Shown piece by piece: positions 1 to 64,000 of a stretch of 64,000 nt of DNA (within the stretch, counting starts at the first letter, position 1; each line of letters starts with the position of its first letter). The stretch lies in sequence record PP174317.1. One strand, 5' to 3'. Under the pieces are notes generated by a model. The model saw nothing but the letters and a program-made list of their open reading frames with translations. It made no database searches and had not been told where the DNA came from. Both the position numbers and the translations under genes were made by a program. The stretch comes from Acinetobacter phage vB_AbaSt_W16.

Positions 1-129
1 CGTCATCAAGAGCTTGTTGACGTTGATATTCTTTTTCAATGCATTTTGTATCCCAATTATAACAACCAGGCACAGCAGCATTTACTGAAGTTAATGTGCA
101 TACACTCAAAATTAAAATAAGATTTTTCA
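1..129 (-). CDS. partial CDS, N-terminus of a secreted protein (start at 129, continues beyond window)
   Basis: reverse complement reads MKNLILILSVCTLTSVNAAVPGCYNW..., a typical signal peptide; ATG at 127-129. Confidence 0.4.
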
Positions 130-423
130 TTAGATTACTCCAATCATACTTGCAATTACAGCAAGTTCACCGGCACCAATGATGAAAACTAAAAACATTA
201 AAAATATAGCAAATGCGATTGATTTTAATGTATTAGCAAGACCAATTGAAATTGCAGAAACAATAAAGGCAATAATTGTGGTAAAACCCATTGTAACAAA
301 TCCAAGTAAATTTAAAATAAGACTTGTTAAAATTATGCCTGTTGACCGCTTATAGTACACTGCCATAACAGTTGGAAAAAATGATAAAAATAACCCAACT
401 AATGCCGCTAAAATAAGACTCAT
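130..423 (-). CDS. small polytopic membrane protein (97 aa), possibly Imm-like by position downstream of gene 43
   Basis: three to four hydrophobic helices; position equivalent to imm in T4; no sequence proof. Confidence 0.45.
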   Translation of the reverse strand: MSLILAALVGLFLSFFPTVMAVYYKRSTGIILTSLILNLLGFVTMGFTTIIAFIVSAISIGLANTLKSIAFAIFLMFLVFIIGAGELAVIASMIGVI

Positions 424-746
424 AATTTTTTCTCCCGAGCATCTACATGGATGATACGGATATTATTTGCGTCAGGATATACTTCCCAACGATAGTTTTC
501 CCAATTTTCAAGAAGTACATTATCAATTTTTGCAACGTCCACATACCCTTGATACGCATCCCAACAAGTTTTATCTTTAATTGGTTCATCGGAACTAAAC
601 ACTGCGATTGAACCATCCTTGTCGATTGCAAGCCATTTTGCATTCTTTGGTATATAAATTGTATGATCAATGCCTTCAGGCGACCATTCAGTTTTTAATC
701 GAAGAATAACTTGAGGCGGAGTATATAGATTTTTAAAAATTGCCAT
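420..746 (-). CDS. hypothetical protein 108 aa
   Basis: ORF overlapping neighbours by 4 nt (translational coupling). Confidence 0.55.
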   Translation of the reverse strand: MAIFKNLYTPPQVILRLKTEWSPEGIDHTIYIPKNAKWLAIDKDGSIAVFSSDEPIKDKTCWDAYQGYVDVAKIDNVLLENWENYRWEVYPDANNIRIIHVDAREKKL

Positions 747-826
747 AATAAAATTCTCAAATTTGTATCTTGAATATAATATTACTAAAAATCCAGGGCT
801 ATGTACATAGCCCTGGATAATTTATT

Positions 827-1138
827 TCAACTTTTTTCTATGAATCGTATTTTATACTCTTCACAAATTTTATCCGCCGTATTAAAAGCTTGCGTTGGAG
901 TAGAACCATCTTTTAATCTACTTAATACGGATGTTAACCATATCGGGCCTAAATCGGGAGGTTCTCGTTTAGGCTTGTTAATAGAATCAAACTCTTTTGC
1001 TCGACGCTTTGCATCATAAACCTGAGCATCCGATACAATCATAGTAGTTCTACATTTTCGACAACGGACTTGCGGAGGATTACTCAACAAGACCGAATTG
1101 TAGTTAAAATCATGAACACATGTTTCTTGATTTGCCAT
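827..1138 (-). CDS. hypothetical Cys-containing protein 103 aa (C..CRKC)
   Basis: ORF immediately downstream of 43B; possible zinc ribbon. Confidence 0.5.
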   Translation of the reverse strand: MANQETCVHDFNYNSVLLSNPPQVRCRKCRTTMIVSDAQVYDAKRRAKEFDSINKPKREPPDLGPIWLTSVLSRLKDGSTPTQAFNTADKICEEYKIRFIEKS

Positions 1139-1140
1139 AA

Positions 1141-2325
1141 TTAGAATCCAAAAATATCTTCAAGCGATGCCCGCTTTTCAAATTTAAGCCCTGCTGCGTC
1201 ACTCATTGCCTCTAGAGGTTTTTTGAATGATTTCGCAAACATTTCTGCCGTATCAATATGACGTAAAACATCATCTCGAATTTCTTTTGGTAAATCATTA
1301 CCAGACGGCCAAGCCATAACTTTTTCACCAAATGGATTACCCTGTTTGAGTGGGATAACCATAACTTTTTCGCCTTCCATAATATCAGGAAGACCTTGGA
1401 ATTTTTTAATTGCTCGTTTATATGCAAGTACACCACGAATATGACCAGGACATTTTAATCCAGGGAATCCTTTATCGTCATATTTTGCAATATTGTTTGC
1501 TGCTGATACTTTAGCAACCACCTTATAATCCAATTTACGGAATTCTGCATCAAATTCCTTATAATATTCTTGTAAAGATGATTCACCTTCTTGTAACATA
1601 CGACGAACAGCTTCATATAATGCATCTTTAACCGCTTTTGGTGTAGATGATTTTTGTGTTTCCAGTCCCATGATTTTTAAATATGGTTCTTTAAAACGCA
1701 CGCCTTCCATGTCGTATACATTTAATGCATAACGTTTCTTCGCGGTCCAGAATGCACCAATACCGTCAGAACCTAATGGTGGGCATGCAATTGCTTCGCG
1801 GTCCATAAACATTAATTGTTCATAATTGTTTAAGTATTCGCACATTTCAGCAAAGCCTGCATTAATAACAGGTTCGATCTTTTTAGATGCAACAGCATCC
1901 AAGAAATCTACAAGTTGTTCAGTTGTTGTAAATCGGTCCAACCCAACCTTTTCAATCAATGGTGATAGTTCAAGATATAATGAATCAGTATCGCCATAAA
2001 TGACATATGCATGATTTGTAGTACCACACATCTCATTCAAATATGTGTTAATCTTTCGTTCGGTCCATTGTAATACAAGTTGACCAAAAATAGTAATAGC
2101 TTCTGCATTTCGAAGATCATAAAAACGGAACCAAATATTACCTAACGCACCATAAAGTGAGTTAATCAATAATTTACGGTTAATCTGATTCGTGTCACAT
2201 AATGTAATATAGTCTTCGCATTGGTCTTCTAACGCAATAAGTTCTTCTTGCGAAAGTGTCTGCAAATATGCAATTTCTTCTTCTGTAAAGTCCCGGCTAA
2301 AGTCAAGAACCATATCATACTCCAA
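1141..2325 (-). CDS. 43B: DNA polymerase gp43, C-terminal cistron (43B; fingers/palm/thumb, 394 aa)
   Basis: contains PolB motif B KLLINSLYGALGN and motif C YGDTDS; near-colinear with T4 gp43 residues ~500-898. Confidence 0.9.
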   Translation of the reverse strand: MEYDMVLDFSRDFTEEEIAYLQTLSQEELIALEDQCEDYITLCDTNQINRKLLINSLYGALGNIWFRFYDLRNAEAITIFGQLVLQWTERKINTYLNEMCGTTNHAYVIYGDTDSLYLELSPLIEKVGLDRFTTTEQLVDFLDAVASKKIEPVINAGFAEMCEYLNNYEQLMFMDREAIACPPLGSDGIGAFWTAKKRYALNVYDMEGVRFKEPYLKIMGLETQKSSTPKAVKDALYEAVRRMLQEGESSLQEYYKEFDAEFRKLDYKVVAKVSAANNIAKYDDKGFPGLKCPGHIRGVLAYKRAIKKFQGLPDIMEGEKVMVIPLKQGNPFGEKVMAWPSGNDLPKEIRDDVLRHIDTAEMFAKSFKKPLEAMSDAAGLKFEKRASLEDIFGF

Positions 2326-2370
2326 TATAAGGGTTTAAATTATTATACAATTAATATAAAAATAAGCGCC

Positions 2371-2610
2371 TTAATCATAATCTCGTGGGTTAATGGTATA
2401 AGTTAAACCAATGTAGCCTACAACTTCATCAGGTAAATCAATGAATAAAATCTTTGCAACTTCAATTAGTTCATTGATTTTTAGTTTAGCAATATTCATG
2501 TCATCAGAATAATCACCACTTGAATAAGTATTAGAATAATCGGCATATGTATAATCATACACGTGCTTTTCTAAACGCTTAATAAAATTATCATGTTGAG
2601 ATTTAGTCAT
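2371..2610 (-). CDS. hypothetical protein 79 aa inside gene-43 insert
   Basis: ORF between internal terminator and 43B. Confidence 0.45.
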   Translation of the reverse strand: MTKSQHDNFIKRLEKHVYDYTYADYSNTYSSGDYSDDMNIAKLKINELIEVAKILFIDLPDEVVGYIGLTYTINPRDYD

Positions 2611-2620
2611 AAGTACCTCA

Positions 2621-2650
2621 AAAATAAAAAGAAGGCTTAGAGCCTTCTTT
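2621..2650 (-). terminator. rho-independent terminator inside the gene-43 insert
   Basis: stem GAAGGCT-tag-AGCCTTC followed (minus strand) by UUUUUAUUUU. Confidence 0.7.
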
Positions 2651-2652
2651 AA

Positions 2653-3033
2653 TTAAATTGATAACATCCTATTATTCAGAACAATGCGAATTACCTTATC
2701 GACGGTTATACTGTTTCTTAGTGATGCATTGGCTGAAATTTTACTTAGGCCTTCATGTGCCAAATAAAATAAAAGTTTATTTGGGTCTGCATCATAATGA
2801 ACAACATGATCTAATTTGGGTTCCCATTTTTCTTTTTTAACAAGATGTACTGTAAAATCCGCTGAAAATGGATTTTTACGTATTTGGTCCATTAAATTAT
2901 TAATAACATCATTTAGAATTGCTTCAAATGTCTTCTCATATTGAGAGATTTGTTTACGAGCTTCGTCGCATATAAATTGATCTAAAGTTGTCATTAAATA
3001 TTCCATATAAAAAGTGGCCAGTAATTTGACCAC
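2653..3033 (-). CDS. hypothetical protein 126 aa inside gene-43 insert
   Basis: ORF followed by strong rho-independent terminator. Confidence 0.5.
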   Translation of the reverse strand: MVKLLATFYMEYLMTTLDQFICDEARKQISQYEKTFEAILNDVINNLMDQIRKNPFSADFTVHLVKKEKWEPKLDHVVHYDADPNKLLFYLAHEGLSKISANASLRNSITVDKVIRIVLNNRMLSI

Positions 3034-3041
3034 TTATATAT

Positions 3042-3242
3042 TTAGAACATTGCGTTTACAGTTTGAGACCCTGCTTCAAATGGGTTTTTAAACATTACGC
3101 AACCACATAAAAATCCGGCCAGATATAATAATGGGATACAAAACAATAATCCAAATAAAACACGCCAAGCCAGAGGTGCTTTTTCGCTAAATCCTTCAGC
3201 ATCTTCCCATGCATTTTTAATTTGAAATAAAATATCAGACAT
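3042..3242 (-). CDS. small membrane protein 66 aa inside gene-43 insert
   Basis: hydrophobic helix LFGLLFCIPLLYLAGFLCGCV. Confidence 0.4.
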   Translation of the reverse strand: MSDILFQIKNAWEDAEGFSEKAPLAWRVLFGLLFCIPLLYLAGFLCGCVMFKNPFEAGSQTVNAMF

Positions 3243-3592
3243 TATATTACTCCTACCAAATAATTTAATATATGTAGTGTCGGTGTAATTCGTAAATCAG
3301 ATTGATATGATTGCATTGCCATAGTATGAACATGTTCAACTGTTGAATTATGTGTACAACGAGCGTTTAATGTTGTTTCAATATTTTTACGAACTTGATC
3401 CACAGTATTAAAATATGTTTTCGGCCTTGGCAAATTTAAGGCTTTTAAAATTGCGGGTTGCCAATTAACAGAGAAGCCTTGTGGCTTCTCTTGAATAATA
3501 AACAAATGTGTTTCTAAACGCTCAAACACTTCATTTGTTTGACTAGATTTCATAACGTTTAACCACCATATCGTAACGAGGATGTTTTGCAC
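3242..3592 (-). CDS. hypothetical protein 116 aa inside gene-43 insert
   Basis: ORF; N-terminus overlaps upstream ORF, true start may be internal Met. Confidence 0.4.
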   Translation of the reverse strand: MQNILVTIWWLNVMKSSQTNEVFERLETHLFIIQEKPQGFSVNWQPAILKALNLPRPKTYFNTVDQVRKNIETTLNARCTHNSTVEHVHTMAMQSYQSDLRITPTLHILNYLVGVI

Positions 3593-3866
3593 GTAATTCT
3601 GATTGAATTTTTACAAAACCATCAAAAATTTCATGTAACAAAGGTACTGTAATTGCTTTATGACTTAATGTTTTAGCCAATTCTAAAATTGCATCGCGAA
3701 TATCTTTACGAACATCATCAGCAAACTGGTTTATAAACATATCATCACAATCTAATAATGCATTACCGTCACGAATTATGCATAAGTATGGATATACATT
3801 AACACTTTGAACTTGTGAGTTATGTGAAATTACGCCAGCATCAAATTCAATAAAATTGGTTTTCAT
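3543..3866 (-). CDS. hypothetical protein 107 aa inside gene-43 insert
   Basis: ORF. Confidence 0.45.
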   Translation of the reverse strand: MKTNFIEFDAGVISHNSQVQSVNVYPYLCIIRDGNALLDCDDMFINQFADDVRKDIRDAILELAKTLSHKAITVPLLHEIFDGFVKIQSELRAKHPRYDMVVKRYEI

Positions 3867-3893
3867 AACATTTTCCTCAAATACTTTAAAAGA

Positions 3894-4166
3894 TTAAGCA
3901 ATAACTAATTTAGTTGCGATTGGCTCAAGTTCATCTGCTAAGGCCGCTAAGTTTAATGTTGTTACATCAACACCAATGTAATTATGGATAATACGTTCCA
4001 TTTGTTGGATTTCATTTAAATTTGATTCGCGAATATATTCGGGTACAACAAATTTAACTGAATCATTTGCAAATAAAACAGATACTTCACCCAAAGTAAT
4101 TTTACCGTCAAGCGAACGTGTTGCGCGAGCATCTACAACTGCTTTACATTGATTTAATACTTTCAT
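3894..4166 (-). CDS. hypothetical protein 90 aa inside gene-43 insert
   Basis: ORF with AAGG Shine-Dalgarno sequence; first ORF after 43A. Confidence 0.45.
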   Translation of the reverse strand: MKVLNQCKAVVDARATRSLDGKITLGEVSVLFANDSVKFVVPEYIRESNLNEIQQMERIIHNYIGVDVTTLNLAALADELEPIATKLVIA

Positions 4167-4227
4167 TTCATTTACCTTGTTTGCTTGATGTGATCATTAT
4201 ATCACATCCTTGTGATAATGGAACCCT

Positions 4228-5736
4228 TTATTTAATTAATTTTTTAATTATTTCTGCATTACGTTCTGCAGTCTTCATTTTCTTCTTCCATTCTTTACGT
4301 TGGAAGAAAACTTTAGCTGTTTCACGTGGAATCACACCTTGTTTGGTCTTATCATACATCATGCCACTCGGTGAACATGAATAACGATCAGAAGGTTTCT
4401 TAGCAATTCGTCCAATATAGTCTGCTAAAGGTGCCGGTGCAAATTGGCCAGCAATTGTTTCTGGGCTAATATTAACTTGTCGAATAATCGATGGGTAAAG
4501 TGATGTTACGTCAAATGATACAACATACTTATATGCCCCAGGTTTTGGTTCTTTAACAAATGCACCTGCATATGGTTGTCGTACATTAGATTTGGTTTCC
4601 GGTAACACCAAATGATCAGGTTTCAATGAGTTAAAAATAATCGCATCCCAGGTTTTTACTGGACTCATTACACCTTGAATATTCATTTTAGCATAATAAC
4701 CCATCGAAATAGATAGATTAATAAATCCACGCTTCATATCAATAGCTTGTACACAGTATACGTCTACAATGTTATATGAAATATAACGCTGATGATTTGT
4801 ACTTCGTAATTTATTAATTGGACCATCATATGCCAATTTATTGATTTTTGCTTCATACTCTGCAATATAATCAAGTTTATATGTAGGCTGAGTAGTAAAT
4901 GAGAACTTTTTATAAAGATCAATATAATCTAAAATTTGAACACCTGAAATACTAAAAATTTCAGCGTCACCATACATATTTGTAATTGTCTTAGATGTAA
5001 TACGACCAAATGGACTCATTTTTTTCATATAAGAAACGCCGAGTACGTTCTTAATACGATTTAATAAGTACGGGATATCAAACCCTTCAATATTCCATCC
5101 TGTGAAAATAACGGGAGGTTTTTCTTCCCAAAGACGAACATATTCTTGCAGCATTTCATGTTCAGTATCAAATGCGAAGTATACAACTTTATCTAAAATA
5201 TGTTGTGGGACTTCATCACCACCTTCAGACTCAGGCAAAGCTGCTTTAATACGATCCCAGGGTTCAACACGCCCATCGCTAGAATTTAATAAATCAAATA
5301 CATAATACTTATCATCTATCGAATCATAATGCGTAATAGCATCAATTTCGTATTTTGCAAATGCAGGCTCAGGGAACTCAGGTGCTGTTACCTCAATGTC
5401 ACAATTGGCAACACGAATCGCTTTGCGGTCATATGTGATATCTGAATTATATGTGTCAGAAATATAGGCTAGTTTAAAATCGTCCATGCCTAAAATTTCA
5501 ACAATACCACGAGTCTTTTGGGCCCATTCTTTTGCTGCACGAATAGATGTAAATTCTTTTGGTAAACACGGTTTACCATAAATGTCTTTATGCTTAGTTA
5601 CAGTACCTTCTTTTGCATGAATAAACAATGTTGGTTCATATGCAACTTCACGACGTTTTTCAATACCATCTTCAATATAACGTTCCTGAATTAAATCACC
5701 GGATTGTTCTACTACTAGATAAAAAGTATTACTCAT
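4228..5736 (-). CDS. 43A: DNA polymerase gp43, N-terminal cistron (43A; 3'-5' exonuclease + N-terminal palm, 502 aa)
   Basis: exo motifs FDIE / YNIVDV-like, DxxSLYPS motif A (FDVTSLYPSII); ends in loop before motif B; GAGGA Shine-Dalgarno sequence. Confidence 0.9.
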   Translation of the reverse strand: MSNTFYLVVEQSGDLIQERYIEDGIEKRREVAYEPTLFIHAKEGTVTKHKDIYGKPCLPKEFTSIRAAKEWAQKTRGIVEILGMDDFKLAYISDTYNSDITYDRKAIRVANCDIEVTAPEFPEPAFAKYEIDAITHYDSIDDKYYVFDLLNSSDGRVEPWDRIKAALPESEGGDEVPQHILDKVVYFAFDTEHEMLQEYVRLWEEKPPVIFTGWNIEGFDIPYLLNRIKNVLGVSYMKKMSPFGRITSKTITNMYGDAEIFSISGVQILDYIDLYKKFSFTTQPTYKLDYIAEYEAKINKLAYDGPINKLRSTNHQRYISYNIVDVYCVQAIDMKRGFINLSISMGYYAKMNIQGVMSPVKTWDAIIFNSLKPDHLVLPETKSNVRQPYAGAFVKEPKPGAYKYVVSFDVTSLYPSIIRQVNISPETIAGQFAPAPLADYIGRIAKKPSDRYSCSPSGMMYDKTKQGVIPRETAKVFFQRKEWKKKMKTAERNAEIIKKLIK

Positions 5737-5772
5737 ATTTTAATCCTCATCAAGATATACTAATTATAAAAT

Positions 5773-5804
5773 AAAAAAGGGGAAAGCAACTTTCCCCTTT
5801 TATT
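5773..5804 (-). terminator. bidirectional rho-independent terminator upstream of 43A
   Basis: GGGGAAAG-caa-CTTTCCCC flanked by A6 and T-run. Confidence 0.7.
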
Positions 5805-6036
5805 ACTTGTCGCCTTGGACAACAGCTGTTTTTGTCATTTCTTCTTGAGGTACAAATCCATTATCTGTTTTTACAAAACACCCGCTAATTAATGAATATT
5901 TTGTGGTACGGCCTGTAATAGATTCATAACTGTTACATTTAATATAGCCACTCACTGTATTGTATGTTAAGCCTACTGCAACAATAACACAGACGATAAT
6001 AACAGAGAATACGAGTTCAATTAAATTATTGCTCAT
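5803..6036 (-). CDS. small membrane protein 77 aa
   Basis: N-terminal TM helix; followed by bidirectional terminator. Confidence 0.45.
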   Translation of the reverse strand: MSNNLIELVFSVIIVCVIVAVGLTYNTVSGYIKCNSYESITGRTTKYSLISGCFVKTDNGFVPQEEMTKTAVVQGDK

Positions 6037-6420
6037 TTATGCACCTACAACATATTTTGATTTAAGAGACCACTCGGCTTTCTGTGCGGCTTTAATAACA
6101 CGGAAATTATTAGTAACTTCAATCTCAGGCGGCGCAAATTCAACCTCAACAAGACCCCATGTTTCAAGTGTCTTAGCAATAGAAACAGTACGTTGAATAT
6201 CTTCATCGCTAATATTAACTACTTTACCATCCAAGCGCATCATATCTTTAAAGTGAACAATATAAAATTTAGGTTCACCTGTCGCAGGGTCTTGTTTTTT
6301 CAAGATATGACATGATTGATATAAAACTTTATCACGTTGATTTGCAATACCCATACGGGTTAAGGTTTCTTTTACTTTCAAAAAGTTTTCAGATTGTACA
6401 AGTTTAATAGGGATCATCAT
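6037..6420 (-). CDS. regA: translational repressor RegA
   Basis: 127 aa; FLKVKETLTRMGIAN..KVLYQSCHIL..YIVHFK..NNFRVI near-identical blocks to T4 RegA; position between 43 and 62. Confidence 0.85.
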   Translation of the reverse strand: MMIPIKLVQSENFLKVKETLTRMGIANQRDKVLYQSCHILKKQDPATGEPKFYIVHFKDMMRLDGKVVNISDEDIQRTVSIAKTLETWGLVEVEFAPPEIEVTNNFRVIKAAQKAEWSLKSKYVVGA

Positions 6421-7004
6421 AGTAGTTTCAACTCTTTAAGTTCTTTGGGATTTTTGGTAATTGACTTTAAAAAGTCTTCTGTTGCTAATGCTTTAGCATC
6501 ACGTAATACTTCAGTTAACTTACCTTTATGCTCAAGTAATTTTCGATAGTCATAAGCCGTATTTGCATTAACTTTATAATATTTCATTAAAAGCTGAATA
6601 ATATATTTGTCTTTAAAACTCTCATCCAGCTTTACAGTTTTGCTAAATCTACGACCTTTTGGAATCAACATTGTCAAATAATTATGATGATGTTGATCAC
6701 TAAGACCTTGTAATACCATATTGGACATATACACAGCAGGCATACATTCAATGTGTCGACTTAACATGTTGTCAATCATAAACTTTGAATAGTCCATATG
6801 CATTACAGACATTTCACGTTTATTTTGATTGATATTATTTAAGATTTTAAACAAATCGGCTTCTGGCTTTTCTTTAAATTCGTCAGCAAGTTTTTTAACT
6901 GCATCCCAATCTTTATTCATCCAAGCAACTTCATGAGGATTAAGTTGAACTTCATCCTCATCAAATAAACAAATCATACTCATTTTATCACTCCAATTAT
7001 ACAC
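6417..7004 (-). CDS. 62: clamp loader small subunit gp62
   Basis: 195 aa (T4 187 aa), synteny between regA and 44, start/stop overlap. Confidence 0.7.
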   Translation of the reverse strand: MYNWSDKMSMICLFDEDEVQLNPHEVAWMNKDWDAVKKLADEFKEKPEADLFKILNNINQNKREMSVMHMDYSKFMIDNMLSRHIECMPAVYMSNMVLQGLSDQHHHNYLTMLIPKGRRFSKTVKLDESFKDKYIIQLLMKYYKVNANTAYDYRKLLEHKGKLTEVLRDAKALATEDFLKSITKNPKELKELKLL

Positions 7005-7036
7005 CGGTCATTATAACATATATGACCGGCAAAGCA

Positions 7037-7996
7037 TTAGTTAAATTGCATTTCTTTAAGTAATTGGATAAACATATACACCAGGTGAATTTCCAAATTT
7101 GCACAAAGCCCTTTCATTTGATTATTTTCACCAATGATTTCATACATTCGTAAAATTGAAACTTTGTTGACACGAGTATATAATTCGTTTGCCAATTTTT
7201 CAATAAAATTTGAATAATCCGGTGCATATTTTGCAGCCAATGCTCTAAGTTGTGCAAAGTCTTTGTTTTGAATTGCTGTAAGAACATCATCAATAGACCC
7301 ACGAGTTTCCATAACAATAGACAGGATACCCGCATCAATTTTGCCATTGGTTGAGTAATGATCTAATGCAACAATTGTTGACCGGAAGTCAGGGAAGTTC
7401 TTTTTAACTAATGCAGCTAATACTTTAGGCTCTTCAACAACAATACCTTCGTTTTTACAAATTTCCATTGAACGTTGAATCATTTCACGCATCATTTGAA
7501 CCGAATCTTCTGCAGTCGGTTGACCAAATTTAATAACGCGCGAACGTGAACGAATAGCTTCAAGAATACCATCAAGATTATTTGCTGTAATAATCAATGA
7601 ACATGATTTGCCATATGATTCCATAAATGAACGCAAGTAACGTTGTGCCTCGCCAAGTTGTGCACGGTCAAACTCATCAAGAATAATAACTTTTTGTTTA
7701 CCTTCTAATGATTTTGATGTTGCAAAACGAGTTAATTCATTTTTAATGAAATCAATACCAACACCAGATCCGTTCACAAACATATATTCAGCATCGACAT
7801 CATTACATAATGCATTTGCAACTGTAGTTTTACCGGTACCGGGAGAATTTGATTGTAATACTAAATGAGGTAAACGTTTTTTCTTAACTAGACCACGAAA
7901 AATTTCTTTATCCGCGGCTGGTAAAATACACTCTTCAATTGAACCTGGACGATATTTAAGTTCAAACATGTGCTCGCGTTCATTAACTGTTAACAT
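7037..7996 (-). CDS. 44: clamp loader large subunit gp44 (AAA+)
   Basis: Walker A SPGTGKTT, Walker B ILDEFD, 319 aa as in T4. Confidence 0.9.
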   Translation of the reverse strand: MLTVNEREHMFELKYRPGSIEECILPAADKEIFRGLVKKKRLPHLVLQSNSPGTGKTTVANALCNDVDAEYMFVNGSGVGIDFIKNELTRFATSKSLEGKQKVIILDEFDRAQLGEAQRYLRSFMESYGKSCSLIITANNLDGILEAIRSRSRVIKFGQPTAEDSVQMMREMIQRSMEICKNEGIVVEEPKVLAALVKKNFPDFRSTIVALDHYSTNGKIDAGILSIVMETRGSIDDVLTAIQNKDFAQLRALAAKYAPDYSNFIEKLANELYTRVNKVSILRMYEIIGENNQMKGLCANLEIHLVYMFIQLLKEMQFN

Positions 7997-8017
7997 ACTA
8001 TTTTACTCCGATCAGGT

Positions 8018-8033
8018 GAGGCCCGAAGGCCTC
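8018..8033 (-). promoter_or_regulatory. GNRA-loop hairpin immediately upstream of gene 44 Shine-Dalgarno sequence (possible translational control / processing site)
   Basis: GAGGCC-cgaa-GGCCTC between genes 45 and 44. Confidence 0.35.
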
Positions 8034-8038
8034 AATTA

Positions 8039-8728
8039 TTAAAAGTTGTGTGATGATTCATCTTCAACTGCGATTACATAATTTGCAGCAGTACCTTCAA
8101 AACGGGCTGCAAATAAATGATCTTTTGCCCATAATTGAACTTTATAAGTATCAGACTGTAATTTTAAATTTGTTAAATTAATCACAAAATTAAAATCACA
8201 TGAACCATCATAGTCCGAAACTTCAAAAGTTGAAAGTGGTTTTTCAAGATTTGGATCAATTGTTTTGTTGAATGCATTAATAACGACCAATCCAGACTTA
8301 TTTGTAATCGCTACTGTATCAGCACCAAGACCACGTGCAATTTTCATAACCTGATTATATTCTTCGGCAGGTAACTCAAATTCAACTTCAGCTGGCGGGA
8401 ATTGAATTGGTTTTTTAGGATACACAATTGCCGATGGGTCACACGATGGCCAAATAATTTCAGAACGTTTACCTTTAATAATAATATCTGCACCTTTAAC
8501 AGACACTTCCGAATCTTCACCAGATAAAGATAAAATACTTAAAAATGCATTTAAATCATAAATAGCAACATCAAAATCAATAGTGTCTTCAGGCTGAAGA
8601 TTTACTTCACCGTATGTTGCACCATTTGCGGCACGAGTCATAATAAATGTGCCAGCTGTTAAGTTAATGCCAGTATTAATAGTTGCAAAGTTTTTAAGAG
8701 TTGCGATTAGACCTTTAGAAAATTTCAT
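8039..8728 (-). CDS. 45: sliding clamp gp45
   Basis: 229 aa (T4 228 aa), synteny. Confidence 0.85.
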   Translation of the reverse strand: MKFSKGLIATLKNFATINTGINLTAGTFIMTRAANGATYGEVNLQPEDTIDFDVAIYDLNAFLSILSLSGEDSEVSVKGADIIIKGKRSEIIWPSCDPSAIVYPKKPIQFPPAEVEFELPAEEYNQVMKIARGLGADTVAITNKSGLVVINAFNKTIDPNLEKPLSTFEVSDYDGSCDFNFVINLTNLKLQSDTYKVQLWAKDHLFAARFEGTAANYVIAVEDESSHNF

Positions 8729-8759
8729 TCATTACACCTTTCAAATCAATTAAGTTAAA

Positions 8760-9230
8760 TTATTTTACATCACGTTGCGCGAAACGCGTAATAAACATTT
8801 GGGCAGCTTGAATTAATAATTCATCTGGATTTTTACAGAATTCATCTGATAAACGTTTAAAACCGCCGACACGAATTTCTTTAGCACCAGCCGCTTCAGC
8901 TTCTTTATTTGCATTTGCTAAAAGTTCAACCCAAATTTCATTAGTCTCCTGGTCAAATGATTTATATAATTGTCGTTTTACATCACCAGGAAAATGTGCA
9001 AATTTGGCTTTTACTTCATCCGGCATTTGCAATGACCATGCTTTTCGAATACGATTATCAGCAGATTGACCTACGGCGTCATTCGTTGTATTTGCTGCGG
9101 TACGTTTAGGTTGCAAGTCATTTACCGTAATTTCTTTAAAGATCATAATAAGATTACCTTGTTTCGTTACATCTATTTTAATATAAAATTTGTGAAGCAT
9201 TTGAAGTTGTTTGGTCGTTAAAATTTTCAA
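8760..9230 (-). CDS. RpbA-like protein (position-based), true start probably internal Met near 9146
   Basis: position after gene 45 as rpbA in T4; 5' end overlaps next ORF. Confidence 0.35.
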   Translation of the reverse strand: MKILTTKQLQMLHKFYIKIDVTKQGNLIMIFKEITVNDLQPKRTAANTTNDAVGQSADNRIRKAWSLQMPDEVKAKFAHFPGDVKRQLYKSFDQETNEIWVELLANANKEAEAAGAKEIRVGGFKRLSDEFCKNPDELLIQAAQMFITRFAQRDVK

Positions 9231-9402
9231 TCAACGACCATGCTTTACTACGACCCGATTTAATTTTCATTAATTCAGATTCATCCGTAAAAGCTTGTTC
9301 AAGCATTGCGTCCGTAACTAAACGCTCTTCACCTGTGAATAAGTTAATTAGTGTCCATGTTTTAAATTCAGGATATGTTTCTAAATCACTGAATACACTC
9401 AT
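9178..9402 (-). CDS. hypothetical protein 74 aa
   Basis: ORF. Confidence 0.4.
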   Translation of the reverse strand: MSVFSDLETYPEFKTWTLINLFTGEERLVTDAMLEQAFTDESELMKIKSGRSKAWSLIENFNDQTTSNASQILY

Positions 9403-9414
9403 TATACACCTCTC

Positions 9415-9627
9415 TTACATTAAGCGAATTAAATTTAAGTCCCGAATATATTCATATGGAGATTGATCATCAGGATGACATTCTATAAAAAGTTCCCAGT
9501 GCTGACGAACTTTATGCATCCACTTATCGTAATCACCTAAATTACGATCATTAAAATCTGCAATTGCCCCATCTAGACAGTATAACAGATCATCTAAGAC
9601 TTCTTTACATTCTGGTGTTAAACTCAT
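9415..9627 (-). CDS. hypothetical protein 70 aa (45.2-like position)
   Basis: ORF abutting gp46 start. Confidence 0.45.
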   Translation of the reverse strand: MSLTPECKEVLDDLLYCLDGAIADFNDRNLGDYDKWMHKVRQHWELFIECHPDDQSPYEYIRDLNLIRLM

Positions 9628-9628
9628 T

Positions 9629-11326
9629 TTATGACTCCATTACAGTAAATCGACCAACTTTTTTCATTTGCAAATGTTGGCCATAATCTTGAGGATTGTG
9701 GTCTCGATGTGAAATAATAAAAATATTTGCATCCGGCATATTATTCAATACCGTTGTAATATTTTTTGAACCTTGTGCATCAAGGCATGAATCAAATACT
9801 TCATCCAAGAATAAACATGAAATTTTAATGCCTGAAATCTTTTCGGCAATATCTCTCCATGTAAACATTAAAGCTAAGTCAATACGCCCTTTTTCGCCCT
9901 GTGAGAATGAGGCATACGAAAAGTCTTCTCGACCTCGTGAACGTATAGTTTCACTAAACTCTGAATTTAGCGTAAATGAATAATCGGCTTCTAACAATGA
10001 AAGATAATAGTTGATTTGTTTATTAAACAAAGGTAGATATTTTTCAATAATAGAACCTTTTACGCCGCTATCTTTTAACATTTCAACTATTAAAGATCGA
10101 CGGTGTTTTTCAACCACTAAATTAGACTTAGTTTCAACAAATTGAGTATATTCACCTTTAAGACGATCAATACTATCTTTATTGCTAACAAATTCCTTTT
10201 TAGCTTCATCTAAAGCTGCATTAATTTTTTTAATACGATCAACATGCTGAATGGCCAATTGTCTATTAGTCGCAATTTTATTTTCATATTGACGAATTTC
10301 TTCTTTAGCATTTAAATATGCAACTTTACGATTATGCACTTCAGTATGAACTTTTTTAAGACGTTCAAGTTCCGCATGCAATGACTCTTTAGAGTCTTCA
10401 ATTTTACTAACTAAAGAAGCATCAGAAAGTTGTTGTAAACATGTTGGACAAGCACCACCTTTTTGATAAAGTGATAAAACTCTAACAGTTTGATTAAACT
10501 CACCCTCAATCTGCACCACGGCTCGATGTGAGTTATGACTTTCTTCTGACGGGTCTTCGCCAGCATTTACAGAAAGAATTTTATCATTTAAAGACTGATT
10601 TTCAGCTTTGATCTTTTCAATTTCTGTCATTGCATCAGATTTCATCGTCTCTAGGCGAGTTAAGTTGTCACCAGACAGCTTTTTCTGACGATCATCTGCT
10701 TCCTGAAGAGTTTTAATTTGTGTATTGATATGACCAAGTTGAAGCTCGATTTTTGACAATTCCGCATTGATTACTTTGATAGCATCTTTGTTCATCTTAT
10801 CCATATCTGCTAGAACTGATACTTCCAATAAGTCTTCAACAAGTTTACGGCGTTCTGCAGCTTTTAATCCCATAAATGGTGTATAACCGGCTGTACCTAA
10901 AACTACAACTTGTTTGTATGAGACATAATTCATGCCGATCATTTCTTCAAATTCAGTTTGGAAATCTTTGACCGATGCTGCTGCATCAAGAGGTAGACCA
11001 TCTTTTAACACTTCAAATACAGTCGGTTTTTGACCACGGCGAACAAGATACTCATGGTTATCATATTCCATAATTAATTCTACTAACATATTCTTTTTAT
11101 TAATAGAATTAATTAATTGCCCCTTTTTAACATCTCGGAAAGGTCTCCCAAATAAAGCAAAGGTAATAGCTTCAAGCATAGTCGACTTGCCGCCGCCATT
11201 ACGTCCTGTGATAAGCGTCTTATGGCAAGCATCAAGTTTAATTTCAATTGGGTCGTTTCCAACCGACATAATATTTTGATACTTGATATTTTTCAACTTA
11301 AAAATTTTCATTTCACAATATCCCAA
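9629..11326 (-). CDS. 46: recombination endonuclease subunit gp46 (SbcC/Rad50-like ATPase)
   Basis: P-loop GRNGGGKST, long coiled-coil, CPTC zinc hook, C-terminal signature/D-loop FLDEVF; 565 aa. Confidence 0.9.
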   Translation of the reverse strand: MGYCEMKIFKLKNIKYQNIMSVGNDPIEIKLDACHKTLITGRNGGGKSTMLEAITFALFGRPFRDVKKGQLINSINKKNMLVELIMEYDNHEYLVRRGQKPTVFEVLKDGLPLDAAASVKDFQTEFEEMIGMNYVSYKQVVVLGTAGYTPFMGLKAAERRKLVEDLLEVSVLADMDKMNKDAIKVINAELSKIELQLGHINTQIKTLQEADDRQKKLSGDNLTRLETMKSDAMTEIEKIKAENQSLNDKILSVNAGEDPSEESHNSHRAVVQIEGEFNQTVRVLSLYQKGGACPTCLQQLSDASLVSKIEDSKESLHAELERLKKVHTEVHNRKVAYLNAKEEIRQYENKIATNRQLAIQHVDRIKKINAALDEAKKEFVSNKDSIDRLKGEYTQFVETKSNLVVEKHRRSLIVEMLKDSGVKGSIIEKYLPLFNKQINYYLSLLEADYSFTLNSEFSETIRSRGREDFSYASFSQGEKGRIDLALMFTWRDIAEKISGIKISCLFLDEVFDSCLDAQGSKNITTVLNNMPDANIFIISHRDHNPQDYGQHLQMKKVGRFTVMES

Positions 11327-11862
11327 TCTACATTGTAATAACCGTACTCTTGATAGTGGTACTCTCGCTTTTTCATTATCTCACGAATTTCAAAAAGCGA
11401 AATTGGTTTAAACCCAATATTTTCTAAAGATGTATTAAAGTAATTGCTATCTTTAATATTTTGGTTATGCACATGTCCGTGGATATTAAACTTTCCACGC
11501 AATTCGGCCGGATGCATCGGGGCATGAGAAAGCCAAAACTCTTTATACTTCTTCAAAGCATATACGCTATCAAAAGTTTCGCAAAGTTCTTTCATAGACA
11601 ATCTATCTGTATCATGATTGCCACAAATAAGAATTTTTTGACCAGGCCACTTAGCCACTTGACGGGCACGTTCTAGTGTAAAGACGGCATCTCCGGTAAA
11701 GTAACACGCATCTCGTTTAGTTACGCGTTTATGATATTCAGATTCAACATGTTCAAAATGGTCTTGTTCATCCCGAAATTGAGTGCGATATTTTGCGATA
11801 GCATTATGACCAGCGTGCAGATCGCCTAAAAATAATACATTAGCCAAAGATTTTACCTCCAA
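11308..11862 (-). CDS. calcineurin-like metallophosphoesterase 184 aa
   Basis: GDLHAGHN and GNHD motifs; extra gene between 46 and 47. Confidence 0.7.
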   Translation of the reverse strand: MEVKSLANVLFLGDLHAGHNAIAKYRTQFRDEQDHFEHVESEYHKRVTKRDACYFTGDAVFTLERARQVAKWPGQKILICGNHDTDRLSMKELCETFDSVYALKKYKEFWLSHAPMHPAELRGKFNIHGHVHNQNIKDSNYFNTSLENIGFKPISLFEIREIMKKREYHYQEYGYYNVDWDIVK

Positions 11863-11933
11863 TAAAAAAGCCCAAAGCTAAACTAGCTAACGGCAATAAA
11901 GCCGTTAGCCAAAAGTCTATAGGTGGAAACTTC

Positions 11934-12191
11934 TTACCACTCATGAGGATGAACTTCCACATAATTATTATCTTCCATCGCAGCTTCAATAGAGGCTTCA
12001 ACTTGGTGTGGTTTAAGGTATGCAATTCGGCCAGTGCTTGGGCATGTGATTTTTAAATCACCAACTTTCCCATATTTCATACGAACTGTATATTCAATAA
12101 TAAATCGAGCAGGATATTCATCCGCTAATTTAAACATTACATGTTTAGACTTAGGCTTTTCTTTGATCAAGATAATATTTTTTAAATTCAT
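11934..12191 (-). CDS. hypothetical protein 85 aa
   Basis: ORF with stop overlapping gp47 start. Confidence 0.5.
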   Translation of the reverse strand: MNLKNIILIKEKPKSKHVMFKLADEYPARFIIEYTVRMKYGKVGDLKITCPSTGRIAYLKPHQVEASIEAAMEDNNYVEVHPHEW

Positions 12192-13207
12192 CGCGTTGCT
12201 TCCAAATATAAGTTGGTGGTCATAGTTTTAACTTCATTAACATCTTCTGGTGTTAAATCGGGCAAGGCATCAATATAATCACCAATAATATCAATTAAAG
12301 GTTTAACTTCTTCTGTCGTACTAGTATCAATATCTAAAACTGCATCGGTATCAATACGTGAAACTAGCTTAACTTCATGTGCAACAGCTTCTAAATCAGT
12401 TTCAAGTTTTGCTAAATTATCATCAACTTTAGTAATGAATACCCGCACAGATAAATTACGATACATTTCAGGGTTAATTGAACATGGATATGTAATCTTA
12501 CGATGCCACATTGTATTATTTGCAATAAAAGTATTTTCATGTGTTTCGGTATCAAAAATCCAAAACCCTCGCACATCATTTTCATCGCCTGCTGTTAAAG
12601 TCCAAGGTGTTCCAATAAATCTAATATTTTTACCTTCAGATTGTGTATGAAAATGACCAGATTCAACAAGTTTATATTTGGCTAAAAAATCAGGTTCAAT
12701 ACCATGCGATTTAAGACCTTTATAAAATAAGAATCCATTAAGTTCATAGTGACCAATATTGTATAAAGACTTTGAATTTGCAATAAACGTCATAATCTCA
12801 TCTTTATTTTCATCACAAATCCAGGGTACCAGATCTATTGCAACACCATCATATTCAACAGTTGTTGCTTTATTATACACTGTAAAGTTTGAAAATTGTG
12901 ATAATAATTCATCACAGGCATTCGGCGTTAATTTGTTCTTAAAGGTTGCATCGTGGTTACCAACAATAACATCAACATGAATTCCAGCATTTCGAATTTC
13001 TTCACAAATTAAGCGGTTAAATTCCATAGTTTTATGAGTAATTGCTTTACGTACGTCAAACCAATCGCCAGCCTGGATCCACTTTTTAATATTAAATTTC
13101 TTTGAAATTTCAATTGCTTGTCGGATACCTTGCAATTGTATATTTTGCACCCAAGGGTCATCTTGTTTTACACCAATGTGTAAATCACCCAATTTCAGAA
13201 TTTTCAT
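12188..13207 (-). CDS. 47: recombination endonuclease subunit gp47 (SbcD/Mre11-like)
   Basis: 339 aa exactly as T4; GDLHIG, GDWFD, GNHD phosphoesterase motifs. Confidence 0.9.
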   Translation of the reverse strand: MKILKLGDLHIGVKQDDPWVQNIQLQGIRQAIEISKKFNIKKWIQAGDWFDVRKAITHKTMEFNRLICEEIRNAGIHVDVIVGNHDATFKNKLTPNACDELLSQFSNFTVYNKATTVEYDGVAIDLVPWICDENKDEIMTFIANSKSLYNIGHYELNGFLFYKGLKSHGIEPDFLAKYKLVESGHFHTQSEGKNIRFIGTPWTLTAGDENDVRGFWIFDTETHENTFIANNTMWHRKITYPCSINPEMYRNLSVRVFITKVDDNLAKLETDLEAVAHEVKLVSRIDTDAVLDIDTSTTEEVKPLIDIIGDYIDALPDLTPEDVNEVKTMTTNLYLEATR

Positions 13208-13263
13208 GTCAAGACCTCGATTAAAGATAATACAATTATATCACTTAAAATAAAAAGGCAAAT

Positions 13264-13286
13264 AAAAAGGACCCTTAATGGGTCCT
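13264..13286 (-). terminator. rho-independent terminator
   Basis: AGGACCC-ttaat-GGGTCCT with flanking A-run. Confidence 0.6.
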
Positions 13287-13294
13287 TAAATTTA

Positions 13295-13669
13295 TCATTG
13301 TTGTTTTTGTGCAATTTTTACAATATTAAACAATGTTTGTCGACTATCATCATACATGACAATTAGTTCAGTTCTGCTTGCTTTTGGACGACGATAAAAT
13401 TCACGCAACTTATTAATTGCATATCCATAACCTTCAAAGTTATCGGTTAATAGACATTTTTGTGCATGATTTTTTAATCGTTCAATTTCGCGCTTATTTT
13501 TACGTAAACTTTTTTCTGCTTGCTGACCCGCTTCACGTTCGATACGTCGTTGAATTTCATCGGTATCAAATTTATTTTCTAATAAGTCATCAATAGATAA
13601 CGTTTCATCTTCATCAGTCTCTCGGCCTTCTGCTTCAATTAATTGTTGCTCAATATTGATGGCTTGCAT
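13295..13669 (-). CDS. hypothetical acidic/coiled-coil protein 124 aa
   Basis: ORF followed by terminator. Confidence 0.5.
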   Translation of the reverse strand: MQAINIEQQLIEAEGRETDEDETLSIDDLLENKFDTDEIQRRIEREAGQQAEKSLRKNKREIERLKNHAQKCLLTDNFEGYGYAINKLREFYRRPKASRTELIVMYDDSRQTLFNIVKIAQKQQ

Positions 13670-13808
13670 AATTTATTCCTTAACAGTTAAAGATAATCCT
13701 GAATCATGAACATTAAAAGAGTAGTCCCAGTCAGGATTGAATTCAAAAAGTATATTAATATCATCTTTTGCGCACGAGTCGCAATCTTCATTTAATAAAT
13801 GAGTTATA

Positions 13809-14354
13809 TCAAGTGTCCGTTCTGCCATAAAGAAATTCTAGAACATTCACATCCTCATCTGCTTCCGTATCTTTAGGTTTTGCTTTTGCGGATGCTTCGT
13901 ATTGTGTCATTTTATCGTAAATGTCCTGGATAAAATTTTCATCTGCAATAGATGTCATTTCAGGATCACGAGAATCATACACGTTATGGATGAAATAACT
14001 ATATTTTACAGCCGTTTGTTTTCGTTCTTTTTTAATACGTTGAACGAAGGCATTAAAACAAACCATTGTAATATATGCATGTGGATTACTAAAACGATTG
14101 GTATCAAAATTAATTAAGCCTTTAATTGCAGCTTCGATGCCGTCACCAATCATTTCCTCCTTCCACGCAGGAGTATATCCGGAAAACTTAAAATACTTTG
14201 ATAAACCGTGTGAAATTAATAGTATAGCCCGACCAATTTCATCACTCTGTTTTACAACTTCACCAGCTTCTTCGCATTTCGCTTTCCACGTACAAATAGC
14301 TTCATAAAGTTTCTTGTTGTCGACATAATCATTGCGACCTTCTGATTTAGACAT
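13809..14354 (-). CDS. 55: late-transcription sigma factor gp55
   Basis: 181 aa; blocks LSKxFxFSGYT, NPHAYITxxCFNAFVQRIKKERK, KYSYFxHNVYDSRD match T4 gp55. Confidence 0.85.
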   Translation of the reverse strand: MSKSEGRNDYVDNKKLYEAICTWKAKCEEAGEVVKQSDEIGRAILLISHGLSKYFKFSGYTPAWKEEMIGDGIEAAIKGLINFDTNRFSNPHAYITMVCFNAFVQRIKKERKQTAVKYSYFIHNVYDSRDPEMTSIADENFIQDIYDKMTQYEASAKAKPKDTEADEDVNVLEFLYGRTDT

Positions 14355-14412
14355 AATATCAATCTCCTTAAAGTATATTATACTTTACATTTCAAATGAA
14401 GCATAAAAATAT

Positions 14413-14859
14413 TTATTGGATATAATCTGTTGCACATAAAATATCTCGTAATTGTCTATACGCTTTAAGATAATCTTCTTGGTCAAGAGGACCCCACGAT
14501 GGATCTCCATCCGGCTTAGATGATACTCTCATACTTTCAATATCGATTATATTATTACAAATATCAATGCTAGCTTGAAAAATACATTCACCAGACGGGG
14601 CATGTAACCATAAACAACGATTTCCAGGTTTACCAACTAAAGTAACTGAACCCAATTTGTATTGTTCAGTTACTGTTTTCTTAAAAATCCAAAACCCTTT
14701 TGTGGTCAAACGAGTACCGTATAGACCATATGAGCCATTTGGCTTGTGTGACAATTTATCTGTATAAACTTTCATATCATTCTCCGCATATAATTTCTTA
14801 TTATACCACGAATAAATTTTATGCAAATAAAAAGGGCCATATGGCCCTTTAATAATCAA
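14413..14859 (-). CDS. hypothetical protein; likely true start at internal Met (MKVYTDK, ~14774) with GGAGA Shine-Dalgarno sequence
   Basis: ORF; upstream part overlaps terminator hairpin. Confidence 0.5.
   Translation of the reverse strand: MIIKGPYGPFYLHKIYSWYNKKLYAENDMKVYTDKLSHKPNGSYGLYGTRLTTKGFWIFKKTVTEQYKLGSVTLVGKPGNRCLWLHAPSGECIFQASIDICNNIIDIESMRVSSKPDGDPSWGPLDQEDYLKAYRQLRDILCATDYIQ
14826..14848 (-). terminator. rho-independent terminator after glutaredoxin-like gene
   Basis: AGGGCC-atat-GGCCCT with A/T runs. Confidence 0.6.
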
Positions 14860-15112
14860 TTAAATCTTTAAATTCAGAAAATGTCACATAATTATTATCA
14901 ATAAAAATATATGGCAATTTTAATATTCCAACTTCTATACGTTGTTTTAATTCATGAAGAATATCATCGTCTTTAGCGGGAACTCCATCTTTCATTACAA
15001 TAATTCTATTAAACTTATATTTGTGACCAGCTTCTTCGCACATCTTTTTAACTTGTTCACATCCTGCACATCTATAATTCGGTTCATCAATTCCATATAT
15101 TTCAATTTTCAT
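14849..15112 (-). CDS. glutaredoxin-like protein (NrdH-like)
   Basis: 87 aa, redox motif CAGC near N-terminus, size and position as T4 nrdH. Confidence 0.65.
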   Translation of the reverse strand: MKIEIYGIDEPNYRCAGCEQVKKMCEEAGHKYKFNRIIVMKDGVPAKDDDILHELKQRIEVGILKLPYIFIDNNYVTFSEFKDLIDY

Positions 15113-15594
15113 TTAACTGTACCTTTAAGATAATTACGTAATGCCTTTTTATATAATGAACATAATTGGGCCTTTGTTGCTTTAGCTGGAATAACCGCAT
15201 TAATTGATTCAAGTTCAGCAATCATTTCCGGCTTATTCAAATACTTAAATGCTTTAGCTTTATCATTAACATATACCGGATGTATATTGGCATTTGATAA
15301 ATCTCTAAATTGATACGATATCCAATTTGTCACCCAGGTATTTAAATCTGCACCTTTAGCTACTAAACCACTTGAATTAAACTTGTGCAATAATTGACCA
15401 TCTAATCCATTACATAAACAGCACAGCAAGCCACGTACTTTACCTGCATTTGGCCCTTCCAGTGAGTGATCATGATCTAAATGATTAGATGTGACATCAG
15501 GATTTAGTTCATTACCACAAATGCAGCAAATACCATTTTGTTCTTTATATAAACGATGTTTCTCTTCAATAAACTTTTTACCCACTAACAACAT
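15109..15594 (-). CDS. 49: recombination endonuclease VII gp49
   Basis: 161 aa; NG.C.IC..ELNPDV..NHLDHDH..GP.AGKVRGLLC.LCN motif block matches T4 gp49. Confidence 0.9.
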   Translation of the reverse strand: MLLVGKKFIEEKHRLYKEQNGICCICGNELNPDVTSNHLDHDHSLEGPNAGKVRGLLCCLCNGLDGQLLHKFNSSGLVAKGADLNTWVTNWISYQFRDLSNANIHPVYVNDKAKAFKYLNKPEMIAELESINAVIPAKATKAQLCSLYKKALRNYLKGTVK

Positions 15595-15634
15595 ACAAAA
15601 ATACCCATATCAACTGATATGGGTATTTATTAAT

Positions 15635-15907
15635 TTATTGCTGCGGGATTATACGATATGAATCATCGGCATCTAATAGACACCAATAATCTTTTAACGC
15701 ATCTACTGTTGAAATATCAATAACTTCACCAGTTTCAGTATTTTCTAATTTATCAATACCCCATATATCATCAATTAAAATCGCAATACTTTTAATTGTG
15801 TAAGGTACACCAGGTTTTAATTCAGGAAAATATTGTGAAATTAAAACATTGTGTTCAAAATACTGTTTATTAATGAGAACTATATCACCAATTTTAGGTT
15901 TTGCCAT
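15635..15907 (-). CDS. hypothetical protein 90 aa
   Basis: ORF. Confidence 0.45.
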   Translation of the reverse strand: MAKPKIGDIVLINKQYFEHNVLISQYFPELKPGVPYTIKSIAILIDDIWGIDKLENTETGEVIDISTVDALKDYWCLLDADDSYRIIPQQ

Positions 15908-15910
15908 TTA

Positions 15911-16225
15911 TTACTCCTTACGAATAATGAAATTTTCCGGCGTATGTTCAGTAAAGAAGGCCCAGAAATCAGGATCATCTGCTTCAATGCGGATAACCTC
16001 ACCACTTTCAACATGTTTAATTGCAGTGCAACCTAGTGTTTCATCAAGCAGTTCAGTGTGTTCATCTTCAGCTAAACAGTCGCGAATATCTACAACTTCA
16101 AAAAGACCTAAACCAATAATAGGATTTTCTTTTTGAAGTCGACGAATTTCAGATAACCCCAATTCAGTGAATACAAAACGAGTGCCGATTTCGAATTTTA
16201 CATTGTTTAAGTATGAAGTAGTCAT
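15911..16225 (-). CDS. hypothetical protein 104 aa
   Basis: ORF. Confidence 0.45.
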   Translation of the reverse strand: MTTSYLNNVKFEIGTRFVFTELGLSEIRRLQKENPIIGLGLFEVVDIRDCLAEDEHTELLDETLGCTAIKHVESGEVIRIEADDPDFWAFFTEHTPENFIIRKE

Positions 16226-16258
16226 GTCATGATCCTAATTTATTCAATTAATTTAAAA

Positions 16259-16537
16259 TTACTTACGAGCAATATGAGCACGAAGTTCATTGAATCCGCC
16301 GATATGTTCACCATCGACAAATACAACAGGAAGACTTAATCCAGCTGGACTAGTACGACCTAATTTTGCTAACATACCATGAAATTGTGCATTAAAAACT
16401 GGACCATGTTCATTTACTGAATCTGCAATTGAAATAAATTCAAATTCTTTTTTCTTTGCTGTGCAAAGACGCTTAGCGCTGTCGCAATTAATACACTTTT
16501 GAATTTCAGGTAGATACCCATAAATTTGATACATCAT
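16259..16537 (-). CDS. nrdC: thioredoxin NrdC
   Basis: 92 aa; YGY...CINCDSAKRLC...EFEFI...GGF..LR motif pattern matches T4 NrdC (CVYC-type). Confidence 0.85.
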   Translation of the reverse strand: MMYQIYGYLPEIQKCINCDSAKRLCTAKKKEFEFISIADSVNEHGPVFNAQFHGMLAKLGRTSPAGLSLPVVFVDGEHIGGFNELRAHIARK

Positions 16538-16597
16538 TATGTTCCATTGTTAAGTTGATGTAAACTATATTATCATAATTTACATCAAAGCAAATAA

Positions 16598-17758
16598 TTA
16601 TTTACTATTAGGACGTCGTAAAATAGACAAAGCTGATTCAAGTGCTTGAATATCACCCAAAAGAAGTGTTGCCCTTGAATTTGCTTCTTTTGCTTTTTCC
16701 ACATAGTCTTTATGCGATCGCATTAAAGAATCATGTTTTGATTTCATATCTTTAATACGTTCTTCAAGTTGGTCATCCAACGACTTGAGCAAGTCAAGAG
16801 GTGATCGAGCCTCAATTGTACTAGTGGCGATACGACCGGCACTAGGCTGTACTAATGGTTGAACAATATTTGGACTAATTCTATCGTATGGATTTTTAAA
16901 AATATCGATACCTGTACCTAATGGTGGAATAGTTACATTTGATACAATCATATCATTTACCTTGGATGACGATTTAAAAATAACATCTAAATAATTTTCG
17001 CCAACTGCCGTTGCAGATAAATTTGGGCACATATTTAAGAATGTTAACCAACGGCGTTGATATTCTGTTGATCGATGTTGTACAGTACGATAATCATGTG
17101 ATCGAAATGCAGAACGATTTGAATCACATGAATAAACAAAACGCAATCTTACACCGCTAAGTTGTTTTTCAATATAAATTTTCATATCATATGATGCACG
17201 AATACATCGACCCGACGAACTTTTTGAAATATAATGTGCGCCTTCTACATCACGAGAATTTGCTCGAGACCAACGTGCTTCCATTGGTACAAGTCGCGGC
17301 ATATTTTCTAAGAACAAATCATTTAAAACATCAGCTGGATTTGTATCATTAGACCACCAATGTGTATGAGCTAAACCATTTAAAATAATAGATTTTTGCT
17401 TAGCTAAAGGTGTAACATTTTTAGCAAATGCATTTAAACGAGCACGTACTACTTTATCTGCGAACCATCGAGAACGAATAATACGCTTGGCAATAACATT
17501 AACATTGTTTAAGTGAATATCGCGTTCTAAATTAATAACACTTCTAATAAGACGTTCAATTTCTGGAGCAATCGGTGCAGAAGGCTCACCAAATCGAGTT
17601 ATGGCATTAGTCAAATATACAATGTACTGGCTTTTAACAGTATGTGATAACGGAGTATAACTTTTTGCATCTCGTTTGATAGGTCCATTTAATTGAGTGA
17701 TAACATCTTTAATAATAGTTGTAAGTTTGTTCTCAAGCTCTTTACGTATGTGTAGCAT
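16598..17758 (-). CDS. hypothetical protein 386 aa
   Basis: long ORF, C-terminal coiled-coil; no motif recognised. Confidence 0.55.
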   Translation of the reverse strand: MLHIRKELENKLTTIIKDVITQLNGPIKRDAKSYTPLSHTVKSQYIVYLTNAITRFGEPSAPIAPEIERLIRSVINLERDIHLNNVNVIAKRIIRSRWFADKVVRARLNAFAKNVTPLAKQKSIILNGLAHTHWWSNDTNPADVLNDLFLENMPRLVPMEARWSRANSRDVEGAHYISKSSSGRCIRASYDMKIYIEKQLSGVRLRFVYSCDSNRSAFRSHDYRTVQHRSTEYQRRWLTFLNMCPNLSATAVGENYLDVIFKSSSKVNDMIVSNVTIPPLGTGIDIFKNPYDRISPNIVQPLVQPSAGRIATSTIEARSPLDLLKSLDDQLEERIKDMKSKHDSLMRSHKDYVEKAKEANSRATLLLGDIQALESALSILRRPNSK

Positions 17759-17920
17759 TTTTAAATCCTCAAAACAATTATTTCCGTCCTACGGACGAGG
17801 GGCGAAGCCCCTATATCTATCCCGGCCTAAAGAGACAAACCAATGGGCCAACCTTCGGTTTTATTATACACACTTTTTAATGGAAAGCGAGTTAATATCA
17901 ACTTTCCATTAACTGTTTGT

Positions 17921-18634
17921 TTATTTTTCAGTCAAATCTATAAGAATTGACGCGCCGGCATCTAATGCAACATCAATATTAGCAAAACGTGTATCATGCC
18001 ATTCATTTTTTGCAGAATTCCATACTAATAAAATATTTTTAATACGACATTGACGATATTGATAAACTGTACGTTGATGCCATGACCCTCTGGTTGGCCA
18101 CTGCAACACATATTCAACTTTATTATGATTGTCTTTAAATTTTTGCCAATCCCAATATTCTGGTTTTTTGAATAAAACAGTTTTAGATGATTTTGGTCGA
18201 CTTTCAATTGATATAATTGTATGAATACCGAATTCACCGTATGGCACATTATCTGCAATACATTCATAAATCGTATCACGAATTTCTTCTAAGATATCGT
18301 CACCGTATTCTTCATACGCTTCATCACTTTCAAGATCGATGCCATATAAAGCCAAAACCGTCCAACGTACTGTTTTATATGCTTCATCGCGATCATCATA
18401 TTCATCACGACCCCAATTGTGTAATGTATCTACTTTAGGCATTTGCAATGCAACAATAAGAGCGGCCATAAATTCTTCAAAAGTTTTATCTACAACTCCT
18501 GGTACATTAGCAAAAGAATATTCGCTGGCTTTGATAAAAACTTCAGTATCTCCAGGAGTATAATCAATAGTTGTATTGATATAATCCGCGTCGTTTGTAT
18601 CGCCTGTGATTAGATATTCATGTGTATGTTTCAT
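17921..18634 (-). CDS. hypothetical protein 237 aa, paralog of 19425..20306
   Basis: shares FAxIDVAL(D/A)A block and 16-nt identical stretch with downstream paralog. Confidence 0.55.
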   Translation of the reverse strand: MKHTHEYLITGDTNDADYINTTIDYTPGDTEVFIKASEYSFANVPGVVDKTFEEFMAALIVALQMPKVDTLHNWGRDEYDDRDEAYKTVRWTVLALYGIDLESDEAYEEYGDDILEEIRDTIYECIADNVPYGEFGIHTIISIESRPKSSKTVLFKKPEYWDWQKFKDNHNKVEYVLQWPTRGSWHQRTVYQYRQCRIKNILLVWNSAKNEWHDTRFANIDVALDAGASILIDLTEK

Positions 18635-18921
18635 TTGTAAAAGTCCTGTGCTAATGATAAAATTGCTTTTCGCATACGACGATTTTTCTTAATCATCTTT
18701 TTATGCCATTTCATATAACGCTTGTGTAATGCAAGTAAAGGTTCTGCATCTTCAGGTGCATCAAAAACCTGGAGTATAGTATGCTTCATATATCGTCTTG
18801 GCACTTTAGATGAAGTTTCTACCATCACCATTGCACCTTCATCCGCAATAACTTTAAATGTATGATCGATAATAACTTCAGTGTCATATTTGACAATTAT
18901 ATATTTGCCAACTAAGCTCAT
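18631..18921 (-). CDS. hypothetical protein 96 aa
   Basis: ORF, coupled. Confidence 0.45.
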   Translation of the reverse strand: MSLVGKYIIVKYDTEVIIDHTFKVIADEGAMVMVETSSKVPRRYMKHTILQVFDAPEDAEPLLALHKRYMKWHKKMIKKNRRMRKAILSLAQDFYK

Positions 18922-19424
18922 TTTGGATCAACTCCATAAAATTTATTACAAAACTCCATTAAATTATCACGAGATTCAAAGGCCTCATCTGTAATAGAAT
19001 CTAACATTTTACTACGAGCTTCTGGGTCCATAGTGCGTAATGGTGATAACAATTCAGACAGTTTGCGAGCTGAACGTCGAGCAATTTGTTGCTTTGCTTC
19101 ATGTTCATACCATTTTTTGATTTCATCTATTTCTGCTTCTTCAACAATAAAATCTGGTACCATTAACCCTACACTCATATGCGAGTCTTGTGTATAACGA
19201 GTTTCTCCTTTCTTTTTATAGCCAAATACGTAACGATATTTGCCATCAAGAATACTAATTGATGCATAATCATCCATTTGGCCATCTAATTTATATCGAA
19301 GTTGAAGATCATTTATGCGACCAAAGGTAAATTCTTTGAATACATCAGTTAAGAATGTTGTACGCTTCTTTAAAAAATTAATGTGTTCTTGAAACTGCTT
19401 GGCAGAATATTGTTGACGACTCAT
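18918..19424 (-). CDS. hypothetical protein 168 aa
   Basis: ORF, coupled. Confidence 0.5.
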   Translation of the reverse strand: MSRQQYSAKQFQEHINFLKKRTTFLTDVFKEFTFGRINDLQLRYKLDGQMDDYASISILDGKYRYVFGYKKKGETRYTQDSHMSVGLMVPDFIVEEAEIDEIKKWYEHEAKQQIARRSARKLSELLSPLRTMDPEARSKMLDSITDEAFESRDNLMEFCNKFYGVDPK

Positions 19425-20306
19425 TTAAATTTCCTCATACTCAATTAGAGTTTTACCATTAAATTTGCTACGATGTTCCTTGTACTTGTAGCCCACATAT
19501 TTTGCAGCATCTTTACGACTATACAAAATATTATCAATAACTACATAATCATCAAGATTGCCGAATGTGCCGAAGCCTTCTGAAGGAATCCAGTTCTCCA
19601 TCGCTTCAAGGTAATTATTTGCACACGTACGGAAAGTATTACACTTTCTATACTTGACGTTGTTTCGTATTTTACGGCAAATCTTACTAATATGTACACC
19701 GCCTTTTGAATGTTTTCTAATCAAACGAACAACATTATTTTTCGCACGACGGTACCCTTCCCAATTGCAATGACGATGAATAGGATCATACCAAGCTGCA
19801 GCCAATGCAACATCAATATGTGCAAACTCTGGGTCGAACCAACGGTAAACCGTATTACTCTGACTAAGAGTCTTAAGCTTATGATATGAAACATGTTTTG
19901 TATCAATCCAAAGCTCAATACCTGTTTCAGGGTCTAAATCGTCTTCAGGATCATAATCATAATTATAGTCAAAATAGTTCATCATATCGGATGAACATGC
20001 ATCAAATGCAGTATCATCCCAAGATGTTCCAAATGGTGCGTAATCAATAGACCATTTATACTTAACAGCTTCATACGTAAAGTGTGAACCACAACGACTA
20101 ACTTCAGCAATCATAGAACGAGTTAAATTGAGGCTATTCTCTTCTGCGAAATACATAATTTCATCAAAATCAAGAGGATGCATCGCTTTTTCACATTTTG
20201 CATTTAGTGTTTTACACAGAGCAATAGCTTCACTTGCTTCGGGTAAAATACAAACAATATTTTTGTGATGCTCGTAATCCTTTAAAAACACAACAAAATG
20301 ATTCAT
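19425..20306 (-). CDS. hypothetical protein 293 aa, paralog of 17921..18634
   Basis: see paralog finding. Confidence 0.55.
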   Translation of the reverse strand: MNHFVVFLKDYEHHKNIVCILPEASEAIALCKTLNAKCEKAMHPLDFDEIMYFAEENSLNLTRSMIAEVSRCGSHFTYEAVKYKWSIDYAPFGTSWDDTAFDACSSDMMNYFDYNYDYDPEDDLDPETGIELWIDTKHVSYHKLKTLSQSNTVYRWFDPEFAHIDVALAAAWYDPIHRHCNWEGYRRAKNNVVRLIRKHSKGGVHISKICRKIRNNVKYRKCNTFRTCANNYLEAMENWIPSEGFGTFGNLDDYVVIDNILYSRKDAAKYVGYKYKEHRSKFNGKTLIEYEEI

Positions 20307-20322
20307 TTAACTCTCCAATAGT

Positions 20323-20628
20323 TTAAGTAGAAGATTGTCTTTCTTTATAATATGATGATACAACATTTGGATTAATCTTGCCTTGTGTCAATTTCATCAC
20401 ATAATGAATAAAAAACTTCTCGTCCATTTCCATAATGTCAATTTTATTTTCTGTAAAATATTCATCCAAATGTGGTTTACTAAATGTAAAGTAATCATAT
20501 GTTAATGCATTTTGACGAACATATTCCATTGCATTTGGGCGATGTTTATTTTCAGTGTATACTTTAGCGCTAATCATTCCCCAAGCATACATTTCTTCAA
20601 AGTTTTTAGGTTCAGTGCGTAATGACAT
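20323..20628 (-). CDS. hypothetical protein 101 aa
   Basis: ORF. Confidence 0.45.
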   Translation of the reverse strand: MSLRTEPKNFEEMYAWGMISAKVYTENKHRPNAMEYVRQNALTYDYFTFSKPHLDEYFTENKIDIMEMDEKFFIHYVMKLTQGKINPNVVSSYYKERQSST

Positions 20629-20869
20629 TTTGAATAGCCTCGATAATTTTTGGATAATTTGAACGAATATTAACTTTTAAACCCTTTGAGGTAATTTCAA
20701 TTTTAATTCTACAAATCGATTCATAACCTCGTACGAATTCTGTACACATATAATTTTGTGTATAATGAATTTCTACATCATTTGGATACCCAAATTCTGC
20801 CAAAATTGCATTTGTTACTGCTTCTTTAATAGCATATTCGTACGCCAGTACTCGATTTATTAAACTCAT
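20612..20869 (-). CDS. hypothetical protein 85 aa
   Basis: ORF. Confidence 0.45.
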   Translation of the reverse strand: MSLINRVLAYEYAIKEAVTNAILAEFGYPNDVEIHYTQNYMCTEFVRGYESICRIKIEITSKGLKVNIRSNYPKIIEAIQNVITH

Positions 20870-20925
20870 ATTGATTTCCTCATTTGGAATTTCATGAAAT
20901 TATATCATGAAATTCCAATAATGTG

Positions 20926-21978
20926 TTAACGTAATTGTGTTACTTCTGCAATTTCTTTCCAATTATGTTCATCAGTTTTAACAAAACTTGCAAGATATAA
21001 TGCTGTACGTAAACTAACATTACGTAAGCGAGAAATATTGGATTTCATCCACTCTAAAATTTCTAAAGTTTCAGATTCAAGTAATCCTGCTTTAAACATC
21101 ATATCAGTATTTAAAATTACGTCTTCAACACGGACCATAATTTCTTCGTTTGTATGAACACCTAAATCAAGATAAACTGAACGTGAAATAAGAGCATCTA
21201 AATGTGGAGCCAACTTGCTTCCACGAGACAATTCACGATCAAAATCAACATTTGAAATAAACACAATTGTACCTTCAAATTCAAATTCAAGTGGAATTCC
21301 TTCATCTTTAAGGTAAGATGAAGCAGTAGACCAACATACTTTACGAGTTTCAGAAGTATCCAACGCTGCTTTAAGAAGATTTAAAGCGTCTTCTGAAGAA
21401 AATACATCAACATCATCAAGAACTAATACAGAATTTGAAGAAGCGCATTCAAATAACTTGCAATATAACCCAATTGGAGACATTTTACCATTTAAAATAG
21501 TATATTCAATTTCACCCGCATCATCAGCAGCTTGTAAATCACGATTTAATGTAAATGTTTTACCAATTCCAGGCGCACCAGAAATAATCAATGAGCGAAT
21601 TGATTTATTAATAATGCCTTTAGTCATCATATCCATAACTGAAAAACGCTTATTAATACGAGCACGCATTTCTTCAGCAGTTTCTGATGGTGCAACAGGA
21701 GTAGGTGCTGCAACTGCTTTGAAAGTATTTGTCATACGAGCAACAGGTTCAGCATTAACTGCTTGATAAATTTTGTTAAACTGAATTTGTTCGCTTAATT
21801 CAAAATTACCTAAATCAACCCAAACACCTTGCACTTTACCATCGATTTCAACAAAAAACTTAACATCGCCTTTTGCGTAATGTGGTTTTGTTTCAGGATA
21901 CCAATTATTAACAACTTCATACGTGCCTGAAACATATTTGCCACGTAAGATGCCGTTTGTAATAGTAACTGTTGCCAT
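20926..21978 (-). CDS. AAA+ / P-loop ATPase 350 aa
   Basis: Walker A GAPGIGKT, Walker B VLVLDDVD. Confidence 0.7.
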   Translation of the reverse strand: MATVTITNGILRGKYVSGTYEVVNNWYPETKPHYAKGDVKFFVEIDGKVQGVWVDLGNFELSEQIQFNKIYQAVNAEPVARMTNTFKAVAAPTPVAPSETAEEMRARINKRFSVMDMMTKGIINKSIRSLIISGAPGIGKTFTLNRDLQAADDAGEIEYTILNGKMSPIGLYCKLFECASSNSVLVLDDVDVFSSEDALNLLKAALDTSETRKVCWSTASSYLKDEGIPLEFEFEGTIVFISNVDFDRELSRGSKLAPHLDALISRSVYLDLGVHTNEEIMVRVEDVILNTDMMFKAGLLESETLEILEWMKSNISRLRNVSLRTALYLASFVKTDEHNWKEIAEVTQLR

Positions 21979-22088
21979 GATAATTTACTCAGTGTTTGTT
22001 CATTTGATGTAGTTATTATACAGAAAAGCCCAGGCAATGTAAACTGCCTGGGCGATAAAAAGTTAAATATTTACGTATATTTTTACCA

Positions 22089-22382
22089 TTACATTGTCCC
22101 TAATCCAACAATAATTAATAATGCAGCAACTAAACCTAACCAATTTATCATTGAACTTAATTTAGTAATTGCAGTGTATTTTGGTGGTGCATAATTTGGA
22201 TATGTACGTGGCAATTGAAAATATAAATCTGTTTTCAATCGAGTACAAGGGGCTTCGCCCTGGTGTTTACCCAAATCAATCCAAAGTGTTTGAACCGATC
22301 CATTATAACGAATCGATTTGATTTTACCGAATCGACATTTGCGCCATACAAATACAGTTTGATTTTCTTTAAATTTACTCAT
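22089..22382 (-). CDS. hypothetical protein 97 aa with C-terminal TM anchor
   Basis: ORF; C-terminal LGLVAALLIIVGLG. Confidence 0.45.
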   Translation of the reverse strand: MSKFKENQTVFVWRKCRFGKIKSIRYNGSVQTLWIDLGKHQGEAPCTRLKTDLYFQLPRTYPNYAPPKYTAITKLSSMINWLGLVAALLIIVGLGTM

Positions 22383-23377
22383 TTCAATTTGTACTCCAAT
22401 TTAATTTGTTCAAGGTATACATCTTCAATAAATTTATCCCAAAATTTGGTGTCAACTTCTGCAGGCATACCATTTTTAGATGCTTCAATTGCTAAACGAT
22501 CAACATCTGAAATTGTATCTTCTAAAATTTCAGATACTTCTTTGAAACTCAATTTACCGAGTTTAATGTCTAAAAGTAATTTTGCATCTTTTAATGGATA
22601 TTGTAAATCGCCAGTTTTGTATATTTCTTGCAACTGGAATCCACCTCGAATCGCATGATGCATAGATTTCCAATCAACACCTTGATTTAATTCAGCTTGA
22701 CGCGCACGTGCGCCATATTTTTCCCATTGTTTTTTAATTGCGGATACAAATGACGCTAAGGATACAGTTAGTTGATGCTTTGCACCTAATACTTCATAAA
22801 ATACTTGACCTGTATCTTCATTTGTTACTGTAAAGCAATATTCATTTTGTGGAAGTTTATCAATTACACGATCTAATGTAAAAGACTTCCAACCATACGG
22901 CGAAGGTCGATCATATCCAACTTCTTCTTTTGATACAATTTCCCATACTTCTCGCAGCGCTGCCATACGAGTGCCTTTAATACCATATTTTGATGCTTGC
23001 TTTTTAACATAGCCCAAATACGCTTTCATATCAGTAGTATAGAAACGATGACGATTATTATAAATGAAATCCCATGGTTCCATATAGTCATAATCAATAA
23101 TATGTTGTGTATTAGAATGCAACATATCTAATGCAATTGTTTCACCTTTAACCGCCATTGCAATAAACTGTTTTAAAGAATACATTTCTTCGTCAACATC
23201 ATTTGCAGTATTTTTAACATTATCGCCTGCGGTATTATTTAAATAATGTTCAACAGGATTACCTAAGATCAAGTCTCGAGCACCTGGAATAAAAATACCT
23301 TTGATATCTGTATCACTTTCAGGTGTTTGTGTCCCATATAAAGCAGAACCAAACACAGTCTTCATAATTAAACGCAT
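22379..23377 (-). CDS. predicted nucleotidyltransferase-like protein 332 aa
   Basis: N-terminal GSALYG...SDTDIKG (GS..D.D minimal nucleotidyltransferase signature). Confidence 0.5.
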   Translation of the reverse strand: MRLIMKTVFGSALYGTQTPESDTDIKGIFIPGARDLILGNPVEHYLNNTAGDNVKNTANDVDEEMYSLKQFIAMAVKGETIALDMLHSNTQHIIDYDYMEPWDFIYNNRHRFYTTDMKAYLGYVKKQASKYGIKGTRMAALREVWEIVSKEEVGYDRPSPYGWKSFTLDRVIDKLPQNEYCFTVTNEDTGQVFYEVLGAKHQLTVSLASFVSAIKKQWEKYGARARQAELNQGVDWKSMHHAIRGGFQLQEIYKTGDLQYPLKDAKLLLDIKLGKLSFKEVSEILEDTISDVDRLAIEASKNGMPAEVDTKFWDKFIEDVYLEQIKLEYKLK

Positions 23378-23478
23378 ATTATCTTACTCATTAAAAACAC
23401 AAAAACATGATACTGTAAATTATATTAAATGTACACCCTATAAATGAAAAAAGAGGAAAATAAATTTCCTCTTTTTAA

Positions 23479-23784
23479 TTAAATTGAAATACGAATATTA
23501 GCTCGCCAAACACCTGAAGAGTATTCAACACGGAATGGCAATTCATCACTAAACACTAATTCACCCGTAAATGGTCTAGATTTAACAGTTTTAATTGTTT
23601 TATCCGGCCAAATAAATTTCGCAACAGGTACTTTAAAAAATGAGTCCATTTCAACTTCAGCACGAAATTGTACTCGCTCACCTTCTACCCAATAATAATT
23701 GGTGTGTTTTAGATCAATTATTGGTAATTCAGACATTTTAATCCTTAAATGTAATTTTTGGACAAATTTTAGAGTGCTTTGCAT
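23479..23784 (-). CDS. hypothetical protein 101 aa
   Basis: ORF. Confidence 0.45.
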   Translation of the reverse strand: MQSTLKFVQKLHLRIKMSELPIIDLKHTNYYWVEGERVQFRAEVEMDSFFKVPVAKFIWPDKTIKTVKSRPFTGELVFSDELPFRVEYSSGVWRANIRISI

Positions 23785-24217
23785 GCAAATATTTAATTAC
23801 AATATTATCAGATTGTTTAATTGTATCTGTAATAGAAGCACTACCTTTATTTAGCCACCATTTATGAATAATATGTAATACTAAAAACATACCACATACA
23901 ATTCCAAAAGCTGCAGCACAAGCAAATGCAATGCCTAAGGCGCCCAAAATTGCTAAAACCGGATACCAACCCCAATGATTAAGATGTTGAGATTGATCAA
24001 AAAATAAATTTAATGCATATTTTTGTTCAAGCCCTGCAGCCATACCTAAACCTACTGCTGAACATATAAACACACCAAATACAACTAATGCTATAATAAC
24101 TAGCAATCGCCATGTTAATGCACGAATATATGGACATAAATTTTCCGGAACTGGTTTAAATGAAGGCAAAAACGTTTTAATAAGTGAATAATGCCATGAT
24201 GTTTTACTAATATTCAT
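23738..24217 (-). CDS. membrane protein 159 aa (about 4 TM)
   Basis: hydrophobicity. Confidence 0.5.
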   Translation of the reverse strand: MNISKTSWHYSLIKTFLPSFKPVPENLCPYIRALTWRLLVIIALVVFGVFICSAVGLGMAAGLEQKYALNLFFDQSQHLNHWGWYPVLAILGALGIAFACAAAFGIVCGMFLVLHIIHKWWLNKGSASITDTIKQSDNIVIKYLHAKHSKICPKITFKD

Positions 24218-24222
24218 AATAA

Positions 24223-24489
24223 TTACCTCAATTGCGAATCTTTACATCCGCGTCTATTAACATATGATAACACTTGTTTATCATAAACGGCTTGACAATT
24301 TATACAATATTGTACACCTTTTACGGCGAGTCGTCTACCCAATGGAATCACCGCGTCACAATCTTCGCATAATTCATTTGATTCTCTTTTCGATGCCAAC
24401 TCTAGTTCAAGACGTGCCCAATCTACTGCATCATCAATAGTGGCTTGATTAGTTTCAAAAACACCATCATTTGGGCCCCAGCCGTTCAT
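24223..24489 (-). CDS. DksA/TraR-type C4 zinc-finger protein 88 aa
   Basis: CEDC..(17)..CINC. Confidence 0.55.
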   Translation of the reverse strand: MNGWGPNDGVFETNQATIDDAVDWARLELELASKRESNELCEDCDAVIPLGRRLAVKGVQYCINCQAVYDKQVLSYVNRRGCKDSQLR

Positions 24490-24521
24490 AATAAATTACT
24501 CATCACTATAAAGTAAGAATA

Positions 24522-24824
24522 TTATAATGAAGTTTTAATTATTTGTACACTCTTTTTAGGTTTAATTTCAACATTTTTCTCCTTTACGTATTGTTTACCT
24601 GTATTATACCCAGCCACCGAACAATTTTGGGTACATTCGTTAGAAGACCATTTTGCTTGCAAAAAAGAATAGAAACGTTCTGATTCTGCTTTGCTAGGTT
24701 TTTTAAATTGCGAATAAACTTCTAGGGCACCTTCGACAAAGTTATTAAACTCTTTGTCATTTGCTTGTGCCGCAGAAGACATTAGACATAGTATAAATGC
24801 ACACAATAATAAAATAGATTTCAT
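24522..24824 (-). CDS. rI: lysis-inhibition regulator RI (periplasmic antiholin)
   Basis: 100 aa, N-terminal signal-anchor, SERFYSF..(W) and C..C blocks matching T4 RI (SEQFYSFM, CSSDFEC). Confidence 0.75.
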   Translation of the reverse strand: MKSILLLCAFILCLMSSAAQANDKEFNNFVEGALEVYSQFKKPSKAESERFYSFLQAKWSSNECTQNCSVAGYNTGKQYVKEKNVEIKPKKSVQIIKTSL

Positions 24825-25120
24825 TGATACTCTCCTCTATGAGGGTTCAACTGCAAGCATGTACTCATAAATCTTTGATCAAAATTATTATAAATCCATG
24901 CTAATTTTACAACATTATTGCGGTCAACAGTAGATTCATAATCCGATCTAATGCCCCGTAAAATTTTACGATTTGGGCAAAGCTGTGAGTTGTATACCCT
25001 ATAAGAAAACGCTAAAGAGTCCACTTCGCGTTCATATGTTTTTGTTTTTATTGTAGGAATGTTATAAATCCCAATTCCAATTGCTGTTATTACAACAAGT
25101 GATAATGTAATTTTTTTCAT
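24821..25120 (-). CDS. signal-anchored periplasmic protein 99 aa
   Basis: N-terminal TM; coupled to rI. Confidence 0.5.
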   Translation of the reverse strand: MKKITLSLVVITAIGIGIYNIPTIKTKTYEREVDSLAFSYRVYNSQLCPNRKILRGIRSDYESTVDRNNVVKLAWIYNNFDQRFMSTCLQLNPHRGEYQ

Positions 25121-25551
25121 TATTTTTGCTCTGGCAATGGCCCTGCATTTTCAAATTTATATGTAACATGCTCATTTGCAGTGTCCCAAACTCGAAAAAA
25201 CATTGGACGTTTACAATCTATGAATAGATTGTCCATCTGATCCCTAGATGGGATGTCTATAAGTGAAGTACCTGAAATAGCCCCGGTGGTATTAATACCA
25301 CATGTACGCATATTAAAAATACCGTAACGTACTACTTGTCTAACTCCCTTTGAATTGATAAATGATATACCAAAGTTATCACTATCTCTATCATATACAA
25401 TTTCAGCAAAGGGCATTAATACGGCTGTTGGCTTAGACTGATCTATTTTTGTGCCATATATTGCATATAATGATGGGGTTAATTGTTCCCAGGCAAAAAC
25501 GCCTGGGCTTACTAAGAAAAGTAGGCTAAGTAAAACAGCCTTTATTTTCAT
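25120..25551 (-). CDS. secreted protein 143 aa
   Basis: signal peptide ...GVFA/WEQ. Confidence 0.55.
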   Translation of the reverse strand: MKIKAVLLSLLFLVSPGVFAWEQLTPSLYAIYGTKIDQSKPTAVLMPFAEIVYDRDSDNFGISFINSKGVRQVVRYGIFNMRTCGINTTGAISGTSLIDIPSRDQMDNLFIDCKRPMFFRVWDTANEHVTYKFENAGPLPEQK

Positions 25552-25877
25552 CTGTCTAAAAGTCCTGTAATGTATTTTAACATTAATTGGTTTCTATAAG
25601 TATCACAAATTTTTCTGTCTTCTGCATGTTCACAGAAAGTTTGTAATGTTTTAGCTTTCCGATTAATTAATGTTCCGATTGAAGCCGGGTCTCTTTCATT
25701 TAAACCGAGATAATACATCCCATCTAATTGAATTGAGACCAGATCTGAACATTCTTTATCAATCGAACAAACCATACTTGCAGCTTTTGATGTTTGTTTA
25801 TCCGATGCCGTATTTTGAGCATACACAGGCATTGAAATAATCATGCAGAACACTGCAATTATGTTGATAAGTTTCAT
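25548..25877 (-). CDS. secreted Cys-containing protein 109 aa
   Basis: signal peptide ...PVYA/QNT; 4 Cys. Confidence 0.55.
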   Translation of the reverse strand: MKLINIIAVFCMIISMPVYAQNTASDKQTSKAASMVCSIDKECSDLVSIQLDGMYYLGLNERDPASIGTLINRKAKTLQTFCEHAEDRKICDTYRNQLMLKYITGLLDR

Positions 25878-26401
25878 TATTCAACCTTTAAAATGTTGTT
25901 GTCTTTAAGATAATTTGCTTTCTTGATTACACTACGGGAATAACCTGCACCTTTGTGCGTAGCCCAGCCTGCATTATAAGACGCTAAAGCCTTTTCTAAA
26001 TTGCCATTGTGTGTTTTTAACCAATACTGCATTTCTACTCTTGCCCAATGGGCCGAGGTATTATGATTTTGGAGTTCTTTCGTGATTTGAGCACGAGATT
26101 TATTTACTCCATCTTTAGCCATTCTAGACTTTACTGTCGTGACCAAGTTTTGATATTGACCGGCAGCATGTTTGCCTGTTCCGCAGTTGATTCCCGCGCT
26201 GGTCTCTTGCCACATAACTGCGGCCATGATGTACCCAAAATCAACTCGTGAACCGTTAAATTTTAATGGTTTTGAATGACCATAATGATATGCCTTTTGC
26301 ATATTTTTAATTTGTTGTGGGCTAAAATCTGGTTTAGCCGCATGCAACATGGGCGAAATTGCTAATGCTAACATTAGTAAAAAATACTTAAAATACTTCA
26401 T
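25877..26401 (-). CDS. secreted lytic transglycosylase (SLT-domain) 174 aa
   Basis: signal peptide; SLT signature blocks E-S (WQETS), G-QYQ, AxYNAG (ASYNAG). Confidence 0.7.
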   Translation of the reverse strand: MKYFKYFLLMLALAISPMLHAAKPDFSPQQIKNMQKAYHYGHSKPLKFNGSRVDFGYIMAAVMWQETSAGINCGTGKHAAGQYQNLVTTVKSRMAKDGVNKSRAQITKELQNHNTSAHWARVEMQYWLKTHNGNLEKALASYNAGWATHKGAGYSRSVIKKANYLKDNNILKVE

Positions 26402-26513
26402 AGGAATCTCCTGCTCGTTTGAGCTTGTTTCATTTACGCTATGCGCATCCTTCTTAATGATAGGTTAAATGTATTTAATACAATATAGGGTTAAATATTG
26501 TATCACACCATAA

Positions 26514-26545
26514 TAAAAAAGGGAACTAATTTGTTCCCTTTTTTT
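26514..26545 (-). terminator. bidirectional terminator at 3' end of GIY-YIG gene
   Basis: A7-GGGAAC-taattt-GTTCCC-T7. Confidence 0.7.
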
Positions 26546-26966
26546 CTTTTGCCTTTCGGCGTCCTTCCAACATACGAGTGTGCCAAAATTTATAAAATTC
26601 TGGGTCTTGCAATTTCTCTTGGAGGACTTGTGACGCTTTAATATTGCGTTCACGAATTAATTCAGTTGAATTGGTGGCATTTACATAATCGAACCCACCA
26701 AGGCCACCTAATTTAATGTTATATGAGTTCGGATTTGAGACCAAATCGGCATCGACTAGCTCCTTTTCGTGTTCATACATTGCATCTTGGGTATCGTGAT
26801 ATTTTAGAATTTCTTTTGTGAAATTATGAATACCATATTTTTTAATTGCCCGTTTAATAATTGTACCTGAGCCCATATAACCATCATCTAAATTGGATGT
26901 TTTATGAGCCCCGATATAAAAATGACCATTAACGTTGTTAGTGATCTTGTATGTGTAATAAAACAT
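26526..26966 (-). CDS. GIY-YIG homing endonuclease, short (Seg-like, lacks C-terminal DNA-binding region)
   Basis: YTYKITN..G..YIG..MGSG motif block; paralog of 33174..33836. Confidence 0.75.
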   Translation of the reverse strand: MFYYTYKITNNVNGHFYIGAHKTSNLDDGYMGSGTIIKRAIKKYGIHNFTKEILKYHDTQDAMYEHEKELVDADLVSNPNSYNIKLGGLGGFDYVNATNSTELIRERNIKASQVLQEKLQDPEFYKFWHTRMLEGRRKAKEKKGTN

Positions 26967-27016
26967 CTTTCCACTTTACAAAACCTTAATAATAGTATTT
27001 ATAAAGTGGAATGGTC

Positions 27017-27364
27017 TTATTTCATACGAGCGTATCCGTTTTTCTTAATATAGCGTAAAACTTCAGTTCGATATTTAGATTTAACCTGATCTGTAACGTC
27101 TTTGCCATTACTATTAATAATGCGCCACATTTCATTTTGTTTAACATACGCAAACCCAAAACGATTATGCAAGGCTTCTCGAGAAATAGCCAAAAATAAG
27201 CCTACCATATCAAATTCATATCGAATTGAACTTTGAGGCGAATCCTCTTGGATTTTAAGCCAATACTGGGCAAGTCGAGTTGTACTTCGATTTGAGTCAA
27301 AATATGACCAAGCGCAAAGACATAATAAAAGTACAAAAGCTGAAATTAAAATACATGCTACCAT
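27017..27364 (-). CDS. membrane-anchored protein 115 aa
   Basis: N-terminal TM. Confidence 0.45.
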   Translation of the reverse strand: MVACILISAFVLLLCLCAWSYFDSNRSTTRLAQYWLKIQEDSPQSSIRYEFDMVGLFLAISREALHNRFGFAYVKQNEMWRIINSNGKDVTDQVKSKYRTEVLRYIKKNGYARMK

Positions 27365-27365
27365 A

Positions 27366-27626
27366 TCATTCTCCCAATGATGCCAACCATTCTTGATGGT
27401 TTATTTCTGATTGAATTGCGATTGCTTCAGATAAAAGTTCTTTTATTTCATCTACATCCGCATTATCTTCCCCTGTTACCCAAAAAGTACTCACGCAACC
27501 AAGTTCTGTGCCAAGTTCTTTTATTACATTAATGACAGTGCTTACGTTATTATCAAAATATGGAATGAGATAGTTGTAATGATCTGTTGATTCGGTAACT
27601 AAATGTATTGCTACAAATAATTTCAT
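27366..27626 (-). CDS. hypothetical protein 86 aa
   Basis: ORF. Confidence 0.4.
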   Translation of the reverse strand: MKLFVAIHLVTESTDHYNYLIPYFDNNVSTVINVIKELGTELGCVSTFWVTGEDNADVDEIKELLSEAIAIQSEINHQEWLASLGE

Positions 27627-28087
27627 TAGGTTATCTCCATTAATGACAGCATACGATAATCGCGCTGAATGTCAAATAAGAACATACCACTCAATGAACT
27701 AATAGTACCATGATGTTCTAAAATACCTACAGATACTTTTAGATCACGCAAATTTATATATTTTACCAAATATCGACCATATGCAATTGATTTCATTGAT
27801 TCTTTATCAAAGCTCTTAGGCATATTGAAAATAGTCTGTTCACCCAATTCAATGTTAAATTGACAGTTGTATTCAGCAATAACTTCTTTAATATACCATC
27901 TATAGATTTTGAACCCATCTACAACAAATTCAATATCAGTATTTTTAACTGTAACTTGGGCAGAAACAATTTCATTCGCTTGTTCGTGAGTATCATCAAA
28001 TACAATTTTAAAAGATACTCCAGGCACTTTTAAAAGATTTGAAATTTTCCACCAATCACTTGGCGATATTGATGTTTTAATAACCAT
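27626..28087 (-). CDS. hypothetical protein 153 aa
   Basis: ORF. Confidence 0.5.
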   Translation of the reverse strand: MVIKTSISPSDWWKISNLLKVPGVSFKIVFDDTHEQANEIVSAQVTVKNTDIEFVVDGFKIYRWYIKEVIAEYNCQFNIELGEQTIFNMPKSFDKESMKSIAYGRYLVKYINLRDLKVSVGILEHHGTISSLSGMFLFDIQRDYRMLSLMEIT

Positions 28088-28274
28088 TCCATAATCCCGA
28101 TAAACTTAAACATAAACACGTACAACCTATAATAAATGGTATCGGTTTAAATTTATATGTCGACTGTGTACAAAAAATATACAAACCGTCAATTATTAAA
28201 GATAGGCCTACAAAACAACCTATAATATAACCTAATACATTTACATCCATAATTACATCGCCTTTAATGCGCAA
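28077..28274 (-). CDS. small membrane protein 65 aa (2 TM)
   Basis: hydrophobicity. Confidence 0.4.
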   Translation of the reverse strand: MRIKGDVIMDVNVLGYIIGCFVGLSLIIDGLYIFCTQSTYKFKPIPFIIGCTCLCLSLSGLWNGY

Positions 28275-28876
28275 AAGTCTACAGCTTCAACAAACTCTTT
28301 GTCATTTTTAATTTCAATATTTGCTGCAGCACATGCTGGTAACGCTTTTTGAAATGCAGGATCATCTCTATATGATTTATCTTCGCCGGCAATAGCAGGT
28401 AATTCGTTTTCAAAATCATCGACATCATTAAACCCTGCAATCTCAGACTCATTTAATTCGAGACCTACATTTTCACGTGGCAATTGAACTCGATCTTTTT
28501 CAGGAATAATCGGATAAGGTTTTAATGTTTCATCAACACATTTTTCAACTTTAACTTGATACTCTTGTAATACAGTTGCGCCGTAATCACTAGACATATC
28601 AATATTTTTCAGTAAGTTTTCAAATTTAGAATTACATACGGCAATAGCTTTAAATGCAATTGAACCATATAATTCTGCGGCTTTATATTCGGCTTCAGTT
28701 TCAAGAGAAAAATTTGTATTAACAGTTGTATGCTCTTGAAGATTTTTTACACCATATTGCATTTCGTTAACAGTAGGAGCTGCTGTAGCTTCTTTATGTG
28801 TACTACATCCAACTAAGCTTAAAGATGCGATTGAAATAGCTAAAAGTAATTTGTTCATGATTATCTCACAATACAT
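28253..28876 (-). CDS. lipoprotein 207 aa
   Basis: lipobox LVGC after signal peptide. Confidence 0.6.
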   Translation of the reverse strand: MYCEIIMNKLLLAISIASLSLVGCSTHKEATAAPTVNEMQYGVKNLQEHTTVNTNFSLETEAEYKAAELYGSIAFKAIAVCNSKFENLLKNIDMSSDYGATVLQEYQVKVEKCVDETLKPYPIIPEKDRVQLPRENVGLELNESEIAGFNDVDDFENELPAIAGEDKSYRDDPAFQKALPACAAANIEIKNDKEFVEAVDFCALKAM

Positions 28877-28983
28877 TTATTCATTCATTGGTGCTATTAT
28901 ATAAGCAAAAAATTAAAAGCGTACATATATCAAATGTAAACTTTTGTAACCGAAAAATAATTCAATTATTTTTCAATAAAGGG

Positions 28984-29012
28984 TTTACAAGTCGGTTGAA
29001 CTGAGCCATAAT
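28984..29012 (+). promoter_or_regulatory. sigma70/T4-early-type promoter: -35 GTTTACA, 17-bp spacer, -10 CATAAT, A/T-rich UP region
   Basis: GGTTTACAAGTCGGTTGAACTGAGCCATAAT, 35 nt upstream of ORF 29046. Confidence 0.6.
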
Positions 29013-29045
29013 ACACTCATACCAACACAACATGAGTAAATTGAA

Positions 29046-29465
29046 ATGAAAAACTTATTTTTAGTAATGACTGCAAACTTCGAAGTTTCTTATGTATCTA
29101 CTGCACCGGTTGCAGATAATGGAGCTGAAATTGTTGTACGTCAAGATATTCTTAAACATCTTAGTGTTACACAATTGGTTCAAATCGCTAAAAGCATGAA
29201 CCCTGAATTAAAAGTTAATAATAAACAAGCGCGTGAAATCATTCTTGCCGCTATTGATGAAGAAATTGTTAAAATCCCAGTTAAATCGACTGAAACTAAA
29301 ACAGTATCTTCTAAATCAATTTGTTATGCGGCATTTGATTTAATCGATATGGATAATAAAGAAGTTGCACGTTCTACTGTTGAAGCTTTGATTACAGAGC
29401 ACAATATTCCAAAACGTGTTGTTCAATCTTATGCATCAAACTATCGTAAAGCTAAACGCGCATAA
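29046..29465 (+). CDS. hypothetical protein 139 aa (plus-strand early gene)
   Basis: ORF with upstream GTTTACA-17-CATAAT promoter and downstream terminator. Confidence 0.6.
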   Translation: MKNLFLVMTANFEVSYVSTAPVADNGAEIVVRQDILKHLSVTQLVQIAKSMNPELKVNNKQAREIILAAIDEEIVKIPVKSTETKTVSSKSICYAAFDLIDMDNKEVARSTVEALITEHNIPKRVVQSYASNYRKAKRA

Positions 29466-29477
29466 AATTTAAGTATG

Positions 29478-29509
29478 AAAAAACCCGCAAATTGCGGGTT
29501 TTCTTTTAT
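29478..29509 (+). terminator. rho-independent terminator after plus-strand ORF 29046..29465
   Basis: A6-CCCGC-aaatt-GCGGG-TTTTCTTTT. Confidence 0.75.
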
Positions 29510-29510
29510 T

Positions 29511-29599
29511 TGGCGGAAAGCAGTGTAGTCGAAACACAACCGATTTAACGGTCCACTCGGTTAGCAGTCGGTGCCAATGACCTCATTGATTTACTTTCC
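29511..29599 (-). tRNA. tRNA-like gene, type II (long variable arm), anticodon unresolved (possibly GCU/Ser)
   Basis: 7-bp acceptor GGAAAGT/GCTTTCC, T-loop TTCGACT, encoded CCA, variable-arm hairpin ACCG-TTAAAT-CGGT; anticodon stem not cleanly foldable by eye. Confidence 0.35.
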
Positions 29600-29600
29600 A

Positions 29601-29831
29601 TTATTGAATTACTGCAGTAGGTGTATAAAAATTAGATAATACACTTAAAATCTTATCTAATTCAACTAATGCATGATATCGATTTTTATAAACTGATCTA
29701 TGTTCGGTACATTCAACTTTGATACCAGTTGAAATATGAGTAACTCGAACACCTCTATCGGGCGTATTAACCCAATTACTATGTTTGCCTACTCTAAATG
29801 TATCAATTCTAATATCAGAAGGTAGTAGCAT
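29601..29831 (-). CDS. hypothetical protein 76 aa
   Basis: ORF. Confidence 0.4.
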   Translation of the reverse strand: MLLPSDIRIDTFRVGKHSNWVNTPDRGVRVTHISTGIKVECTEHRSVYKNRYHALVELDKILSVLSNFYTPTAVIQ

Positions 29832-29957
29832 TTTAATTTCCTCATTTAAAAATACGAGCGGGAATCGAACCCGCTAGCGCCGTATGGTCTTACGCGAACC
29901 ATTCTTTCAATGGAATCGAACCATCTGCAGCCTCCGCCGGCACCTTCCACCAAGGTA

Positions 29958-30407
29958 TCAGGTAATAATATAAATTGGTTTTTGTGGTAATATCGTCTCT
30001 AAATTATCAATAGTTCGACGAATTTTTGCCATCAAGTTTTTATCAACAATTGCGTCAGGTCCAACATTAATAAAAACACGTTCGATTGTTTTAAGGGCAT
30101 CAAATCCACGTAAGGAATTTGCATTTCTATAACCAGTAGAAAAAATAAAACAATCTTGGCCCAAATCAGATTTAAAATTCCGTGCTGCAGGTAAAGACTG
30201 TGCAACATAAAGATCAGTATCTTTATTAAAAATTTCTAAAATATTTTTAGTACAATTAATAGGTGTGCACACATAAATCATACGATTGTAAATGGCATCT
30301 ATAGGTTTATACGTTATTGGAGTTGTGGTTGCAGCTTTCTCTTTTACCTTATGGCATGTAAGATCTAAAAATCGTTGTAACTCATTCATAACATTCCATC
30401 CAAACAT
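29958..30407 (-). CDS. hypothetical protein 149 aa (start may be second Met)
   Basis: ORF; first ATG abuts terminator U-run. Confidence 0.5.
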   Translation of the reverse strand: MFGWNVMNELQRFLDLTCHKVKEKAATTTPITYKPIDAIYNRMIYVCTPINCTKNILEIFNKDTDLYVAQSLPAARNFKSDLGQDCFIFSTGYRNANSLRGFDALKTIERVFINVGPDAIVDKNLMAKIRRTIDNLETILPQKPIYIIT

Positions 30408-30444
30408 AATAAAAAATTGCCCAGGTTGGTAAGTTCAACCTGGG
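30408..30444 (-). terminator. rho-independent terminator downstream of tRNA-Trp
   Basis: 9-bp stem CCCAGGTTG/CAACCTGGG then UUUUUUAUU on minus strand. Confidence 0.65.
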
Positions 30445-30475
30445 TCTTACAAGTCCCTTTAGGGAACTATTTGGC

Positions 30476-30547
30476 GGCGTCGCCAAGGACTCGAACCCTG
30501 GATTGCGGATTTGGAATCCACCGTGTTTCCAACTACACTAACGACCC
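30476..30547 (-). tRNA. tRNA-Trp (anticodon CCA)
   Basis: anticodon arm GTGGA-TTCCAAA-TCCGC, T-arm CAGGG-TTCGAGT-CCTTG; one acceptor mismatch. Confidence 0.55.
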
Positions 30548-30791
30548 TTAAACTGCAAATGTGCCAGCATGAAATAATCTCAAACACAATATAAAACCTG
30601 TTGTCAACGCAGGAAAGCTTAATGGCATGTCACGATATAAATTGACAAGTGCATGCAAGCTGTTCTTTTTTAATTATATAGTAAGCACCAACAAATTGTG
30701 AAACGGTGGAATGAGTGAGGCAATTTGCTTTACTCAAGTACCTATACTTACTATAGTGTATATTCGTCTTACGAGAAATATACAAATTGGT

Positions 30792-30864
30792 CTCCGTAGA
30801 ATGATTTGAACATTCGACACCTGCGTCCCAAACGCAGTGCTCTACCAGACTGAGCTATACGGAG
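30792..30864 (-). tRNA. tRNA-Pro (UGG)
   Basis: perfect cloverleaf: acceptor CTCCGTA/TACGGAG, D GCTCAGTCTGGTAGAGC, anticodon loop TTTGGGA. Confidence 0.8.
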
Positions 30865-30985
30865 TTAAATTGCCGTGAAATGTCCTTTTATACTTTCGAG
30901 CATTTCACCACTCAATAAGTAAATCTTGAAGCTTTATTTGTTTTACAAGAGGAAACTTCGTCCTGCTTATCAGGCAATTTAAAAA

Positions 30986-31080
30986 TGGCGGAAGGTGAGG
31001 GGGTCGAACCCTCAAGGCGTGTCACCACGCTCGACTGATTTCAAGTCAGCTGCCGTCGCCAGCTTTCGGCTTGACCTTCC
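30986..31080 (-). tRNA. tRNA-Ser (UGA), type II
   Basis: acceptor GGAAGGT/ACCTTCC, anticodon loop CTTGAAA, long variable arm, T-arm GAGGG-TTCGACC-CCCTC, CCA encoded. Confidence 0.7.
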
Positions 31081-31095
31081 AATAAAATATTGACG

Positions 31096-31146
31096 ACCTA
31101 AGAACCTTTACACCAATAATGGAGACTTAGGACCCTTTACATCAAT
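31096..31146. repeat. imperfect 21-nt tandem direct repeat between tRNA-Ser and tRNA-Asn
   Basis: cctaagaacctttacaccaat / cttaggaccctttacatcaat. Confidence 0.5.
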
Positions 31147-31147
31147 T

Positions 31148-31226
31148 TGGCTCCCACCGTGAGATTCGAACTCACCTAACCTCGGATTAACAGTCCGGTC
31201 CATGCACCTAGCTCGGATTCGTGGGA
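31148..31226 (-). tRNA. tRNA-Asn (GUU)
   Basis: T-arm GTGAG-TTCGAAT-CTCAC, anticodon loop CTGTTAA, CCA encoded. Confidence 0.55.
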
Positions 31227-31233
31227 ATAATTC

Positions 31234-31310
31234 TGGTGCCGACACGAGGATTTGAACCCCGGACCCTCTGATTACAAAACAGACGCTCTACCAACTGAGC
31301 TATGACGGCA
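31234..31310 (-). tRNA. tRNA-Thr (UGU)
   Basis: D-arm GCTCAGTTGGTAGAGC, anticodon loop TTTGTAA, T-loop TTCAAAT, CCA encoded. Confidence 0.65.
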
Positions 31311-31467
31311 AATCATTAATCAAATGAACCCAGGATACAATTCGAATTTTGCGAGGATAAGTCGCTCATCTACCGGTATCGCCAAGATCATTTGATTAAT
31401 GATCTTATACATTTATTTATACAACCCAAAAGGGCACCAGTATGACCACTTGCCGAGAACACAGTGA

Positions 31468-31569
31468 GTTAAAACTCTTTATGACAAGATTAATAAAATT
31501 TGATCGTTAAAACTTTGAACTTTACGAAATAAAAACTTTAATCTTTGAGATTTAAACTTTAAGCTTTCG
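31468..31569. repeat. three tandem ~22-nt iteron-like repeats AAACTTTrAnCTTT (+ one half copy)
   Basis: aaactttgaacttt / aaactttaatcttt / aaactttaagcttt at 31511, 31533, 31554. Confidence 0.6.
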
Positions 31570-31711
31570 CAATTTTGGGATAATGTACAGTCTTCGCGCA
31601 TGGGAATCTGTATCACCATCAAAGTTCTATAACCTTAGAAGTTAGCCGATTTTAGGATGCATCGGCTAGAACCCTCTACAGTTTTTGATCATACTGATTT
31701 TATTTAAAACA

Positions 31712-32281
31712 TTAATCTAAAACAATTAATGGATTATTTTCTGTTAAAATTGCGTCGAATTCAAGCTCGAAGAAATCTATTGTCTTTTTAATTTCATCGA
31801 GTTCTTCTTGTATGTCCAGAATTGTAGGTTTTTCTCGTTTTTCCAACAATGTCTTGAACTCGGCGTCATCTGATGGAGTTTTGAGCATCTTGGCATCAAA
31901 CTCACGTTCAACTTGAACAAACAGTGAACGATTTGCAGCTAAATCTTTTTGCATTTTAGCATATAAGGCTTTAAGCTGAGGTAAAACATGAGTACGATAC
32001 GTTAACGCATCATTAATACTCATTTCCATGCTGCCAATTTGAATTGTATGCTTTGCATTGGCACGATTAATAGCACAGCGTAATTTAAATTCTTCCGCTA
32101 AACGGTCTTTAAATGATTGGATATTACGACGACTTCCTTCGGAAAATTCTTTAATCGGTCGTGCTGTTGAAATTTCAACTCCATTACGGAATACACCAGA
32201 AAATGCTGCATCACGAAGATCTGAAGTGAATGATACTTTATTGCGTTTTAACGTAACTAAACCACGAGCGATTGTAGTCAT
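31712..32281 (-). CDS. hypothetical protein 189 aa in tRNA region
   Basis: ORF with upstream MotA-box-like TTGCTT + TATAAT. Confidence 0.55.
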   Translation of the reverse strand: MTTIARGLVTLKRNKVSFTSDLRDAAFSGVFRNGVEISTARPIKEFSEGSRRNIQSFKDRLAEEFKLRCAINRANAKHTIQIGSMEMSINDALTYRTHVLPQLKALYAKMQKDLAANRSLFVQVEREFDAKMLKTPSDDAEFKTLLEKREKPTILDIQEELDEIKKTIDFFELEFDAILTENNPLIVLD

Positions 32282-32319
32282 AATAAATTCCTCTATTCAA
32301 AAATAAACTTTATGTGATC

Positions 32320-32346
32320 ATTATATCATTAAATTATGAAAAGCAA
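32320..32346 (-). promoter_or_regulatory. possible MotA-dependent middle promoter (TTGCTTTT ... 13 nt ... TATAAT) for ORF 31712..32281
   Basis: minus-strand reading AGTTGCTTTTCATAATTTAATGATATAATGATCACAT. Confidence 0.35.
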
Positions 32347-32503
32347 CTTAATTACTAATCATGTCCAACTTTTTTATTACATAGTATACAAGTAGATTCT
32401 TTAGAATAATAACCCATATCATTTAACATTCTAGCTGTATATGAATCATTATCTTTAGTTACTTGATAATAATGTTTGCAAAATAACTGTTTGAAGAACT
32501 TAA

Positions 32504-32746
32504 TCATTTAAGACGCACCTTGGCTTCAAAAACAAATCTGTATTCATCATCCGTCAAAACTTTGGCTCGTTCATAAGAAGTTGCCATTCTTAAAACGGCA
32601 CCAGTATATGATACAATTGCAAAAACACAATTCTTAGAATCTTTATTGGCAATTTCACCAACTTTAAATCTAAATTTTTTATACGTATATTTATTATCAT
32701 ACGTACATAAAAATTGTGCTAAATTTTTAGAAAATGTAAATCTCAT
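32504..32746 (-). CDS. hypothetical protein 80 aa
   Basis: ORF. Confidence 0.4.
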   Translation of the reverse strand: MRFTFSKNLAQFLCTYDNKYTYKKFRFKVGEIANKDSKNCVFAIVSYTGAVLRMATSYERAKVLTDDEYRFVFEAKVRLK

Positions 32747-33024
32747 TAATTTACCATCTTCATTTAAAATTCCATAAATTGAACGGCTTGATGTTTTATC
32801 AATGCACTTGCGACAAATCTATTTATTCATGGTAAACCTCATCAATTAAGGGTTAAAAGAAATAAAGGAGGTTTTTCATTCAAGGACCTCATACCTTTGC
32901 CAATGAGAGGGCATGCTAAGCAGTGGTCACATCTCAGGCTATGAATTTGGTGGATACCGGGAGTGCTTGCACCTCCAATCAACTACGTTGTCCGCTGCTT
33001 TACTATTTAAGCTAACAGTACCCA

Positions 33025-33101
33025 TGGAGACGCCGGATGGATTCGAACCCTCATCGACGCGGATTTGCAATCCGCCGCATAACCAATTCTGCCACGACGT
33101 C
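33025..33101 (-). tRNA. tRNA-Cys (GCA)
   Basis: anticodon arm GCGGA-TTGCAAA-TCCGC; T-loop TTCGAAT; one T-stem mismatch. Confidence 0.55.
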
Positions 33102-33108
33102 TTAAACT

Positions 33109-33183
33109 TGGTGGGCCCAGGGAATTTCGAAATCCCAACCTTCAGATTATGAGTCTGCTGCTCCGCCTTTGAGCTATAGGCCC
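33109..33183 (-). tRNA. tRNA-Met or Ile2 (CAU)
   Basis: acceptor GGGCCTA/TGGGCCC, D GCTC-AAAGGCG-GAGC, anticodon loop CTCATAA, CCA encoded. Confidence 0.7.
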
Positions 33184-33836
33184 TTAAACATTTTACGCCC
33201 TTTATTCCAACCTTCTGGAATAGGATCATTTTTATCTATTCGTTTGGATTGTTTCAACTCTAGTGAGTATATCCACATTTTTCCAAACTGAGAATTTTGT
33301 TCAGGTGTTCTTGATTTTGCGGCAATTGACATCTTTTGTTTAGTTTCATCCGAATGCTTTTTACCAGTCCAGTCATACTTCCATGCTTTTAAAGCTGATT
33401 TTTTAAACTCAGGATTGGTCCATAAAGTTTTTTGAATTTTAGACATTTTAGAACAAAACTCTTCATTAAACTTTGCATCGGTATTAAGCTTATTTACAAA
33501 AGTAGATGATCTCTTTTTATTTCTTAATGATATTACATATGCATCAGAATTAATATGATCCCAACCGCCAAAACCACCTAATTTTAAATTGTATGTATCT
33601 TTACGATCTACAAAATCTTGATCGACAATTAAAGCTTCCATTTCAAACATATCTGATTCAGAATCATGATACATCAAAATATCTTTCTTAAAATTTTCAA
33701 TACCATATTTGGCGATTGATCTTTTAAGAATTTTACCGGAACCCATATAATTATCTTCAAGATTGTCAGTCTTGTGAACACCAATATAAATTTTACCATT
33801 TATCAAGTTGGTAATCTTGTACGTATAAAAATGCAT
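33174..33836 (-). CDS. GIY-YIG homing endonuclease (SegB-like, in tRNA cluster)
   Basis: YTYKITN..GKIYIG..MGSG catalytic block plus C-terminal HSDETKQKMS (NUMOD3-like); last codons overlap tRNA 5' end. Confidence 0.8.
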   Translation of the reverse strand: MHFYTYKITNLINGKIYIGVHKTDNLEDNYMGSGKILKRSIAKYGIENFKKDILMYHDSESDMFEMEALIVDQDFVDRKDTYNLKLGGFGGWDHINSDAYVISLRNKKRSSTFVNKLNTDAKFNEEFCSKMSKIQKTLWTNPEFKKSALKAWKYDWTGKKHSDETKQKMSIAAKSRTPEQNSQFGKMWIYSLELKQSKRIDKNDPIPEGWNKGRKMFKGL

Positions 33837-33891
33837 GAATATCCTTAATAATTCGTAACGTTACAAGGATATTTATATTCATGCGAAAAAG

Positions 33892-33964
33892 CCCGCCTGA
33901 CAGGATTCGAACCTGTGTGAGTCGCAATAGAACTACGATGCCTAATCCATTCGGCCACAGACGG
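33892..33964 (-). tRNA. tRNA-Arg (UCU)
   Basis: anticodon arm TCGTA-GTTCTAT-TGCGA, T-arm ACAGG-TTCGAAT-CCTGT; CCA not encoded. Confidence 0.75.
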
Positions 33965-33970
33965 ATAATT

Positions 33971-34044
33971 TGGTCGTTCAGGACGGATTCGAACCGTCAC
34001 ACAGAGTTTTAGGGACTCCTGGTCTACCGTTAACCTACTGAACG
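33971..34044 (-). tRNA. tRNA with anticodon loop CCCUAAA (anticodon reads CUA, amber-suppressor-like; alternative reading UAA/Leu if shifted)
   Basis: perfect acceptor CGTTCAG/CTGAACG, T-arm GACGG-TTCGAAT-CCGTC, anticodon stem GGAGT/ACTCT, CCA encoded. Confidence 0.6.
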
Positions 34045-34376
34045 AAACCCGCTAAAATAAAGCGGGAGTTGATCAAGTTACGCATTATCAAGAGGCTATT
34101 GATCCATGAAAATAAAATTACTTGACCATCCTGGCAGATTTGTTGGAATTCCACCAACTATCTCCATCATATCTAAGATGGCATTCTAATCTTGAACTAT
34201 AATCCACTAGGTCAAAGTAACTTTTAAATGATAACGAATATTGATGGGACTCGAACCACATATCAACCGGGTTTAACAGGCCGGTTATGCTCCAGTATCA
34301 GGCGCAAGCTTAACCAATTAGCTACTGATTCATTATCATTTAAAAGTTACCTCAATTAAGAGGTAACTGAGGTAAT

Positions 34377-34634
34377 TTAAGCGGCTGCTTCAACTAAACC
34401 TAATTTAACAGCGTTTTCATAATCTACCATTTCAATTGCGTCCATGATAGTGTCAAAATCTTCATTGACAGCAGTTTGGATAATATCGCCATTACGTGCT
34501 TCAAATGTTACCGCTACTACACCGTTTTCATATTGAACCAGGCCGCGGATTTTAGCTGCATCAAGAGCAAAACGTGCAATATTAGTAGCTTGTGGTACGT
34601 CTTTACGAACAGATAAAGAAATGCGAGTTGCCAT
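34377..34634 (-). CDS. hypothetical protein 85 aa
   Basis: ORF. Confidence 0.45.
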   Translation of the reverse strand: MATRISLSVRKDVPQATNIARFALDAAKIRGLVQYENGVVAVTFEARNGDIIQTAVNEDFDTIMDAIEMVDYENAVKLGLVEAAA

Positions 34635-34669
34635 GATGTTTTCCTTTAAGGTTTAATTTACAAAAATAT

Positions 34670-34891
34670 TTATACAGCAGTTTTTCTATTTTGACGAAAA
34701 TCAATAATAGAAGAAATAAGTGCAAAAATCATTGAGATGCCAATAAATTTCAATGAAGTAAATCCCATTGTTTTAATTTCAGCATTTGTCATAAAAATAC
34801 CAAAAATAGCTGTTGCTAATGCAACTAGCATACCTACAGCAAAAATGCTATAACCTACTTTGTCAAAGAACTCTACAGATTTGGTTTTCAT
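34670..34891 (-). CDS. small membrane protein 73 aa
   Basis: 2 TM. Confidence 0.4.
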   Translation of the reverse strand: MKTKSVEFFDKVGYSIFAVGMLVALATAIFGIFMTNAEIKTMGFTSLKFIGISMIFALISSIIDFRQNRKTAV

Positions 34892-34978
34892 AACAATTTA
34901 CTCAATGTTTGTTAACTTGATAAGATCATAATATCACACTTTTTTGAAAAGCGTTAATACTTTTTAAAAATTTTTAAA

Positions 34979-35434
34979 TTATTTTTCCGGAGACCAATCT
35001 AAATCTAAATCCTCAACATATTCATGCGTTGCACCAATTGAAATTTTAAACTCCAATTTAGGTTTGGCCATTGCACCAATATCATATGCTAATGTAATAT
35101 GAGGCTGATAATCCGGAAAATCATAAGTTGCACCTAATGCTTGTGCATATGCAAAACGAGAGTGCAAATAAGGTGAATCTAGTAATAACACAAGGGCTCG
35201 TTTGCCGTTATGTTCAAATATTTCAAAATCTTTAGCATATGCAATAATACCAAGATTGTCCATTGGTTTAAATGGAACAAACACGCGAGAATAGCATATT
35301 GTAGAATGTAATTTATCGCGAGGTGTTGCATCAAATAACTTTAATTTATCTTGTAAATCGCATAAAGCATCTAATGTGTCATTACTAAATTTGACCGCAG
35401 CATATGTACCACGGTCAAGTTGACTAAATTTCAT
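34979..35434 (-). CDS. 57B: gp57B-like protein
   Basis: 151 aa (T4 152 aa), synteny upstream of gene 1. Confidence 0.55.
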   Translation of the reverse strand: MKFSQLDRGTYAAVKFSNDTLDALCDLQDKLKLFDATPRDKLHSTICYSRVFVPFKPMDNLGIIAYAKDFEIFEHNGKRALVLLLDSPYLHSRFAYAQALGATYDFPDYQPHITLAYDIGAMAKPKLEFKISIGATHEYVEDLDLDWSPEK

Positions 35435-35733
35435 TATTCTTGAACTAAGTTTACATCAACTTCTTCAGGAATGCCTTCTACTGCACCTTCCAAAGCAAGA
35501 TTTTCGTTATCAGCTACAAGAGCTTTAACAGTTTCAACAACATCAGCTAATGTAACATGACCTTCTTCATTGCCTTGAATTTGTGCAATATTAACAATTT
35601 CTTGAATTGTACCAGAAAGTTCTTGTACTTGGCCCTGCGCATGACGTAAAAGTTCATTTACATCAAATAATTGTGCCTTTAAAAGAATAACTTGTTGTTC
35701 TGCAGTTGGTTGTTGCTGTGCTTGTTGAGTCAT
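35434..35733 (-). CDS. 57A: gp57A-like tail-fibre assembly chaperone (coiled-coil, Q-rich)
   Basis: 99 aa coiled-coil, synteny. Confidence 0.5.
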   Translation of the reverse strand: MTQQAQQQPTAEQQVILLKAQLFDVNELLRHAQGQVQELSGTIQEIVNIAQIQGNEEGHVTLADVVETVKALVADNENLALEGAVEGIPEEVDVNLVQE

Positions 35734-35747
35734 TTTATTACCTCTAA

Positions 35748-36449
35748 TTAAATGTGTGCCAAAACGGCTTTTGTTAAATCTTCAATAGTACCATTATTTT
35801 TGATAACAGGTTCATGTGGAAGTTTATTAATTCCAGCTTCAGAAACATGTTCATCTTGATCTGTATTTAGTGTATCACGTTCAATATGAAGAATTATTGC
35901 ACCTAGATTACGAACTAAATTTGCTTCATGAGGATGACGAATATCAGTAATGATAAAAACATCTTTACCTTTAACAAGCTGATCAAAATAAGCTTGCATC
36001 ATACATCTTGACCAAAATTCACGATCAATTAATGATACAACAACATCAGTACCTAATGTTTGCATTAATCTACGAATAGACCAACTTTTACGATTACCCA
36101 TTATTAATGTTGCTATTTCATTATCAATACGGGATGTCTCGCGGGTTGGAATATGCAAATTATATGTCTTGACTAAAAATTCAAGAGACTTAATAATAAG
36201 ATTGTGTACATCATCATTTGAAAGTAAAAGAGGACTTTCACGATCAAAATCAGTCTCACCATTAAAGTCTGCGAATGTTAATTTTACACCACTTTTTTCG
36301 AAAAGCGCCAATTTTTCATAAGAAATATCAAGAGCTTCTTTAATAGGATAGGCTAATGCATATTTAATTGCATTGCGATGTTCACAAATAATATCGGCCG
36401 TAGTATCTTTGCCTGAACGTTTCTTTCCGGAGATAGTTACAATACGCAT
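35748..36449 (-). CDS. 1: deoxynucleoside monophosphate kinase gp1
   Basis: P-loop SGKKRSGKDTTAD, RRLMQTLGTD block matching T4 gp1. Confidence 0.85.
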   Translation of the reverse strand: MRIVTISGKKRSGKDTTADIICEHRNAIKYALAYPIKEALDISYEKLALFEKSGVKLTFADFNGETDFDRESPLLLSNDDVHNLIIKSLEFLVKTYNLHIPTRETSRIDNEIATLIMGNRKSWSIRRLMQTLGTDVVVSLIDREFWSRCMMQAYFDQLVKGKDVFIITDIRHPHEANLVRNLGAIILHIERDTLNTDQDEHVSEAGINKLPHEPVIKNNGTIEDLTKAVLAHI

Positions 36450-36474
36450 TTCATATTATCCTCACAAGTGTATA

Positions 36475-37041
36475 TTATTTCGGAGATTTCCCCTTAATTA
36501 ATTTATCAGAGATGCTTTCTCTTGTCTCTATAATAACACCGTTTTTTTCAATAGCGAAATGACTATAGTGAAAAGTGACATTTAGGTTAATAGCTGGGTC
36601 GCCGTCATCAGTGAATGAATATTCAAGATCACCCATCATAGATGGCCATGCATTATAATAATGTACAGACATTACAGTTTTTGTCTTATCATTATTAAGA
36701 ATGTGTAATGTAATAAATGGTGGTAGAACACCTGGTTCCCATCCATTACTTTCTTGGGTCATATAATTATTTAAAGCCAACATCCACTTATAAATGTCGA
36801 GCCATGCATCTAAATTTTCATCTACTAATACACGACAAACTAAAGGTTCAAATTCAAATGTTGAGCCGGGTCTGTTGGCTCGGCCAACGCCGCGAGGGCC
36901 TAATGATGTATTAGTTACTGGAATTGAGATACCTGGAATTAAAGCTGTTTGTACATTTAATTTAAAAGCTTCTGTAATATTTGCATCAGGAACATCCAAT
37001 GCAAAGTTAGTTATATTAGTTTGATTAAAAAACGCGCTCAA
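36475..37041 (-). CDS. 3: tail completion / sheath stabiliser gp3 (TTG start, AGGAG Shine-Dalgarno sequence)
   Basis: 188 aa, synteny 1-3-2-4. Confidence 0.65.
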   Translation of the reverse strand: MSAFFNQTNITNFALDVPDANITEAFKLNVQTALIPGISIPVTNTSLGPRGVGRANRPGSTFEFEPLVCRVLVDENLDAWLDIYKWMLALNNYMTQESNGWEPGVLPPFITLHILNNDKTKTVMSVHYYNAWPSMMGDLEYSFTDDGDPAINLNVTFHYSHFAIEKNGVIIETRESISDKLIKGKSPK

Positions 37042-37118
37042 GAGGGGCTCCTGGTTAAAAAATAACCATTTGAAACTGTATTTCTAACGCTTTACAAATT
37101 TCAAATGGTATAATGGGT

Positions 37119-37144
37119 TTATCCCCTATCCCCTACCCCCTATG
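37119..37144. repeat. C-rich tandem repeat (TATCCCC)x3 in HNH/gp3 intergenic region
   Basis: tatcccctatcccctacccccctatg, unusual in AT-rich genome. Confidence 0.5.
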
Positions 37145-37195
37145 CTTTTCGGTCGGGAGAGATATAGGAGCTTTATCTAATATATCTAATATATT

Positions 37196-37870
37196 TTAAG
37201 TTATTATTAATGAACGAGCTTTCGCTCTTCCAATAAATGGATATTTTTCAATAAGAGGCTTAATCCAGTATCGATCATGCTTTGATCTAAATTCTGTAAC
37301 AATAATACGTACTTCTTCAATTGAATCAACACCAAATTGTTTTGCTAATTTAGCATTCTCCTTCTTCCATCTATTTTCAGCATTTTGTTTTTGGATATCA
37401 GAGCGTTTAAAGTGTCCATTATTTCTTGTGTGATTAATACCTTTTGTAGGTGATCCCAATCGACCTTTTACAAATCCATCTGGAACTGGCTCGCCAGGGC
37501 GAAGCTTAATATTTTTAATACCATTATTGAAATATTTCTTTCCAGTTTCACTTGCAGAAAGTCTAACAGAATGTTCTCGTTTTAACCATCCATATAGTTT
37601 ATTTGACCTCTTTACGTACTTTGTTGAAGTTGTCATCATAATTGCAGCATAAGATAGTTTGTAACACCCTGGATACATTTTAACCAATAACTGATGTGCT
37701 ACATAATGTTCTTCTGGTGTTAGTTCTACCAGATTTGTCGGTTCATCTGTCCCACCCTGACATTTTGGAATAATATGATGAACTTCTTTATAGCCTTCGA
37801 GAGCCCGGGTTTTAGCCCGAGCAATCAATTCATTGTATATTCTATGATAATTCATCGACTTTTGCCCCAT
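37196..37870 (-). CDS. HNH homing endonuclease inserted between genes 2 and 3
   Basis: [10 protein letters not shown]....N...L...EH..H HNH motif; GKKYFNNG...[12 protein letters not shown]-terminal DNA-binding motifs. Confidence 0.8.
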
Positions 37871-38700
37871 ACTTTGGTAGCACCAAAAGGTTTTCCTTTA
37901 GAAACAAAGCGTTGAAGTGGCATTAAAATAACATTAGCCCAATCGGTTGTTTTAATTTCAACAAATCGACCTTTTACATGTGAAGGCAAATATGCCTTAA
38001 TCATTTTATCTGCGCCATTAAAACCTTTTACTTTAGACCAGTCAATCTTTAATTTTGTACTATTGGTTAAAGTTGATGTACTTGAATACTGTTTAAGTAA
38101 ATCTTCTAAAAATTGTTGTCGAGCTTTTGGTGGAATATAATGTAAGTTTAAACCATGAAATAAAGTCGTTCCGGCTACTGATGATTTTGATGTACCTAGA
38201 AAAATAATTAAAGGATACTTATCCCAATATGGTAATGTTTCTTTATGCTTAGCATCATAAATGAAAGCATAAATTTTACCCGGTTGTGGCTTGACCACTT
38301 GGTGTCCGCGGACACCTTTACTTAATGTTTCTTTAAACCATTTTTCAGATTTATTGTTAATGGCCGCGCCGGCATCAGCAATTCTTGTTCGTAACGATTG
38401 TCTAAAGCTATTAATAATAACTGCTTCACGTTCTCTTTTAGTTAGTTTATTTGATGGTTTAGATTTAGCTTGCTCGGCTTCCCATGCTAACTCTATTTGA
38501 TTTTTATATCTAAGCATACTACGAGTAAATGTATTATAAGTAATACCTCGTTCTTCGGCAAACTTTTTAGCAGTTGAGCCTTTTGCTTTTGCTTTATACC
38601 AATCTACGCCAATATTAACCCAAGCTTGTTCTTGCCTAGTTATTTTAGGCTGAAACTTACTTTTTGCTGGTGCAGCTTCTTCTATTTGAAATATTGACAT
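37852..38700 (-). CDS. 2: DNA end-protector protein gp2
   Basis: 282 aa (T4 274), synteny. Confidence 0.7.
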
Positions 38701-38712
38701 ATCTAAACAACC

Positions 38713-39162
38713 TTAAATTTTCATGCCCATCTTACGTAGACCAACTTCAGTTAAAACTCTAAAGGTCACACCTCTTTTTTCAGCCAATTGCTGTGCGGCC
38801 TCCCATTTATTGCAGTTCACATTCCAAGTATAAATTTCTTTTTGAAATCTTTTCTTAGCTGCTGTTGTGAGTTGCGCAGGTGGAACAGGTTCCACTGTTT
38901 CCTTTTTTGGCTTAACTTCAACAAAAAATTCTTTTCCGCCTTCAATTTTAAACCAAAAGTCCATAAAATATCGTCTTTTACGACCATCCATTTGTGAAAA
39001 ATAAGGTATTACAACCTCTTCACTACTCCATGCAATAACTTTATCATTATTGTCTAGCCAGTCCATATAGAACTTTTCCCATGTAGATCGATATTGAATT
39101 TTATCAATTTTACCTCGATATTTATTTTTATTTTTTGGTATAAATCGGCCAGAATATGCCAT
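38713..39162 (-). CDS. 4: head completion protein gp4
   Basis: 149 aa (T4 150), synteny, late promoter upstream. Confidence 0.75.
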   Translation of the reverse strand: MAYSGRFIPKNKNKYRGKIDKIQYRSTWEKFYMDWLDNNDKVIAWSSEEVVIPYFSQMDGRKRRYFMDFWFKIEGGKEFFVEVKPKKETVEPVPPAQLTTAAKKRFQKEIYTWNVNCNKWEAAQQLAEKRGVTFRVLTEVGLRKMGMKI

Positions 39163-39179
39163 ACTTTGTACCTCATTAT

Positions 39180-39187
39180 TATAAATA
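39180..39187 (+). promoter_or_regulatory. T4-type late promoter TATAAATA for gene 53
   Basis: exact TATAAATA 34 nt upstream of ATG. Confidence 0.7.
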
Positions 39188-39199
39188 CATATATTAAAT

Positions 39200-39207
39200 T
39201 ATTTATA
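39200..39207 (-). promoter_or_regulatory. T4-type late promoter TATAAATA (minus strand) for gene 4; divergent with gene 53 promoter
   Basis: reverse complement of tatttata = TATAAATA, 38 nt upstream of gene 4 start. Confidence 0.65.
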
Positions 39208-39221
39208 AATGGGAGAACACT

Positions 39222-39815
39222 ATGATTAATTCATTTTATGACCCAGTTGCATACTCGGCCAAAACGGTTAATGTGAATGCTCCTGAACGTCTAATGACAA
39301 ATATATTTAAAACTTATACTTCATATTTTAAAAAAGTTGCAGCAAATTATAATTTGATTACATACTATATTCAAGGGGCTCCTCGCCCAGAAGCATTATC
39401 GTATGAACTTTATAATAATACCCAATTATATTGGGCTTTAACTATGGCCAATGATGTTTATGACCCATTTCACGATTGGATTAAATCTCAAGAAGCCTGT
39501 TATCAATCAGTTGCACAAATTTATGATAATCCTGAAAGTGTTATTGTTTATCATGTTGATATAAAAGGTGAGCGATATTATAATTTAATACAATATGATG
39601 ATGAACCTGGCGTTTGGTACGATAAGGGTGATAAGAATAGAAGTTATCCACAATATAAGGGTGCATTAGCTGCAGTTAATGCGTATGAAGACGCGTTATC
39701 AGAAAATGAGAAAAAACGAGAAATTAAAATTATTGCACCAACAGATATAGATAATTTTATTTCAGATTTAATTAAAGAAATGGAGCGTAATTTGCATGAG
39801 ACTACAGTCGGATGA
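39222..39815 (+). CDS. 53: baseplate wedge protein gp53
   Basis: 197 aa (T4 196), late promoter, synteny. Confidence 0.75.
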   Translation: MINSFYDPVAYSAKTVNVNAPERLMTNIFKTYTSYFKKVAANYNLITYYIQGAPRPEALSYELYNNTQLYWALTMANDVYDPFHDWIKSQEACYQSVAQIYDNPESVIVYHVDIKGERYYNLIQYDDEPGVWYDKGDKNRSYPQYKGALAAVNAYEDALSENEKKREIKIIAPTDIDNFISDLIKEMERNLHETTVG

Positions 39816-41577
39816 TATTAAATGGTGGGTTGGTGTTGTTGAAGACCGAATGGATCCATTACAACAAGGTCGAGTTAGAGTTCGTGTAGTAGGTGCTCAT
39901 CCATTTAGCCGTATTCAAGGCCCATTTTCAGGACTTCCTGTTGAAGACCTACCTTGGATGAGTGTTTTATTACCTGTCACAACACCAGCTGTCGCAGGGG
40001 TTTCTGGGGCTGTTACCGGTTTATTACCAGGTTCAGGTGTATTTGGTATTTGGCTGGATAAGTATAAAACTAATGGTCTTGTATTAGGTTCATATTCTGG
40101 TAATCAAGCCAATATTCCAAATTCCGAAGAAGGCTTTAGTGATCCGTCTGGTCAATATCCTGATTATGCCGGGCCTGATAGTTCTGCTCTTAATGCTGGT
40201 GGTGCATATGGCGATAGTGCTGGGGCAAACGCTTCTCAAAATGCAAATACATCAAAAGGTCTTTGGCCGGGAGGCGCTGATATTTCTGGGCCGGATGATG
40301 ATCCAAATTTCACTATTGAAAAAATGTTACGCGGCGATGAAGGGGTTAAAAATACTGTTTATTGGGACCACTTGGGTTACCCTACTGTAGGTATTGGCCA
40401 TTTAATTTTATATCGTAAAACTCGCGATATGAATACAATTTTAAAACAGTTATCTGCCGATTTAGGTCATTCTGTTGGTGCCACTATTTCACAAGCAGAT
40501 ATCTCAAAACTGTTTATTTCCGATTTAGGTAAGACCCAAGCTGAAATTAAAAAGAATCGTGTTACTGGGCCAGTCTATGCTAAATGCAACCGTTCTAGAC
40601 AAATGGCTTTAGAAAATATGGCATTCCAAATGGGAACAGGTGGATTGGCCAAGTTTAAAAATTCTTTAGCGCTAATGGCAGCAGAAAAATGGGATGAAGC
40701 TGCAAAACAGCTTAAAAATTCTTTATGGGCCAGACAAACTCCAGGCCGAGCCAACCGTGTTTGTATGGTAATTAAGAATGGCAATTTAGGTGCATATGGT
40801 GTTATACCTAAATCTAATACTCCTAATCCTAGTCCAAATGCAAAATTTAGTATGGGCTTTGTATCATCGGATAACAGTTTTGACCCATATGATCCAAATG
40901 ATACTGAAATCGTACCTGATTTTTCTGACTTAAAAGTTGGGGATGGTATTGAAGAAGATTTAAGTTTACCTTTTGTTCGTGAACCTTCTGCTACTCTTTT
41001 TGAAGAACCTGATAGTTCATATATGGGTTCATACCCGTATGTGCAAGCCTTAACAACAGAAGGTGGTCATTCACAAGAATTCGATAATACGCCAGGTCAA
41101 GAACGATATCGATTAAGACATCCATCTGGTTCTTATGTTGAAGTTGCGCCCGATGGTCGAAAAACAGACAAAGCAACGGGTGATTATTATTCATTAACTG
41201 AAGGGGATAGATGCGAATTAACATCAGGCGAACGTAAAGTTAACGTGGGTGGTACGGAAACATATATTAACTTTGCTGATGTAATTAAACAAGTTGAAGG
41301 GACTGTTAAAACTACAATATCTGGCGATAATGAAATAACTATTGCTGGTGGTGAAACGAAGAAAATTACTGGTGATGGTACTATTGAAGTTGGCGGAAAT
41401 GTTAAAATTATTGTGACAGGTAATGCCAATATTGAAGTAAATGGTAATACAGACCTAAAAGTTGGTGGAAGTATGACTGCCAATATTTCTGGAAATTATA
41501 CTATGAATGTTGGCGGTACCTATAACATAACTTCAGGTTCTGTTACTTGGAATACTCCTAAATTCGATTTGGTGTAA
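39796..41577 (+). CDS. 5: baseplate hub / tail lysozyme gp5
   Basis: T4-lysozyme-like domain (GIGHLI, MGxxGxxxF-like) plus C-terminal VxGxxxxxV beta-helix repeats. Confidence 0.9.
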   Translation: MRLQSDDIKWWVGVVEDRMDPLQQGRVRVRVVGAHPFSRIQGPFSGLPVEDLPWMSVLLPVTTPAVAGVSGAVTGLLPGSGVFGIWLDKYKTNGLVLGSYSGNQANIPNSEEGFSDPSGQYPDYAGPDSSALNAGGAYGDSAGANASQNANTSKGLWPGGADISGPDDDPNFTIEKMLRGDEGVKNTVYWDHLGYPTVGIGHLILYRKTRDMNTILKQLSADLGHSVGATISQADISKLFISDLGKTQAEIKKNRVTGPVYAKCNRSRQMALENMAFQMGTGGLAKFKNSLALMAAEKWDEAAKQLKNSLWARQTPGRANRVCMVIKNGNLGAYGVIPKSNTPNPSPNAKFSMGFVSSDNSFDPYDPNDTEIVPDFSDLKVGDGIEEDLSLPFVREPSATLFEEPDSSYMGSYPYVQALTTEGGHSQEFDNTPGQERYRLRHPSGSYVEVAPDGRKTDKATGDYYSLTEGDRCELTSGERKVNVGGTETYINFADVIKQVEGTVKTTISGDNEITIAGGETKKITGDGTIEVGGNVKIIVTGNANIEVNGNTDLKVGGSMTANISGNYTMNVGGTYNITSGSVTWNTPKFDLV

Positions 41578-41579
41578 TT

Positions 41580-42035
41580 ATGTCAGATATTTTACCTATC
41601 AATTCTTTATTACCTACAATTATGGAGGGTGCAAATGCATCCTTCACTTTTACACCTTCATTAGCTGCGACAGAAAAATTAATCAGTTTAAAAATTATTC
41701 AAAATGATTTTCCATCATATATTAATGTTTCTGGTCCAACATTTGCTGGCAGGTTCGTAGGTTTATTTAAATTACAACCCGGGGCTTTAAAATATCGGAA
41801 GGGTCTTATTTATGGTGAAACTGATTCATTTGATAAGCTTCCGCCAAAAGGTCAAGCTCAATTATATTCATATACTGCGCCAACTGTTATGAAGAAAGAC
41901 TTTCACCTTAAAGTTGAATTAAAATATTCAACAGAAGGCAATACAGAACTAAATATAACTAAAGACTATATTCAGCCTATACAGGGCGATTGGAATACAT
42001 TTAGAGAACAATTTATTAACTATGTGAGGTCTTGA
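41580..42035 (+). CDS. 5.1: gp5.1-like protein
   Basis: 151 aa, position. Confidence 0.6.
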   Translation: MSDILPINSLLPTIMEGANASFTFTPSLAATEKLISLKIIQNDFPSYINVSGPTFAGRFVGLFKLQPGALKYRKGLIYGETDSFDKLPPKGQAQLYSYTAPTVMKKDFHLKVELKYSTEGNTELNITKDYIQPIQGDWNTFREQFINYVRS

Positions 42036-42036
42036 A

Positions 42037-42312
42037 ATGCCAGCAGTATCTTTTAACGGTGCAATGACTACAGGGCATGGACCGTATCCACCGACTCCAA
42101 TTAGATCGACACAAACTAAGATGTTTGTAAATGGTCAAGCCGTTTTAGTAAATGGCGATCGGGCGGATCCACATGGTCATACTGGTATAGCCACTTGTAT
42201 AGCAACTACTACAAAATTATTCATTCAAGGAAAAGCAGCAGTGCGTATTGCTGATATGCTTACCGATGGTGATACTGTCGCACAAGGCAGTCCAAAATTA
42301 TTTTCAAATTAA
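42037..42312 (+). CDS. 5.4: PAAR-repeat spike tip protein gp5.4
   Basis: 91 aa with PAAR-type motifs (G..GHG..P....V.VNG). Confidence 0.8.
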   Translation: MPAVSFNGAMTTGHGPYPPTPIRSTQTKMFVNGQAVLVNGDRADPHGHTGIATCIATTTKLFIQGKAAVRIADMLTDGDTVAQGSPKLFSN

Positions 42313-42321
42313 GAGGCACAT

Positions 42322-44277
42322 ATGGCAGATAATCTACCAAAATATGCACACGGACAATTACAAAGAACAGTGAATGCTATTCCAGAGGTTTTTGTCGGTG
42401 CAACATTCCAAGAAATAAAAACTGCATTAATTAACTGGTTGTCAGGTCAAAAAGAATTTTTGGATTATGATTTTTCAGGTTCACGTATTAATATATTGCT
42501 TGATTTATTAGCATATAACACATTATACATTCAACAATTTTCTAATACTGCAATATATGAATCATTCTTAAGAACGGCAAATTTACGAAGTTCTGTTGTA
42601 CAAGCAGCCCAAGACAATTCATACCTACCAAGTGGTATGACAGCAGCATCAAATACCATTCAATTAAGAGTATCGAATTCAGTAAACCCGACTAATGTAA
42701 AAATTCCAAGAGGTACAAAATTCCTGGCTTATGCTCGTGAAACTTCGGCTGACCCGTATCCATTTGTTGTTACTGAAGATGTAGTTGCGGTTCGAGACTT
42801 AGAGAATGAATATTGGCCAATTGTTAATCTAGCTCAAGGTCGAGTAGTGCGTACAGAATTGGCATTTGATCCTACTGAACCTATTATAATTAGAGATGAA
42901 TATATTGACCGTAATCATGTTCGAGTATTTGTTGATGGTGCAGAATGGACAAACTGGACACATAATTCAATGGTGAAGGCTGGTTCAACATCAACAATTT
43001 ATTATATTCGTGAAACTGTTGATGGATTTACTGAAATTTATTTTGGTGAGGGTGAACAGTCAATCTCAACAACAAATGGTGCATTATTTGCCAACTATAT
43101 TGGTGGATTAAAACCTGTTAAAAATGCATCAATTGCAATTGAGTATATTCGTACTGATGGTGCAAAAGCTAATGGCGCACGAGATTTTACATATGCGGAT
43201 ACTTTACAATATATCACTATTAATGAAGTAATTGAAAACTTTAATAATGATCCTGATTATGTTGGTGCTGATGGCGGTGGTGATCCTGAAGATAAAGAAC
43301 GTATTCGAGAAATGGCTGCAATTAAACGCGAGGCCCAAATGCGATGTGTTACAGCTTCAGATTATGATGCATTTGTTTCTGAGCGATTTGGTTCAATAAC
43401 ACAGGCTGTACAGACATTTACAGATTCCGATAAACCAGGTTATGCTTTTATTGCAATTAAACCAAAATCTGGTTTATACTTAACAGCGGTTCAACGAGAA
43501 GATATTCAAAATTATCTAAAAGAATATAATCTTGCGCCGATTACACCGTCTGTAATTTCACCAAACTATCTATTCATTAAACATAATATTCGTGTAACTT
43601 ATGCTATTAATAAATTACAAGAATCTGAGCAATGGTTAGAATCTAAAATTATTGATCAAATCGATCGATATTATATTGAAGATGTTGAACTGTTTAATAA
43701 GTCATTTGCTAAATCAAAAATGTTAACATTTATTGATAATGCAGATCATTCTATTATTGGCTCGAGCGCATCTATTGAATTAGTACGTGAAATTCAAAAT
43801 TTCTTTGTAACTCCTGAATCTGGAATTAAATACTATAATACAGTTAAAGCCAGAAGTATTACATCTAATGAATTTCCATTTATCCCAGAAGATACCGCTG
43901 CCGATGATTACATGGTAAAATTAGTATCAACAGATTCAGATTCTAATAATACGGGTAAAATTTTAATTGGGCCATTTATTCCTGGTGATATACCAGCCCA
44001 TATTACACCTTATGCAGGTAATGATTTTAATAGATCACCTATTGGTGCACAAACTATGTATTATCAAGTGGGTGAAATTAATTACTTAACTGATTACATT
44101 TATTGGAATCTTGCTGCAATGGATGTAACTTCGGATAGATTCGAAGTACAACAGATTGAATTATCAGCAACACCTGAAACTGATAACATTTTTACAAAAG
44201 ATGGTTCATTAATTGTATTTGAAAATGACTTACGTCCACAGTATACAAATATTATTTTAGAGGCAGTAACGCAATGA
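42322..44277 (+). CDS. 6: baseplate wedge gp6
   Basis: 651 aa (T4 660), synteny. Confidence 0.85.
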   Translation: MADNLPKYAHGQLQRTVNAIPEVFVGATFQEIKTALINWLSGQKEFLDYDFSGSRINILLDLLAYNTLYIQQFSNTAIYESFLRTANLRSSVVQAAQDNSYLPSGMTAASNTIQLRVSNSVNPTNVKIPRGTKFLAYARETSADPYPFVVTEDVVAVRDLENEYWPIVNLAQGRVVRTELAFDPTEPIIIRDEYIDRNHVRVFVDGAEWTNWTHNSMVKAGSTSTIYYIRETVDGFTEIYFGEGEQSISTTNGALFANYIGGLKPVKNASIAIEYIRTDGAKANGARDFTYADTLQYITINEVIENFNNDPDYVGADGGGDPEDKERIREMAAIKREAQMRCVTASDYDAFVSERFGSITQAVQTFTDSDKPGYAFIAIKPKSGLYLTAVQREDIQNYLKEYNLAPITPSVISPNYLFIKHNIRVTYAINKLQESEQWLESKIIDQIDRYYIEDVELFNKSFAKSKMLTFIDNADHSIIGSSASIELVREIQNFFVTPESGIKYYNTVKARSITSNEFPFIPEDTAADDYMVKLVSTDSDSNNTGKILIGPFIPGDIPAHITPYAGNDFNRSPIGAQTMYYQVGEINYLTDYIYWNLAAMDVTSDRFEVQQIELSATPETDNIFTKDGSLIVFENDLRPQYTNIILEAVTQ

Positions 44278-47200
44278 CAGTAAAAGCACCTACAGTAACA
44301 AGTTTAACAGTTAGTAAACTATCTGCAAATAGTTTACAACTTACTTGGGACGATGTGGGTGAGAACTTTTATTATTTGGTAGAAATGACTAAAACAAGAG
44401 ACCTTGGTGAAGCCACCTGGGTCTCATTAGGATATACTGCAGATAATTTATGGTTTTCATCCGATTTAGAAGCATCAACATTTTATAAATTTAGAGTTGC
44501 GGTAACATCAGCCGGATTTGAACAGTCTGATTGGATTGAAACCGAAGAATTTGAAACATTTGATCAAAATGCATATTCATTTGAATTAATGAATGAATTA
44601 ACTTTAAATAAAAAATTCATCGATGAAAAATTTATTAAAGGTAATAATGATTATGTAAATTTTAGTACCGATGTTGTTTGGGCTGCCCTAACAAATGAAT
44701 CATTTGTATATTCTGATGCATATTCTCATATTTCTCAAATTTCAAACTTTATTATTAAAGAAAATGAATACCATGAAATTCAAGGCGATATCACACCAAT
44801 TTGTCGTGATATAGATCGCATGTATCTAATGGAAGATGAAGGTATTTTGTACTTATTTGAACGTTGGCAAGCTCTTGTTAAGGTTTCAAATGATAGAGGA
44901 CAAACTTGGAAAGCGGTTCAATTAATGAATGACCGGGTCGGCTGGCCATTATCAAAAACTGTATTTTATCAAACATCAACAACAAATTATGTATTGGGCT
45001 GGGACAAAGTGTTCTACGGTAGAAAATCAACTGATGTACGTTGGTCTTCTGATGAAGTTAGAATGTCTTCTGATGATATCACTTTTGCAAAAATTGGTGA
45101 TACATTACAATTAGGTTTTGATGTTAATATTTTTGGCACATATGCGTCATTACCGGGCGATGTGGCCAAAATTGCAGAAGCTATTACATGTAATGATGAT
45201 TACATTTATGTCGTTGCTCGAGATAAAGTTCGTTTTGCAAAAGCAAAAAATGCACCGATTGATACTGACGAACAGTCTCCAACATATAAAGAAAAGTTGT
45301 TTGAAAAAGAATCACATTCAATCACTGGAAATCCAAAAGTTGTAACTTGGAAAATGGATTGTGTTGATGGTAAAATTTTTGCTCTTGTTGTTGGTGAAAT
45401 GGCACAAGAAAAACAGGACCCTCGCAAATTCCCAATTCTAGATTCAAAAGATAAAGGCGTTTATATTTTAGAAGACCATGATACTGGTAAATGGACTCGT
45501 ATTTTTGGTAACACAGAAGAAGAACGTCGCCGTATTGAAGTTGGTTATACCAACATGAGTTGTGATGACCGAGAACTTTTTATATCATCAAGCAATTGGC
45601 ATGCCCTACCTGAAGATATTGTTCCTGATACCGAATTGCCTGAAAAATATCCAAATGAAGTTGTAACTGCAGTTAAACAGTTATATCCAGATCAGTGGAT
45701 TCATGATAAACATTATTTGATGATGTCATTTAGGGCTAATGGTCATGACGGGTGGGATAAATGGGCCCCGGGGCGTATGCGTTATTATGCAGAACCGTTC
45801 TTCTCAAAATGTACCAATTCTGGCACAAGATGTTGGGTTAATAATTCAAATAAAGTTGTTATGGTGTATTCTGATGTAGAACATTCATACGCAATTGACC
45901 CATATACACAATCATCGCCAAACCGATTTATGAAAGAAGTTTGGGACAAAGGCGATTGTACTGTAATTAGCCCGAATATTGAGTTTAAAAACTTTACACA
46001 ATATGCAAATGGTATTGTTTTTTATAGATACTCTGGTGAATTAATTGGGTATTATGAATTTAATTATCGTGTAAAAGATAATGTTAGAATCGTATGGAAA
46101 CCTTCTAATATATTCTTAAAGGCCTTTTTACGTCAACAAACTAGAGAAGAGCCTTGGGCGCCTGATGATAATAATGGATATAATAATCCAGATTTACGTC
46201 CGTTTTTGACAAAGATGATTCCCGATAGCTATTTGTTAGAAGATAGTAATTTTGAAAAATTCTGTCAATATTATCTTCAGTATCTTTCGGATGGCTATGG
46301 TACCCCATATAATAATCTGGTTAATCTTATTAGAGACAAATACCCAAAAGAAAAACATTCTTGGGAGTATATGTGGAGCGAAATTTATAAACGCAATATT
46401 TACTTAAGTAAAGAAAAACGTGATCTTGTTGCAAGATTCTTTGAAACTCGTAAAAATGATTTTTATTCAACTAAAGGTATAGAAGCTTCATATAAATTTT
46501 TATTTAAAGTTTTATACAATGAAGATGTTGAGATTGATATTGAATCTGCAAACGGACTAGAATATGATATTATTGTAGAATCTGATAATATCACAGAAGA
46601 CTTGGCTGGACGCACTGTTTATACTGCAACAGGTCGGTCTAATGTTACTTATATTGAGCGTCATTATAATAAAGGCAAATTACAGTGGAAATTAACTATC
46701 CATAATTTAATGGGTAGATTTATTAATGGCCAAGAAATCTTATCAGAACGCACCAATTTTAAAGGTATGATTGTACAAGGTGTTCGTGGTAAAGATATGT
46801 CATCTAATACAATTGACTATATTAATCGAGGTCGAGCGTATTATGTAATGAAGATTAAATCTGCATTACCTTCATCCCGATATAGAGATGATGTTTTACG
46901 TTTCGTGCATCCAGTTGGATTTGGTTTTATTGGTATTACTTTAATTACAATGTTTATTAATGCCGGATTAAGCATGAAACATGTTGAAACTGTCATAAAT
47001 ACATTGAAGAATTATAGATGGGATTCTGGACTACCTTCATATTGGCCAGATCGGGTTGCTAAATTTGGCCCAGATGGCAAAATTGATCATGACGCTGTAA
47101 CAGGTGAACCTTTATATAACCCACATCCAAATGCGGGCCAAAAATTTCCATTGCGTCCAACATATATGGCAGATAATCCGGGTTTATATTATGGTGTAAA

Positions 47201-47354
47201 TGCCGATGACCGTCGTGTGCCAATGAGTCCATTATTTGATCAGTCTGCTGTAACTTTTGCGCGATATCGCGATCTTGTTAATAAACGACTAAAAGACGAT
47301 ATTGGTAATCCTCGTGATCCTAAAGAACCAACACAGGTAAAAGTTAATGAATGA
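44274..47354 (+). CDS. 7: baseplate wedge gp7
   Basis: 1026 aa (T4 1032), synteny. Confidence 0.85.
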   Translation: MTVKAPTVTSLTVSKLSANSLQLTWDDVGENFYYLVEMTKTRDLGEATWVSLGYTADNLWFSSDLEASTFYKFRVAVTSAGFEQSDWIETEEFETFDQNAYSFELMNELTLNKKFIDEKFIKGNNDYVNFSTDVVWAALTNESFVYSDAYSHISQISNFIIKENEYHEIQGDITPICRDIDRMYLMEDEGILYLFERWQALVKVSNDRGQTWKAVQLMNDRVGWPLSKTVFYQTSTTNYVLGWDKVFYGRKSTDVRWSSDEVRMSSDDITFAKIGDTLQLGFDVNIFGTYASLPGDVAKIAEAITCNDDYIYVVARDKVRFAKAKNAPIDTDEQSPTYKEKLFEKESHSITGNPKVVTWKMDCVDGKIFALVVGEMAQEKQDPRKFPILDSKDKGVYILEDHDTGKWTRIFGNTEEERRRIEVGYTNMSCDDRELFISSSNWHALPEDIVPDTELPEKYPNEVVTAVKQLYPDQWIHDKHYLMMSFRANGHDGWDKWAPGRMRYYAEPFFSKCTNSGTRCWVNNSNKVVMVYSDVEHSYAIDPYTQSSPNRFMKEVWDKGDCTVISPNIEFKNFTQYANGIVFYRYSGELIGYYEFNYRVKDNVRIVWKPSNIFLKAFLRQQTREEPWAPDDNNGYNNPDLRPFLTKMIPDSYLLEDSNFEKFCQYYLQYLSDGYGTPYNNLVNLIRDKYPKEKHSWEYMWSEIYKRNIYLSKEKRDLVARFFETRKNDFYSTKGIEASYKFLFKVLYNEDVEIDIESANGLEYDIIVESDNITEDLAGRTVYTATGRSNVTYIERHYNKGKLQWKLTIHNLMGRFINGQEILSERTNFKGMIVQGVRGKDMSSNTIDYINRGRAYYVMKIKSALPSSRYRDDVLRFVHPVGFGFIGITLITMFINAGLSMKHVETVINTLKNYRWDSGLPSYWPDRVAKFGPDGKIDHDAVTGEPLYNPHPNAGQKFPLRPTYMADNPGLYYGVNADDRRVPMSPLFDQSAVTFARYRDLVNKRLKDDIGNPRDPKEPTQVKVNE

Positions 47355-48351
47355 TAGTTCAATGATTTATCGAGCGATAATCACATCAAAGTTTCGCACA
47401 GAAAAAATGCTCAACTTTTATAATTTGATCGGCGACAATGCCGATCAAAATACAATTTATTTGACATTTGGCCGAGATACGGCTTGGTCTGAAATGGAAA
47501 ATGAACCTGGTTTTGCCCCTCCATATCCAGTTGATAGCCCACAAGGTGTTCAAGATGTTTGGACTAATATGTTAGGCGCGGTTAAAATTAAACAGTCTTA
47601 TCTTGATGCCGTAATCCCAAGAAAAGACTGGGGTGATTCACGTTACCCGAATCCTCGCACATTCCATGTTGGTGATATTGTTGTAACTAATACTATGCCA
47701 AATAATAGAGCACCTGGTGCCGAAGGTTGGCTAGTATATAAAGTAGTCGATGTTCCTTCAACAGGTACATGTTCGATCTCGACTATTACCAATAAGCCTG
47801 AATGTAATAAACTAGGAGGTAAGTGGACGCCTTCGATTGAATCATTTAATATACCTTCTGGGCGGGGCGATACGGAAGGCCTAGTTGATACTGGGGATGG
47901 ATATCTTTGGGAATATCTTTATGAGATTCCACCTGATGTGTCTATTAATAGATGTACAAATGAATATATTGTTGTGCCCTGGCCTGATGAAATAAAAGCC
48001 GACCCTGTTAGATGGGGGTATCAGCATAATTTATCTTGGCAACAAAATGATTACGGATTAGTCTTTAAAATGAAGACTGTAATTATGCGATTTAAAGCAT
48101 ACTTAGATTCTGTATATTTTCCAGAAGCATCTATTTTGGGTAACAAAGGGTTTAGACAAATTTCTATGATTATGAATCCCCTTGAAGCCAAGCCAAAACC
48201 TACGGCGCCTAATGTCAAGGCAATAAAAGATCATTATTCACAAAGCGGTTTAGACCGACATTCAGGTGAAATGATTTATATAGAAAATAGACAACCTATT
48301 ATTCGGTCCATGGACCAAACAGAGGAAGTCGCAATATTTTTCGAGTTTTAA
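47347..48351 (+). CDS. 8: baseplate wedge gp8
   Basis: 334 aa = T4 gp8 length. Confidence 0.85.
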   Translation: MNDSSMIYRAIITSKFRTEKMLNFYNLIGDNADQNTIYLTFGRDTAWSEMENEPGFAPPYPVDSPQGVQDVWTNMLGAVKIKQSYLDAVIPRKDWGDSRYPNPRTFHVGDIVVTNTMPNNRAPGAEGWLVYKVVDVPSTGTCSISTITNKPECNKLGGKWTPSIESFNIPSGRGDTEGLVDTGDGYLWEYLYEIPPDVSINRCTNEYIVVPWPDEIKADPVRWGYQHNLSWQQNDYGLVFKMKTVIMRFKAYLDSVYFPEASILGNKGFRQISMIMNPLEAKPKPTAPNVKAIKDHYSQSGLDRHSGEMIYIENRQPIIRSMDQTEEVAIFFEF

Positions 48352-48354
48352 TTA

Positions 48355-48380
48355 AGGGGCCTTTGTGCCCCTTAAATTTT
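48355..48380 (+). terminator. terminator-like hairpin after gene 8
   Basis: GGGGC-ctttgt-GCCCC then TTAAATTTT. Confidence 0.5.
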
Positions 48381-48381
48381 A

Positions 48382-48389
48382 TATAAATA
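48382..48389 (+). promoter_or_regulatory. late promoter TATAAATA for gene 9
   Basis: exact match 24 nt upstream of gp9 ATG, just after terminator hairpin. Confidence 0.7.
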
Positions 48390-48412
48390 CTAAAAATATA
48401 AGGGGACGTAAT

Positions 48413-49291
48413 ATGTTCAATCAAGAGCCAAAAACTAAAATTGACACTGGCGAGCAAGGTAACGCCTCGACTGGTGATATTCTATACGATGGTGGTAATA
48501 AAATTAATTCAAACATGGATGCAATTTATAACATGTTTGGAGACCAACGCTTTTATAATCAAGGTGCAGCCGAAGGCAATCAAACAATTCATGCTACAGG
48601 CTATTATCAAAAAGTAGGGGCATTCGATTTTCCAACTCCTGCACCTTTAGGAACAATGTGGGATGTAGATTGTTCAAATGGATCGGTCGCTGTAACAGTT
48701 CAGCCTGGTAAAGTCGGTGAATGTATTGTAGTAGTAAACTCATTAGGTAATTGTAGCACATCTACCCCTATTGTAGTTAGATTGACCGGTGCTGGTTCAT
48801 TTGTGGGCATTGGACGAGATTTGGTAATTACAAGACCATTTTGTCGTGTTGAATGTTGGTGTATTGGTATTGATGCATCTGGAACTCCGATTTGGAATTT
48901 TTCACAATCATCAATGTTTGGGTCTACAGAAGTACCGATTGAAAAAACAATTAAATTAGATGTAACAAAACCTAATGTTATACCAATTGCCCATGTAGAT
49001 GAATATACTGCCATTAAGTTATTAATTAATGTGTCTGATACGGCTAATACTCAATTAAGACAGTCTGAAGCCTTATTATTAATTGAATCTCGTCCTGGTG
49101 TTCAAAATGTACATCATACCGAATATGCTGTAATACGAGCAGGTCAAACGGTAACTGATCCAGACAACTTAGTAAATATTAAGTATGAAGTCGGTACGGG
49201 TTCAATAGTAAACCTAGTGGCCACAACAAGTAAAGTAAATATGCGAATTGCTGTTAAAAGTATCGCAACACAAAAAATTGGGTCAGCATAA
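48413..49291 (+). CDS. 9: baseplate/long-tail-fibre socket gp9
   Basis: 292 aa from ATG 48413 with AAGGGGA Shine-Dalgarno sequence and late promoter; T4 288 aa. Confidence 0.8.
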   Translation: MFNQEPKTKIDTGEQGNASTGDILYDGGNKINSNMDAIYNMFGDQRFYNQGAAEGNQTIHATGYYQKVGAFDFPTPAPLGTMWDVDCSNGSVAVTVQPGKVGECIVVVNSLGNCSTSTPIVVRLTGAGSFVGIGRDLVITRPFCRVECWCIGIDASGTPIWNFSQSSMFGSTEVPIEKTIKLDVTKPNVIPIAHVDEYTAIKLLINVSDTANTQLRQSEALLLIESRPGVQNVHHTEYAVIRAGQTVTDPDNLVNIKYEVGTGSIVNLVATTSKVNMRIAVKSIATQKIGSA

Positions 49292-51102
49292 TGAAAGAAA
49301 ATTTAAAAATTGGTAATGTTGTTGATGACGGCACTGGCGATTACCTTCGCGAAGGCGGTATTAAAATTAATAATAATTTTAATGATTTATACGGTGAATT
49401 AGGAGATGGTTCAAATCCCCACCCTGCTGGCGCCTGGCAAACTATTAAATCATCAGCATCAAATATATTAGCTGCAAAATTTGGTAAATCATATGCTATT
49501 GATACAAATGCAGCAAGGGTTACAGTTAATTTACCGAAAGGTACAGTTAATGATTATAATAAAGTTATTCGTTTGCGGGATACTTTTGGTACTTGGCAAG
49601 CAAACAGTGTAACAGTTGTGCCTGCTTTGGGTGATACCTTAAAAGGCTCAAGTGATTCACAAGTTTTTGCTACAAATTTAACAGATTTGGAATTGGTATA
49701 TTGTGCCCCAGGTCGTTGGGAATTCTTAGCAAATAAATTACTTAATAAAATTTCAAACGGTGATATCGCAACCGTTATGAAAAAAGAATTTTTATGCACA
49801 GAAGGTCAAACCGATTTCATTAATATTTTTGGCGATGCAGATTATAATTTAGTTAATACGCATGTGTATCATAGAGGTAACTTACTTTACTATGGCGCTA
49901 AATTTTCTGCAGATTCTGATTATGGTTCACCTGGTACAGGAAATACTATTGTGCCATTGGATGGCAAAAGTATTCGATTAAGACAGCCAGCTCGTAAGGG
50001 CGATAGTTTAATGATCGTCACATATGTTGACGGTATCGCACAATGGCGTTCTACATATAATCGTTTAGATATTCAGCTATTAGACCAAAAATTAACTGAC
50101 TTAAAATCTGTTAACGGCGCCCAGCTTGTAACCGACTTGGCAACTTTAAATACTATTACTCCAGAACAAATGGGGTATACCTTAACATCAAATAGCGGAT
50201 TAATAAATCCTTCTACTTTTGAAGTGTATTTAAATGGTGTTATTTTAAATATGGCAGGCAAAGCTGGTACACCATTATTCGTTTGTGACGGGGCTAAAGC
50301 AGATAATCAATCGGATTGTGTTGCATTAGGCGGAGTTTGGAAATTATCAAATACAGATTATGCTTATACCTTAAATGATAATGGCGCAATTGAAAGTATT
50401 GAGTTTGGTCGAACTTTTGAACATGGTGATATTTTAACAATTAAATGGTTTAATAATGATATCGGTACTACTTTAGAGATGGACGATATTATTAATGAAG
50501 CTGATAAACACTATATTCAACATGGCACTACTTTTAATTTAAATGGTAATATCCGTATTACTGATTTTGATAAACCACAATGGCCAAATATCGAAGCTGT
50601 AGGCCAGGAAAAAAGATTAGTTCAAACCCCTATTGATCTATTTGAATTGGTATATCCAGTCGGAACAATTTATGAAAATGCAGTGAATCCAAATAATCCT
50701 GCAACATATATGGGTTTTGGTGTTTGGAAACTTTGGGGTCAAAAACAAGTTTTATTTGGTTGGACCAATGACCAGCAAGATACTCAGTTTGGTTTAAATA
50801 ATAACGACATTGATGCGAATGGTAATCCAACGGCTACTGCCGGAGGTACGGGTGGCGTACGAGCAATAACATTAGAAAATAATGATTTGCCGGCTACCGT
50901 AACCACAGAAAAAGCATTAGTTGCGGATGATAATGGTAATATTATCATTGGTGGTTGTCAATTTGATCCTGATGATGGTGGTCCTGCATATAACAAATAT
51001 AGAGAGGATGTGCTTAAAACAAATCCAACACACACTCCGCCAAACTCTATTGATATTTTACCGCCATATATTACTGTTTATCGTTGGATGAGGATTGCAT
51101 AA
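49291..51102 (+). CDS. 10: baseplate wedge gp10
   Basis: 603 aa (T4 602), ATAATG overlap. Confidence 0.85.
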   Translation: MKENLKIGNVVDDGTGDYLREGGIKINNNFNDLYGELGDGSNPHPAGAWQTIKSSASNILAAKFGKSYAIDTNAARVTVNLPKGTVNDYNKVIRLRDTFGTWQANSVTVVPALGDTLKGSSDSQVFATNLTDLELVYCAPGRWEFLANKLLNKISNGDIATVMKKEFLCTEGQTDFINIFGDADYNLVNTHVYHRGNLLYYGAKFSADSDYGSPGTGNTIVPLDGKSIRLRQPARKGDSLMIVTYVDGIAQWRSTYNRLDIQLLDQKLTDLKSVNGAQLVTDLATLNTITPEQMGYTLTSNSGLINPSTFEVYLNGVILNMAGKAGTPLFVCDGAKADNQSDCVALGGVWKLSNTDYAYTLNDNGAIESIEFGRTFEHGDILTIKWFNNDIGTTLEMDDIINEADKHYIQHGTTFNLNGNIRITDFDKPQWPNIEAVGQEKRLVQTPIDLFELVYPVGTIYENAVNPNNPATYMGFGVWKLWGQKQVLFGWTNDQQDTQFGLNNNDIDANGNPTATAGGTGGVRAITLENNDLPATVTTEKALVADDNGNIIIGGCQFDPDDGGPAYNKYREDVLKTNPTHTPPNSIDILPPYITVYRWMRIA

Positions 51103-51758
51103 TGAGCAAAAATTTTCAATTAGCCCAGAACTTTTCTCGTGAAGCATCACATCATGAGTTTGATGTTAAAAAGGGTAGCATTATTGTAGGCAATAATCAG
51201 CCAATCGGTTCCCCTTCAATTAGTCAAAGTCAAAAGGGAATTAAAGTGCCTAATGTAGAAGATGCGATTAATGATGTCGCATCTTTAACAATTTTACCTT
51301 TAAATACTATTATTATTAATGATGATGGTAATAGCCCACAAGGTATTTCTCAGATTGATGAATTTAAGTTTATTGGCTCGATTAAAGACCCATCAAAACA
51401 AACGGGTGATGAAGTAAAATTTGATTTCTATGGGTTCGTAGTACCTGTAAAAATTGGAGATAACGCAGAAGAAGTTGCAGCCAAAGTTAAACTTGAATTA
51501 GATTTGGCTAAATCGGCAGGTATAGTTTTCAATAGAGTAGAAAATGGTGCCACTTTAGATATTCTTCAATTGACTTATAATGATGTTCAAAGCCATGAAT
51601 TAGATGATTTAGTACAATATACAATGCGAGTTACTCAAAATACTGTATCTCCGGCTAGAGGTGGCTACGGTATATGGAATCGAATTGGAACTCAAACTAT
51701 AACTTTAGACGGTACTACAAAACCTACAATTTTATATTATTTTAAACGAGAGGGTTAA
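51102..51758 (+). CDS. 11: baseplate wedge / STF-binding gp11
   Basis: C-terminal GYGIWN..G.QT.TLD block matches T4 gp11; start at MSKNF overlapping gp10 stop. Confidence 0.8.
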   Translation: MSKNFQLAQNFSREASHHEFDVKKGSIIVGNNQPIGSPSISQSQKGIKVPNVEDAINDVASLTILPLNTIIINDDGNSPQGISQIDEFKFIGSIKDPSKQTGDEVKFDFYGFVVPVKIGDNAEEVAAKVKLELDLAKSAGIVFNRVENGATLDILQLTYNDVQSHELDDLVQYTMRVTQNTVSPARGGYGIWNRIGTQTITLDGTTKPTILYYFKREG

Positions 51759-51759
51759 G

Positions 51760-53292
51760 ATGGCTGAGACTCCATTAAATAATACATTTAAGCATATTTC
51801 GGATGAATCTCGATATACATATTTTGACCCAACTGGTACTTTATTTCCGGCTACAGTCAAAACTGTTCAAGAAGCTTTAGCTTTAACATCGCCGACTACA
51901 TATGCTACTACAACGCAAGCTGGTACTATTCAGCTTGCAACACAAGATGAAGTAACTGCAGGTGTTAATAATACAAAAGCAGTTACACCGGCTACATTAG
52001 CAGAACGTTTGAAATATCCTGACGCTACTACAACTGTTAAAGGTATTGTATTTTTGGCAAGTAATGCAGAAGCCCAAGCCGGCACAGTAGCAACAAATAA
52101 AGTGGTTAATCCTGCTGCATTAAAATATACTCTTGATTGGTGGTGGGCAAATAAACTTGCCACAGAAACTGCTAATGGTGTGCTTAAATTATCTACACAA
52201 GCTGCGGCGCAAGCCGGAGTAGATGATACTACTGCAATGACTCCATTAAAAGTCAAACAAGCAATTAATTCGGCTACAAGTAATTTACCTGTTCCGGTTA
52301 AAGCTACAGAAAGTGTGCAAGGTTTAGTAACATTAGCAACAGTTGCACAAGTCACGCAGGGGACATTGCGTGAAGGGTATGCCATTTCACCATATACCTT
52401 GATGCAATTAAAAGGTAATTTAACTCGATATGGTATTACTCGTGGTGCAACATTAGCGGAAGCTAATGCAGGAACAGCCGATGACTTATATATTTCGGCA
52501 AAAGGATTTAAAACTTATAATGCTAATGATACAAATTTTGGTACAGTTAAGACTACTACTACTGTAAGCCCGACCGCTCAAGCAGGTACAGTTTTAGCAT
52601 CTAATGCTTCAGTTTTAGGAACTAATTTAACAACACAACAAACTGTAACTGGTCCAGTTAATTTTAATGGGATAATGAAAAAAGGTAATATTGATGTTGC
52701 TACAACAAAAAATATTACTGATGCAACACCAATTGGTGTTATCCAAATGTGGTTAGGTGACCAAGCACCAACCGGTGGGCTATGGGCATTGTGTGATGGC
52801 GGTGCAGAGTCTAAAGCAGCTAGACCTGATTTATTTGCTGTAATTGGTTATAAATTTGGTGGTTCGGGTGATACATTCTATCGCCCGGATATGAGAGGTC
52901 TTTATGCTCGTGGTGCTGGTCGTGGTAAAGACATCATTGCAAACACTGGATATGACGAGTTCAATAAACCTCTATTAGGTAATGGTGTAGATGGCGGTGT
53001 TGTTGGTCAAGTTCAAAAGCAACAAATTCGCGAACATAAACACATCGTTTCTTGGGGCGAGACTCGTCGAGAGACACCTAACTTCCCATTTGGTGGCACA
53101 GAGTTAAGTAAATATTGGGGGACTAGTGGACGTGAAGATCATGATAATGGTTGGATGTTCTCTAACGATGGAACAGAATTTGAACCTGCATCAGTGCGGA
53201 CCGAATATTCTACTGTCAACTCTAAAGAGTTAATTGGAACAGAGACACGCCCTTGGAGTATGTCTGTAAATTATATTATTAAGGTGGCTTAA
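51760..53292 (+). CDS. 12: short tail fibre gp12
   Basis: 510 aa, repeated TxxAGT/VKGIV beta-motifs, synteny. Confidence 0.85.
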   Translation: MAETPLNNTFKHISDESRYTYFDPTGTLFPATVKTVQEALALTSPTTYATTTQAGTIQLATQDEVTAGVNNTKAVTPATLAERLKYPDATTTVKGIVFLASNAEAQAGTVATNKVVNPAALKYTLDWWWANKLATETANGVLKLSTQAAAQAGVDDTTAMTPLKVKQAINSATSNLPVPVKATESVQGLVTLATVAQVTQGTLREGYAISPYTLMQLKGNLTRYGITRGATLAEANAGTADDLYISAKGFKTYNANDTNFGTVKTTTTVSPTAQAGTVLASNASVLGTNLTTQQTVTGPVNFNGIMKKGNIDVATTKNITDATPIGVIQMWLGDQAPTGGLWALCDGGAESKAARPDLFAVIGYKFGGSGDTFYRPDMRGLYARGAGRGKDIIANTGYDEFNKPLLGNGVDGGVVGQVQKQQIREHKHIVSWGETRRETPNFPFGGTELSKYWGTSGREDHDNGWMFSNDGTEFEPASVRTEYSTVNSKELIGTETRPWSMSVNYIIKVA

Positions 53293-55142
53293 TGACAACT
53301 AAAGTAGATTTTTTACCATATGTAGATGGTATTCCAACAGACGGCCAACACCGTCTTAGTTGGATTCGTAATGGCGACCTTTTAAATGGTTCTGATACAA
53401 AATATGGCAATGAAGGCAATCTAAATGCCTTCGGTGTTGAATTGCAAAAAAATATCGTTTTCTTAGCGGAAAATATTGATGTTTTAGAATCAAATGCTAA
53501 TATTACACAAGAAGAACTTGAAAAAATAAAAGAAATTTTAGGTGAAGTTGGTACAGGTTCTATCGTCGAAAAGGTTAATGCAAATACAGAGAACATTGAA
53601 TTAATTAATAAAACTGTTGAAACATTAACAACATCTTTTAATGAAAGTAAATTAATATTAAATCAAGCTGTAACCGATATTGGTATTAGAACTGAATTAA
53701 ATGGACCTAATAATATTTTTACAGATTTAGGTTTTATTAAATCTAGAATTGGTAATAATGAAAATGAGGATATTAGCGGATTACCGAGTGATGGCAATCC
53801 CGCCTCTGGAATTATCTTAAAAATATTAGATCAAGGAAAACAAATTAATAAAAACTTATCGGATTTAGAAGAATTAAATACAAAGTTTAATGATTCAGAT
53901 ATTAGTGGGTTATCCCAAAATATTGATAAGTTACGGTTAGAACTTGGTCAATCTCCTGAGCCTAATACTCCGACAGTATACGCTAGACTGAATACATTAG
54001 AATCATCAGATAAAAGTGTTAAAGAACATTTAGATGAGATTGATAATAAAATCGGTTCTGGTAATATATCTGAAAAAGTTGAAATTAATACTGGTGAATT
54101 AAATACATTAAAAGATTCTATTAATAACCCAGAAACTGGTATTAAAAAATCAATTGAAGATTTAAAACAAAACCAAGATACTCTTTTGACAGATTTGGCT
54201 AAAACTAATGAAAGTTTAGAAAATGTAGCAACCAAATCTAATACTAATGAAACAAATATTGGCACATTAAATGATACTGTAGGTATTAATAACGACGGTC
54301 CAAATACTTTGTTACAGAGAACCGCTAATCTTGAAACTGTGCAACAAAATCAAACCACGACAATTCAAGATATGGAAGTAATTTTGGGTACAAGCACGAC
54401 TGGTTTACAAGGTGATGTGCAAAATCTGAAAAAAGCTTTAGATGGTGACAGCTCAGCTAGTGATCCTGTTGCACAGGCCGGGCTTAAGGCTATTAGTTCC
54501 GCTTTAATTGATAAAACAAACGCTTTACAAGAAACTCAAGATCGTATTGTGGCCGCTGGTGCATTTTCGTCTAAAAGCTTTGTTCTTTTAGGGGATGCAA
54601 CTACAAATGTGGTCGCCAGTGATATTGCGAAAGTTTCACTTGTGCGAGCTTTACCTCTAATGACAAAGGGCGTAAATGGTGCAAACTCAATTTCAATTTT
54701 ACCGGATTATGTATCTGCAAAATCTGCTGATGTGATTTTAGTTAATATTGGTACTTATGATTACTTATTTGATCGGGAATTGGGTACATTGGCTGATGCT
54801 AAAGATGGAACAGAAGCTGATACTTTCTATGCAGATGTATATAAATTATTCGCAGATTTAACAGCTGGCACTTCCCGTGTTTTAACCTGTACTGGATTTA
54901 GATCAAAGGGGTTTAAAGATTCAGTTGTTTCTTATCCAAATAATAATGGTGTAAATACTTCATATGATAAGTATGTTTTAGCCGTAACAGAAGTTGCCGA
55001 TATTTTTGGCATTCCAGTTATTCCAACACACCATGAATTAGGTATTAGCGCTAAAAATATTGATTTATTCGCAAATTCCGATGGCTTAACAAAATTGGGG
55101 ATTGATAGATTCTCTATTTTAGTGGCCCAATCATTACGATAA
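53292..55142 (+). CDS. wac: fibritin (wac) with non-T4 C-terminal SGNH-like domain
   Basis: N-terminus LP(Y/F)VDG.P..GQ.R.SWI.NG matches T4 wac; central coiled-coil; C-terminal 190 aa novel. Confidence 0.75.
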   Translation: MTTKVDFLPYVDGIPTDGQHRLSWIRNGDLLNGSDTKYGNEGNLNAFGVELQKNIVFLAENIDVLESNANITQEELEKIKEILGEVGTGSIVEKVNANTENIELINKTVETLTTSFNESKLILNQAVTDIGIRTELNGPNNIFTDLGFIKSRIGNNENEDISGLPSDGNPASGIILKILDQGKQINKNLSDLEELNTKFNDSDISGLSQNIDKLRLELGQSPEPNTPTVYARLNTLESSDKSVKEHLDEIDNKIGSGNISEKVEINTGELNTLKDSINNPETGIKKSIEDLKQNQDTLLTDLAKTNESLENVATKSNTNETNIGTLNDTVGINNDGPNTLLQRTANLETVQQNQTTTIQDMEVILGTSTTGLQGDVQNLKKALDGDSSASDPVAQAGLKAISSALIDKTNALQETQDRIVAAGAFSSKSFVLLGDATTNVVASDIAKVSLVRALPLMTKGVNGANSISILPDYVSAKSADVILVNIGTYDYLFDRELGTLADAKDGTEADTFYADVYKLFADLTAGTSRVLTCTGFRSKGFKDSVVSYPNNNGVNTSYDKYVLAVTEVADIFGIPVIPTHHELGISAKNIDLFANSDGLTKLGIDRFSILVAQSLR

Positions 55143-55147
55143 AATAA

Positions 55148-55166
55148 GGGGCGAAAGCCCCTTTTT
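55148..55166 (+). terminator. rho-independent terminator after wac
   Basis: GGGGC-gaaa-GCCCC-TTTTT. Confidence 0.8.
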
Positions 55167-55175
55167 GAGGTTTAT

Positions 55176-56096
55176 ATGTTTACACAACCAAAAACGCCAA
55201 AACAATTAAAAGATGATATATTAATGAGATTGGGTGCGCCTATTATTCAAGTAGAAGTCACCGAAGCACAAATATATCAATGTATTCAAAGAGCCCTAGA
55301 ATTATACGGGGAGTATCACTATAATGGATTAAACAAAACATATATTGCTATTCACATTGGAGATGATGATCAATATAAAAATGGTGTTTTCGATTTAAGT
55401 GATGAAAATATTTTTGCGGTGTCACAAATTATTCGAGGCAACACAGGATTATTACTAACTTTAGATGGTAGTGCAACCTATTCGTGGGCATCTGATTTTA
55501 TTTTAGGAATGGCCGGAGTTAACGGTTGTAATTCAGGAACCCGTGCATTTGGACCTAATGGATTTGGGGCAAACTTGAGTTACTACACGACTATTATGCA
55601 GTATTGGTCAATATTACAAAATATGTTTAACCCTATTCCTGATTTTTGGTTTAATGACGATACTGGCCAATTAAAGCTATCTGGTAATTTTAAAAAGGGT
55701 GATTTAATTTTCTTAGAGGTGTGGGTTAAATCATTTGTTGATACAAATTATGCCGTAGGCTCATATGCTGGTTATGGGTATGCGCAAGGTGAACAAAATC
55801 CATGGTCGGTTTCAGACCGATATAATAATGCAAATTATAATGTAACTGGATATATTGCAGGCGAATCCCAAGGTACAAAACAAGGCGCCTTTAATAATCG
55901 TTGGGTAAAAGATTATGCAACTGTATTAGTTAAAGAGTTAAATGGTCAAATTTTAGCTAAACATCAAGGAATGCAGTTAGCCGGTGGTACTACAGTAGAT
56001 GGTGTCAGATTAATTGAGGAAGCCCGGCTAGAAAAAGAGCGTTTAATTGATGAATTAGACTCATTAGCAGCACCTCCTGGAATTTTAATGGGATAA
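55176..56096 (+). CDS. 13: neck protein gp13
   Basis: 306 aa (T4 309), synteny. Confidence 0.8.
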
Positions 56097-56100
56097 AAAT

Positions 56101-56874
56101 ATGACTACATTTGATAACCGATTATTCGCTAAATTAGAAAATGGTACTGGTTATAACCAAACTAATGAGGGGTCTGTTTTAAATCCATATGTAAATTTTT
56201 ATCAATTCGAAAATGTTCAAACTTTGCAAGATGCTCTTGTTGCAGAAAGTATTCAAATGAGAGGTGTTGAATGTTACTATATGCCAAGTCATTTTGTCAA
56301 TAAAGATGAATTATTTGGCGAAGATGTTCAACGTAAGTTTGATAAGGCCTGGAAATTTGCAGCATATTTGGATTCATTTGAGGGATATTCTGGCGCAAAC
56401 ACATTCTTTAGCAAATTTGGTATGCAGGTTGAAGATGAAATAACTTTGACTGTAAACCCAAATTTGTTTAAATATCAAGTGAATAATCAAGAACCTAAAG
56501 AGGGCGATTTAATTTATTTTAAGATGGACAATTCCTTGTTCGAAATAACATGGGTAGAACCATATAACCCATTTTATCAAGTTGGTACTAATGCAATGCG
56601 TCGCATTACAGCGCAAAAATTCATTTATTCTGGTGAAGAAGTTAAACCCGTATTACAAAGAAATCCAGGTATACATATTCCAGAATTTGATGAACTTGAT
56701 CTTGAACCGGTTAATGCATTAAATGATGTTCATGATATTAAAACACCTCAATACGTTGAAGTAGATCAAATTAATAAAGAAGGTGAAGAAGTTATAGAAC
56801 CTTATGTAGTTATTAACAATAGGGGTATTATGGGCGATGGGTCACCTTTTGATGACGACTTTTTAGACGACTGA
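56101..56874 (+). CDS. 14: neck protein gp14
   Basis: 257 aa (T4 256). Confidence 0.8.
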
Positions 56875-56909
56875 TAAATATAATTATAGTTTAATTATAA
56901 GGATTTGTA

Positions 56910-57503
56910 GTGGATATCAATATTGAAAACATTTTAAAAACATGGTTGCCTGAAGATATTTGTCAGGAATATATTGATATCTTACACAGACCTATAGTAG
57001 GCAAAACAGAAAAACATCATATCTTACCTAGATCTCTTTTTCCTGAACATATTAAAAATCCTAATAATTTAATTGAATTATCAATTTATGATCATCTTGA
57101 AGCACACGAATGTTTAGCAAAAACAAATGAACATAAAATGATTTTAGCTTTTAATTTTATGTTTACAGCTAATTATAGAAGATATTCTACTTTAACTGAA
57201 GATCAAAAATTAAAAGTAAAGGTAAAAAGAACTAAAGCACGACTTGCAATGTCTGATGTTAAATCAGAACAGGGAAAACTGTAAAATCCTTTTTATGGAA
57301 AAACTCATTCTGATGAGACAAAAGCGATAATAAGCTCGCATCATAAAGGCAAAAAATTATCTGCCGATCATATTGCAATTCTTGTTGCTTGTCATAAAGG
57401 TAAACCAAAGCGCAAAGTTAAATGTCCTCATTGTGGTCAATTAATTGCAATACATGCTAAAAACCGACGACACTTTGATAATTGTGCATATAAGGAGAAT
57501 TAA
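56910..57503 (+). pseudogene. HNH homing endonuclease interrupted by in-frame TAA (57282-57284); N-terminal HNH domain + C-terminal NUMOD3 (NPFYGKTHSDETKA) and CPHC zinc finger
   Basis: same reading frame continues after stop for 72 codons with hallmark homing-endonuclease DNA-binding motifs. Confidence 0.6.
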
Positions 57504-58326
57504 AATTTTTGGTCACTGGTACAACTCCTCTCTCCGTCGCTATTGTGTTTTAATGGGTGATTTATTCTCTCATGTACAAGTAATGCGTCGGAGAGAAGGT
57601 GATAAAATAGAATTAATTAAAGTCCCTATTACATTTGCTTCAAAAGAACGCTTTATTATGAAACTAGATGCAAAAACATCAGTTAATAATGGAGATGGTT
57701 CTATGGCAAAAGTGGAAACAATTTTGCCAAGAATGTGCTTAAGCTTGGTAGATTTAGTATATAACCCAACATATAAAACAAATATAACAAACAGAACTAT
57801 CAGGAATCCTGCGAGTAAAACCTCATTAATTTCGCAATATAATCCGGTTCCGGTTAAAATGATTTTTGAGTTAAGTGTTTACACTCGACATCAGGATGAT
57901 ATGTTTCAAATTATTGAACAAATATGGCCATATTTTCAACCACATTTTTCAACCCAAATGAAAGAATTGCATGGCAATGATATTACATTTGATAGAAATA
58001 TCAGAGTTACAATGCAGTCGGTGGCCTTAGATAATCAATTAGAAACAGACAAAACTACACGACGCCGATTGGAAACTGCTTTTATATTTGAAGTTAATGG
58101 GTGGTTATACCCACCTGTTGCTGAAATTGCTGGTGAAATTCGTACAATTTATATTGATCTTTTTGCAAATGAAAAAGAGTTAAATGCCTCAGGACGCTTT
58201 GAATCGGTTGACACTCAAGTATCGCCAGAAGATATAGATTATAATGATTGGGACGGTAATCTTATACAGTCAGTTTCGGCCAATGTTCCTATTCCTGTTG
58301 CACCTGAACCACCTCACCCAAGGTAG
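57445..58326 (+). CDS. 15: tail sheath stabiliser / tail terminator gp15 (probable true start AUU at 57505 after AAGGAG)
   Basis: [12 protein letters not shown]...LMGDLFS... colinear with T4 gp15 from its Met1. Confidence 0.85.
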
Positions 58327-58331
58327 ATGTT

Positions 58332-58816
58332 ATGAGTAATACCCAAAATTTTTTAGATCAAATTATGGACTTCACCGACCTACCCGGGGTTGGCGGTGAA
58401 GAACTGGTTGTTTATAAACCATTGGAATTAACTGATGTTGAATCTAATCCTCAAGATCGAACTATTGATTTAAATGAAGATTATGCCAAAGTTCGCAAAA
58501 CATTAGATCATCAACAACAAATGCTTTTTGATGCAGCCAAAGTTATGCTGGAAACGGCAAAAAATGCAGATTCTCCTAGACATATGGAAGTATTTGCAAC
58601 CTTGATGGGTCAAATGACTACAACATCAAAAGAAATTCTTAAACTTCATAAAGAAATGAAAGACATTACAAGTGAAAATGTCTCAACCCAAAACCCAGGG
58701 GATAATTCTGGTGTAAATATACAAAACGCGCAAGTATTTGTCGGGGGTCCTACTGAACTTATGGATAAACTCGGTGATGCTTTTGAAACTAAAAACCTTA
58801 ATGTGGTAGACGAACA

Positions 58817-58820
<4 letters not shown>
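58332..58820 (+). CDS. 16: terminase small subunit gp16
   Basis: 162 aa (T4 164), synteny. Confidence 0.8.
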
Positions 58821-61106
<2,286 letters not shown>

Positions 61107-61132
61107 TTGAAAAAGAAATAACAGGAGTCATC

Positions 61133-63112
61133 ATGGCTTTATTATCTCCAGGTATTGAGTTAAAAGAAAATACCACTCAAAGCACAGTCGTGCAAAATGC
61201 TACTGGACGTGCTGCTATGGCGGGCAAGTTTCAGTGGGGCCCAGCTTTCCAGGTAATTCAAGTTACAAATGAAGTTGAACTTGTTGATTTATTTGGTCAG
61301 CCTGATAATGCAACCGCTGATTATTTTATGAGCGCTGCAAACTTTTTACAATATGGTAATGACTTGCGTTTAGTCCGTGTTGTAAATGAAGACTCGGCCA
61401 AAAACTCTAGCCCTATTGCAGGTCATTTAAAAACAACTATTACTGCGTCAGGTAGTAACTATGCTGTAAATGACAAAGTTATTATTAAGTACAATACAAC
61501 AACTATTGAAGATGCTGGCGTTGTAACTGCGGTTGATAAAGACGGCAAAATCTTAAAAATCTTTGTACCTTCTGAAAAAATCATTGCATATGCAAAATCA
61601 ATCGGTCAATATCCTGCATTAAGTGATTCATGGACTGCAGAAGTTGTTTCAGTTGCCTCTGGTATTTCTGGTGCAATTAATGTGGATTCTATTGAAACTG
61701 ATTCTGGTATCTTATTAACTGATCCAGAAAATGCAGACGAAAAAATTACATCAGTTGCATTCCAAGCTAAACTTGCTGCGTATGCTATGCCTGGTGTTGT
61801 TGCATTATATCCAGGTTCAACTGGCGATCAATTAGAAGTTGAAATTGTATCTAAAGAAACATATGATAAAGGTACATCGGCGCCATTAACAATTTATCCA
61901 GCAGGTGGAACGCGTGCATCATTAGCTAAAGCTATTTTTGGTTATGGTCCACAAAATGAAAATGAATATGCTTTTATTGTTCGTCGTAATGGCGAAGTTG
62001 TAGAATCTTATGTTCTTTCAACTGAACGCGGTGCCAAAGACATGTATGGTAGCAACATCTACTTAGATGACTACTTTGCAAGAGGCTCAAGTAATTACAT
62101 TTTTGCGACAGCACAAGGATTCCCTAAAGGATTCTCGGGTATTATCCGTTTATCTGGTGGCTTATCTGCCAACGAAGCAGTTACAGCTGGCGATTTAATG
62201 CGCGGTTGGGATAAATTTGCAGATTCAGAAGCACTACATGTCAATTTAATGATTGCTGGTTCTTGTGCGGGTGAAGATGCAGAAGTTGCATCAACCGTTC
62301 AAAAACATGTTGTTGCTCTTGCTGATGAACGTATGGATTGTTTGGCTCTTATCAGCCCACCACGTGAAACTATTGTAAATATCGGCTTAACTCGCGCTGT
62401 TGATAATTTGATTGCATGGCGTGAAGGTACTGGCGCATACGAAGCGGCTAATATGAATATTAGTTCAACTTATGCATTTATCGATGGTAACTACAAATAC
62501 CAATATGACAAATATAATGATGTAAACCGTTGGGTTCCATTGGCTGCTGATATTGCAGGTCTTTGTGCCCGCACTGATGATATCTCTCAACCTTGGATGT
62601 CACCAGCCGGTTATGTCCGTGGTCAAATTCTTAATTGCATTAAACTTGCTATTGAGCCTCGTAAAGCACAGCGTGATAGATTATATCAAGATTCTATTAA
62701 CCCAGTTATTGGTGCTCAAGGCGGCGATGGTTTCTTACTTTTTGGTGATAAAACAGCAACTAAAGTTCCATCTCCATTTGACCGTGTAAACGTACGCCGT
62801 TTATTCAATATGCTTAAAAAGAATATTGGTGACGCATCTAAATTCCGTTTATTCGAAATTAATGACGCATTTACTCGTAGTTCATTCCGGATGGAAACAA
62901 CTGCGTACTTAGCGGGTATTAAATCGCTTGGCGGTGTATACGATTTCCGAGTAGTATGTGATGAGACAAATAATACTCCGGCGGTTATTGATCGCAATGA
63001 ATTTGTTGCTACATTCTATATTAAACCGGCGCGTGCAATTAACTTCATTCAATTGAACTTTGTTGCTACTGCAACAGGTGCTGATTTTGATGAAATCATT
63101 GGTCGTCAATAA
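61133..63112 (+). CDS. 18: tail sheath gp18
   Basis: 659 aa = T4; N-terminus LSPGIELKE..TQSTVV matches. Confidence 0.9.
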   Translation: MALLSPGIELKENTTQSTVVQNATGRAAMAGKFQWGPAFQVIQVTNEVELVDLFGQPDNATADYFMSAANFLQYGNDLRLVRVVNEDSAKNSSPIAGHLKTTITASGSNYAVNDKVIIKYNTTTIEDAGVVTAVDKDGKILKIFVPSEKIIAYAKSIGQYPALSDSWTAEVVSVASGISGAINVDSIETDSGILLTDPENADEKITSVAFQAKLAAYAMPGVVALYPGSTGDQLEVEIVSKETYDKGTSAPLTIYPAGGTRASLAKAIFGYGPQNENEYAFIVRRNGEVVESYVLSTERGAKDMYGSNIYLDDYFARGSSNYIFATAQGFPKGFSGIIRLSGGLSANEAVTAGDLMRGWDKFADSEALHVNLMIAGSCAGEDAEVASTVQKHVVALADERMDCLALISPPRETIVNIGLTRAVDNLIAWREGTGAYEAANMNISSTYAFIDGNYKYQYDKYNDVNRWVPLAADIAGLCARTDDISQPWMSPAGYVRGQILNCIKLAIEPRKAQRDRLYQDSINPVIGAQGGDGFLLFGDKTATKVPSPFDRVNVRRLFNMLKKNIGDASKFRLFEINDAFTRSSFRMETTAYLAGIKSLGGVYDFRVVCDETNNTPAVIDRNEFVATFYIKPARAINFIQLNFVATATGADFDEIIGRQ

Positions 63113-63118
63113 TAAAAT

Positions 63119-63140
63119 GGGCCTTCGGGCCCTAATAAAT
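63119..63140 (+). terminator. hairpin (UUCG tetraloop) after gene 18, weak terminator / RNA-stability element
   Basis: GGGCC-ttcg-GGCCC then TAATAAATT. Confidence 0.45.
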
Positions 63141-63153
63141 TAAGGATAAAATA

Positions 63154-63645
63154 ATGGAAATTACTGATATTCTCCGAGCATTTGAATCAGGCGACTTTGC
63201 CCGTCCTAACCTGTTTCAATTAGAAATTCCTTATTTAGGTAAGAATTTCACATTTAAAGCAAAAGCTACAGCAATGCCACCAGGCCAAGTCGATAAAATT
63301 GCTATTGGCTTTATGAACCGTAAATTTAATATCGGTGGTGATCGTACATTTGACGATTGGAGTTGTACAATTTACAATGATGACGCACATGATACTCGTC
63401 AACAAATTTTAGATTGGCAAGCATTAGTCCATGGCCAAGGTGCTGAAATTACAGGTTCTACTCCCGCTGAGTATAAGAAAACTGCTATTATTCGTCAATA
63501 TGGCCGTGATGGTAAAACTATTACCAAAGAACATACCATTTATGGATTATGGCCGACTTTGGTTGGTGAAGTGGCACTAGACTGGGATACAAATTCGGAA
63601 GTAGAAACATTTGAGTGTACATTTGCACTTGATTACTGGATTTAA
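63154..63645 (+). CDS. 19: tail tube gp19
   Basis: 163 aa = T4 gp19. Confidence 0.9.
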   Translation: MEITDILRAFESGDFARPNLFQLEIPYLGKNFTFKAKATAMPPGQVDKIAIGFMNRKFNIGGDRTFDDWSCTIYNDDAHDTRQQILDWQALVHGQGAEITGSTPAEYKKTAIIRQYGRDGKTITKEHTIYGLWPTLVGEVALDWDTNSEVETFECTFALDYWI

Positions 63646-63663
63646 TTTGCGAAATCCGATTGA

Positions 63664-63671
63664 TATAAATA
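63664..63671 (+). promoter_or_regulatory. late promoter TATAAATA for gene 20, embedded in a 15-bp palindrome
   Basis: exact match; see palindrome finding. Confidence 0.65.
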
Positions 63672-63709
63672 ATTCTATATCAATCGGATTCAGTCTGTAG
63701 GAGATGAGT

Positions 63710-64000
63710 ATGCTAGCGGATAGTGATTTGAAAATGTTCGCATTCTGGCACAAAGTTGACGACACAGAATACGACAAAATTATTAACGATAAAGCAGAAT
63801 CTATTACTGCCCCAAAGTTTGATGACGGTGCGACAGAAGTTGATTCGCAAGATATTGCATATAATGGTGTATTCCAAAAACTTTATGGTAGCCAGGACCC
63901 AACGGCAACATCCACACGCGAATTAATCAATACTTATCGCAGTTTATTAAATAATTATGAAGTTGATAATGCTGTACAAGAAATTGTTTCAGATGCAATT
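63710..64000 (+). CDS. 20: portal vertex protein gp20 (N-terminal part, continues beyond window)
   Basis: FAFWHK..D..SITAPK..DG..E block like T4 gp20 N-terminus. Confidence 0.8.
   Translation, partial: MLADSDLKMFAFWHKVDDTEYDKIINDKAESITAPKFDDGATEVDSQDIAYNGVFQKLYGSQDPTATSTRELINTYRSLLNNYEVDNAVQEIVSDAI

Follow-up and report, generated by a model that had tools for sequence, protein, structure and literature searches.

The DNA polymerase gene of several T4-related phages is bicistronic. According to Petrov et al. (2006 and 2010), as cited in PMC3061061 and PMC2988022, gp43 of Acinetobacter phage 133 and of Aeromonas phages 44RR, 31, 25 and 65 is broken at the tip of the fingers, between their two long helices. 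In the account of the 2006 work given in PMC3061061, the distance between the cistrons ranges from 2 bp to 3 kb, the largest value being that of the Acinetobacter phage. For Aeromonas phage 25, co-purification and polymerase activity of the split 43A and 43B products have been reported (PMC2988022). Other split family B polymerases likewise form stable, active two-polypeptide complexes: PhiKZ DNAP-N/DNAP-C (bioRxiv 10.64898/2026.09.30.755723), the Methanothermobacter PolB and an engineered Pfu enzyme (PMC3061061). The Pfu enzyme, too, is broken close to the tip of the fingers, whereas in PhiKZ and Methanothermobacter the palm is split and the genes are far apart, with a third subunit in PhiKZ. 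A related class is that of genes in pieces that free-standing homing endonucleases have created (mobE in Aeh1 nrdA, mobA in T4 gene 60/39, seg43 in phage 25; PMC2988022), where an essential enzyme gene is carried as two cistrons whose products must reassemble. T4-type genomes also have 'hyperplastic' regions with promoter-early/stem-loop (PeSL) regulatory cassettes (Arbiol et al. 2010, PMC2839356), which were defined and tested in RB49/phi1 and not in Acinetobacter phages. Small ORFan genes on one strand are there separated by spacers that hold a sigma70-like promoter, a stem-loop or both, the stem-loop sometimes lying over the −10 box, and gene content differs cassette by cassette between relatives.

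The 64,000-nucleotide stretch of DNA analysed here (the window) is 100% identical to Acinetobacter phage Henu6 and 99.4% identical to ZZ1, and both halves of its polymerase gene carry the GenBank label 'split DNA polymerase gp43A/gp43B' (Henu6/ZZ1). All T4-like Acinetobacter phages share a split gene 43, a trait already published and annotated. The original prediction correctly stated that such splits had been described in T4-related phages; the novelty is not supported, in view of the Henu6/ZZ1 annotation and of PMC4177764 and PMC3061061.

The ORF listing placed 43A, 43B and, as predicted, six small intervening ORFs on the minus strand (Table 1), in the 43A-then-43B order of the other bicistronic gp43 genes of T4-related phages. 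Residues 3–500 of T4 gp43 matched 43A residues 4–501 (E 4e-214), and residues 516–898 matched 43B residues 6–393 (E 4e-159). The two cistrons are therefore colinear with T4 gp43, only a finger tip of ∼15 residues being shortened. In Pfam, 43A comprises DNA_pol_B_exo1 and the first part of DNA_pol_B, which continues in 43B. The N-terminal domain, the 3'-5' exonuclease and, in the palm, motif A (SFDVTSLYPS) fall in 43A, which also has the first helix of the fingers and ends in NAEIIKKLIK. The second of these helices, bearing motif B (KLLINSLYGALGN), falls in 43B together with motif C (YGDTDS) and the thumb, and the C-terminal tail of 43B (SLEDIFGF) matches that of T4 gp43 in the alignment. The split point, colinearity and motif distribution were as anticipated. 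Of the predicted gap limits (2326..4227, with a 43B of 394 aa), the 43A end stands and the 43B end moves. The mechanical 43B call, 1141..2325, begins at a TTG that overlaps a Shine-Dalgarno sequence, GGAG, located 7 nt upstream of the ATG at 2313, and this ATG is almost certainly the true start. The 43B N-terminus is conserved across all lineages, the homologues all beginning M-x-(L/I)-D/N-F/Y, and is similar to that of other bicistronic gp43 proteins of T4-related phages (M-E/Q-L-D/E-F/L-x-R-D-F-x-E-E-x-x-Y-L). With this start, the gap is 2314..4227, or 1914 nt.

Table 1. Features of the split gene 43 locus, in order of transcription (positions in the window; promoter and terminator assignments are predictions)
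Feature	Position	Strand	Remarks
Middle-promoter-like element upstream of 43A	5763..5801	-	strong hairpin 5775-5801, loop with TTGCTTTC; TATAAT 13 nt further on
43A, N-terminal polymerase subunit	4228..5736	-	502 aa; ORF listing, Pfam, alignment to T4 gp43
43A-ORF1 spacer	4186..4227	-	8-bp inverted repeat (GATGTGAT/ATCACATC, 4186-4209) around a perfect TATAAT
ORF1, family F1 (phrog_21960)	3894..4166	-	90 aa; next gene downstream of 43A in all Acinetobacter T4-like lineages examined
ORF2, family F4	3543..3866	-	107 aa; weak homologues, only in PhT2, AM101, AB1I1M-1
ORF3, family F2 (phrog_26620)	3242..3553	-	103 aa from ATG at 3553
ORF4, family F3 (phrog_24434)	3042..3242	-	66 aa; in 5/8 lineages
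Terminator-like hairpin and T-run after ORF4	3012..3035	-	-13.8 kcal/mol, z -4.3, 0/200 shuffles as stable
ORF5, family F5	2653..2994	-	113 aa from ATG at 2994; own cassette between two terminator-like hairpins
Terminator-like hairpin and T-run after ORF5	2628..2650	-	-12.2 kcal/mol, z -2.0
ORF6, family F6	2371..2610	-	79 aa; like AB1I1M-1 ORF8
ORF6-43B spacer	2314..2370	-	TATAAT (...AATTGTATAAT...) and 43B Shine-Dalgarno GGAG
43B, C-terminal polymerase subunit	1141..2313	-	390 aa from ATG at 2313 (almost certain start); ORF listing, Pfam, T4 alignment

The junction has an identical position in 8/8 Acinetobacter T4-like lineages and in six related metagenomic loci, and the identities of gp43A and gp43B to Henu6 fall in parallel across lineages, from 80/80% down to 61/60%. 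Since both halves are intact and have diverged at an equal rate, the enzyme is most likely a non-covalent gp43A–gp43B heterodimer with an active site formed from both chains, supporting the earlier expectation of a polymerase made from two polypeptides. The two cistrons would go back to an old fission of the gene at the finger tip.

For ORF3 and ORF5, the mechanical calls were longer than the genes adopted here (3242-3592, 116 aa from GTG, and 2653-3033, respectively). ORF3 overlaps the end of ORF2 by 11 nt and the start of ORF4 by 1 nt, suggesting translational coupling. Pfam gave nothing significant for the six gap ORFs, a PHROG search of the gap gave no function signal, and ORF2 was assigned to no family in either. 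The F1 proteins share the motif DR-x-NK...IE...H-x-YIG and a predicted fold of a four-stranded sheet followed by three helices. The small ORF4 protein has a single long hydrophobic stretch (VLFGLLFCIPLLYLAGFLCGCVMF) and is therefore probably membrane-associated. F5 is common only to PhT2, AB1I1M-1 and a few metagenomic sequences (10 clusters, no Pfam match), and ORF6 also resembles the C-terminal part of a 182-aa Acj61 protein, Acj61p088. Henu6 and ZZ1 both have all gap ORFs intact, and between the two genomes ORF4 has five synonymous versus one non-synonymous difference and ORF5 four versus one (nine versus two in total). These mostly synonymous differences, together with conservation of the families at the amino acid level across genera, indicate that the ORFs are real genes; as the families are narrow, their predicted products are lineage-restricted small early-type proteins, most likely accessory cargo.

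Gap content turns over across related phages. In eight Acinetobacter T4-like lineages and six metagenomic loci the gap is 0.6–4 kb, with 2–10 ORFs. F1 was present at 17/17 fetched loci of Acinetobacter-type and related phages, each with a split gene 43. The F1 start codon and the 43A stop codon overlap (ATGA) in phage 133-type genomes, and in a distant uncultured lineage (L017/L018) F1 lies upstream of 43A, between regA and 43A, and so is still adjacent. F2 is usually kept (8/8 isolate lineages and four metagenomic loci) and is absent from L017, L018 and L019; the other four families are patchy. Pure cargo would not obviously predict the constancy of F1 beside 43A at all loci examined. F1 and F2 are 30–47% identical between genera, versus 70–80% for gp43, an approximately three times faster evolution. 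Phage 133 has a gap of ∼2.9 kb that shares F1 and F2 with the window; however, it holds eight ORFs, including a homologue of the macro-domain protein Tk.4 that the window does not have, and lacks ORF2, ORF4, ORF5 and ORF6. The 44RR gap, by contrast, is 49 nt without an ORF, and in the PhiKZ, Methanothermobacter and Pfu splits no accessory genes lie between adjacent halves.

The gap opens directly after the 43A stop with a promoter-like element inside a stem-loop. The TATAAT of this spacer is preceded, 17 nt upstream, by a weak −35-like GTTCCA; the hairpin (−9.9 kcal/mol) has a z of −1.2 and thus is not unusually stable. At the homologous spacer, PhT2, AM101, AB1I1M-1 and Acj9 have GTTTAC and TATAAT, with an inverted repeat covering the −10 in the first three. 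PhT2, AM101 and AB1I1M-1 show the promoter-plus-hairpin arrangement clearly, Acj9 and Henu6 less so. The 44RR intercistronic sequence has the same layout, with an inverted repeat around TATAAT. The spacer resembles a PeSL cassette with a putative promoter, although in the present case the cassettes interrupt an essential core gene of Acinetobacter phages, and within the window early-promoter-like GTTTAC-N-TATAAT motifs were not enriched and a repeated PeSL family was not demonstrated. ORF1–ORF4 form a tightly packed block, probably translationally coupled and closed by a terminator-like hairpin, followed by ORF5 and then ORF6 as two further single-gene cassettes. Read-through into 43B would have to pass two terminator-like hairpins.

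The element upstream of 43A, whose hairpin has a folding energy of −17.7 kcal/mol (z −2.6), is T4 middle-promoter-like as judged by its MotA box, and would serve 43A. [quoted passage not shown] The ORF6–43B spacer has a degenerate MotA-box-like GCGCTTAT 14 nt upstream of its TATAAT; it does not match the strict motif and gave no structure on folding. At the corresponding position, good MotA-box + N11-12 + −10 motifs occur in phage 133 and PhT2. A promoter of its own for 43B is possible in this spacer. 43B would probably be transcribed by read-through and perhaps also from this weak promoter. In these spacers, its gene packing and its variable content, the gap behaves as an ordinary T4-type hyperplastic intergenic region.

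That the split is an artefact, or that the halves are rejoined by RNA splicing, protein splicing or translational bypass, deserves hardly any weight. Spurious split genes were indeed present in the original ZZ1 assembly, but after correction by PCR and sequencing gene 43 was still split (PMC4177764). With the same architecture in >60 independently sequenced Acinetobacter phage records, this excludes chance or assembly error, including the frameshift that the original prediction had named as its refutation; what interrupts the gene is coding DNA, 1.9 kb long. The end of 43A and the beginning of 43B abut in the T4 alignment, so there is no room for split-intein halves, and an Rfam search of positions 1–7000 gave no intron match, and no hit of any kind in the gap, even at E<=1, while the same search detected a true group I intron in L019 (57.9 bits). 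A decayed mobile element that made the split, either a cargo-carrying intron or a homing-endonuclease gene standing free, and left the ORFs behind as leftovers heading for deletion is very unlikely. In its favour, Mob-type HNH endonucleases adjoin 43B in the same gap in a subset of Lazarusvirus phages, a MobE of 51% identity occupies the corresponding position in a 133-like metagenomic phage, group I introns interrupt motif B of 43B in L019 and probably 43A in L014/L015, and for T4-like phages mobE and seg insertions have been described that split genes or lie beside split ones (PMC2988022). The phage 25 gap is reported to hold a group I intron as well as a seg-type endonuclease; the window has neither. 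As the original prediction had stated, no homing-endonuclease, intein or intron signature was found in the insert: Pfam gave no endonuclease or intein signal, and tblastn searches with the two MobE proteins and with the HNH ORF found no match in the Henu6 gap, although Mob-like genes occur elsewhere in the window. The intact ORFs and their mostly synonymous differences also argue against the remnants that had been suggested. Unlike the genes in pieces, the locus has no endonuclease gene or relic, and the split is universal in the group. MobE is present in AM101 and only 16 Acinetobacter records; as F1 and F2 are kept group-wide and the endonuclease is sporadic (17 records in all), the endonuclease would have recently invaded an already split gene. 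Mob-type endonucleases and group I introns are gained and lost at the split locus across relatives.

It is also unlikely, if somewhat less so, that gap proteins are dedicated polymerase partners (chiefly ORF1/F1, secondly ORF3/F2) acting as chaperone, third subunit or stoichiometry regulator, a role that would keep their genes beside gene 43. The invariable presence of F1 next to 43A, its ATGA overlap in phage 133-type genomes, a tiny family seen in no other context, and the precedent of PhiKZ Rhc as an extra subunit on a split phage PolB would all suit such a role. However, synteny is conserved in T4-like genomes anyway, and F1 adjacency alone is therefore weak evidence. The phage 25 products are reported active together (PMC2988022), 44RR manages with its ORF-free gap and gave no F1 or F2 match in the 43 kb scanned, and F2 is missing from three related loci. 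The rapid evolution of F1 and F2, folds with no replisome-related match, and the promoter-like element that F1 has of its own in most lineages, uncoupled from 43A, point the same way. The assembly factors of the original prediction are hence unlikely, the more so as ORFs 2, 5 and 6 are patchy; its third suggestion, a cargo module, fits the six ORFs best.

We therefore favour, with a probability of roughly 0.8, an ancient fission that gave a two-subunit polymerase, with the gap as a plastic island of accessory early genes. What is new here is a shared junction around a gap of varying size, with F1 at every locus, F2 usual and the other four ORFs patchy, together with the turnover of endonucleases and introns in relatives and the promoter-plus-hairpin and terminator-like spacers within the gap.

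Gene 43 is carried in this genome as two adjacent minus-strand cistrons, 43A and 43B, separated by six smaller ORFs on the same strand (ORF1 to ORF6, numbered from the 43A side) in the mechanical ORF list. That list counts 43B from a TTG, but given a GGAG 7 nt upstream and the same methionine opening all homologues, the true start is the ATG at 2313, for a predicted product of 390 aa and a gap of 1914 nt. Pfam assigns DNA_pol_B_exo1 and DNA_pol_B positions 18-144 to 43A, and DNA_pol_B positions 146-236 to 43B. When aligned to solved structures, 43A residues 4-501 match T4 gp43 3-500 (E 4e-214) and 43B residues 6-393 match 516-898 (E 4e-159). Thus, the two products are jointly colinear with the monocistronic T4/RB69 enzyme, with only the finger tip shortened. 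In the multiple alignment the junction, ...NAEIIKKLIK at the end of 43A and MVLDFSRDF...NRKLLINSLYGALGN at the start of 43B, corresponds to T4 residues 501-515 and to the junctions of phages 133, Ac42 and 44RR, so that the break precedes motif B and separates the two finger helices at the finger tip. The exonuclease DIE motif (CDIEVT) and motif A (SFDVTSLYPS) are intact in 43A; 43B has intact motifs B (KLLINSLYGALGN) and C (YGDTDS) and also contains the C-terminal tail.

Cistrons of the split gene 43, and gaps between 43A and 43B in the phages and metagenomic loci compared (gap lengths derived from annotated coordinates)
Feature	Coordinates	Strand	Length	Content or source
43A	4228-5736	minus	502 aa	mechanical ORF list
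43B	1141-2325	minus	394 aa, counted from TTG	mechanical ORF list
Henu6 gap			1914 nt	6 ORFs
ZZ1 gap			1916 nt	6 ORFs
PhT2 gap			2147 nt	6 ORFs
L019 gap			2372 nt	5 ORFs
Acj9 gap			2417 nt	6 ORFs
Ac42 gap			2508 nt	7 ORFs
L016 gap			2524 nt	7 ORFs
L013 gap			2531 nt	7 ORFs
133 gap			2917 nt	8 ORFs
AM101 gap			2999 nt	5 ORFs + MobE
AB1I1M-1 gap			3012 nt	9 ORFs
Acj61 gap			3987 nt	10 ORFs
L017 gap			584 nt	2 ORFs
44RR gap			49 nt	0 ORFs

The region matches Acinetobacter phage Henu6, the name used for it below, at 100% identity and ZZ1 at 99.4%. In both records the annotation already reads 'split DNA polymerase', in ZZ1 as gp43A and gp43B, and five or six hypothetical proteins are annotated between the parts; the split of ZZ1 gene 43 is described in its genome paper, whose authors had used PCR and sequencing to eliminate falsely split genes (PMC4177764). 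Natural finger-tip splits are known in the 133/44RR/31/25/65 group, where as little as 2 bp (Aeromonas) and as much as 3 kb (Acinetobacter) separates the cistrons (PMC3061061, which cites Petrov et al. 2006, 2010). The original prediction of a polymerase in two cistrons around a six-ORF insert is therefore borne out by the ORF list, the Pfam domains and the T4 alignments, which also place the split point where it was claimed to be. Its interpretation holds for the split and for the lack of mobile-element signatures and fails for novelty, since the split core is already known, annotated for this genome and published, and adds nothing new about the phage itself. The new part is the comparative anatomy of the gap among relatives.

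We compared the gene 43 regions of the isolates ZZ1, PhT2, AbTZA1, AM101, Acj61, Acj9, AB1I1M-1, 133, Ac42, 44RR and T4, together with seven metagenomic loci (L013-L019). All Acinetobacter phages compared are split at the same position, their 43A products ending in ...KK-L/H-x-K (or ...RRKK in 133) and their 43B products beginning M-x-L/I-D/N-F/Y. Identities of gp43A/gp43B to Henu6 are 79/79% in PhT2, 72/70% in Acj61 and 61/60% in 133; by this measure the halves diverged in step, as expected for two parts of one enzyme. Unsplit T4 (64%) is nearer to the gp43A of Acinetobacter phages than split 44RR is (51%). The gap itself is hyperplastic, with 2-10 variable small non-core ORFs in 0.6-4 kb, and all-against-all BLASTP sorts its proteins into 12 shared families and many singletons. 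Only two families are broadly shared: F1 (the ORF1 family), directly after 43A in 8/8 isolate lineages and in L013-L016 and L019, and F2 (the ORF3 family), in 8/8 isolate lineages and L013-L016 and missing from L017, L018 and L019. The small hydrophobic ORF4 protein (family F3) is found in five lineages, and ORF2, ORF5 and ORF6 in two or three relatives apiece. L017 and L018 (Logan SRR31860688, SRR23971480) represent an uncultured T4-like lineage with a gp43A no more than 59% identical to that of any isolate; gene 43 is finger-split there too, the gap holds two unrelated small ORFs, and a distant F1 relative lies not in the gap but between regA and 43A (L017, 6001-6237; also in L018). Identity to the Henu6 proteins is 30-47% for F1 and 22-42% for F2, against 60-80% for gp43, and on these figures evolution is much faster in the gap proteins than in the polymerase.

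Several gaps have contents of other kinds. Those of the phage 133 type (4585-5322 in 133; 7411-8130 in L013) encode a macro-domain protein, a Tk.4 homologue, and those of Ac42, Acj61, Acj9 and L019 a protein of ~157 aa that weakly matches Pyr_excise (endonuclease V-like); the gap can thus hold enzymes besides ORFans. The Acj61 gap protein Acj61p088 (182 aa, 6021-6569 of the Acj61 locus) looks like a fusion, residues 52-75 resembling the ORF directly downstream of 43B (window 827-1138; 58% over 24 aa) and residues 98-169 resembling ORF6 (window 2371-2610). Two places in the DLP2 record (OP946502.1) match the ORF3/ORF4 part, the best at 17476-17990, with 43A at ~48.8-50.3 kb, which may indicate a rearrangement or a second copy.

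Pfam gave no significant match in the six gap ORFs, and Pfam, NCBIfam and PHROGs together assigned none of them to a functional family. PHROGs returned families without assigned function, for ORF1, ORF3 and ORF4 only. Profile searches among 5.8e9 proteins found 17 clusters for F1, 7 for F2 and 10 for the ORF5 family, and an exhaustive HMMER scan of 1.84e9 proteins found 32 F1 representatives; none of the members found in these two sets had a domain match or an informative name. The homology searches that the original prediction had called for thus return lineage-restricted families and a function for none. The AlphaFold2 model of F1 (pLDDT 79.8) has four strands followed by three helices, that of F2 (pLDDT 80.9) three strands followed by helices, and a BFVD structure search returned only the family itself. 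Paralogy of F1 and F2 was rejected (hhalign probability 0.15%), although their predicted topologies are alike; in Foldseek the F1 model has a weak match to a phage 133 protein of 94 aa (TM 0.38), which may be that phage's F2 member. By their amino-acid conservation across genera, and by the mostly synonymous changes between Henu6 and ZZ1 in ORF4 and ORF5 (9 synonymous, 2 non-synonymous), the gap ORFs are real genes.

The regulatory layout was read at the level of consensus sequences. Upstream of 43A lies a strong hairpin (-17.7 kcal/mol) with TTGCTTTC in its loop and TATAAT 13 nt downstream, a putative element that matches the T4 middle-promoter layout; MotA homologues occur in 66 Acinetobacter phage records. 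The strict form of this motif (A/T-N-GCTT-T/C-N, 11-13 nt, TATAAT) is also found at 32320-32346 (-) and 28896-28922 (-), in each case, like that of 43A, shortly upstream of an ATG with a Shine-Dalgarno-like sequence. After the 43A stop, the spacers of PhT2, AM101, AB1I1M-1 and Acj9 contain GTTTAC and TATAAT, with an inverted repeat over the -10 in the first three. In the Henu6 spacer before ORF1, TATAAT lies within an inverted repeat of 8 bp (4186-4209), but the -35 is weak and the fold energy is not unusual (z -1.2); the promoter-like, stem-loop form stands out far better in PhT2, AM101 and AB1I1M-1, whereas in Acj9 it is weaker. Promoter-like by consensus, this layout resembles what Arbiol et al. 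2010 (PMC2839356) name a PeSL cassette, in which a stop codon is followed by sigma70-like -35 and -10 boxes with a stem-loop between or over them, a Shine-Dalgarno sequence and a start codon. The 49-nt intercistronic sequence of 44RR has the same form. Further into the Henu6 gap, ORF2/ORF3 overlap by 11 nt and ORF3/ORF4 by 1 nt, and ORF4 and ORF5 each have a terminator-like hairpin behind them (-13.8 kcal/mol, z -4.3, and -12.2 kcal/mol, z -2.0, respectively), so that the gap reads as three cassettes, ORF1-4, ORF5 and ORF6. This predicted layout agrees with the phylogenetic picture, in which patchy single genes accompany a conserved core. The ORF6-43B spacer is unstructured and has a TATAAT with only a degenerate MotA-like box; good MotA-box/-10 pairs stand at the homologous place in phage 133 and PhT2.

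The window contains one instance of the early-promoter pattern TTTAC-N16-19-TATAAT, the chance expectation. A sequence CCCT-N-GGAG, which in several lineages precedes 43A as well as 43B, was considered as a gp43 operator and dropped, being not enriched in the window and missing upstream of Henu6 43A. The scan for hairpins around -10-like boxes also turned up a near-perfect inverted repeat at 20884-20918 (-), ttggaatttcatgata-TAA-tttcatgaaattccaa, with 15 paired bases and one mismatch.

The reading that we favour, with a probability of about 0.8, is that an ancient fission at the finger tip produced a polymerase of two subunits sharing a composite active site, and that the intercistronic space became a normal plastic intergenic region in which small early-type accessory genes would accumulate and turn over. 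Association of the two products would follow by analogy: phage 25 43A and 43B products co-purify and show polymerase activity (PMC2988022), an association reported for Aeromonas splits and extended here to the Acinetobacter phages. The gap ORFs then look like ordinary T4-type accessory cargo, and the comparative picture favours the cargo module among the options that the original prediction had offered. Another of those options, that the six ORFs are a decayed mobile element, seems to us quite improbable, since neither a homing-endonuclease gene nor a relic of one was found in the gap: Pfam matched no HNH or GIY-YIG nuclease ORF there, and tblastn with the MobE protein of AM101, a 344-aa ORF of L015 and an HNH ORF of L014 gave no match in 2314-4227. 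An Rfam search (E<=1) over 1-7000 found neither a group I intron nor another credible RNA, and the same search detects the intron of L019 (RF00028, 57.9 bits). The predicted lack of endonuclease, intein and intron signatures in the insert is thus confirmed. Hardly any room is left for the caveats attached to that prediction, an artefact or splicing. A frameshift in a single continuous ORF is excluded by 1.9 kb of coding DNA and the same layout in more than 60 independent genomes, RNA splicing is unsupported by the Rfam search, and protein splicing is excluded because Pfam finds only polymerase domains in 43A and 43B, with no intein or split intein, and because the T4 alignment runs to within 1 and 5 residues of their ends at the junction. 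The 43A stop codon is TAA. A tRNA with anticodon CTA (33971-34044 (-), amber-suppressor type, called Pyl by ARAGORN), irrelevant to that stop, closes an eight-tRNA cluster at 30.4-34.0 kb and already appears as 'Sup (CTA)' in the ZZ1 paper (PMC4177764, Table 2).

It is also conceivable, though we think it unlikely, that F1, and perhaps F2, is a dedicated partner of finger-split gp43, for example a small (~90 aa) third subunit or a factor in assembly or stoichiometry. F1 would then survive all gap turnover for functional reasons, which fits its presence in 17/17 loci of Acinetobacter-type phages and metagenomic relatives, always adjoining 43A, its detection only in phages with a split gene 43, and its position beside 43A even in the distant uncultured lineage, where it is upstream of the gene. 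However, the 44RR gap has no ORFs and the Aeromonas split enzyme is reported to be active (PMC2988022), F1 and F2 are fast-evolving, F1 is preceded by a separate promoter-like element, and no replisome-like fold was found for either family.

Mobile elements do occur in gene 43 of relatives. In AM101, the gene just upstream of 43B (10321-11445 of the AM101 locus) is MobE (HNH), encoded on the other strand. This type of MobE is found in 16 Acinetobacter records only, a subset of the Lazarusvirus-type records; Konradin-v2 has it and Konradin does not. L015, a very distant 133-like locus, has a MobE 51% identical to that of AM101 in the same place (8527-9561), absent there from its near-twin L014, and Providencia phage PSTCR6 has one more homologue, at 55% identity. 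L019 (8370-9991; ENA ERZ15185492 NODE_49), an uncultured Acinetobacter-type T4-like phage with the 43A/43B split, carries a group I intron (RF00028, E 7e-14, 8595-8920) within motif B of 43B, after KLLINSLYGA. The 43B cistron of phage 25 carries an intron as well (PMC2993671, PMC2988022). In L014 (4614-5774) and L015 (Logan SRR30924197, SRR23468729), 43A is broken again, inside motif A after ...SFDLTSL, leaving the polymerase gene in three coding pieces. This ~1.16 kb interruption contains a 276-aa HNH ORF, is flanked by weak group I intron matches (23.4 and 21.9 bits, below the gathering score) and is probably an endonuclease-bearing intron. MobE, the L019 intron and the L014/L015 HNH ORF mark gene 43 of this group as a recurrent target of selfish elements, of which the Henu6/ZZ1 gene is, by our searches, currently free. 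Elsewhere in the window, AM101 MobE has tblastn matches at ~56916-57401 (+) (E 4e-15) and ~37538-37894 (-) (E 3e-06), and Mob-like genes are thus present in the genome outside the gene 43 gap.

A stable, evolving island of accessory genes can therefore sit within an essential core gene, one that in relatives has been hit repeatedly by mob endonucleases and group I introns. F1, one small family strictly linked to split gene 43, merits a simple experiment. Phages of the ZZ1, Lazarusvirus and Hadassahvirus groups are in use, or have been suggested, as therapeutic agents against Acinetobacter baumannii, and as the gap genes are probably dispensable cargo, the gap is a candidate engineering site.

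Follow-up and report, generated by a model that had tools for sequence, protein, structure and literature searches.

Can a phage that keeps the standard genetic code carry a working amber suppressor tRNA, and does the gene discussed here encode one? The gene lies in the window, by which we mean the whole stretch of 64,000 nucleotides of Acinetobacter phage vB_AbaSt_W16 (PP174317.1) that was analysed. The original prediction, which gave no strand, described a tRNA whose acceptor has 7 bp, whose T arm is perfect and whose 5-bp anticodon stem closes the loop CCCUAAA, and read its anticodon as CUA preceded by an unusual C33. We found that ARAGORN calls eight minus-strand tRNA genes in the window, and that one of them, labelled 'tRNA-Pyl', is a 74-nt tRNA with the anticodon cta (Table 1). 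This RNA matched the Rfam tRNA family RF00005 over all 71 model positions (59.6 bits, E = 2.5e-11) with zero non-canonical pairs flagged, and its minimum-energy structure in single-sequence folding is the cloverleaf.

Read 5' to 3', the acceptor strand CGUUCAG, which forms 7 bp with CUGAACG, is followed by U8 and A9, by a D arm with the stem GGUU/GACC and the 7-nt loop AACGGUA that contains G18-G19, and by a single A. The anticodon stem GGAGU/ACUCU consists of a G27-U43 wobble and four Watson-Crick pairs, with U31-A39 closing the 7-nt loop. A 4-nt variable loop (GUGU), the T arm GACGG-UUCGAAU-CCGUC, the second acceptor strand, A73 and an encoded CCA complete the molecule. The canonical features of an elongator tRNA are present (cloverleaf, G18-G19, 5-bp anticodon stem, 7-nt loop and UUCGAAU T arm), and the elongator-type U33 is absent, its place being taken by C33. 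Every structural statement of the original prediction therefore agrees with ARAGORN, Rfam and the sequence itself. Its reading of the anticodon agrees with both programs, which place CUA at positions 34-36, with the published tRNAscan-SE call 'Sup (CTA)' and with homologues in sister phages, which have the loop CUCUAAA. The gene is a real, well-formed phage tRNA gene with an anticodon that matches UAG.

The same structure speaks to two other identities. A shift of one position would make the anticodon UAA (Leu), a register that the original prediction had already disfavoured; a modified C34 reading some other codon would likewise make this a sense tRNA. We consider either very improbable. The molecule is a type I tRNA whose 4-nt variable loop leaves no long variable arm, U31-A39 closes a 7-nt loop, and the relatives fix the register as C-U-CUA-A-A; the variable loop and the register of the homologues together exclude the Leu shift. 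A pyrrolysine tRNA, as the automatic label has it, would share the CUA anticodon, and that anticodon and the label are all that speaks for it. In tRNAPyl the anticodon stem has 6 bp, the variable loop has 3 nt, and a single nucleotide separates the acceptor stem from the D stem; the D loop is small and lacks G18-G19, and the T loop is non-canonical. Every one of these hallmarks is missing from the phage tRNA: its 5-bp anticodon stem, U8-A9, 7-nt D loop with G18-G19, 4-nt variable loop and T loop UUCGAAU are all unlike tRNAPyl. In addition, the gene annotation of about 100 kb of phage Henu6 and of the ZZ1 cluster lists neither pylS nor pylBCD. The name 'tRNA-Pyl' in ARAGORN and GenBank is a naming artefact which the structure rules out, and we give this identity virtually no credence.

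Table 1. Features of the tRNA locus, open reading frames in the window that end in TAG, and C33-bearing tRNAs of related phages. Positions refer to the window unless another locus (L) is named.
Feature	Position	Strand	Basis or remark
tRNA gene, anticodon CUA, type I, 74 nt including encoded A73-CCA	33971..34044	-	ARAGORN, Rfam, cloverleaf minimum-energy fold, 74/74 identity to ZZ1 and Henu6
Anticodon loop CCCUAAA	34008..34014	-	read from sequence; ARAGORN anticodon at sequence index 33
Loop positions	C32 = 34014; C33 = 34013; C34-U35-A36 = 34012-34010; A37 = 34009; A38 = 34008	-	
tRNA-Arg(UCU)	33891..33964	-	ARAGORN; Rfam 48.3 bits; 6 nt downstream of the CUA tRNA
Hairpin CCCGCU-UUAUUUU-AGCGGG, then UUU	34045..34066	-	terminator-like scan; fold -10.1 kcal/mol
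Sigma-70-like promoter match TTTTCA-17-GATAAT, 9/12	34084..34112	-	consensus only; upstream of hairpin and tRNA
TAG-ending ORF	3543-3866		+3 codons to next stop
TAG-ending Seg-like GIY-YIG endonuclease	26526-26966		+16 codons to next stop
TAG-ending Seg-like GIY-YIG endonuclease	33174-33836	-	+8 codons to next stop
TAG-ending gp15 tail sheath stabiliser	57454-58326		+2 codons to next stop
tRNA-Ile(GAU) with C33, phage Acj9	L003 8116-8191		
tRNA-Ile(GAU) with C33, phage 133	L006 11162-11237		
tRNA-Ile(GAU) with C33, phage Acj61	L017 3661-3736		

The gene itself is not new. The window is 99.7% identical over 2 kb to Acinetobacter phage Henu6 and 98% identical to ZZ1 (Straboviridae, Twarogvirinae, Zedzedvirus), and the tRNA is the same in both at all 74 positions. 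The Henu6 record leaves it unannotated, the ZZ1 record labels it 'tRNA-Pyl; possible suppressor tRNA; anti code:CTA', and the record of PhaR5 has 'tRNA-TERM, amber suppressor'. In the ZZ1 genome paper the identical gene is listed without discussion as ZZ1t008, 'Sup (CTA)', at 76196-76269, from tRNAscan-SE and ARAGORN (PMC4177764), so that the sense anticodon which the original prediction had named as the outcome that would speak against it was not called. A 'Sup (CTA)' gene was also reported by tRNAscan-SE in the related phages DLP1 and DLP2 (PMC10051250). The entries under these names in ZZ1, DLP1/2, PhaR5, Maestro and others are the same gene. Our literature search found no functional study of this tRNA, and the papers on these phages that we consulted (including PMC4177764 and PMC10051250) do not discuss C33, covariation across genera or the absence of recoding. 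The gene and its CUA anticodon are thus already known; what is added here is the covariation across genera, the repeated occurrence of C33, the finding of a standard code and the body of Gln/Trp type.

A CUA tRNA is found at the same place in Zedzedvirus, Hadassahvirus, Lazarusvirus, Acj9 and AB1I1M-1. In ZZ1, Maestro, Acj9, Berthold, PhaR5 and AM101 it opens the tRNA cluster, with two small ORFs and 57B/Acb1 lying upstream, and in AB1I1M-1 it comes second in the cluster, behind a tRNA-Trp. With BLAST, the Hadassahvirus type was retrieved from 13 records, 11 of them full-length and two of Acj9, and the Lazarusvirus type from 46 records of Acinetobacter phages. A scan of IMG/VR with a pattern running from the D arm to the anticodon matched only Acj9 and AbTZA1 and added no wider diversity. 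We found no CUA tRNA in Acj61, Ac42 or 133. The AB1I1M-1 copy (L013 2994-3069), which its record does not annotate, has an extra U bulged in the 3' acceptor strand and could reflect a sequencing error or a damaged gene.

Covariation was scored by script on a manual structural alignment of seven distinct variants of the CUA tRNA; a MAFFT alignment of the same variants was set aside since it misplaced the gap in the variable loop. The types are 49-79% identical to each other. Even so, standard pairs fill 144 of the 147 stem cells, and compensatory double changes occur in 16 of the 21 stem pairs. C32, C34-U35-A36, A37, A38 and A73 are unchanged in all seven, and position 33 is the sole variable position of the loop, being C in ZZ1/Henu6 and U elsewhere. 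The relatives share their loop, CUCUAAA, with the classical E. coli suppressors su7 and supF, and A36-A37-A38 is the sequence context in which tRNAs for codons starting with U carry the i6A37 modification. Invariance of the loop together with compensation in the stems is the pattern that would be expected of a tRNA selected to decode UAG. The comparison shows that, across genera, purifying selection has acted on the cloverleaf as well as on the anticodon loop.

U33, the nucleotide of the U-turn, is almost universal in tRNAs. Among 101 distinct tRNAs from 13 loci of these phages we found U33 in 97, and the four that lack it are the CUA tRNA studied here and the tRNA-Ile(GAU) of Acj9, 133 and Acj61. 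Rarity of this kind, the confinement of C33 to the ZZ1/Henu6 lineage among the seven CUA variants, and the existence of related phages without any CUA tRNA would all fit a copy that U33C has recently disabled in an otherwise functional family, with too little time for further decay. We think this unlikely. All stems of the ZZ1/Henu6 copy are intact, and where its anticodon stem departs from those of Acj9 and Maestro, the changes are fully compensated. Moreover, tRNA-Ile(GAU) stably keeps C33, in the loop CCGAUAA, across three genera whose copies differ in the T stem by compensated changes. Since the phage group retains C33 in this sense tRNA, C33 is tolerated and is not to be read as inactivating. 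Bare and colleagues reportedly showed in 1983 that yeast tRNA-Tyr does not need U33 to suppress amber codons in vitro, which would also tell against a disabled copy. C33 may weaken the U-turn, and its most likely effect would be to reduce the efficiency of decoding without abolishing it.

The change at position 33 could also be seen as a defence against the host. C33 would then protect the tRNA from a host anticodon nuclease, or the tRNA would divert such a nuclease, as a decoy or sink, and would not act as a decoder. We know of no nuclease that targets a CUA tRNA or needs U33 in such a context. The phage does carry the tRNA-repair set PNK, Rnl1 and Rnl2, an anti-CBASS Acb1 is encoded near the cluster, and C32-C33 recurs in tRNA-Ile. 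Evasion of host tRNases has been proposed for phage tRNAs with changed anticodon loops, in an eLife paper that discusses neither position 33 nor suppressors (PMC10264068). However, a reader of a stop codon replaces no sense decoder, and C34-U35-A36-A37-A38 is invariant across two very different bodies, as selection for decoding predicts. We regard an anti-defence role as improbable, and the preferred reading remains a tRNA that decodes UAG.

Bacterial genomes were scanned for the D-arm motif UAGGUUARYGGU(N)AGACY, which gave at least 120 loci, mostly in Alphaproteobacteria; among the matches listed, 109 are tRNAs with the motif, and of these 101 are tRNA-Gln(CUG) and 4 are tRNA-Trp(CCA). These bacterial tRNAs share with the phage tRNA the length of 74 nt, an identical D arm and D loop, the 4-nt variable loop and UUCGAAU in the T loop, at an overall identity of 59-66%. 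The body of the phage tRNA thus resembles the bacterial tRNA-Gln(CUG) or tRNA-Trp(CCA) type. Global identity to the phages' own tRNAs singled out no isotype (Gln, Ile, Glu and Asn all lie at 70-76%), and BLAST of the Lazarusvirus-type tRNA returned only generic tRNA-Asn and tRNA-Trp genes of unrelated phages.

Among type I tRNAs, it is precisely those for Gln(CUG) and Trp(CCA) that a single change in the anticodon turns into amber suppressors, supE and su7 respectively, and both of these suppressors insert mainly Gln in E. coli. Given a body of this type and the CUA anticodon, GlnRS would be the most likely synthetase; A73 and U35 make LysRS the alternative. The identity set of E. coli GlnRS comprises a weak 1-72 pair (U1-A72) and G73, and the phage tRNA, with C1-G72 and A73, does not match it. 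Because C1-G72 and A73 are atypical for GlnRS, the inserted amino acid is uncertain, with Gln ranked as the first candidate and Lys as the second.

We tallied stop codons by a simple tiling of the longest ORFs over about 164 kb of Henu6, made up of the window and two further segments. The tally called for by the original prediction came to 152 TAA, 66 TGA and 12 TAG; TAG thus ends about 5% of the ORFs, and a few of the 12 TAG ORFs are spurious. In about 110 kb of Berthold, whose CUA tRNA has U33, the counts were 91 TAA, 50 TGA and 5 TAG. We found no gene split by an in-frame TAG in either set, which indicates a standard genetic code. Henu6 and Berthold use the standard code, with TAG as a rare stop.

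This result bears on the idea that the late or lysis genes of the phage read TAG as Gln (code 15), in the manner of crAss-like and Lak phages. A suppressor tRNA, a low GC content (34%) and rare TAG do fit the trajectory described by Borges et al. Against it stand the zero split ORFs in about 164 kb of Henu6 and about 110 kb of Berthold, and the finding that the single case of a TAG followed in frame by the next gene (locus L009, 38922-39212 into 38412-38912) corresponds to an in-frame adjacency rate no higher than that for TAA and TGA. Recoding of TAG therefore seems highly improbable. These phages do fit the intermediate stage in the model of Borges et al., in which GC is low, TAG is rare and a suppressor has been acquired but in-frame TAG has not yet appeared.

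Signs of adaptation to suppression were sought in read-through lengths and in TAG frequency in Henu6, Berthold and 133, and none was found. In all but one case read-through of TAG adds 2-25 codons before a backup stop. The median extension is 3.5-6 codons after TAG and 5.5-7 after TAA or TGA, which is no clear difference. Phage 133 lacks the CUA tRNA and ends 2 of its 42 ORFs in TAG; since TAG is equally rare there, its depletion is no evidence of adaptation to the suppressor. Four ORFs of the window end in TAG (Table 1), among them both GIY-YIG genes, as had been predicted. The suggestion that a suppressor could matter for such genes is only weakly borne out: the GIY-YIG pair is in its favour, and the scarcity of TAG and the short extensions are not. 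Because the TAG-terminated genes differ between Henu6 and Berthold, no conserved read-through target emerges. The lack of a TAG-terminated gene conserved across genera as a target counts against a suppressor function, as does the fact that Acj61, Ac42 and 133 manage without the tRNA.

A further point against function lies directly next to the gene, where a terminator-like hairpin adjoins the 5' end of the tRNA. Its 6-bp stem is GC-rich, and the hairpin ends 3 nt short of the tRNA. It could be the terminator of an upstream unit, or a stabiliser of the 3' end of the upstream RNA after cleavage by RNase P. A sigma-70-like promoter match lies upstream of both, and since the region contains 18 such matches against 10.8 expected from shuffled sequence, this candidate is weak. 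By analogy with the dimeric tRNA precursors of T4, the CUA tRNA and tRNA-Arg(UCU) are probably made on one precursor.

Several observations concern the surroundings of the tRNA. The 3' end of tRNA-Arg(UCU) reads ...CAGGCGG-GCUUUUU, compared with ...CAGGCGG-ACCA in ZZ1, so that the encoded A73-CCA has been lost beside the endonuclease insertion; a terminator-like stem and U-tract overlap this end. The Seg-like GIY-YIG ORF next to it enters tRNA-Met (33109-33183, minus strand) by 10 nt, and the TAG that stops the ORF is U8-A9-G10 of this tRNA. Only 61% of this 2-kb stretch is matched by ZZ1, in which the spacing of tRNA-Cys, tRNA-Met and tRNA-Arg differs. On the other side, the non-coding spacer of 330 nt (34045-34376, minus strand) holds a degenerate tRNA-like element at 34236-34299 within a 15-bp inverted repeat, which in a permissive search scored 16.5 bits against the Rfam tRNA family (E = 0.89, sub-threshold). 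At the equivalent place Acj9 has a 93-nt call resembling a tRNA-Tyr(GUA). The motif AAAAGTTACTTT stands ahead of the first tRNA in Acj9, Maestro and AB1I1M-1. Older records label the gene at 34979-35434 (minus strand) '57B / RNA ligase'; it is Acb1, an anti-CBASS nuclease (PF23474, E = 1e-49).

The tRNA cluster also encodes, at 29601-29831 on the minus strand, a protein of 76 aa that consists only of the RF-1/GGQ peptidyl-tRNA hydrolase domain (PF00472, E = 3e-10; phrog_20323) and may be a ribosome-rescue factor. It occurs in the clusters of ZZ1, Acj9, Berthold, AM101, PhaR5, 133 and Ac42. Since 133 and Ac42 carry the protein without the CUA tRNA, we rejected an obligatory link between the two. 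Elsewhere in Henu6, the gene of a 'split RNA polymerase ADP-ribosylase' (gp21/gp22, L008 19934-22041) is annotated as two CDS with a 157-nt overlap, which suggests a frameshift rather than a split by a stop codon.

Taken together, our data favour, with some reserve, a functional and probably attenuated amber suppressor that is charged by a host synthetase and belongs to a conserved lineage at the head of the tRNA cluster. The tRNA would be transcribed early, together with tRNA-Arg; in T4, by analogy, tRNAs are cut from multimeric early or middle transcripts. RNase P would mature it, and the hairpin would then cap the upstream RNA. Once charged, most likely by GlnRS and alternatively by LysRS, the tRNA would compete with RF1 at UAG. 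The cost to the phage would be small, a few proteins gaining 2-25 residues before a backup stop. The benefit would probably be one of two: the buffering of amber mutations in an AT-rich genome, a state of 'suppressor acquired, not yet recoded' in the terms of Borges et al., or the read-through of UAG stops of the host or of a competitor.

Comparison with known suppressors sets this tRNA apart. supE is glnV, a tRNA-Gln with CUG changed to CUA, and su7 is trpT, a tRNA-Trp with CCA changed to CUA. The phage tRNA has the type I structure and the CUA anticodon in common with them, its relatives have the loop of su7, and in D arm, length and 4-nt variable loop it agrees with bacterial tRNA-Gln(CUG) and some tRNA-Trp(CCA). 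It differs in having C1-G72 and A73, where supE and su7 have U1-A72/G73 or G73, and in the C33 of the present copy. Furthermore, supE and su7 are laboratory mutant alleles, whereas the phage gene is natural and conserved. The psu suppressors of T4, mutants of its tRNA-Ser, tRNA-Gln and others, resemble it as stop-reading phage tRNAs encoded in a T4-type cluster with a Seg homing endonuclease; they were selected as mutants of sense tRNAs, while here CUA is wild-type and conserved across genera. With the recoded crAss-like and Lak phages (Borges et al.) it shares a phage tRNA(CUA), a low-GC genome and rare TAG. Unlike them, the present phages have no in-frame TAG, use the standard code and grow on a cultured gammaproteobacterial host, and they have no aminoacyl-tRNA synthetase or full-length release factor of their own, only the 76-aa GGQ-domain protein.

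With the gene catalogued already, the interest lies in the underlying biology, and it is modest unless function is demonstrated. One speculative possibility, which we hold only tentatively, is that a standard-code lineage keeps its suppressor as a frozen intermediate of recoding or as a tool for takeover through UAG read-through in the host or in competing elements. C33 of ZZ1/Henu6, like that of the phage tRNA-Ile, would then be adaptive tuning or nuclease evasion and not a defect. If the suppressor is active, amber-based tools and TAG-terminated transgenes would act differently in infected cells, which would matter for the engineering and therapeutic use of A. baumannii phages. The natural C33 variants would provide a test of the dispensability of U33 in vivo. 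An active suppressor in a lytic, easily cultured, standard-code phage of a priority pathogen would be a tractable system for two questions, namely why phages with the standard code carry suppressors and how the recoding of stop codons starts.
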